A DNA stretch of 64,000 nucleotides, from the NCBI GenBank assembly GCA_002245135.1, contig NGBS01001165.1, positions 124,001 to 188,000 on the forward strand. The letters are read 5' to 3'. The number at the start of each line of letters is the position of its first letter. The first letter of the stretch is position 1. Source of the stretch: Proteromonas lacertae (taxonomy: Eukaryota). Positions 1 through 64,000 of the stretch are shown piece by piece. The notes below the pieces were generated by a model, which was given only the letters and a program-made list of their open reading frames with translations, was not told the DNA's origin and did no database searches. Made by a program: the position numbers and the translations under genes.

Positions 1-2534
1 TTTCGTTTAAAGTGAGTTATATTAGTGGAATAATAATACAAATAAATGGAAAAGAGATATTTCGACATAATTTGCCTGATGGTGATATAACTCCAGATAC
101 AATGGCAAATAATATGTTTGATGTAATGGACAGATGAAGTGTTTATATTACCATTGTCATTTTTAGAAGAAGAAATAGGTAATAATAACAATCGAATTAC
201 ATAAACATGAAAAAGAGACTAAATTCCCTGAAATCAAAACATATTTATTGAGAATAATTGGAAGTGAAAAAGATTGTTTGATATTAAACAAATACACAAA
301 TCCAGTAACTGAAACTAATACTATAGACTATTCACCTATAACTAAAATAAAATTCGGTTTTGATGAAAATCCAAATTCACAATGGAATACAGAATTATCA
401 ATGTCAGGATGGCTAATAATGAGATTTCAAGATCATTTCCATTCTCATTTTAATCAATTCAGTATTGATGTAGTAGAAAGTCATCAAGGTAATCCTGAAA
501 ACTTTTCACTAGAAGGATATAGTCAAGAATATAGTAATTGGAGTAATATTGGCGAATATGAAGGTATTTACTTTTCAGAAATCAAAAGAAGAGTATTTTC
601 AAACTATAAATTATGCAATATATATTGTGCAATTCGAATGAATACAACAAAGTTATATAGTTATAGTTATCTACTAAAAGTGTATGATATTAATTTCAAT
701 TTATGTCCTTTAAGATATTGTGAAGCAATAGATAATATTTCACTTCCTAAAACTTTAAGTGGGAGTGAAATAACACTTCCATGCAATAATCACACTTTAG
801 AAGGAGAAAGAACATTCTATTGTAGAAATGATAAGAAATGGATAGAATTATTTTCAACATGTGAAGAAACACCATCACTTATTTATCAAGAAAAGGAATA
901 CACCTTTATAGTTGGAGAATACTATAAAGATATCAGTTTATTTAGTGTATCAGGAAAAGATGTTCATTATTCAATGCCTCCCGAAATTGAAGGATTGAAA
1001 TTGAATAGTAGAACAGGATTAATATCAGGTAAACCAAATAAAGAACAGGATCAGCAGACAATAGAGTTCAAATTTTGGAGTGATTATTTTATAGGTACAA
1101 AAACAATTGAAATAAAAATAACTGTATTACCATCAGATAGACTTGTGTTATTATGGAAAAATGAAACAGCTGAATTGGAAATAGGTTATGAATATAAAGA
1201 TTTAAGATTATTTGATGTATCTGGAAGAAATATAACCTATTCAATTGATAAACTACCAAATGGTTTAGTAATGAATAAAGCAACAGGTTTAATAAGTGGA
1301 GTAAACTTGAGAGAATTGCCAGTTGAATGTAAAATAACTGCAAAGAATCAATATGAAATAGGATTTGATGTAACAATTAAAATGAATCAACCAAAATATC
1401 CAATAATTATTAAATATGAAGAAGAAGTAATTTTAACATTTGGAATGAAATATGAGTCTATACAACCATATGAATGTAGTGGAAAATCATTATCATATTC
1501 AGTTGAACCAGTATTACCAGATGGCTTAAGAATAAATAAAAATAGCGGTATAATAAGAGGAATAGTAAATGTTGAACCACCATTAGATATTACTCATACA
1601 TTCATTTGTTATAATGATTATAGAAATATATCAAAATTAATCACATTTCATTATCATTATTCAATAGAACCTATAATAATCTCACATATTGATAATTTGA
1701 CATTAGAAGGTGGTAAAGAATATGATAATATTACCTTAGGAATAATAACAGGAAGAAATTTGTTATACAAAATTACTCCAGATTTCCCACCTTCATCAAG
1801 ATTGAAACTGAATAGTTCAAATGGAATAATTAGTGGTTATATTACTCGAGAATTTAAACCAATGAGTTTAACAGTAATAATAAGTGGTAGAGGAAAACAA
1901 GTGTTATTTTCATTCACTTTATTCTCATCAATAGCTGATAGTCCAATAATAGTTCCATCTACAAGAGTGTCAAGAATGAAATATACATTTGGAGATATAA
2001 TAAAATCATCTTATTTGTTTATAACATCAGGAACAAATCTTGAAATATCAGTAAGTCCAGATTTACCAAAAGGTATGATATTAGATTCAAGAACAGGTGA
2101 AATCTATGGATTACCTTCAGTATATGTAGATAAAAGAAATTACACATTTGCAATAAAGAATCCTCCATCATTCGAATGTAGAATTTGTAGATATAGAGAT
2201 AGAATTAGAAATAATCTATTGTGAATCAGATTCTGGCTTTCCTAAATCATCAGCTGATAAAAGAGGAAGAGAAATCTCAATAAAATGTGGAGGACTAAAA
2301 AGTGGAATAAAAATAAGAAAATGTATATTGAATAAAGAGAATAAAGGAATATGGAGTGAAATAGATGATAGTGATTGTAAGATAAACAGTGGAGCAGTGA
2401 TTGGAATTGCAATTAGTTGTGTATTTGTGGGAATAATGATAATATTGATGTTGATATTCTACTTATTAAAATCAGGAATGTTTAGAAAGAAAGCTAGATC
2501 TTCATCTTTAGTTGATAATGAAAAAATGATTTAA
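1..2534 (+). pseudogene. Type I membrane surface protein with He_PIG-like Ig repeats; 5' partial; frameshifted
   Basis: Repeated LP.GL..N..TG.ISG motifs in ORF 248-2224. C-terminal TM helix (AVIGIAISCVFVGIMIILMLIFYLL) and short tail in 2328-2534. Coding sense continues across frame changes near 130, 178 and 2162 (LHHSNVEFVDIEIELEIIYCESD... leads into the 2328 frame). No introns seen. May be intact if the shifts are assembly errors. Confidence 0.7.
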
Positions 2535-2788
2535 ATTAATGTATTTGTATCTGAGTTAGGCAAAGAATGTCCTTTCGACTTTGCCCTTTGTTATCTCTTT
2601 TCTAATAAATAGTAAATATTATCATTCACTAAGGAATATATATCAATATAACTCATTATACTCTTGCTTTACTATAAAATTAACAAAAATACATCTTATT
2701 GAAGAATAACTATTTGAATAATGAGCAAATAGCTTATACGATCTATTATGTACAATCTTTATAAAATATAGAATTATGATTATAATTA

Positions 2789-5601
2789 TTATAGTAACTC
2801 TAAAACAAAATCCTTTCCATAAACTTCTTGCTCGAATTCTGATAGATAATACTTTAAATCAATCTTATCTTCTAATTTTTCTATATTAGGTTTAATATCT
2901 ATTACTCGATTGAAGTGTGATATGAACTTATTTTCTTCTTTTGATTGTTCAGAAGTTTTGCCTTTTGAACAAACATAAATATAATGAAAATTTAACCAAC
3001 CAATTTTCATTGACAGTTGCATTATACATTCATCAATTTCACTATTACACTTTCTTTTTGCTTCGCTTATATCATTTATTACATGAATGAAACAGTTATT
3101 CATCATATAAATCATTTCTCTATTCTTTAGAGTGGCTAAATGCAATAAATACACTCCTTTCCTCTTAGTACAATATATATCTACATTGAATAATTTTCTA
3201 AATATTTCAAATTGATTATCATCGATTTCTTCTAATGGTATTGCTACATCCTCTGTATTATATAAACAGTTGTAAAAAACTAGCTCTACAAATAACAATT
3301 GAAATAGTTGATGATCTTTTTCATTATAAATACTCCTAAAAATTTCCTGAATTTTATCTACATCATCTTTTTCAGCTTTGTGTTTAATATTATAGTATAT
3401 AAAATCAAATACATCATCAGATATAAACTCCATTTGATCTTCATTAATTCTATCATAATATTTGGTTGTTTTCTGGTTATTTTTATATGGTATAGAGTAT
3501 TTCACTATATAATGACATGATGTACTATCAAATGTTGTTCTTCTTAAAGATATTTTATCACTTTTAGATTTATTTGGAAATAAATATTTCATTAGAAATT
3601 CCATATATCCAACACCGCCTATTATTCTTTTAATGCCTATTGAGTATAATTCATCCCAGTAATCTTTATTATAATATTTCTTATAAATTGCTGAATAATA
3701 GATATGTCTTGGAACATTTCCATATTTATTATTATATCCATTATCTATAATTACATTTTTCAATTCATTTTGCAAGCATTTTTCTTCCCATTCTTCAATT
3801 TCTTCATTACTAAATACATCCATAAAATAACATATTCTATTAGGATTATCTTTAAAAAATTACCATAATTCTTGCAATCTGGTGAAGTAATATATAATAT
3901 AATTGAAGCATTTGAAGTTCTAAAATCTAAGTTAAATGAATCTGATATAGCTATATCAGAGAATTTAATATCATTTAATTCACACATTTTTTCTCTTTCT
4001 AATCGGTATTTATTGCCAAGTTCGTTATCTGCATTTTTAAATACTGATGTTTCAATTTTCAATTTATCATCACTAATTCTTTTATTCAATTCAATAATCA
4101 TCTTCAACAAGAATATTATAAAGGAGGTTTTACCACATCCTGGATTACTTCTTAATAGAATCTTAAAACATTCGCCTATTTCGAATGTACCTTTTTTTTC
4201 TTTTGAATTTTTTCCCCTAAAATTCTATTGTTCAAATGGTCTAGCACTTCTTTTTTCTTCTTATAGTCATCGATCTTATCAATATATTTTTTATATATTA
4301 TTACGCTTCTTTTTCTATTCTCTTCATTATCTTCTTTAATACATTCATTTATTATTTCGACAAATGCATTTATCATATTTACATTATTACAATCATATAA
4401 TATTTTAACAAATAATATGAAATATTTTAATTCATTCCATATATTTTTATAAACTTGTCGAATATACACTCTCTTTTCAGGATATTGATATATATCACAT
4501 CCCATACTTATTGTTTTATCATCATTTATAACTACTGATTTTTCAAATATTCGACATAAAGAATTAGTTTCTATTATTAGAATATTATATTAATATAATT
4601 ATACTAGTACAAGTTAAACAATAATCTTTTAGACTTCCTTTCATTGTTTTAATTGCATTATATGCACATTTCAATTCTTTAACATACACCTTTTTAGCAT
4701 TATCAAGTGATTCAATCTTATTATCTTCATTTATAGTAAGCGTCAAATCTGTTAAAACAGTAGTAATATCCTCTTTACTAGCATCATTAGGCAATTCAGA
4801 TAAAAGCTTTTCTATGTAATCTTTACTAGCATTAACAATTAACATATATAATATTCTACCAAACTCTTTATTAACATTATAAAATGATATTAAGTCATTA
4901 ATATTCTCTTCTTCATTATCATCAACAAATAGTCTACAATGAACAAGTAGTGATGATAGTAAAATATTAATGCCATCTTCATTAATATATTTAGTAAATT
5001 TAGAAATATTTTCATTTATGATGCCCTTATCTATATCTATATGTAATTTTAATATTAACTCTTTAATTGCTTCACTTGGTAATTCAGCTAATAATCCATT
5101 TAGTAATTTCTTTTTATTCTTTTTATTTATAGGAAAACATAATTGAGATTGTACTATCCCATCTATGTAATGCTTAGTTACATCATAAGGAAATGCTGAT
5201 ATTATTTTATCAATGTATTGCTTAGTAGGTAAACTCAATCCAACAAATTCTTTCAATTGTTTTACTTCTTTTTTGTTTTCATCTAGAACTATACTTTCAT
5301 CTATTACCATACATGCTTTTTTAATTATATTTATAATATGTATGGTTTGATAATTTAATTCCAATTCACTTAAATTATTTACAAAACTTTTGTATGTGTT
5401 TATAGTTTCTTTTATAATATCAGTTTTACTAGTTTGATTAACCAAAATACTATCATTAAATTTCTTAATCAACTCTTTAATATCTTCTTCATCGTCAATT
5501 ATCTTTTTTATGGGTTCTTTAATAAGTAAATCTGAGTATTCTTTTGGAGTGGTAGTATATCTTTTCATTTTAGGAGTTTTAAGTTTTGAATTATCAAACA
5601 A
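2789..5601 (-). CDS. Crinkler/RHS-like module B, copy 1: helical N-region + P-loop NTPase + degenerate nuclease-like C-terminus
   Basis: ORF 4585-5601 splices (intron 4571-4604) into 4176-4505. Then, across homopolymer frameshifts (~4195, ~3855), it reads LLRSNPGCGKTSF, ITSPD, GNVPRH, FISDD, LFVELV. Colinear with 15948-17683. Start uncertain; may be fused to module A through a shift at ~5728. Confidence 0.7.
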
Positions 5602-5714
5602 TTTCTTTATGGTAATTTTTAAAACAGAACATCTAAGTCTTTTGGATTTTATAGATATGATTATATCTTCTGGTGTAATTCTTTTATCATTTTTATCTTT
5701 TTCATCGTTTTCAT

Positions 5715-8700
5715 CTACCCTTGTCTTTTTTTAGGCGGTTGATTATCTTCATCTGTATTCCAATAATAAGTTTTCTCCATTTCTTTTATCATTTCATTTT
5801 TTATTCTTATCCCATATGCTTCAAAACCACTATTACCTTTTACTAGTGGAGTTTTAACTTCATCAAGATCATATGAAAGAATTACTATTTTAAATATTGG
5901 ATTACACATATTCAATTCCATCTTTAATTTATCTTTTAAATCATTATTTTTTACAGAACCATCATCATTATAGATTTGGTTGAGTTCTTCTTTAATTAGC
6001 TATATAAAATAAAAATAATAAAATAATATACCTTAATAATTGTTTGTTTAAATCTTTCTTTTTGATCATTCTCCAAATCATTATACAAAGTATCAATAAT
6101 ATAATCATCTATATCTTGTAACAACTTTGCTTTTATTTCAAGATTTAATTTCACTACTTCATTTGCTTCTTCAAGATCATATATATTAAGGCATTGGAGT
6201 TGGTATTGTAATAAAGCATATTTATCATATAAACATTTTGATTTTTGAAAGACATCTTCAACATCAGTTTCTTCTTCCATTTCATTATTATTTGTTGAAT
6301 CTTCAGTAGCTGATTTAAACTTTGCTAATTTTTGTAAAAAAGTACTTAAATATGATAATAATACTTCACCGTTATCTTTTAATGTATATTGTTTGCAAGA
6401 TAAATATAACTGTAATATATTATCTATTGTATGTTGATTACTCTTCCAAAACTCTATTTCAATACATAATTGTTCAAGTTTTGTTAGATTTTGGCATTCT
6501 TGTAATTGTTCTGATAAATATTTTAACTGTTTTTTAAACAAGAACAAAAAATCATTCAATTCAGGAATTAAGTCATTGTAAAAAATAGTTAACTCTTCCT
6601 GTTGTTGTCTTAACATTCTTAATTGGTTTTGTAATTCTTGTATTAAGTTTGAATATTCAGATTTATCTAATAATTTCAGATGGTAAGAAAAGAGAATCTC
6701 TACTTGAGCTATTTGCTTTGGTATTTTATCTTCTAATTCATTTATTTTATCACATGCTTCATTCATTTGGGTTTGAACAGATTTTGCTTTTATTATTTTT
6801 TGATTTGCTGCTAATATTTTAACACACAATACTATTGATTTTGTTGATTCTTTTAATTGTATATAACATCTATCTACTATATTTTTAAAAATCTTTAATT
6901 TGGTTTTCATTCTATATGCTTCAATTGGTTTAATTTCTTTTTCTGGTTTCTCGTTATCATCTGTATTTGGCCGTTTTAATGGTATTGATAAAACTAACTG
7001 ATTATCTCCTGATTGTTTTGGTTTTTTGGCTTTTAATTGTTGTTTATATTTATTTATTTTGTCATCTAATCCATGAAACTGTTTTGTGAGATCTTTTAAT
7101 TGCGTATTTAAAACTTTAACTCGCTCTTCTAACAGCTTTGCATGCTGATTATTACTTAACTTATAGTGTTTAATATTATCCATTATATCCTTTTCTCTAA
7201 TGAGTAATTCACTTTCTAATTTTTCAAACTCTATCGTATCACTATCCAAAATTTTCAGGAATTCTGTCTGTCTTTCAGGACTATAGTTTTTAATTAATTC
7301 AGGGTCAATGTCATTTCTACGACTAAGTTCATTGATTAAAAACTATAAATAATAGAAATAATATACTATATTATACATAACTTTCACATAGGATTCTTCT
7401 ACGATGATTCATTTCGAATATTTTATGTCTTTTAAAACTGCTTGGTATATAACCAAGTTCATAAAGTGAAGATTCTCGTTTAAATTCTGTTGGATATGGA
7501 TCAATAGTGGTTTTACTAGTAGTAGGTTTCTTATTAGGTGGATTTAATATGTAGTCTATCATCACATCTTTATGATGATTGTATATCATCTAATCAAATA
7601 TAATAGTATATATAAATACATTCAGAAATACAATTATTGTATTTATTATAGAATGATCATCAGACATTGTCATTTGAACAGATGTAATATTGAATTTATT
7701 GATAATACAACCATCTATTGCTGGGAAATCTTTAATATTACCAAAATCAATATACAATGCATCGACATCTTCAGTATTCTCAACACCACTCTTCTTATCC
7801 TTACTTCTCTTAATATAATATTCAGATTCAGAATTTAGATATTTGTCAAATCTTTCCATATCATAATAATAACATAATTTTTTAGGAATGAATATAATGT
7901 TATTATCTAGTAACTTATCTTTAACTATAATATGACACATTCTTTCAAATATAATTCCTTCTCTTTTATACTTAAATATATCATATAATTCTTTTAATCT
8001 ATTTTTACTATTGAAATACCTTATTAAAATTTCTCTTTCTATTTTCTTGGATTTAAACTTTAATCTATCTGCAACTTTATCTACCCTATCAGTATCATAT
8101 ATATAAATACTTTCATTGTACTCTGGTGGTATATATGTAGGTAAAATATATTCATTTACATTAAATGAGTTGTTATTAATTTTATAGCTTTTTACACTCA
8201 ATTCTTTGTCTATTCTTTTACTGAATTTCATTTCTTCTGGTGTGAGAGGTAGTAAATAAAATTGTACTGGAGCTCTTTTATAACTCATAACTTTGTACAT
8301 CCTTGAGTTTGGAGAAGATATCATAATTACTATCTCATCATTACTGTAATCATCTTCTTTAATGGGAAAGTTGTCACTAATTATTATTGTTTTTCTATTA
8401 GTAAAAGGCAGCTTTTCTGTAACTTCAAATTTCACACCAAAAGATTCTCGAAATAAATATGGCGCTTTGGATAGTTTTAAGTCACTGAAAAGAACAACAT
8501 TATATTCATCGAAGTCTTTATCCATGTTAAAACAATACGCTAAAAAACAGCTGAAAGTAGTTTTACCTATTTTTTCATTACCATACACTAAAAAGCATTT
8601 TTGATATTTAGATCCCTTATGTTCCATAACTATTTTCTTCATCTCACAGTAAATACGAATGAAGCAATCTCTAACTAAAATGAAAGGGTCCATACAATAA

Positions 8701-8789
8701 AAAAATGTCTTACCATTTTCACCAGTCCCTTCCACTAGTTTTATTTCATTTATATCGTCATATACTAAAGATTTAGATAATGACTCCAT
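5715..8789 (-). CDS. Crinkler/RHS-like module A, copy 1: P-loop NTPase + PD-(D/E)xK-like REase + long coiled coil
   Basis: Walker A FLVYGNEKIGKT, IMISSP, GIIFE...DFPAIDG...VQMTMSDDH. In-frame splicing through introns 7590-7619, 7343-7376 and 6000-6031 joins ORFs 7590-8789, 7371-7589, 5996-7249 and 5715-5921. Confidence 0.75.
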
Positions 8790-9272
8790 AACTGAATAAA
8801 CAAATTATCTATAATTATCAAAGATGAATGTAAAGTCATTAACTGAGGCTTATCAAATAATAGCTGTTTTAATAAACACAAACTATATCAACTTAAGAAA
8901 TGAGAAAATGACATTCTTTATTATCATAGGTTGTATTACATGGACAAAATATACAAACTGTGAAATAATAGTTTAAATCTCTTCTTATTAATAAGCTGGT
9001 AACTCTTGCATATGAAATTAATTTATCACACGTAAAGTTAATTGAAAACAGTTTTACTTGTAGATAACTTTACTATCTACTCTATATCCAGCAAATAGTA
9101 GAATACTATTACTATTTTCATTAATTTAGATAATTTTCTTTTCTCTATTAATAATCTATATTTTGATTGTTTATAATATGATATGAATATAAGTTAGAAT
9201 TTATGGTTATTTTTTAATAAAAATTTTCATAAACCTAATTTATTATTTTTGTTTTGCTTAATTATTTGATCT

Positions 9273-12200
9273 ATGCAAGGTGAATTACATATTACAATAC
9301 TTAGATGTCACAATCTGCCTATCATGGATAAGAAGAGACAAACAACAGATGCGTAAGATTTATCTTTATTCATTATGTAGATTTGTTCAAATTATTCAGA
9401 AAAATAAAGTTCTATTAACTACAAAAACGGTAAAGAATTCATTAGATCCAGAGTGGAAAGAACCATATACTTCAGCCTGTTCATTGAAGGATTTAGTGGA
9501 TGATCCTTTTGTAATTAAGATATTTGATGATCGATTGGGAAGTAGTAAGTCCATAGGTGTGTTACCACTTGATTTATCGTTGATTATAAGAAGATTACCA
9601 GAATCAAAAATGAAAGATCACAAAATCAGTGGTTCGTTTCCTATATATGACTGTCATGAAGGTATTCGTGGATCAATAGAAATAGAAGTGTCAATTGAAA
9701 GTCTATCTGAAGCTGATGTATTAATTAATTGTCTATATGTGTATATATATGAATAGGAAAAAATCATATCATTTTATCATTCATCTGAACTCTATTTAAA
9801 ACCAGAAATATACAACAAAATGGAAGACATTGATGAATTTGTCGAAGAATTAGTAGTTGACACAGATCCTGAGTATAAAAATGATTGGGGAAATTATATG
9901 AATACCTCACGTTATACAAATGAAAAAAGACAATTAACAATGTACAAATTAACGTATATATTATTACAGTTATCATTTAGATGTGAGTTGAAGAATAATA
10001 TCAGTATGAGAGCTTTAAAGATGAATTGTGATATTGTATTAGGTTATAGACAACAATTTGATGTTGAAGGTGATAGTGGTTTAGTATTGAGAGGATATGG
10101 TAATTTATGGAAGTATACATATATATATATATATATATATAGAGTTGGATGTGATAAAACATTTTCATTAGATGATTATTCTACTACTGATGAGTATATT
10201 ATATATAACTTATTATATATATAAATATAGTAGTAGAAATATTCAATTATTCCCATCAGCAAATTCAATAACTTCTGAGAAAGATCAAATTAATAATAAT
10301 AATAGTCTCAAATTTGAACCAAGTGTTTATATACCTGTTGATATTAATGATATTAGTTTAAAATCTTGTAATTGTTCATCAACAACAGCATATCAATATT
10401 GTGGATTAGTTTCATGTCGTAGTATCAAATACTTAGTATATATAATTTATATTTTATTTATTATTATTATATAAATAGGGTAAATTACAAAGTGATGAAG
10501 AAGATGTAGAAACAAGAGATGAATGGTGGCATGAAGTAAGACAAAACTTAAGATTAACAGCAATGCAATTACATGGTAATTCAATTAATGGATATAAAGA
10601 AAATGCATCAATAAGAAGAGATGTGTGTATAATGTCTGTATATGGAACTGCTGTTCATGAAATGCCTTCATTTCCATATCCATGTTCATGTGTATTATAT
10701 TTATATATTATATTATTACATAGTATCATGTTGCTCAAGATTTTCTCAATACATTTCCCTATAATTCAATGAATTTAAGTAAATGTAAATTATGTAAAAT
10801 AGCCTTTGTTCCTGAAGTATTAATATCCACAATGGAACCTCCAAATGAATTTTCAACAAGTAATGCAAGTTGTTTGATAATGGTAAATTCCATATTACAA
10901 TTTGAAGATGAATCTGATAGAGAAGAATTAGCAAAAGATTTAACAAGACATATCGTGAGTATAGAATCAGAATTATATTCAAAATTGTTATTTCAATTAT
11001 CATTATACCAAAAGAATGCTGTTTTTAAGTATAAATGTGATATTCAAGTATATTTATTTGTTGTTTTATATTATATTTAGCTTGGTGATGGTATACTGAT
11101 TGGTGTAATAACAGGAACAGGTGTATTATTAACAGCTTTACCAGATCCAAAACCATTATCAATTCGTTTTATAGAAAACTATGAGAAGTATAACAGTAAA
11201 CTTGAAGAGTTGACTAATTACTATAAAAACTATAAAAGTATTTAATTAATATGTATTATATATAGATCCTGAGACTTGTTTATATGCAATTGATGATAAT
11301 GCTTTAATTTCAACTTCAAAATCAATCAATACTCCATTCAGTAGAGTAAAATCTAATTATTCAAAAGCACCAGATACTGAAGAAAAAGATGATGATGATG
11401 AGACTCAGAAAATACCTTATTATAGAAAAGATTATTTCAAAATGAATGAAGAAAGTATTATACAGATGATAGATCAAGCAGAAATGCAAAGAAAATATAA
11501 TTGTATAATATAGAGAGTTTTTTTTTTTTATAATTGTTTCAAAATAGATTGTCATATTTGTACAACACAAACATGTCCAGGAATAAAATGTATTTTGAAC
11601 AATGGGAAACATATAACTACAATGAACAGTATAAATTTCACACCAAGTAATATAAATAATGAGTTTAACAAATCTTTTCAAGAATTGTTACAGAAAATTC
11701 GATTTACAACAACTCCAAAAGTATAATCTCAATCTTATATATATATATATATATGAATAGCAACAATGTCGATATGTATTAGGTTTTGATTTAAACTTCA
11801 GATTAGTATCAAACCATCAAATGTTAATATATTGTTCAGCCAGTGAGATGAAACCATTTTGTGATTGTGATAAATATACCACCACCACCACCACTAAACC
11901 AACTGAATCTCTATCAATATCGCCATTATCATATGTATTAACTCCAAGCCCAGAGGAAGTAGATGTAGCTGATATAGCAATCAATATAAATAGAAATGAA
12001 TTTAAGATTAAAAAGAGTAAGTTTTTAAATGATATTAAAGATGATAATGTGTATTTATATCAATCTACTAAAAATTCAAATCGTGAAGTATTAGAGTATT
12101 ATGGATGTATTAATATACACCTAATTCGTGAAGCAAAATCAATTCAGGTGGATAAATTATCAAGTTTTTATCATCAATTTTTACATGAAGTAAATCAGAT

Positions 12201-12449
12201 AGTCAAAGCTCATGTTTTAGCAGTTGGAGGAAATGCTGTTATTTGTTATCAAGTAAATATAGTAATAATTTATCATTTTTATAGATTTTAATGACAGATT
12301 CTGGTAATGTAGCTAATTTGGAAAGTCAAGAATATATAGTTGTAAATGTTTCAGGTGATATAGTGAAACTAAGCGAAAGTAAAGATTTGATGAAATATTT
12401 TCAAATAGATGATGAAAATGATAATAGATGTGTTGAACTTGATAAATAG
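9273..12449 (+). CDS. C2CD5: C2 domain-containing protein 5-like (multi-exon)
   Basis: Spliced N-terminus MQGELHITILRCHNLPIMDKKRQTTDAFVQ (C2 domain). Also EELVVDTDPEY, VLGYRQQFDVEGDSGLVLRGYG, TRDEWWHEVR and C-terminal AHVLAVGGNAVICY...VNVSGDIV. Last intron 12253-12284; stop TAG 12447-12449. Confidence 0.9.
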
Positions 12450-12480
12450 ATTTGATTATAACAAATAATTTGGCTAATAT
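12254..12480 (+). repeat. Direct repeat copy 1 (227 bp): last intron, last exon and 3' flank of C2CD5
   Basis: Matches 17826-18053 except for one substitution and one 1-nt indel, by eye. Confidence 0.97.
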
Positions 12481-12709
12481 ACAATTTTTTTACTCATTTA
12501 CTCATAAAATTGGGTTAGGTAAGCCATCAGTTTTTGTATACCAGCAATATTTATTTATTTTCGTTAAATTTATCAAAATTCAATAACTGAACATATTTCA
12601 ATTATTTTGATATATATATGTTTAGATTCATACCTGTACATTTATATTCTAAATTCTTCTATTTCTTCTATTCACTAATATTACTTGAATTTACTTCTAT
12701 TCACCTGAA

Positions 12710-15700
12710 ATGAATGAGGAAATAATAAATGATTTAATGAAATCACTTCGTGTAACTGAAAAAATACATTATCACAAAGTAAGTGATAATATACTTAAAG
12801 AGAGGGGAAAAACCCCAATAGTATTGAATCCAGCAAAAGAAGGTGAGGAAAACATAGTTACTGTGTCTCTCACTAAAGATCGAAAGTTTATTCAAAGAAG
12901 CTGTTACAATGAGATATATGAAGATATAAAGAGATATATGGATAAGCCTCATCCAAAACAAAAGAATTTTTTGGTATATGGTAATAAATTTATAGGTAAA
13001 ACATATTTTTGTGTTTATTTACTGAATAAATTTTTATCAGATGAATATAAAGAATGTAAGGTAGAATATAAATATAAAAATGATACTTGTTTTTTAAAGT
13101 ATCCTAATTCATCAGAATATAAAAGAAAGAAAAGTGACAAAGAAAAACAAGAATGTAATATCAAGTCTATAATAATCAGTGAAAGTCAACCAATAAGTGA
13201 AGATGAATATAGTGATTTTGATGTTGTTATACTTGTTACATCTCCAATATTACCTATTTATAAAGTGATGAGATCCAAAAGAGCTCCAATACAATATTGC
13301 ATTCTTCCATTTGATATATATGAAATAACTGAGTTTATGAATATGAAAATAATTGATGATAAAAGAGATATTTATGAAGGAATTCCAGGGTTTTATGTTA
13401 ATAATTTAAATGAAGAATGGGGAAAAAATGATGGCAAAATTGAATATTATATGAAAAAAGAATATGATGAATTTGTTTTTATATATGATGTAGAAAAAGT
13501 TACTGATATACCTAAAGTAGTAAGATTTATATCTGATGATATTAGAAATGAAATAGAAGAAAAATTTTGTGTTGATATACACAATTATAATACATATTTT
13601 AAACTTATAAAAGAAATAATGGAAAAAGATATTGTTGTGAAACAATTAGAAGCTGATAAAGATAGGTATAAAGAATTTTGTGCCTTAAGAAATGAAAAAC
13701 TGGGAAGTGAATGCGGTTGGTTTTATGAGCATCTGGTTATGTGTTTAAAGATGTTAAATGAAGAAATTGGTAAAAATATTATAAACACAGAATGTGAATT
13801 ACTTCAATTAAATCAAAATAGAATGAAATTACCATTATTCATAGATTGTTCATTTATAAAAGATTTTCCAGCTGTTGATGGAATTGAGATTAATGATGAA
13901 TGTATAAATGGTTATCAAGTAACTGTAAGTGATGGTCATGAAACAGTGACAACAATTTCAGTATTGTTTAAAGTAATATTCCAAGAAACACTTGAAAGAA
14001 GAAAAGAAAAAATGAAAGAAATATGTAATGAATATATTATTAATCTGAAGAATATTGAAGGTTATATTATAAATAAAAATAATGTTGTAGAAGAAGATGA
14101 TAATAATAATTATAAAGAGAAATTAGATGCAGAAATATCAAAATGTGAAGAATATAATGAAAAATTATTAGATCAAATATCAACTAATTTTTATTATTGT
14201 GGAGTATATATATATATATATTATAATTAATATAGTATACACCTGAATCAATAATGAAAGTAAGTGATTTTGAACTTGAGAAGAATGATTATATTATAAA
14301 AGAAAAAAGAATGAGATTTACAAAAGACACATTTGATGAAATTGAAAGATATATAAAAATTGAGAATATAAATGAGAGCAATATTGATGAAGTTATTAAT
14401 AATATATATCCATTATCAACTGAAAGTAAAAATATTGCTAAAAGAATTAAGTTAGATAATAATGCAAGTTTAAGATATGAAACAAGATGGAGACTAATGA
14501 AGTTGATAAGAGATGCTGAAGATCATGCTTATGATCGATTAATTGAGATAAAAATTAGAAAGGAAACAGATGCAGATAAGCAGAAAGAAAAGATACAAAA
14601 AGAAATAAAAAGAATAGAAGAAAAAGATATAGTAATAAAAACAATAAAAAAAGAAATAAAGAATGAAATGAAAGTAGAAAATGATGATATAATACAAGTA
14701 ATAAAGGATAATAAAACAGCTATAAATTATAACCAAATGTTTAATATGTTAATTAAAAGAATTGATGATTATTGTAAGGATTATAATAATCCCAGATTTG
14801 CAATAACAATGATAAATCCTAAACATAATATTGAAAAGGATCCTTCAAGTAGTTGTAGTCTTAGTTCATATGGAACAGAATTGAACAAGAAATTGACTAA
14901 GTATATGAGAAAAATATATCCTGGATATGATGACATGAGTGCTGACAAAAAAAAAGAAAAAATTAGAGAAATGTTCAATAGAGTAGAGATAAGAAGTGAG
15001 ATAATCAATTACGAACAAATAGAAAAAACCAAAATTAACAATCCACATTTAAATGAAAATAAAACATTTTATGGAAATGACAAAAGAAAAAAATTAGGTA
15101 TTGAAGAGAATAGTATAAACATTACTAATGCTTTGATATCCCAATTAAAAGCAAATAAAACATTGAAGAGTTTTTTAGATTGTAATTTTATAACCTTGGA
15201 TATATCAAATATGTTATGTGATACATTCGAAGAAGGAATAGAGAAACTTAATAAAATATTAAATAATTATGATTGTCCAACATATTCAGTTGAAGTTGCA
15301 GAACCCAAATTAAGAATTAGATTAATAAAAGAAGAAAATGGAGAAATAAAGTTAGAAATAATAGAAAGAGATAGTGATGATAATTTTTATGAATATGATA
15401 GATTAGAGAATGAAATTAAAAGAATAGGAAATGGTGTAGAATATGAAATAAAAGAAAAATTAAAATGTAGTTATTGTAATGAAATAGAAACTATAACTAG
15501 AAGATGTAAATATGTGTTTGGATATATAAAGAATGTGAATGAAGTAAGTAAAGTTGTTATTCCAAATAGAAATGTAACTTTCTATTGTGAGAAATGTAAA
15601 TCAATAACATATTGTATAGCAGAATATACATGTGTTAATAATATATATGGAATTGTAGTAACTCCCTTTAATGATAAATATGATATTTATGATACAAGTC

Positions 15701-15777
15701 ATACAAATATTTCACAACCAATAGCAACTTTAGATAGAAATAGACATGCAATTCCAGTTACTCCTGTCAATATCTGA
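12710..15777 (+). CDS. Crinkler/RHS-like module A, copy 2: NTPase + REase + coiled coil + CxxC..CxxC zinc ribbon
   Basis: FLVYGNKFIGKT, ILVTSP, YKVMRSKRAPIQY (copy 1: YKVMSYKRAPVQF), GWFYE...DFPAVDG...YQVTVSDGH. Intron 14204-14235 joins ORFs 12710 and 14254 in frame. CSYC and CEKC near the C-terminus. Confidence 0.8.
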
Positions 15778-15785
15778 TATTCGGA

Positions 15786-17683
15786 TGAATCTACCTCCAA
15801 ATAATCCACCAATTGATACAGAAAGAACCGGTGAGAGTAGAAATGAAAATAATCCACCAATTAATACAAATAATACTCCTTCATCTACATTAACTACTAG
15901 ATCATGTATTATATTCATATATTTATAATTCAATAGCTTTTGATTATATGAGATTAATATTTAATAAAGATGAAACAGTTCCTAAGTTTGTTCAAAATGA
16001 AACCTTCATAGAATTAGATAATAGTGTGGATATATTTCAATTTCCAATGAAATGTGTATTAGTGAGAGATTTCTATAAACTCTACTGGGAAAGAATAAAA
16101 AGCAATATATTATACAATTTGTTATGTCAAAATCTAGAAAATTATAAAATAGAAAACTTAAAATCGATATTTAATTATTTGAAAGTCATTTATGAAGAAT
16201 CAGATTTGAGTAACAAAGAAAAAATAATACATATTGTAAAGGAAGAAAAAGAAAAATTAAGAAGGATTATTAACAATTATGAAGAAGAAAAGATAAAAAG
16301 TAAAATGAATGTAATAACAAAACAGAAAAGTTATTTTCTTTTGAGAGGTCAGCCAGGATGTGGAAAATCCTCCTTTATAATTTATTTTATAACCAAATTC
16401 ATTGAACTGAAAAATAAACTCAAAATTGGTAATTTAAGTTTTACATATATTAAAAGTTCTAAGAAAGAAGATAAATCAAATCCTGACAAAGATAAATATC
16501 ATTTAAAGGATAATCACTTAGAACCATTAAGTATAGGTTGTGATATAGTTATTTGTGATTCAAATAATATTTCCGCTGATGAGTTTAATGACTATGGAAT
16601 AGTTATAAATGTCAGTTCTCCAGATAGTGATAATTATTCATTTATAAACAGATTTAAAGGTAAAAAGATCTATTTCTATTTAGATATTTGTAGTGATGAT
16701 GAAATAGTGAAATGGAAAGATAATTGTTTACCACCCGAATTAGGCAAAGTAATTGATAAGTTTCTCCCATTTTATAACAATGTTCCAAGACATTTATATT
16801 TTGCAGCAATATATGATGTTTATTATGATGGAAGAAGTTATTGGAATGATATATATACCAACTGTATAAACACAATAGTTGCAGATATGGGTTATTATGA
16901 GTTTATAAAGAAGTATCTCTGTCCATGCCAAAATGAAAATAATAATTTAGAAAATGACAATGAATTATATAAAAATGATGTTATACAATATGATAGATTT
17001 GATACAGATTTATCACATTATATATTAAAATATAAAGTCAAAAGTTATGATTCAATTGATAAATATCAATTAGAATTTGTTTCAAAAGAAATATTTAGAT
17101 ATGTTTACAATTGTGTAAGTCATAAATTAAGTAGAAAAGAAATTCAATTATTACATGAATATTATTATACAGAAATAATAAACAATCAAAATCATCCTTT
17201 ATATAGAATATTATTCAATGAATTAGTATGGTATAGTATAAATCATCATAAAAATTGGAAAGATTATGGAAGTGAAGTGTTTGATAATAGTTTAAGAACT
17301 ATATTTAATGACTTTAATAGATAATTGTTGTAAATCAGAAGCATTAGAAGAAGGTTATTATGTTGGTGATTTTTTGCATTACTAATGTTGATGATGTTTT
17401 TTATTCAATTAATAATGTAATAATACATCCATCAAATAACAACAAGAGAGATGAAATAATAGATAAAAATATTTATGATAGATTGATAGAATATCATGAT
17501 GCAATTGTAAAACCTATATATTACATTATAGCAACAAATGATGATATAGAAAAGGTCTATTCTGAAGAAGCATTGAAAAGATTTGTTGATTTTCAGAAAT
17601 TACATTCAAATAATAATGGAATAATTATATGCAATGTTTCATTAAAAATTGATTCAATTAATATTAAGCGACTATGTAATTGA
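15786..17683 (+). CDS. Crinkler/RHS-like module B, copy 2: P-loop NTPase + degenerate C-terminal domain
   Basis: ATG 15786, intron 15906-15936, then LRGQPGCGKSSF, IVICD, VSSPD, NNVPRH, FVSKEI, LFNELV. The C-terminus continues only through frame changes at ~17315 and ~17372. Start uncertain. Confidence 0.7.
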
Positions 17684-17825
17684 AGAAGAATAATTAAGTT
17701 GTTTGTGATAATTACTTTTATTATTATTATTATATACTTTATTACTAATATTTTGTGTGGAAATCTTACAAAATCTAATAACAAGAATAGAAACGCTTTA
17801 TCTTAAAAAATCATGTTTTATACAA

Positions 17826-18053
17826 TAAATATAGTGATAATTTATCATTTTTATAGATTTTAATGACAGATTCTGGTAATGTAGCTAATTTGGAAAGTCA
17901 AGAATATATAGTTGTAAATGTTTCAGGTGATATAGTGAAACTAAGCGAAAGTAAAGATTTGATGAAATATTTTCAAATAGATGATGAAAATGATAATAGA
18001 TGTGTTGAACTGTGATAAATAGATTTGATTATAACAAATAATTTGGCTAATAT
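17826..18053 (+). repeat. Direct repeat copy 2 (228 bp): orphan copy of C2CD5 3' end
   Basis: Near-identical to 12254-12480. It lacks the G of the splice donor and has an extra G (gaactgtga versus gaacttgat). Confidence 0.97.
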
Positions 18054-18184
18054 TAGGATTTTTTACATTTTGTTGCTGAATATATATCTTATTTATTGCG
18101 AATTTTGTTATTATGATTTTGATTACATTTTTATATATATGAAAGAATAATTTCAAAAATATATTCGTTATTAATTAATAATAC

Positions 18185-19304
18185 ATGGTAATACAATAGT
18201 ATTATTGTATTAATTATTTTTTTATTTTTATAAACGAGATAAAGTTCTCTTCTGAAAGTAAAAGCAATTTCATAGAACTGACAGCTGGAATTGTATATAT
18301 TCATTGTAATATTATAGGCTTCTGGCGTTGCTTGTAGATTGTTCGAATACCCTTTTGATACAATAAAGGTATTACAACAATTATACCCAGTATGAATATT
18401 AAAAATATAATTGTATAGAGACGTTACAAAAGTTTCATAAAGTGTTCTGTAGATGTTTGGGAACGTTTTGGAATTGTTGGTTTATATTGTGTATGATATA
18501 CTATAATTATTATTTTAGGGTTTGTCTGGTTCTTGTGTTGCTTCTGCATTGGAAATGGCAGTAACTTTTGTTAGTTATGGCATTTCCAATAGAATCCAAG
18601 GAATAAAAAGTATGAAATAACAAATTATAACATTTTAATTAGAGGATACAGATTTGACAGTCAAAGCAACAATAATATCAAGTATATTCACCAGTTTTAC
18701 AGTGGCAATGGTGTTAACTCCAACCGAATTATTGAAGTGTAGGATGCAAGTATAATAATCGTCATCAATTATCATATAGATGCAACAATCTGTTGATGCT
18801 TTAGGAATACCTCGACATAGTAGTACATTTAAGCTATTATTAGAAGTATTAAAGAAAGAAGGTATAAAAGGATTGTATCGAGGAAATGTTGGTATAATAT
18901 TAAGAGATATACCTGGGAATATTGTGTGGTTTGGTGCTTATGAATGGGTAGCTAGATTATTCTTGAAAAAAGGACAGACCAAGAAAGATTTATCATTGTA
19001 CCAAGTGTTTCTTGCAGGAGCAGCAGCGTATTGTTATAATTATTATAATGTAATAATAAATAGAGGTTTTGCATATGCAACTGTTCCTTATTCTATTGAT
19101 TCAGTGAAAGCGCATATTCAAACAAATCCAAAGTTTAAAAATAAGTCTTTTTTGGAAGTTTTTAGATATTTATATAAAAGAGATGGTATTATTGGTTTGT
19201 ATAGAGGATGGTCGATTACTATACTCAGATCAATGCCTGTAAATGGAATATTGTTTTTGGCATATGAAGAAACAGCACAATTATTGAACAAGCTTCTTTT
19301 TTAA
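18185..19304 (+). CDS. Mitochondrial carrier (SLC25), ornithine/carnitine-type
   Basis: Spliced YPFDTIKV, TPTELLKCRMQ, GIKGLYRG, GLYRGWSITILR; three-repeat carrier layout. Start inferred (ATG followed by an intron). Confidence 0.9.
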
Positions 19305-19469
19305 TTTACATTTTTTTCACCTTAATATATAGATAATATTTACTTATTTTAGTTGTAATAAATTATATTTGTGGGTAATATAAATGATGCATTATATGAT
19401 AATTAATAAAATCAAATAAAATGATGTTTTTAACCATTATAAATAAAGTAAGAACAATGTTATAAAATA

Positions 19470-21422
19470 ATGAATATTTCAATTTGTTGTGATGATTTAT
19501 TAAAGCATGAAGATTTAAAGGACATTGAAATTTATGTATACGATATATTATAAGTGTATAGTATCTGGTAAACAAGGTTATGAAGCAAGCGGACATAGAA
19601 GATGATGATAAACTGCTATTAGGAATACAGAAAGATTATGATATGGTTTGTCTATATGGTATTGTATTATACATAATAATGATAGAAGCTAAATACAAAT
19701 ATTATGTGTATTTGCTCTATCAGAGTATCTACACAGACTTTGATAATATCGGGTTGGAAAAAGGAGTAAAAGTATAACTCTGCTCTATTAATGAAATTAG
19801 GTTGGAATTTACTTAAGTGGATTTGGTATATCAATAAGAGAAGTGTATATTTTGTATTTTAATAATATCTAAGTAAAAAATGTTCAATTACTATACCAGT
19901 ACTTACTATAACTTCAAGTGAAGTATCAATCAAATACGAAATTTTATATAATCTACCAAATTTCCATAGTATACTATCAATACATATTTAATAAATAGAT
20001 CCAATGGTAATAATAAACAATAAAGAAATACAAAATCCATCTAGAAATAGAATACCATCACCAAATTTTAATTTAACTCAACCAATGAAAAAGATTAACG
20101 AAATTCAAGAAAATGAAACAATATATGGGTTTATAGGAATAATTACAAGTATATCTTATATTAGAGAATCACTACGTATGAATATATACAAAATATAGTA
20201 TTAATTTAATTTATAGAAGACAATTATTTAACAATCTCAGTAATAGATCCATCAGTAAATGTCTCACAAATTATAAATATTTTCTTTTCAAAGTCTTCTA
20301 TTCCTCCGCAAATATTCTACGTAGGAGATATAATTTTTTGTACTAGTATGTCATCTAAATTATATAATAATAAAGTGGCATTTACAGTGAGAGGAAGATG
20401 TAGTTATACAATAATTCATCCAGATTATACAATTACTAATAGTGGACAATCTATATATTATATGAATAAAACAATATGGGAAAATATTTCTAAACTCTTT
20501 GATTATTCAAATATATTCTTTTCATCTCCGCTTTATTTAGATATAGGACTAAATATACATATTGAAAATATAACTGAACAACAACAACAACAACAACAAT
20601 CAGTTGATTTAATAGTGAAACTATTAGATATAAAAATAATATCAAAGTTTGATGGAAGTAAAAAGTATTATTTCATTATCTGGGATGGATCAGGAAATGG
20701 TACAACTCAAATATTATCAAATCGTGTTGAATATGCTGATGATATAAAAATGGGAAGAATAGAATCAATTTTAATAAGTAATGAATCAATATTAGAATGT
20801 AATCGTTTTATAAATAAAAATGATTGGATTAAACTGAGAAATATATATATTATTAATAATAAATCTAATACTGTACAGTTAGAATATAGGAAATCAAGTA
20901 GTTTATTAATATTTCACAAATCAAATCCAATTGTTGAGAGAAAGAATAAAGAAATTGAAAAATTATCACTATATTATTGTAGTGAAAACGATAGAATTAA
21001 ATATTTACCTTATTCGATTGTTAAAGATGATTTTAAATATGAATATAGTAGAACATTTTCTTTAAATCAAATGATAGAAAGGAATATCAGTTTTACATGC
21101 AAATTGATATGCAGAGTTGTTTCTTCTTCAACAGAATTAAATGAATTATACTTTTAAAAATCCAATAGGACAAGATTTGTGTTTTGTTGTAACAGATGGA
21201 ATAGAGGATATGAATATATGTTTGAAAGGTGTGAATTTTTATTACTTTTTCAATATACCTTATAATATAAAACAGTGGAACAGTAAATTAGTAACAAAAC
21301 TTAAATCTGATGTATCCTTCCTACATAATCCAATGGTAAATCTTGAAATTCTATGTGAATATAATGGAAATAAAGACAAATTGGTAGAATGCATAAATAC
21401 TCACTTAATTATAGTTAATTGA
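19470..21422 (+). CDS. POT1: POT1/TEBP-alpha-like telomere ssDNA-binding OB-fold protein
   Basis: OB1-like GFIGII..ISVIDPS..PQIFYVGDII and OB2-like VDLIVKLL..FIIWDGSG. Multi-exon 5' part uncertain. Apparent extra T at ~21152-21155 before the last segment. Confidence 0.65.
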
Positions 21423-21969
21423 ATAAACAACTTTTTAGGTTTATATAACTTTTACTGAGATAATTTTGTCGATTTTGTGAGTGTTTCAACACAAACTCAA
21501 GATGGTTAGTTATTCATTCATTCTAAATTTTGAAAAATTAGATTTTGCCCATAAATATTTTCATATCAAAATATTGATATAAAAATCATAAAAAAATTAG
21601 TCGTTTTTATCTGTTCTTATCAAGGAGTTTTATCTATTAATGAACGAAAGTGATCGATAGATATTGCTGGCAAATGATAATTATCCGAAACACAAAACCC
21701 ATATTCCCCTATTTTTGGGAGTATGAATTTCTGGAACAAATATAAAACATAAGTGATATAGAAATGAAGATAGAATGATTAATAATTGAGATGAATGCGA
21801 ATAGACATTATAATCTCAAATTTTTAATAGATTGTGAGTAATTAATTCAAAATCAGCTAAGTGTATAGAAAATTATATCCACTGCAATGTAAATCAAAGA
21901 TATTTAGTTCTATTTACAAATATTAAAAGAGATGCAATTATTATAAAAAAATCTATATGAAATTTACCC

Positions 21970-24200
21970 TCAAAATCCTTTTGCTGCCTCTTCCATTACG
22001 TAATCAATTTCTTCTTGTAACATTGGAGGAATTCCTTTAATTTTTACATCTAAAAATCCACGAATAATGATTGAAACAGCATCTTCTTCTTTTATACCAC
22101 GAGACATTAAATAGTCAACTTTTTCTTGAGCAATCTTTCCTACTGCTGCTTCATGACTTAATTCACAGTCATATCCTCCTTCAATCTCTGGAATACTTCG
22201 AATTATTCCTTTCTTCAATACCATTCCCTGGCACTCAATATGTGCTGTAGTTTTAACACTTTCACTTACCATTCTACCTTTAGCAATAATTGTTCCTCCT
22301 TTTGTTAAAGCACGAGTTACAGATTCACTACTAGTTCCTGGAGCTTGTAAAAAGGCTGTACTACCAATATCTAATACACCTCCTTCATGAGAAACTAAAA
22401 TGGAACTAAATCGAGCAATAGCATTTTCACCAACCAAAAATGCAGTAGGATTCATTTGAACTTTGTTTACTGGATCTAAACACACATAACTTGAAATAAA
22501 TGTTCCATTCTTTTCTACTCTACTGGCACTTCTTGGATAAATTGTGTAATTTAAACAATAATTATGAATCATTGAAAATGATAATTGAGCATCTTCTTCT
22601 ACATAGAATTCACTTATTCCATAATGTTGACCATTAAATCCATCTGGTAAAACATCTTCATCTCTTTTATTACAATATCCACAAAAACTAGAAACAGATA
22701 AACAACTTCCCTTTTCAGCTATAAGTATATTATGAACATATTGAATTGATATTTGTTCCATTAATAATTGAGCTTTAACTGGTTTTAGATTCTTAGCACC
22801 TTCGTGAGCAATTATAACATAACCATTATATATAGTCTTTTCATGTTCATATACTGCTTTTGTATAATCATCTTTATCAAATGAAATGTTTCTCCACAAA
22901 TACTTCTCTTTAAAATCTGGATATTTCTTTATTGCTTCAGCTAACTTCAATATTTCAATTCCTTCTTCATTACTATCTATAGTTGACACTAAATCATTAT
23001 TTATTTGTTTATATTCACCATTGAATAAACTTGGATCTTCTAATGAAACTTTTACTTTTTCTATTTCTTTTGTTTTTATTTCAGGAAGAGATTCTAATGA
23101 GTTTATATCACTAATTGAAGGAGGACGATCTAAATCATCTTCTAATAAATTTATAGTTACTTTCTTGCTTTTATTATCAGTTATTGTAGTTTTATTTTCT
23201 ATTTTATTCTTTGATAAACTACATTGACATACATGATCTTTACTATTACCTCCATTCTGTTTACATAAACACATTTTTCCTGGATATTTCCCACATCGAC
23301 ACATTTTATCAAGATTATTACCATAGCTACAATCTTTACATACATTCGATATTTTATCTACATGATTTCCTACATCAATCAATTTCGAATCTTTATCATA
23401 TATACCTCCTAGCCTTTTTAAACATTCTTCATAGCCACTTTCTTGAATTACTTTTAAACATTCACTAGCATCACCACATTCATTTATTCTGCCATTTAGC
23501 ATTATATGACTTATTGAAGCTTTTAAATACGATAGAATATGACCTGTATGAGTTATAACTAAAGCACTTCGACTCTTTTCACTTCGATGTATGATATTTC
23601 GAATAGAATCACCAACTAACTTCATATTCTCTAAATCTACTCCACTTTCTGGCTCATCTAACATTATAAACTCAGGATCTTGTAGATTCAATTGTAGTAT
23701 TTCACATCTTTTCATTTCACCTCCACTAAAACCAACATTCACATCTCTTTCTAAAAACTCTTTCATATTACTCTGTTCAGAAGCATTGTTAATGTCGATG
23801 TCATCTTTGTTTTTACCAAATGCAGTCTTAACTAGAGTTTTCAACTTTAAACCTTGAATAGATGGTGCTTTTTGAAACATTATTCCCATTCCCAAGTTTG
23901 CACGATCACTGATACTCATTTCGGTTATATCTTCACCCATAAAATATATTTTGCCTTTTGTGATTTTATAACCGCTTAAACCCATCAATACATTCAACAA
24001 AGTGCTTTTGCCACTTCCATTCTGACCTAATAATATATGTACTTCTCCCTTGTTAATTCTTAGATTGATATCATGCAATATTTCCTATAAACATTACAAC
24101 ATTTACTCATACCTTGTTATCACACTCTACACACAAATTTTGAATGTCTAATACACAGAAATTCGATGCTACAATATATAAAAACTGTTAGAATACTCAT
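21970..24200 (-). CDS. sufCB: Fused SufC-SufB Fe-S cluster assembly protein
   Basis: ABC ATPase motifs GQNGSGKST, GFSGGEMKR and LDEPESGVD, fused to SufB-type C-terminus (AHIECQG, LSHEAAVGKI, YLMSRG). Two short 5' introns give MTSNFCVLDIQNLCVECDNKEILHDINL. Confidence 0.95.
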
Positions 24201-24538
24201 ATGTTGATTAAATAAAGAGGCACGTGTTAAATTTAACAATAACAAAATCGAGTCATATATCGATAATCGATTGATCGATTGAAATTTATTTTTCTACTTT
24301 TTATGATGAAAATGTGTAGTTAGAGTTAAATATTATGTTTTATGAATTATATCAGCATATTTAAAGAGATTCGACTAATTTTTTGAAATAGTATTTTGTT
24401 AACTATAAAATAATAGAATTTTTACTTGTAAAAATGTTTGAACAAATTTTATATGGTTATTGCTTTTCACTTGTTGAGAAATTTAAACATTTCATTTTAC
24501 TTTCAAACTGATAATCAAGCTTTTTCACATTTTTTTGA

Positions 24539-25416
24539 ATGTTGTCATATACAAGGCTTATTTATTCTCAAAAACCATTTTATTTATCAGCATTTGTAGA
24601 TATCAGAGCATTTGCCAAGAAAGCAAGTATTTTGTGAGATAATATTCTTGTAGAGAAGGTTAAGAATAGCAAATTCATCAAATAATCAATCGAAAAACGA
24701 ATCAAATGGTGTAGAAGGTGATATACAATACGATGTGAATGATGTAAAGCAAATGTTGTCAATATCTTTTTTATGGTATTTAAATCATGCATTTTTTTAA
24801 TAATTAAACGAATCTATTGAATCATTTGAAAGAAAAATCAAGACAGTTCAAATTGGTAAAACAGATCCAAGTATAAGTTAGAAATGTTATTGCTAAATAG
24901 AAATTTTATCAACAATTAAAGTAACCCATAACTCAACAACATATCCTTTGAACAAATTAGCACAAGTTGTTGTAAAGAATCCGCAAACACTCTATGTAAC
25001 TCCATTTGATAAATCTGTATATTCAAATAATGTAATATCTATAGACAACTAAACAAATATTCGATGGTATAGTAAAATCAGGGATTTGGATTTAACCCAG
25101 TAGAAGATAAAGGAGGATTATTAATTCCAATTCCAAAGTAATATTAATAAATATTTTTATTATTTTGAATAGAGTGACAAAAGAAGTAAGAGATCAAAAA
25201 ATGAAATTAATTTCTCAATATTCTGAAGAATGTAAACAAAGAATAAGAAGGGTAAGAACCAAAGGAGTAAATCAAATAAAAGCAGCTGAAAAAGCAAAGA
25301 CTATTTCAAAAGATGTGATATTTAAACAAAAGAAAGAGTTGCAGGAACTAATAGATAAATTCAATGAAGATGTTGAAAAGATGGTAAAGAAGAAAAGTGT
25401 TGAATTGGAAAAGTAA
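24539..25416 (+). CDS. Organellar ribosome recycling factor
   Basis: Spliced PLNKLAQVVVKNPQTLYVTPFD, GFNP..LIPIP, VTKEVRDQ, IRRVR; presequence-like N-terminus. One extra G at 25081-25083 breaks the frame. Confidence 0.85.
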
Positions 25417-25517
25417 TTGATTTTTTTTAATGATTATTGTGTTGATAATGTGTCATTTTATAATCTTTTAAATAATAATAAAAATATTAAAAAAAAATGT
25501 AATTTTTAAAAATCTAA

Positions 25518-26344
25518 TTATTGTTGAGTTGGAAGAGTCATAGGCATACCATACCATCTACTTTGTAAATAATAATAGAAAAAGTCTATATATAACACTG
25601 TTTGTATCAACCCAGGAATCCAGACAATCCATCTCACATAATTCTCTGTATAATATCTAACTATCCAATTTAATATATATAATGCACGATATGCACCTAA
25701 ACATGCAACATAGTGAGATGTTAATGCTTCGACTTCACGATATCTTTGTAATACGATCAATTGAGGTAATATCGCTACTGATTCTAAGAATATGGAGAAT
25801 GCCCATAGATACTATGATATTATATATTATATATTATATATTAATACATCTTGTAATAAATGCAAAAAAGTAAATTCACTTTCACTTCCAAAGAGTTTTG
25901 TGATAAACTAAACAAGAATAATGATAATATTATACAACCCATATTGAATTATGATTATTAAATACACAGGCAAGTACCGCACATGGAACAATTGCATATT
26001 TTACGAGGAAAGAATCATGTTGTTCATCATATGTTGATCTGTATGGATCTTTCTTTGTAATCATGTATACTATTCTCATTGACAAATAAAGATATATAAG
26101 TTTCATTGTTAAATTGTAGTATTGAACAAAATCAAGTGAAAATATGTTTAGAAAGGAATTTATTATATCTGTATAACGTGCAACAAACACAAGAACATAC
26201 AACTGCAATGTTTTCAATGATAAACCTATTCATTCATGAAAGAGTAAAAATACCAGCAGCACTCTTTCTAAATGCCAATTGACTCCACAGGAAATAAAAA
26301 CTGAGCAAATGAGCGAGATCACCTGCTATTCTGAATATATTCAT
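25518..26344 (-). CDS. ERD2: ER lumen protein-retaining (KDEL/HDEL) receptor
   Basis: [44 protein letters not shown]; several short introns. Confidence 0.95.
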
Positions 26345-26457
26345 AATCATCTCTGATGAAAATAAAGAAAAAAAGAAAAAAATAATTTGATTAAAAACTT
26401 GGCTTGATAAATCTTCTTTCTTCGTTAGTTTTTATATTTCACACACCATCATAGATA

Positions 26458-26937
26458 ATGGTATAAAAAGGAATACATATTTTTTATATTCTTATATTTG
26501 TTCATAGTCTGGAATTACATGCACAGATGACTGTTTAACAAGATATGAGACTTTAAAACTTCGTTCAAATGTGAGATACATTATTTACAAAATCGAAAAT
26601 GAGCAAATTGTATTTGAAAGAGATGCTCCAAGAGATGCTACTTGGGAATCTATGGTAGATAGTCTTCCCGTTGATGAACCAAGATATATTTCCTTCGATT
26701 TAGAGTATAAGGAAAGTGATGGAAGAGCCACATCAAAACTTCTGTTCATTACATGGTATGTAGATATAATTATCGATTTAATTCAATAGGGCTCCAGATA
26801 ATGCTAATATTAAGAAGAAGATCTTATATTCATCTTCTAAGAACACTTTCTTTGGAAAGTTATCAGGCAGCAAGGCTTATGATGCAGCTGATATGGATGA
26901 TTTACAAAAAGATGAAGTTATCAAAAGAGCTAATTAG
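26458..26937 (+). CDS. Cofilin/actin-depolymerizing factor
   Basis: ATG, intron 26461-26507, then SGITCTDDC..RYIIYKI..LPVDEPRY..KLLFITW|APDNANIKKKILYSSSK; stop TAG ends at 26937. Confidence 0.95.
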
Positions 26938-27019
26938 TAAAAATGTACTTTTATTGTTATACAAGAGTGTATACGTGTGTTTGTGTTTAAAAACAAATAT
27001 AGTTAAAGCATTATAAAAT

Positions 27020-30000
27020 TTACCACCATTCATTCCTTAAAGCCCATATATTCTTCTTCTGCTTGGCAATTTTATGTAATAGCTCTTTGAATAATGGCGT
27101 ATTATCAACAGCTGTGTTATTGTGATTGAAATAGTCTAATATTTCAATTGTTGTACATTTATATTCATTAAATTTCTTGAAAAAAGTAATAATCTCTTTT
27201 GCTAATCTAACAGCAGGACTATTATCATTCACTAAATAATAATAATAATAATATATTAAATACATTTGCCTTTTCTCTCTTTCACTTTACTCAGTATTTC
27301 ATCAGATGATTCTATATTATTTCTATTACTAATTAAAACAGCAGAACTTTTAGAACCAAATCTTTTACGAGATGAAGTTGTACCATTTTTACCAGTCCAT
27401 GTTGGAACACCAATTGGATTACTATTTTAAATAATATTATATAATAATAACAATTATTAATTATACTTGCATTCTGCTCTAGATTGTTGTAATGCATCTA
27501 ATGCTTGTTTTGAAACACTTTTTGCATCTTTTTCTAAAGTCTTTAAATCTTTTGATAATGTTCCATCTTCTTCAAGTACATCATGACTAAATACATTGGT
27601 TAATCCAGTCTATTAACACAATAATAATATAATATATATATATATACTTTATTAAATAATGCTTTCAATAAAGATGCATTATTCTTTTCATTTTCTGCTT
27701 TTGATTTTTCTTCTGGATTTTGATTCAGTCCATCTTCTATATTATCTTCCATAATCTCAGCTTCAGGGAATAATTCAGTACTTTCTGTCACTTCATCTTC
27801 ATCTTGTAATGTAAATAATTCCTCTAAATCAGAATGTTTGAAAAACTTCTTTTGATTTGGATCTTTCAAGATTTTGTCTGTTAAAAATTGTTTGTATATT
27901 TGACGATGATATATTTTTTCTTCAATTGTACCTTTAGTCATCATTCTGTAGATAGTTACATCTCTTGTTTGACCTAATCTCCAAGCTCGTTCTCTTGCTT
28001 GAATATCTGTGGATGGATTCCAATCAGGATCATAAATAATAACATAATCAGCACCAGTTAAATTAATACCTAAACCACCAACATGGGTTGTTAGTAGAAA
28101 TATAAATATTGAACTATCTTTATTAAACATATCAACATGTTTTTGTCTTGAACTGATTGGTGTATCACCATCCATTCTACAATATCTAAATCCTAAATGA
28201 TTTACCATTTCTTCCATCATATTCAGCATCTGCTTTGTTTGTGTAAATAGCAATACTTTATGACCTTGTTGTTGTAATTGCGGTAACATTTTTCTTAATA
28301 CATTTAACTTCCCTGATCTGTCCCAATGGCCAAATTCTTCTGTTGGTGCTGAAATACCATCTAATAAATGACTATCTTCTTCTCTTAATGCTAATAAATC
28401 AGGATGATTACATACTTTTCTTAATTGAGAAATGATTTGAAATGGTTCAACTTCTTCACGGATTACTTTTTGTGTAAATTCTGAATCAATTATTCGTTGA
28501 TATACTTTACGTTGACAATCAGTTAATTTACAAAAAAGAATTTGTTCTATTTTATGAGGTAATTGTGTATTTACATCTCTTTTCAATCTTCTTAACAAGT
28601 AAGGATCAATCAATGTCTTTAAAGTTAAAGCACATTGATAGGCTATTTGAATTCTCATTGGAGTTGCACTTGAATAACCGCCAGCTGTGATTGGACGAGA
28701 AAATTGATCTAAAAATGTTGGTAATGTTGATAATAATCCTGGATATACAAAATCCATTAAAGTCCACAACTCCTTTAAATTATTTTGAATTGGAGTTCCA
28801 GATAATATTATTCTATGATACTATTTATAATATAAGGCATTATATATATACAGTATTAAATTGTTTACAAATCAAAGTAATCTCAATATCAGGATTCTTA
28901 ATCTTATCACCTTCATCTAATATAACATACTGCCAATTCACTTGTAATAAACCAATCTTTCTAGTTCTTACGCCTCCATATGTTGTAATAATAATATCAA
29001 TCTTATTATGTGCTGCTGAATTTAATATATCATCATACGAATAACCATTGTTAATAGTAGTTCCAGAATCATGAAATACAATAACTCTGAGAGGTGGATA
29101 CCATAAATGTAATTCTGTAACCCATTGGCCAATCACTGTAGCTGGACAAACTATTAGGCTTGTCTTCATCATATTGGAATATTTTAAAGAACCAAGGAAT
29201 GTTGCAACTTGTATTGTTTTTCCTAAACCCATTTCATCACCCAAAATTCCCCCAATATTTTGGCAATGTAATTCCCAGAACCATTGTACACCAATTTGCT
29301 GATAAGGAAATAACTGATTGAAAATATGTGCTGGACACTTCAAACCATCTTCAAATGTTACTGAACTTTCATTTTTCATATAATTATCAATTTCTTCATG
29401 AAAATTATAACTTTCTATTCATATATATATATATATATATATATAAAAATTAAATAATACTTTTATAATATGAATTAACATCTGCTTGTTCTACTGTTTC
29501 TATAAACGTATTATGTAGTGACTGTTTTCTTTCTAAACTCTCATTCTCATCTCTACATGCTTTTCGCCATTCTAAAAATGCTTGTAATCGTGTAAAATAC
29601 GTCTCATCAGTACCATCATCAACAATATGATGATTTTCACCTTCAATATATTCTGGATATACTCTATCAACTACACATATTTTATCACATGTTCTTATAT
29701 GTTGTTTTATTGATTCTGGAGTATCAGTTTCATTATTAAATTGTTTAAAACAATGTGGACATTCAGTTATTGATATTTTACTAATTGATTTGGTTTGGAT
29801 CTTTTTAGGTTTTGTATCATCATTATTATTACCATAATTATAAGAATCAAATATTGCATCTATATCGAGTTTATTATTATTATTATTTGCTTTTGCCATT
29901 GAATAGATCAGATCTGTGCTGGGTGATAGAGTCGTTTTAGGCGTTGCTGCATTCTTATTGGATGATGATGATGACAATAATATTTCACCAAATAAATCTC

Positions 30001-30791
30001 TTTCTGGCTTCTTTACTATCGACACTTTTTTCCTTTTCACTGGTTCTGTCTTTTCATTTGAATTATTTTTATTCAATAATTGACCGAATGGATCAAATGA
30101 TTTCTTTGGTTTTTTATTACTGTTTCCTTTATTATCATTATTCTCAGTAGAATGTTCTGATGGTGAATTTGGTACAACAATTGCTTCATTTGATTTTGTA
30201 ACAGGAGGTAGTGAAAATCTTATTATTTTCTTATTTAATATTGGTTCACTTTTTATTGGAGTTTGACTGATGATTTTTTTGCTCTTTAATCCTGAAGCGA
30301 AAGGTGTAATATGTCCATGATCCACATCACTCTCAATTAAGGTATTAACATTAGTAGCTGGTAATATTTCCACTATAAATGTGTATAATATACAGCAAAT
30401 ATACTATTTCCTTGCTTTAATGCTCTTGTAAACATCTTTAGTAATATATATTTCACTTCATAGGTTGATTTCTCTTCTAAAGATAAATTTGTCTCAGTTT
30501 CAAGAAGACCTTTTACTCTTTTTTTTACTGATTTCGCCGATGAAAGTGAAACTGTACATTGAAGAGAACAAGAGACAAATTCTATGATTTAATGAGTGAA
30601 TTTAAATACTTTCAGCATCTTTGATCTTCTTTTCCATTTTATTAATCACTTTTTGTTCTTCTGCAGCAGAATCGACAATTTGAACCCCATCTAACTGAAA
30701 TCTGAATAAACAAATAGACAAACACCATATACTGATTACTATGTACTTTATCTTCAACATTTACTTGTTTGTTATCTTCCTCTATTTCCAT
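27020..30791 (-). CDS. ERCC6: SNF2-family ATPase CSB/Rad26
   Basis: GGILGDEMGLGKTIQ, ILDEGDKIKNP, LRKVCNHPDL, DPDWNPSTDIQARERAWRLGQ, GVPTWTG and C-terminal LFKELLHKIA..WALR; multi-exon. Confidence 0.95.
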
Positions 30792-30917
30792 AAGACAAGA
30801 ATAAAGTTAATATAAAAATGAAATAGGTTTGATTATTAGTTTGAAAAATGTAAAATCAAAAAAACTTAACACAGAAAAAAACACTAATTTAAAAAAAATA
30901 TATCATTACTTAATATC

Positions 30918-33542
30918 TCAGGTATTCTTCACTGCATCAATATTAGTATTATATAACACAATCTTACCACTTTTCTTCTCAAAAATAATCTTACAATAGT
31001 ATCTGTGACTTCTTCCATTACCTCTATATTTCACATTAATTCTTTTATATAAATCTTCAGGTTTATATGTATTAATAGGAAGAATACTGTCCATATATAC
31101 AGAATAAGAAGTAGAACCACATTCAAAACTATCATTATAATCTCTAATTTCAGATATTATTTTCTTCACTATATCAGGCATTGTTAATAGATAGGAGCCT
31201 TTATATCCTAATATATCTTCAATAGCTTGTTGATAAGTGGAATTAGCTGGTAGAGAAGTGATTAAATCAACTACAGTTTCAAAATGATCTGGGAATTGAT
31301 TGTGTAACTTTTCCAGTCTTTCAAAGAATAACTATTTATTACAATAAAATTAATAATAATTAAAAATACAGTATATGTAAAACAAAATGAAGCTAAACGA
31401 TCATCAATAATACAATGTTTTTCACTAATTCTTCTTTCAAAATATTCTTCTTTCGTATTAACAATTGGCAAGTATTTTTGTACTGTAAATCCTTCATATT
31501 GTATTTTGATATATGGTTCTGTATATTCTCTAATTATTCCAACTCCATAAGGTTCAATTTCCATTGCTCCACCTATGGGAATACGTTTTGTGTCCATCAC
31601 TGCAATATTATAAAAACCAGCTAAAAATCGATAAAAGAAATCTTTATATATTTTTTTATTCGATGTTTCTCTAAGAATTGCAGATTTTATAATATCAGTT
31701 GCTGCTTCATATAAATCAATTGAATAACTAATTGGTAATACATGATATTTAGTTGATATAAATTCATTATTTTTACAATTCAAATTATTCAAAGTTTCAA
31801 CAACTCCTTTTCTAGAAAACCTCTTTTTATCATCTTCAAGATAAGTTTTACTTCTTACATCATAACTTAAAGCATAATTCTTTTCATTTATTATTTTCAT
31901 ATCTGAATCAAATATATCACGAATATAAAACCAATCCGATAATTTTTCTCTTAAACGATCTAATACTATTGGAACTCCAAATCGAGGAGCTTCATACATT
32001 AATTTCAACATTCTACTTCCATAATTCATATACAATTGACGAATTGTCATTTTATTTAAATCGCTCAGTTCATTTGGTTTTAATCGACGATATTCCACTT
32101 CTTTTTCTAATTCATCACTTAATACAGATAATACATCAATACAGTTTCTTATATTTTCTATTTTCATATCTATCTCATATTTACAATCTTCAGCATCAAT
32201 TAATTGCAATTGATATTCATTTTGTTCTGGATTTCTAAAACGGGATCCTTCACTATATGCTATATATTTATCATTTAAGTGTTTTACTAACTCATTGTAT
32301 GGTTTTTCATCTTTAATTAAATCTCTTGTTACGATATTTGGACTATTTAATATTAATATATAAATTACATATATACTCATTTTTAACAAGCAAATAGGAT
32401 GGTGATTCCGTATCTTCATAAATAATACACTTAATGAATGAATATTTAGATGGTTCTTCAGACTATTTATATCATAAATATATTATTTTCATCAATTATA
32501 CGATATTTTCAGGCAAACCTCTCTCTTTGAACACTTCTTTATATTCATCTACTAATTCACTGTCAAAACTTAAAAAACTAGTCATCATTGTGTTAAATTC
32601 ATATAATGAGAGTTTCTTCTATAAAAATATATTCTATAATACATACATCTATGAATTTTTGTATAATCTCTATCATTTCATCATATTCAAAAGGTAATAC
32701 TTTGTCTCTAACATTGTTAAAGAATTTAGTCTCAGAATCTCTCTCAGATTTTGATGACAAAGTAGTATTCTAATTGAATGAGTAAAATATCAATAATATA
32801 CTCTATAATAAGGTCTATTAACATAATCATCATCTAACTCTTTATCTGCAGTAGAATTTGGATCTATATGTGTCTTCATGTAAATTATCGACAATTTATT
32901 CACATTTCCACAGGGAGGGGATCTCTTTGCTTGAGGACACGTCGGATCAGTCAAAGGTCTCTTTACAGCTCTATCAATTGGCATTGGTATTATTGGTGTC
33001 ACTATTCTTGAAGTTTGTGTTAAAGGTGCTCTATTCATTGAATTATCCATTATTTGCTGTTGATAATTGAATATATTTGGAATTATAGTAACTCTAGGTG
33101 TCTGGGACTCAGGATGTACTAAATTTGGAACATTGTAAATCATCCTTTGTTGATTCTGTTGCTGATTATATTGTTGTTGCATGATAGAATTTCTAACTGC
33201 AGGTGGATAGGATGTACGACGAATATTTAGGCTTCTATTAACACCATTTATGTTTTGGTGATTTTGAAAGGTTGGTATAAATATAATAGGTTGTTGCGGA
33301 TAAGTCTGTTGAGTAGTATTGTTGTTGTTTGCTAATTGCATCACTTGTTGGTATATGTAGTTCTGGTTGTTAAAACTAGCTTGCAGTGGCTGTGGTTGGA
33401 GTATATATGGTAAAATCCGTGGTTGGGGATTTTGATAAACATTATTAGTAGATATAGGATTGCTAGTATTTATATTCCCTTGTGTCGTGTTCTGGTTAAT
33501 TTGATTTGGTAAATTTCCATACGGGTAGTTATAATAATTCAT
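30918..33542 (-). CDS. SIN3: SIN3-like corepressor (divergent)
   Basis: HDAC-interaction-like LNDKYIAYSEGS..NEYQLQLIDAEDCKYEID and MYEAP..VPIVLDRLREKLSDW; PAH-like exon; N/Q-rich N-terminus. Confidence 0.8.
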
Positions 33543-34214
33543 TTCAGAGAAGATAAATGATTATTAAAACGATTTGATTATAAATGTTTTCGTTGAGACA
33601 AATCAAAAGATTTCAAGCCCTTTATTAAATAAATAATTATTTTAGATTTATTTTTAAGATTATTTCTATCTGTTCTACATTTATAGATCAAAAAGGGAAG
33701 TTCATTTGAATAGAAGAGTATTTATCTTAAGTTGCTAAGAGAGTAAATCATAGACAATATACAGAACAGTATGGCTAGTATCTGTATTAATGTGTATTAT
33801 GAAATAATAATATGATTATAGAGGAATTTTGACTTTTTTAATAATTAGTGTTAACAATTTTGAAGTAAACACTATAATAATTAGGTATACATCTAACCTT
33901 TATTAATACATTACTATTTCTACAAAATAAGCAAGTTAAGTATAATATGTAAAATTACTTTAGCTAAGCAATATAAATCTTATAATTCGTGTAAATGAAA
34001 AAGATAAAACAACAATATACCAATATTTAAACTTTTTATCTTGATATTGAAAAAATGAATCATCTTCGTTGTCTGAAACTGTAATACAGATCAACTAGTA
34101 ATATTGAATGTAAATATCCTGGATAACTGTTAATGTGATTAATCAGCATTCATACTTATTTTTTATTGAAGAATAAAAAATAACAATGTAAATTACATAA
34201 AAATTACATTGTGA

Positions 34215-36700
34215 CACTATAAAAATTTTCTAAGTGTATTTTTTGTCTTTTTTGTATTTTTTCTCAATAACCATAAGGAATTAAAAAGTAAAATTTTACC
34301 ATAACATGAATTATATGTTAGAATATATGATAGTGTAGTTAGTTTCTAAATTACCTAATTTAGGTATCTTATCTCTTTATTGCATATTTATATATATATA
34401 GTCATAGCTACTAACATAACATAAACAAAATCTTTTGATTTTCTTTCTAAGGTTAAAAAAATTAAATACAGTTTGAAGTGTTTTAACCTTAATACAACGT
34501 ATTCCTTATTTAGGAACTTAAAACCATTGATTTTTTTTTGTTGGCATCGGACACTAATTTAAAGGGTTGTGGTATAGGCCATTTTTGGATTGAGAGAAAT
34601 TAATTTTGATGAGTAAATTTGGCTTGTTAGGCGATATTATGTGCAGATCGTAAAAAGTATTCATATATGGATCAGTTATCAAGTTATTTTCCCTCAATTC
34701 CCTGTAGATATGAAGATATTAGCTTTTTTTATATTTACTTGCTCCCACCTTAGTAGCTGTATTACACTATTTAACAGCATATATAAACATCATAAATATA
34801 ATAAAAAAATTAAATAACTGTTCTAAATTATTATTGATTCTTAAATTTCTCTAAAAATTACTATACAACCTATTGAATATATAAATTAATAATATATACT
34901 TTATAAAAATGTCATTTCTAATGCAGAACCAGCATAAGGTAATCTATTTTATAGAATCATAATCATATACTTTAGTAATGATAGAACTCTATTAAATATC
35001 TTCATATTTCATGAATTTAGTGATACAAAAATAGTATTCACTATAATATTTATAAATTATATTAAATATTATACTTATAAATGTGAATTGATAGCTCTTT
35101 AACCTTGATAGTTATAATACTGATCATAATCTTTAATATTTTTCATTCCTCTAACACTATGTCTTACTTTCTTCCCACCTATTTTCCTTACATAACTATT
35201 ACATGATCGGCAGTAATGCTTGGAAGATACAAAGTTATGATAATTCATTAACTTTATCACTCCAGGCATATCTCCAATAAACGAAATACAATACACATTA
35301 TAAAACTCACTATCAATCTTAATTCCATCTAAAAATAAGTCATTGAGTTCTTTGCATATTTTGTTTATTTTTTCACTTACATTAGTTACAGTAATAACCT
35401 GAATCATATTACTACAATAAAAATTGAGAATTTTGTATGAAAACACATAAACACCATTATTATTTGTACTAAATGGACTATTTTCTACTCCATCAAGGCT
35501 TATTACTATATTTTGTCTATTCTGTTTATGTTTATATAGTTATTACATTTTTCAGTTGATGAACTAATTATTGGAATTTCTTTTATATTTGTCAATAAAT
35601 AAACTAGACTTTCTTTAATGCTAAGATAATTATCCTTATCTGGATTTGGCAAAATATTATCTTTAATTACTTTACTCTTTAATGATTTGAAAGTTCTGCA
35701 GCTTATAAGATGAATACTAGATAATTCTTTTAATAGAATTGATGAATTGACATTTGAAATATAATTCTTTATAAAGAATTTGTATAAATATGACATTAAT
35801 CTATACTCGTTATTACTTGCATTTTCATCATCGTCTTCCTCTTCACTATCTTCATTATCTTCCACTTCACTATCTTCATCCTCTTCCTCTTTACTATCTT
35901 CATTATCTTCCTCTTCACTATCTTCATTATCTTAGTAAAATACTAATCAAAAAATCAATTAAATAAATTCAATTACGTTTGTTATTACATTGACAATGTA
36001 AAGAATATATTTTACCGATTTATTTTTTTCAATTTACTCAATTAGTTCAATCTATTCACTCGTTATTTTGTATAAATTAAACTATGTAAAGTAGATATAA
36101 CATATAAATAGTTGTAATATAGATGCTTATTCAGTATTTGAACATATTTATTATAATACACATACACAGCATATATAACAGATTCAATATATTGTATTGG
36201 CTTAGACCAATTAATATTATAAGTTTAATAAAATTATTTACCACTTCTCAAAATCCATTCTAAGTTATATGATGGTTAAGCGATAAAAATATTACCATAC
36301 CTTTAATTTTGTTTGTTGTTTAGAAATATATATATAAAATAGTAAAAATTTAAGGACTTGAGAAATTTGTTCATATTTTTTTAGACTGCAAGTGCAGCTT
36401 TTATTTTATGGTATAATTTAACTTAGTATGTACTGTACTTTAAATTTATATAGTTAGTATTTATATTTCACTTCATTTAAAAATACATCAAAAAATAGAA
36501 TTCTTTGTTTTATAGCTATATATAAAGCAGAATATGAGATCACTAGATATACAAAAAATCTTATCTTAATTTAATCTCTAACATAATGAAAAAAACAAAA
36601 GAAAAAGGTATAAAAGTCAAATATTGACAAACCAGATCTGAGCCAAGTATTGTAATCCTATTTGCAAAATAAAATTCAATGCGAATTATTTTTTATAGTG
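34215..36700 (-). mobile_element. Decayed CACTA/CMC-superfamily DNA transposon
   Basis: Transposase remnants on the - strand (ISLDGVEKSPF; ISFIGDMPGVIKLM..HYCRSC). Candidate 11-bp TIRs CACTATAAAAA / TTTTTATAGTG, each flanked by GA. Many stops downstream. Boundaries are less sure than the transposase call. Confidence 0.6.
35820..35934 (-). repeat. Imperfect tandem repeat encoding EDNEDSEE-like acidic units
   Basis: Recurring tcttcactatcttcattatcttcc units. Confidence 0.8.
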
Positions 36701-36779
36701 GAAGAACAATCAAAAAAAATGATGTAGTTTCTATTGTTTAAGGTATTATATTTTCTTCTTTCAAACAATTGACAATATT

Positions 36780-36800
36780 CACACACACACACACACACAC
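36780..36800. repeat. (CA)n microsatellite
   Basis: cacacaca run about 40 nt downstream of the DIS3 stop. Confidence 0.9.
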
Positions 36801-36838
36801 AAAAGAAGATAAAAAAATAAACAACAACCATAACAAAA

Positions 36839-39800
36839 TTAATTAAGTTTACTTTTCTTTGTCATTTTATCATCACCACCCACTGGACTTGATCTTTTAA
36901 CTCTACTTTTATCATTATCCAGTGATAATGTCAACTCATGTCTAGCACCAGGCTTTTCTTCAACAGATATTCTAACAAGAATTGGTAAAAATGGTCTTAA
37001 AACATCATTTCCATCATTTTTATTGATTAACAACTTTCTCTTACTATCAAATGTATATTTACTTGGTTCTCCTTTCTTTGATAAATACACTACACCTTCT
37101 AAACCATATCTAGGAACCATAACAATCAAACCATTTGCTTTACATCTCATTATAATTGCTCTTTCAGATTTAGCTTCTTTGAAGTATAATTTTGTATATA
37201 ATTCAACTGATTCTCTTCCAGCTAATTGTGCATGTAAATGTCTATTATTCATATTCTGTGTAATTTTATGCAAATAATCTTTATCTTGATAAGTATCAGG
37301 TAATGATTCAACTCCAATTGCAGCAGCTAATAATCGATGAACCATTACATCAGAATATCTTCTAATTGGACTTGTAAAGTGAGTGTAAATTGGAGCAGCT
37401 AAACCGTAGTGTATAAAATCTTGTTCACTATGTTCACCTGATGGGAAATACTCGGCTTGAGTTAAGCATCTTGTAGCCATTATTCTTATCAATGTATTGA
37501 AATAAGGATCATCTGTTTTTACTGCTTTATCTAATGATTCTGCTAATTGTTTATTTGAATCTGTATTGAGTGTAAATCCTTCTGCTAAAGCTAAAGCTTT
37601 GAAATCATCAAATCTCTTAGGATCTGGTTTTGGATGTCGTCTTAAAACTGCATAGTTTGGATAAGTATCATAAATCTTTCTAGCAACAGTACAATTTGCT
37701 AATAACATGAATTCTTCTACTAATGAATTTGTATCTTTATGTTGATAAGATTCTATATTCAATGGATCGTGTGTTTCTGAATCTAATTCAAATCTTACTT
37801 CAGGTGAAGCTAATGATAATGCACCAGCATCAATTCTTTTCTGCTTTAATATCTTTGAGATATTCAACAACATAATCAAGCTTTCTCTCAAATCTTTTTG
37901 TTCCTGTGGAACATTTGGATCATCAATAATTGCTTGAGCAGCTGCATAAGTTAAAGCAATTCTTGATTTCAATATTGTCTTATGAAATGATGAATTCACA
38001 ATTTCACCATTTTCTTTCATCTCCCAAAACACTGAGAAGGCAAATCTATCTTCTCCACCAACTAATGAACATAAAGTCTCTGTTAATAACCCTGGTAACA
38101 TATCCAACCTTCTTTCTACTAAATAAGTAGTTGTACTTCGATCAGCTGCTTCTAAATCAAGTGCATTACCTGGACGAACGTAATAACTAACATCAGCAAT
38201 ATGAACTCCGAGTTCTATATTACCATTTTCTAATCTTCTAGCTGATAAAGCATCATCAATATCTTTACAACCAGGTGGATCAATTGAACATACAATATGT
38301 GTATTTCTGATATCATATCTGCCTTTACTGTTTTCAGGCGTAATCTTCCAGTTCTTGGGAGGTAAACAGGCTATTACTGCAGGACTGAATGCTTTAGTGG
38401 GTGTATTATGTTCTAATAAGATGACATTAGTTTCAGTGTCTTTAGTACCAATTTCACCAAGTGTTCTATATAAGAAAAATAAGAAAAAATAAATAAATAA
38501 AAGAATTAAAAAAAAATCAATAATATATATATATATACTCAGTATAATGTCCTATTGGATATTTTGAATTCACTGGCCATTCATCAATCACCACAATCAG
38601 TCTTTGATTCAATAAAGACTCTCTCTGACTCGTTCTAAATCTTATTCTTGGAATCTTTCTATCTACAGGAATAAACATAGACCATTGTCCATGTAATATA
38701 TTATTATCTACGCTAATACTACCGCAATAAGGTCGCCAATTACGTTTAATTATTCCAACAATCTTGCCAGTTGGTTTTGCATCTTCTTCCTGTTGATTTT
38801 GTGGGATTACTTCCTCAATATTTTCATCATCATCTTTATCTATTCCTTCTTCATTATCATTCATATTATCATTGGTTACGACAAGTGTACAAGGTTTTTT
38901 CCACTGTGATTTTGGTAATATTTCAATTACTACATTATCACCATCAATTGCACGATTTATATGTTTTAATGATTGAATTAATATGGTTGTTGGTTCATCT
39001 TTGTTATTATTATTATTTTCTATATTAAATCCATTAATTGTTACTCTCCCTTCCATCCAATAATCTGGATTAGCACGGTAACAGCCTTGAAATAATTTCT
39101 TCTCTCTTAATCCTTGTTGAATTACACTATCACTATAATACTCTGGATATAAACTCTTATTATTATCATTATCTAAAGATGTAGTTGAATCTAGTGGATC
39201 ATAGATGTGATCTAGTAATTGTGGTGTATTAAGTGATGTTACAAACTCTTTAACTGTCTTTACTCTATTGAGATCAACAAATTGAGGGATATTTTCTTTA
39301 TTTTGAACTATTAGTAAAAAATTACATTTATCTTGTAAATGGTTCGTGTACCATTCTAATGCACGATTATAACATTTCCATTTTCTTATTTCAACTGGAT
39401 CTTGAGTTGAGTAATCTACATAGGTTTCCTTGTTATGCTCGTTTGAAAATAATACAAAGTGTTTGCTTGGTGTGTTTATGAGGTTTCTGATACGATTATA
39501 GATAGATAAATTCCTTATTCTTATAGACTCAAGAACTAATTTTAAAAAATATGGTTTATAACTTATACCTGTCTCTAATATAATTATATTTGTTATTGCT
39601 GAATTCTCAATTTCAAGTAAGTCCAATTGTCTGAATGCTGCTTCTTCATCTAAAATTAGATATGTATTGTTCAATGGTTCTGATGACAGAGTATTTCCAT
39701 TATCAGGAAGAGCACATTCTGAACATAATTCAGAAAAACAAGGTAAATCATCTCTTAGATAATGTTCCTATACCCTAAAATAATAAAGCAATACTCTAAC

Positions 39801-56942: not shown

Positions 56943-57985
56943 TTATTCATTATCTTCATTACCATTATCTAAATGTAAATCTGGATGTTTCTTCGAAAAA
57001 TATACTCCTTTCTTATGAAAATGATTTAATAACTTCTGAAAATCACTAACAGTTAATTCTGCTGCTCTCTTTTTATCCATATTCATCTCACTTAATACTT
57101 CATCAATTACTTTATCAATTTCATTTGGATTAAACAATTTATCAGGAGATGCACAAGATGTTAAAAAACTGTGGTTATGAAAAAGATTTTTCAATAATTT
57201 GTGTTTTCTGTTAAAACAAATAGTTAAGAACTTTTCATATTCTGGTATAAATATATCACATTTTTCAGTATGTTGAATTAATTTCACAAATCGACTATCT
57301 ACTTTTGGCTGTGGTCTAAAGTTTTGTCGTGTTACTTTGATAATTGATCGAACTGTTACAAATGTTTGAGCCATAACTGAGATTCTTCCGTAAAATTTTG
57401 AATTTGGTGAAGAAAAGAGTCTTTGTGCAAATTCTTCTTGTAATAGAATTGTTGCATATTTCCAGTTAAATTGAGCTTTTAATAATTGCATTATTAATGG
57501 AGATGATATTTGATATGGAATATTTGCTATAAATACATCGAATTTGGGTAAATCAATTGATAATATATCTTTATTGACAATTGTTATTTTGTCTGACATT
57601 TTTAGATTATCCATTCTTACTTGTAATTCTTTAATCATGTTTGGATCTACTTCCACACAAGTCTAATTTTTATCATAATGTTAATTATACAATATGATTA
57701 AACTTTTCTGCTAGTTTTGCTGTTAAATTACCTGTTCCTGAGCCAACTTCTAAAACTTGATCATCGGGAGAAGCATAAATAGTTAAGAAAAAAATATATA
57801 AAGTGAATAATACAACAAAAAGATATTTCACATTTCTTTAAAACTGTATCAATAATTCCTGGATTTATTAGAATATGTTGTCCTAATGCCTTAGTCAATT
57901 TATCAGCTCTCATATGCCTTACATAGATATTTATATTTCCATTTCTATATATATTTAAAGAATTATTGACTATTTTTCTAAACAT
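56943..57985 (-). CDS. rRNA adenine dimethyltransferase (KsgA/Dim1 family), probably organellar
   Basis: LGQHIL, VLEVGSGTGNLT, ANIPYQISSP, FRPQPKVDS; presequence-like N-terminus. Confidence 0.93.
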
Positions 57986-58020
57986 AATTCAAACCTCATC
58001 ATCAAGCTTATTTTTTCATC

Positions 58021-59402
58021 ATGTCTGAAAAAACATTTGAACAGCTTGGTTTATGTGAATCGCTTTGTAAATCAGTAAAAGCATTAGGCTGGGATACACC
58101 TTCTGCTATTCAAAGAGAGGCTTTACCAGTAGCCTTTGAAAAGAAGGATTTGATAGGTTTAGCTGAGACAGGTAGTGGTAAAACTGGTGCATTTGTCCTT
58201 CCAATATTACAATCTCTGTTAGATGATCATCAACGATTATATGCTTTAATCTTGACACCTACAAGAGAATTGGCTTTTCAAATTGCTGAACAAATACAAG
58301 CATTAGGCTCTTCAATCGGTGTAGTAACAACAGTTATTGTAGGAGGTGTAGATATGATGACACAAGCCATTTCTTTAGCTAAAAAGCCACATATAATAAT
58401 AGCTACACCAGGAAGAATAGTTGATCATTTAAAAAACACAAAAGGATTTAATTTAAGACAAATAAAGTATCTAGTGTTAGATGAAGCTGATAGAATGTTA
58501 AGCTTAGATTTTGAAGAAGAAATCAACCATATATTATCCGTCATACCATCAGAGCGACATACTTATCTATTCAGCGCAACAATGACACAAAAAGTGGAGA
58601 AATTACAAAGAGCGTCATTACAAAATCCTGTAAAAATTGAAGTTTCTACCAAATATCAAACCGTTGATTCATTAATACAACATGTATTCACTAATTATTA
58701 ATTATTATTATTTTTATCATATAGTATATATTCATCCCTGCCAAATATAAGGATTGTTATCTAGCATATATATTGAATGAACATGCAGGTGAAACTTCAC
58801 TCATTTTTGTCTCAACTTGTAGTGCAGTTCAAAGAATTACTTTAATGTTACGTAATTTAGGATTTCATGCAGTTTGTTTACATGGACAAATGAATCAAGT
58901 ATTATATTATATTATATATATATTAAATTGTAATTATAGACTAAACGTTTATCTTCCTTCAATAAATTCAAGAATGGTAGTTCCAATATCCTCGTCGCTA
59001 CTGATGTAGCATCTCGTGGTTTAGATATTCCCAGCGTTGATTGTGTATTTAACTATGACATACCTTCAAATGGTAAAGATTATATTCATCGAGTAGGAAG
59101 AACAGCAAGAGCAGGAAGAACAGGAAAAGCAATAAACTTTGTAACACAGTATGATGTAGAAACATATCAAAGAATAGAACATTTAATAGGCAAGAAATTA
59201 GATAAATATGTATGTGAAGAAGAAATGGTGTTAGTTCTGTTGGATAGAGTTACTGAAGCTCAAAGAATTGCTCAAATACAGTTGAAAGAAGTATATTATT
59301 TTGTATTTATATATATGCATTTTATAGAGTAATGATAAGAAGAAGAAAAGAGGTTTTGATGAAAAGGTGAATGAACAAAAACCGAAAAAGAGAAAGCTTT
59401 AA
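58021..59402 (+). CDS. DDX47: DEAD-box helicase DDX47/Rrp3
   Basis: [51 protein letters not shown]. Confidence 0.95.
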
Positions 59403-59777
59403 TTTGTCATTTGATTTTTATATATTTGTTTTGTAATAATATTATGTTTTTTTCGCTGTTATATCAAAAGAGCAAATAATAACAGATTCTGACAAAAGCA
59501 CTCATAGGATTCCGTTTATTTTATTCTCAATACATTTATATTGAAGTATAGATTATTTTATATTCTTGCACAGAAAAGGGTTTTTAAATCTCAACTTTTG
59601 TTCTCCCATGATTTTATCATCTAAATCATCTTAAAATACAAAAAAGGTGAATAAAATTTCGAAGAAATAAAATATTGATGGTGTTCAACAAAGGTTAGAC
59701 AATAAAAAATAAAAATAAAATAGTCGTTTTATTCTAATCTTTTTGTTTTATTTTATGAATTTTTTCTTTTAGTTTAT

Positions 59778-61757
59778 ATGATAACTAACAAACCATTATC
59801 TACAGGCTCAGACCTATCCCCAAGTGACTGTATATTTTAAATTTATGGATTATTAGCTTCATCAGATAACAACCTCAAATTTGAAGGTGAAAATAATAGT
59901 ACAAACTCAAATAGACACCACAATCACGTAACAAGAGCAGATTTTGTTTTTGGAGAGACTATAGGCAAAGGATCATATGCTTGTGTATGAATTTAAATTT
60001 TAATATTATATCCTAGATTAAAATATGTTATAGTAAATCAAATGATCAAGAATATGCTGTTAAAATCATGGATAAACAATTTTTGAGAAAAGTATATTAG
60101 CATACAATTCTAATGTTATAGGAACATGCAACGAAGTATGCTATGGTAGAAAGAGAGGTTTTAAGTAAAATAAATTACCCATTGATCCTATCTCTTTACT
60201 ATTCATTCCAAGACGATAGATATCTATATATGGTAATAGAATTATGTCGCAGAGGTTCATTAAAAGACGTAATAGAAGAACACTTTCAAAATACACATAA
60301 ACCACTCTCTTCACAAATTATACAATTTTACACTATGGAAATGATTTTAGCTCTTCAAAAACTACATAATACATACGATGTAGTTCACAGAGACTTTAAA
60401 CCAGAAAATGTGTTAATATCTTCTTCAGGTCATATCCGTATATCCGATTTTGGTACTGCTTTAGTGAATCAAAAAGCCAAAAGTTATAGAAAAATTAATT
60501 ATTCGTTTTGTGGTACTGCTCAGTATGTATCTCCAGAATTACTGAAAGACGAGCCTATAGGACCAGCTTGTGACTTATGGGCTTTAGGATGTATAATATA
60601 TCAATTATATTACGGAAAATCACCATTTTATGCAGAAAATGAATATTTAATATTTGATAGAATTTTACAATATGATGATAATAATAAATTCAATATTTTT
60701 CCATCTAACAATTTACCTCCACAACCATTACAAGATCTGATATTATCGCTGTTAAAAGTAGATCCTTTTAAACGACTAGGATCTAGCGAAGAAGAAGAAA
60801 AAGAAGAAGGAGAAGGAGAAGATTCAACCAATAGTTTTTCAGCATTATTATCTCATCCATTTTTCACAGAATATAATCAATCAACAATAATCAATACAGA
60901 ACCACCATTATTACCATTAGAAACAATAACAACAACAATCTCTAAAGATTCAATAGACAATATTGATGAAGATTATTCATTAGAAGATAATGCAGTTCCT
61001 GTACAATTACACTTATTAGATTTAACCTCATCTTCATCATCTTCAACATCTTCACATTCATCTAATCAAGTAGATGATTCACCTTCTGGAAAATCTCCAC
61101 TCATATTTTCATCATCTACTGATAATTCACCTTTATTAAAACCATCAAATTCTATTAAAACAACAAAATCAAGTTTTAATATTCGTAATAACAACCACAA
61201 AAACAATAAAATATCACATTCTCATAGTTTATCAGTTTCTTCAATGCCTTTAATGAATTCTATTCCAATTACATCATCTTCAACAGCTCCAACTTCCACC
61301 TCCAATTCAATTAAAACACAACAACAACAACAACAACAACATGTAAAGAAGTCAATAAGAAGACGAACACCTCAAACCACAGGCTCAGGATGATGATTAT
61401 GATGAAGATGAGAATAACAATGAAGAAAATAAACAATGGAAAGGTTTTCTAAATACAGATGAAATGATTGTACTGAATTCAGCTATTTGGAAGAAGAAAA
61501 CATTCAGAACAGTTAAGAGACAATTGATATTAACAGATTATCCACGAATTATAGTGATTGATCCACATAAGATGATGATTACCAAAATTATCACTTTTGA
61601 AGTTCCTTTAGTTGTTACAATGAAGAGTTTAAGAGCATTTGATTTAAAGACAAGGACGAGATTGTATCATTACACAGATTGTGCTGGACATCCAGAAAAA
61701 TGGAAAAATGCAATAGATGCTATGAATGTTCAAGTATTTAACAATAAAACTGTATAA
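59778..61757 (+). CDS. PDPK1: 3-phosphoinositide-dependent protein kinase 1 with PH domain
   Basis: DFVFGETIGKGSY, HRDFKPEN, SFCGTAQYVSPELL, C-terminal KRQLILTDYPRI. Joined by putative intron 61343-61382. Confidence 0.9.
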
Positions 61758-61930
61758 TGTAACAATATTTTAATAGCATTTATTGTATTTTTTGTTTTTA
61801 AAGAAGTATTTTTTTATGCGATTTTAGAATTTATATATTTATTTCATAAATGAAACATTTTGATATAAAAATTTAAAACCAAGATTTTCATATAAAATTC
61901 CACTATACCATATTTACTGATTTATTTTAA

Positions 61931-63187
61931 TTAACAACGAGTAATTTGTGACAAATCACTTACACCAGCTGTATTTTGTACTCTACCAGCAGCACCTAAA
62001 CCATGACCATCAGCACCAAATCTTGCCTTGTGAGCACCAGTATATTGTGAACTATCAGTTAATTTGTCGAAAATGCTTCCCTTTGTCTTAGCATTTGTAC
62101 CACTAGACATTGGACCAGCACTCTTTAAGATTTTAGCTTTAACTAATTCAAATCCTTCATCTGGTGATTTATCTGGGTGTAACTTCTCAGCAGCCATATA
62201 AATAGCTTTTTCGAATTGTTCATAGGTAATTTTACGTTGTCCTTGTAATTTCACCTTTGAGAAGATCAAATCAACACCAGTTGCACTTAAAGCGCTGTTA
62301 ATCAATTTACAATCTCTGAATAATTTAGCGAATTTAGCATTATCCATCTCTGGAGCAGCACCTCTAGCACCAAATGCACAGAAATTATTGAATGCATCTT
62401 TCAATGAGTTAGCGCTTTCACCTACTGGCTTAGCTTTAGTAGCACTTGTTCTGGATGTTCTCTTTGGAGCTGGAGCAGCGGATGGACTTACAACTGTAGC
62501 ATCAGCACCTGCAGCAACAGCTTGTGCTCCTGTAGCTGGTTCATAAGCAGTAGCAGCAGCAGCAGCACCTCCTTGTGGTGGTGGAGCAATACCTGGAGCA
62601 GATTGGCAAACAGCAACTGATGAAGATGCAGCTGTGGCTGTTGGAATACCTTGAGCTTTTGGACCTAAGTTATTACGGGTAATTTGTGATAAATCAGAAA
62701 TACCACCTGTATTATCAACACGACCAGCAGCACCCATACCATGACCACTTTCATCGAATCTTGATTTGTGAGCACCGGTATATAATGATGTATCTGTTAA
62801 TTTATCTAAAATGCCACCTTGATCAGCTTTCACTGAGTTGGTTACTGGACCATGACCAGCACAAATAGCATTGATCAATTGGTTTTGAGCTTGTTCTGGA
62901 TCAACTCCTGGATATTTCTTTGCAGCCATTTGTGGAATAGACTTGTTTAAGAATTCATTAAAACCGATTTTTCTCATTCCTGGAGCTTTTGATTTAGTAA
63001 AGATAAGATCAATATCAGTTTTTGTCAATTTCTTATCTAATATCTTTGTATCTCTTGCAAGCTATGGATTATAATCTAGATGTTGATATACCTTTGCGAA
63101 TTTTGCATTATCTAATTGATTATCACCACCGCCTCCTGCACCAAAACTAGCGAAGCCAATGAAGATTTGTTGAAGCTGTTGTTCCAT
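61931..63187 (-). CDS. TPPP/p25-alpha protein with two tandem p25-alpha domains
   Basis: Two copies each of DNAKFAKL.RD..DLIF.K.K and LTD.S.YTGAHK.RF...GHG.GAAGRV; one intron near 63063-63091. Confidence 0.93.
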
Positions 63188-63747
63188 TTTTTAGATACGA
63201 TTAATTAGCCAATCAAATAATTTCTAGAAAGTAACGACTTTTAACCGAAAGATGTCAAATACGATTGTAATGATTGTAAAGCACATGTCACGATTGTTTA
63301 TCGATTGTTAATTCTATGCATCAGTTATACATTATAAACAAATCATTCGATGAAAATGTTAAGAATAAATGATGTAATGTGATTACTTTCTTGTTATACA
63401 AGGACATTTGATTTTGTTATGTATAGTTTTTCTGATTAATCTGAATGAAGTTATTGTTTTATATTATTTTTGATGTAGGAAGTATTTAATCCTATTGCAG
63501 CATTTCAAATTGATTTTGCATTTCGAGAAGAATGAGTTAATAGAAATAATTGTGATAAAAGTATCTAGATAATAACATTTCTGTTTTTAGATCCATAAAA
63601 AAAAGCATTCAATCTTATATTTAGAGAAATAAATAACATAGATTATCAATTAATGATTACTAGGAGAGTTTTCTGGATATACTCTACTACGATTCATAAA
63701 TAATATGCTTCTACTAATACTCTTCTTTGATAAATCTGTATTGATAA

Positions 63748-64000
63748 TTAATTTTGAAGTTTTTGATACATATATCCCATAGAATTTGGGTAAAACACTA
63801 AGTTAAAGTTACTACACAATAACAATAATATAATAAAAAAGATATGCATAGACATTATAGTTTGAAGAATTCCTAAAACAGTTAATCCAATTGAACAAAC
63901 GTAACTCTTCACTATCACATCATCAGTTATTTGACCAATGAAAAAAATAGTTATTATAACAACCAGTACAAAATAGGAATTAAGAAAAACATCTTTCAAT
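63748..64000 (-). CDS. Partial hydrophobic ORF, possible membrane protein
   Basis: Hydrophobic open frame running off the window edge. Confidence 0.3.
   Translation of the reverse strand, partial: LKDVFLNSYFVLVVIITIFFIGQITDDVIVKSYVCSIGLTVLGILQTIMSMHIFFIILLLLCSNFNLVFYPNSMGYMYQKLQN

Follow-up and report, generated by a model that had tools for sequence, protein, structure and literature searches.

The window, by which we mean the whole 64-kb stretch of DNA analysed here, contains an intact host gene for C2CD5 (9273–12449, plus strand; many short introns, start read by eye) and a host mitochondrial carrier (SLC25) gene (18185–19304, plus strand; Pfam Mito_carr). Between them lies an insert of 5,345 nt (12481–17825, plus strand), whose true ends may lie a few bases to either side. 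The insert is flanked by a direct repeat of host sequence. The left copy (12254–12480, plus strand, 227 nt) starts at base 2 of the last intron of C2CD5, a 32-nt GT-AG intron (12253–12284), contains the last exon (12285–12449), runs 31 nt past the stop codon into the 3′ flank and completes the gene, which carries the Pfam domains C2, YbjQ_2 and YbjQ_4. The right copy (17826–18053, plus strand, 228 nt) holds an orphan last exon in which the G of the splice donor is missing, and the SLC25 gene starts 131 nt after it. Local alignment of the two copies gave one substitution, located in the intron, and one 1-nt indel, which brings the stop codon of copy 2 forward by two codons.

Self-blastn aligned the repeat pair with an E value of 1e-112, and it is the sole long near-identical repeat in the 64-kb window. 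A search with C2CD5 returned one homologue, a stramenopile C2-domain protein (E 2e-9), and the exon within the repeat carries the alignment to the final residue (1702/1702) of a stramenopile C2CD5; shuffled exons did equally well in 4/1000 cases. A first-pass annotation of this DNA had described a near-identical repeat taken from the end of an intact C2CD5 gene (its final intron and exon and its 3′ flank), and the alignments, coordinates and domain content agree with it on all these points. When the insert and one repeat copy are removed, the C2CD5 stop lies ~170 nt from the SLC25 start, an ordinary gene order.

The CR gene between the repeats

The insert is a Crinkler/RHS-type (CR) gene in which a 513-codon middle separates two STAND-like NTPase modules. 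Module A (12710–14203, plus strand) is an open frame with a leader of ~50 residues, a STAND/Orc1-like P-loop NTPase and a predicted restriction-endonuclease-fold domain. A predicted 32-nt GT-AG intron of phase 0 (14204–14235, plus strand), whose removal joins module A and the middle in one frame, interrupts a G-Y-x-P motif; the motif is continuous in P0012 and in module A′ of the upstream cassette described below. The middle region (14236–15777, plus strand) consists of a charged helical stretch followed by two CxxC pairs, found no family match in Pfam or NCBIfam, and stops at a point where another frame is open already. A predicted 31-nt GT-AG intron of phase 1 (15906–15936, plus strand) precedes module B (15937–17683, plus strand), a second CR-type NTPase with a probable intron at 17290–17320 and a frame break near 17345–17375, at a run of six T. 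In all, the reading frame of the insert is broken twice. The introns noticed in the first pass are matched by these predictions, and the two Crinkler/RHS-like modules that it saw between the repeats are there; they are not all that is there, as the 513-codon middle lies between them. Third-position GC was 0.13–0.16 in the insert versus 0.12–0.20 in seven correctly framed host regions (one wrong-frame region was dropped), and foreign origin by composition was therefore rejected.

Both modules have a Walker A motif and carry a P-loop NTPase of the STAND/AAA+-like CR type. Crinkler/RHS rows of the Atlas matched module A at 0.98 and 0.93 and module B at 0.95; the recognition scores stayed under the 2300 mark of the tool. 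A structure model of module A matched the folds of AVAST5, Orc1/Cdc6 and NLRs with Z 9–10 over residues 5–240; Foldseek gave no match at E 0.001 and a sequence search of the PDB nothing under E 0.069. The Walker B motif of module A has Glu where its relatives have Asp.

In the predicted nuclease domain of module A, residues E295, P342, D345 and T360 are kept and invariant in 17/17 aligned rows, and H365 is present in 8/8 rows. This motif (E, P-x-x-D, Q-x-T, H) is common to the relatives and P0022/P0023, and would correspond to the CR-REase active site. Since the model is too poor in this region for a fold match (pLDDT mostly <60), we did not count the missing match to a nuclease fold against a nuclease. 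No such motif was recognised in the tail of module B, so that, for the earlier label of an NTPase-nuclease cassette, a nuclease motif was found in module A alone. The ~50 residues before the NTPase of module A gave no Pfam match at E 0.1 and show no ubiquitin-like (LxLFLAK) or other known translocation header, which, judged by sequence, would place module A outside the Crinkler (CRN) effectors proper. A full HMMER protein search with module A found 12 homologues, a word-index protein search found none among 7909 candidates, and the closest relatives of the insert's CR gene are unnamed proteins from sequencing-run assemblies. In the tree, module A sits on an end branch of 3.15 (median 1.12). 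The gene appears to be a new CR subfamily.

The upstream cassette

An older cassette, A′-middle′-B′ (2789–8804, minus strand; at least four predicted introns), lies inverted on the other side of C2CD5, 3.7 kb upstream of the insert. The two cassettes have the A-middle-B layout in common and share 29–35% protein identity; their middles are unrelated. The intron before B′ (4571–4604, minus strand) equals intron 15906–15936 of the insert in place and phase. The flanks of the upstream cassette carry no repeat (78/300 shuffles scored equally), and neither of its ends is in common with the insert (254/300 and 137/300 shuffles scored equally). In the best tree A and A′ are sisters, with weak support (56/29). 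Because a second cassette is present within 64 kb, CR cassettes are multicopy here, and the family is fast-evolving as well; no CR frames were found beyond the two cassettes in the remaining 46 kb of the window.

The first-pass annotation had proposed that further copies be examined for a long repeat of their own and for common ends. The one other copy, the very old upstream cassette, has neither (0/1), although its 29–35% identity points to an age at which the comparison is no longer a fair one.

With a related gene 3.7 kb away, an old resident CR cluster around C2CD5 is a live, if somewhat unlikely, rival explanation. The recent event would then amount to no more than the copying of 227 nt from the neighbouring exon as template, which repair with two template switches placed in a break 5.3 kb further downstream. 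The same-layout relative upstream and the lack of CR frames in the remaining 46 kb fit such a cluster, as do the weak grouping of A with A′ and the frame breaks in both cassettes. In addition, if repeat copy 2 is removed, ~16 bases at the right site align to the left junction with a single gap (null 0.006–0.02), as might be expected of an older short duplication. However, this likeness was noticed post hoc and depends on T runs, the same-strand copy must end precisely at the left edge of the cassette and land precisely at its right edge, which lies 142 nt beyond the cassette stop, and the two cassettes, with their unrelated middles, are too distant for one to be a recent local duplicate of the other.

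The upstream cassette has three frame breaks, in base runs, and over both cassettes 4/5 breaks fall in runs of 6–8 identical bases, as in imperfectly polished long-read assemblies. The assembly might combine two haplotypes as a mosaic or contain a misjoin, so that the end of the exon appears twice and the two differences are heterozygous sites; Blastocystis isolates are reported to be diploid (PMC12129017). We nevertheless consider an artefact quite improbable: two clean false joins 5.3 kb apart would be needed, the host genes on either side read through normally and, if this is a long-read assembly, as the error pattern suggests, single reads would span the 5.8 kb.

Junctions and origin of the insert

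We found no TIRs at the insert (291/300 shuffles scored equally), no end hairpins (z −0.2 to 0.4 versus shuffles), no poly(A), no short target duplication and no tandem arrays at its junctions. Within the insert, reverse transcriptase (RT), DDE transposase, recombinase and methyltransferase had no match in Pfam or NCBIfam, and HUH Rep had none in Pfam. The absence of TIRs, poly(A), RT, DDE transposase and tyrosine recombinase reported in the first pass is thereby reproduced. No LINE, Helitron or DDE element was found in the 64-kb window and no Rfam RNA in 2000–20000. The 8-mer TATACAAT spans both the left (12478–12485, plus strand) and the right junction (17819–17826, plus strand), a weak, post hoc observation with a chance probability of 0.009–0.06 depending on the null; the window contains 19 copies versus 12.7 expected. 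Locus scans for relatives with an 8-row alignment gave 473 pattern matches in JGI metagenomes, 485 in IMG/VR and 318 in GTDB, with 0 confirmed, and the duplicated exon, scanned against JGI metagenomes, gave 280 matches, again with 0 confirmed.

The best explanation, to which we give about an even chance, is a recent DNA-level insertion of the CR gene with a long target duplication made by break repair. A gene for a CR NTPase and predicted nuclease likely entered a break near the end of C2CD5, on the 3′ side, as a DNA copy, and repair of the break likely doubled the 227 host bases between two join points and left C2CD5 whole. The break would have taken the form of two widely staggered nicks, or of one break mended by synthesis with template switching, and host repair would have copied the cassette from a donor elsewhere. 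If there was an insertion, the module A nuclease would be the likeliest single source of the break, at somewhat less than an even chance. The 8-mer at both junctions would fit, weakly, a copying process that ran a little past one full turn of a circular donor.

Several observations favour insertion. One event explains both junctions and the repeat of unique host sequence, the repeat has arbitrary boundaries (base 2 of an intron on one side, 31 nt beyond the stop on the other), and removal of the insert with one copy restores the ordinary C2CD5-SLC25 order. Module A is an open frame with Walker A and the five putative nuclease residues kept, the CR family is multicopy and fast-evolving, and restriction-modification (R-M) genes give a precedent (PMC2853133). 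We infer a DNA route because the predicted introns are kept; the intron common to B and B′ speaks against a spliced-RNA intermediate. With only two differences in 227 nt the insertion would be recent, and the newcomer would be the cassette, not the repeat. Against insertion, the evidence comes from one locus, the upstream cassette has no flanking repeat or common ends, and the A/A′ sisterhood suits an old local pair. Two frame breaks would be unexpected in an active element that had just been copied, sequencing errors aside, the nuclease fold is unsupported by the structure model, whose fold matches are confined to residues 7–229, module A has the deviant Glu in Walker B, and the junction similarities reach p 0.006–0.06 at most, post hoc. 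Of the earlier proposal of a recent insertion with a very long target duplication by a new mobile element, insertion thus stands as the best reading, whereas the new mobile element does not find support here.

Carriage by the enzymes of another element, either by LINE-type target-primed reverse transcription or by a Helitron or DDE transposase in trans, would also bring in a CR gene. Flanking duplications of 126 bp for R9 and a median of 900 bp for Dualen have been described (PMC9977147), spread of CR genes has been reported next to Helitrons (PMC5289972) and to hAT/mariner elements (PMC12957317), and AT-rich Blastocystis isolates contain 0–20 RT, 0–49 Helitron and 2–39 Tc1 domains. We regard this route as highly improbable, because sense-strand introns are kept, one at a site common to B′, because poly(A), TIR, terminal hairpin and short target duplication are lacking, and because the window holds no LINE, Helitron or DDE element.

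A more far-reaching version of the insertion reading is that header-less tandem CR genes form a class of self-mobile eukaryotic DNA elements that have no transposase, recombinase or RT, which we think distinctly unlikely. The STAND-like NTPase would load the restriction-fold nuclease to make widely staggered cuts, and a DNA copy, perhaps circular, would be ligated into the site, where a duplication of hundreds of target bases keeps the host gene unharmed. On this view the insert arrived freshly and the upstream cassette long ago.

As a CR gene that bears a putative insertion scar and lacks a helper element, the insert makes self-driven spread directly testable. If true, such spread would extend a bacterial mode of insertion with long target duplication to a eukaryote, and a self-mobile class would represent a living transposon stage, the presumed origin of Crinkler and RHS effectors. 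A target duplication of this length makes insertion at a gene end harmless, and recombination between the repeats lets the insert loop out or amplify. Should the CR cluster instead be resident, the locus would combine a new CR subfamily with a repair scar of the ordinary kind.

Comparison with known systems

A TIR/DDE DNA transposon was rejected for lack of TIRs and DDE transposase and for a target duplication of 227 bp versus under about 10 bp, and a non-LTR retrotransposon with a long target-site duplication (R9, Dualen) for lack of RT or a 3′ tail and because introns are kept. Helitrons and Replitrons have an HUH Rep domain, a 3′ hairpin and fixed terminal motifs; here there was no Rep match and the end structure was not above shuffles. 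A Crypton was rejected for lack of a tyrosine recombinase; Cryptons have a short terminal sequence that matches a near-identical target, to which the 8-mer at both junctions is only a weak likeness. R9, Dualen LINEs and Replitrons resemble the insert in their long or variable target-site duplications from distant nicks, but they are described as encoding RT plus endonuclease or an HUH Rep (PMC9977147), none of which is present here, where introns are kept.

CR proteins have been proposed to descend from prokaryotic NTPase-nuclease pairs tied to transposable elements, and in the reports they spread by riding Helitrons (PMC5289972) or TIR elements (PMC12957317). As described, they share with the insert a P-loop NTPase followed by a helical linker and an REase-type motif, and they are multicopy and fast-evolving (Zhang et al. 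2016, as reviewed in PMC5289972); the Atlas neighbours are named Crinkler/RHS at 0.93–0.98. The insert differs in having no ubiquitin-like or known header and in its two modules around a variable middle. AACRNL of teleosts is likewise reported as a header-degenerate Crinkler-like gene in a selfish copying locus, but with an ADP-ribosyltransferase and flanking hAT/mariner TIRs (PMC12957317), neither of which is found here. We found no long host duplication flanking CR genes in print; Zhang et al. 2016 may describe the CR genes or mobile forms of this lineage.

The closest parallel in mode is the insertion of bacterial R-M genes (Furuta, Abe, Kobayashi 2010, PMC2853133), which are reported to insert in the absence of any other mobile element, with target duplications that are long and variable in length, and for which a break by their own nuclease was proposed. 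In both cases nuclease-fold genes (the fold being predicted here) stand alone, in less than 20 kb and with no transposase or integrase, and are flanked by long direct repeats (45 to about 420 bp there, 227 here) whose sequence is unique host DNA and may overlap a gene end. The insert has the direct repeat of >30 bp, of host sequence unique within the window, the length of <20 kb and the lack of a mobility gene that mark such insertions; it does not contain both R and M genes. It also differs in lying in a eukaryote, in its introns, in its NTPase partner and in having no methyltransferase, and the bacterial insertions were shown against empty sites in other strains, whereas here there is one locus alone. 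The insert thus works at most like the R-M mode of insertion and is not an R-M system. That mode is in print for bacterial R-M genes; what would be new here, should the evenly balanced insertion reading hold, is this mode for a CR gene, in a eukaryote.

The repeated end of C2CD5

Local alignment of the left copy of the repeat (12254-12480, 227 nt) with the right copy (17826-18053, 228 nt) revealed one substitution and one 1-nt indel, in line with the near-identical 227-bp pair described in the first-pass annotation. In a self-blastn of the whole window, the pair scored E 1e-112 and no second long near-identical repeat was found; the runner-up was a 140-nt, 79% repeat internal to an unrelated gene. 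The repeat starts at base 2 of a 32-nt GT-AG intron, contains a 54-codon exon and ends 31 nt beyond the stop. Pfam and a single database match, a stramenopile protein, identify the host gene as C2CD5, and the repeat exon extends the alignment to the final residue of that match (shuffles as good, 4/1000). This upholds the proposed host origin of the repeat from the last intron, last exon and 3′ flank of C2CD5. C2CD5 is indeed intact, as it is completed by the left copy; the right copy is an orphan exon that lacks the donor G and whose stop falls two codons sooner. A gene for a mitochondrial carrier begins at 18185. We consider it quite improbable that the arrangement is a haplotype mosaic or a misjoin.

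Elsewhere in the window, a surface protein (179-2535, +) carries several He_PIG immunoglobulin-like repeats and a C-terminal membrane helix, with a frame change near 2155-2190 outside any base run. A protein at 61928-62814 (-) with two internal repeats of ~50 codons (77% identical) resembles what we take to be a tandem p25-alpha/TPPP domain, and a POT1/CDC13-type telomere-binding match at 20210-21157 (+) is weak (Pfam E 0.013). The window has ~25% GC and predicted introns of 28-40 nt; for Blastocystis, 30-nt introns and lineages with 21-23% GC are reported (PMC12129017). An intron-free open frame of 704 aa (21970-24084, -) encodes the archaeal-derived SufC-SufB fusion; published occurrences of this fusion are in Blastocystis/Proteromonas, Pygsuia and Stygiella (PMC6857552). 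GC content, intron size and the fusion together suggest that the host is an AT-rich stramenopile resembling Blastocystis.

Composition and ends of the insert

In the insert (12481-17825, +; 5,345 nt), module A is an open frame at 12710-14203 (+). A full HMMER search with module A found 12 homologous proteins at E up to 0.001 and ~28-38% identity; nine of the 10 whose source was checked come only from sequencing-run assemblies and one from Stygiella. Two more, typical NTPase-nuclease proteins, came from a profile search. The model of module A (pLDDT 60, built from 17 rows) resembles STAND and Orc1/Cdc6 ATPases in its initial 240 residues (Z 9-10), the best Foldseek E being 1.5e-3, and its Walker B has Glu in place of the usual Asp. 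In the C-terminal part, E295, P342, D345 and T360 are kept in 17/17 rows and H365 in 8/8; we take these to be a putative restriction-fold active site, in a region where the model is too poor for fold comparison. Pfam detected no header domain in module A, which is therefore not a canonical CRN effector. In Atlas, where recognition was under the tool's mark for both modules, module A lies beside a cluster named Crinkler (0.98; RHSP label on 13% of members) and an RHS cluster (0.93), and module B beside an RHS cluster (0.95).

After module A, a 32-nt predicted intron is followed by a frame that continues through a 513-codon middle with no family match in Pfam or NCBIfam. Two CxxC pairs near its end (15420-15700, +) may form a zinc ribbon. 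This frame stops at 15777, where another is already open; the second crosses a predicted phase-1 intron (15906-15936) to reach module B, which is distantly paralogous to module A (hhalign probability 97.5) and has a frame break near 17345-17375. A Pro/Asn-rich leader of module B (15798-15870, +) has a short internal duplication of ~20 nt. Of the claim that only two Crinkler/RHS-like modules lie between the copies, modules A and B stand, but the 513-codon middle lies there besides, and the tail of module B showed no recognisable nuclease motif.

The insert has no TIR (shuffles as good, 291/300) and no poly(A), as had been claimed, and no terminal hairpin. There are precedents for a LINE, Helitron or DDE element as carrier, but the locus holds no trace of one and we regard this route as highly improbable. 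One 8-mer crosses both junctions, as in 0.9-1.8% of draws of random AT-rich pairs (5.9% under a looser rule); the first bases of the insert resemble the host bases after the right copy (null 0.02-0.04), and the right site minus that copy resembles the left junction (null 0.006-0.02). These likenesses are all post hoc and depend on T runs. Either an older, short duplication or a circular donor copied for slightly more than one turn would account for them, and they do not settle which reading holds. A GC-rich patch containing telomere-like GGGTTAGG (12512-12519, +) lies 30 nt inward from the left end; the hexamer occurs four times on the (+) strand and is probably there by chance.

A related cassette upstream

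The first-pass annotation overlooked a second cassette (2789-8804, -) on the far side of C2CD5 and head-to-head with it, whose parts A′, middle′ and B′ follow the same order as in the insert. A′ and A share 29-32% identity and B′ and B 35%, whereas the middles are unrelated; middle′ (4585-7342, -) is an extended helical region that matches no family. All three frame breaks of this cassette fall in runs of 6-8 bases. The introns before B and B′ are identical in phase and position, so DNA-level copying of both cassettes since their split is likely. In a 15-row tree, A, A′ and eight unnamed proteins form one subfamily (support 100/99); A and A′ are sisters in the best tree with support of just 56/29, and the A branch is long.

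An intron just after the nuclease motif is apparently present in 15/17 aligned rows, as judged from intron-like tails of predicted proteins (four rows near-duplicates, DNA for A′ only). It is absent from A, and one older intron loss is therefore possible. Proteins P0001-P0009 and P0012 are an unnamed subfamily of Crinkler/RHS-type (CR) proteins from sequencing-run assemblies; nearly all end in an intron-like tail that sits at one shared column, a putative conserved intron in AT-rich small-intron eukaryotes.

Other cassettes had been expected to carry their own flanking repeat and to share element ends. The upstream cassette, the sole other copy in the window, has neither a flanking direct repeat (shuffles as good, 78/300) nor an inverted one (127/300), and neither of its ends is common to the insert (254/300 and 137/300).

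Origin and comparison with known systems

In the simplest single event, to which we give an even chance, the end of C2CD5 would have broken, the cassette would have been copied in from a donor, and the host bases lying between both join points would have been duplicated, through staggered-nick fill-in or template switching. Among single sources of the break, the predicted nuclease of the cassette would be the most likely. The kept introns argue against a spliced-RNA route. Near identity of the copies would make the repeat-generating event recent. The main alternative is the reverse order, with the cassette an old resident and the neighbouring exon later copied by templated repair. It is favoured by the related cassette nearby and by the frame breaks, but it requires the exon copy to end and land precisely at both cassette edges; we find it rather unlikely. 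Of the proposed recent insertion that left a long target duplication, the near-identical copies and whole C2CD5 hold, and insertion itself is the best reading, at evenly balanced confidence. A new self-mobile class is doubtful, a claim that stands on one locus; the insert is best assigned to a new CR subfamily with tandem modules and no header.

A review covers CR proteins with NTPase and REase domains and their prokaryotic mobile-element link, and describes clustering of CR genes with Helitrons (PMC5289972); a Crinkler-like fish gene is reported to have spread via flanking TIR elements (PMC12957317). Titles and abstract openings mentioned no CR gene carrying a long target duplication; in the Blastocystis genome paper, 'Crinkler' had no match in either the text or 12 supplements, nor 'RHS' in the supplements. 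Long target duplications reported in eukaryotes, 126 bp for R9 and a median of 900 bp for Dualen, belong to RT elements (PMC9977147). For R-M genes, reported insertions involve no further mobile element and produce target duplications that are long and variable (repeats, 45 to about 420 bp). They were demonstrated by comparison with empty sites, and the suggested common cause is double-strand breakage (PMC2853133). The structure described here is real and unusual, and is best classed as a eukaryotic variant of this insertion mode with its long target duplications.
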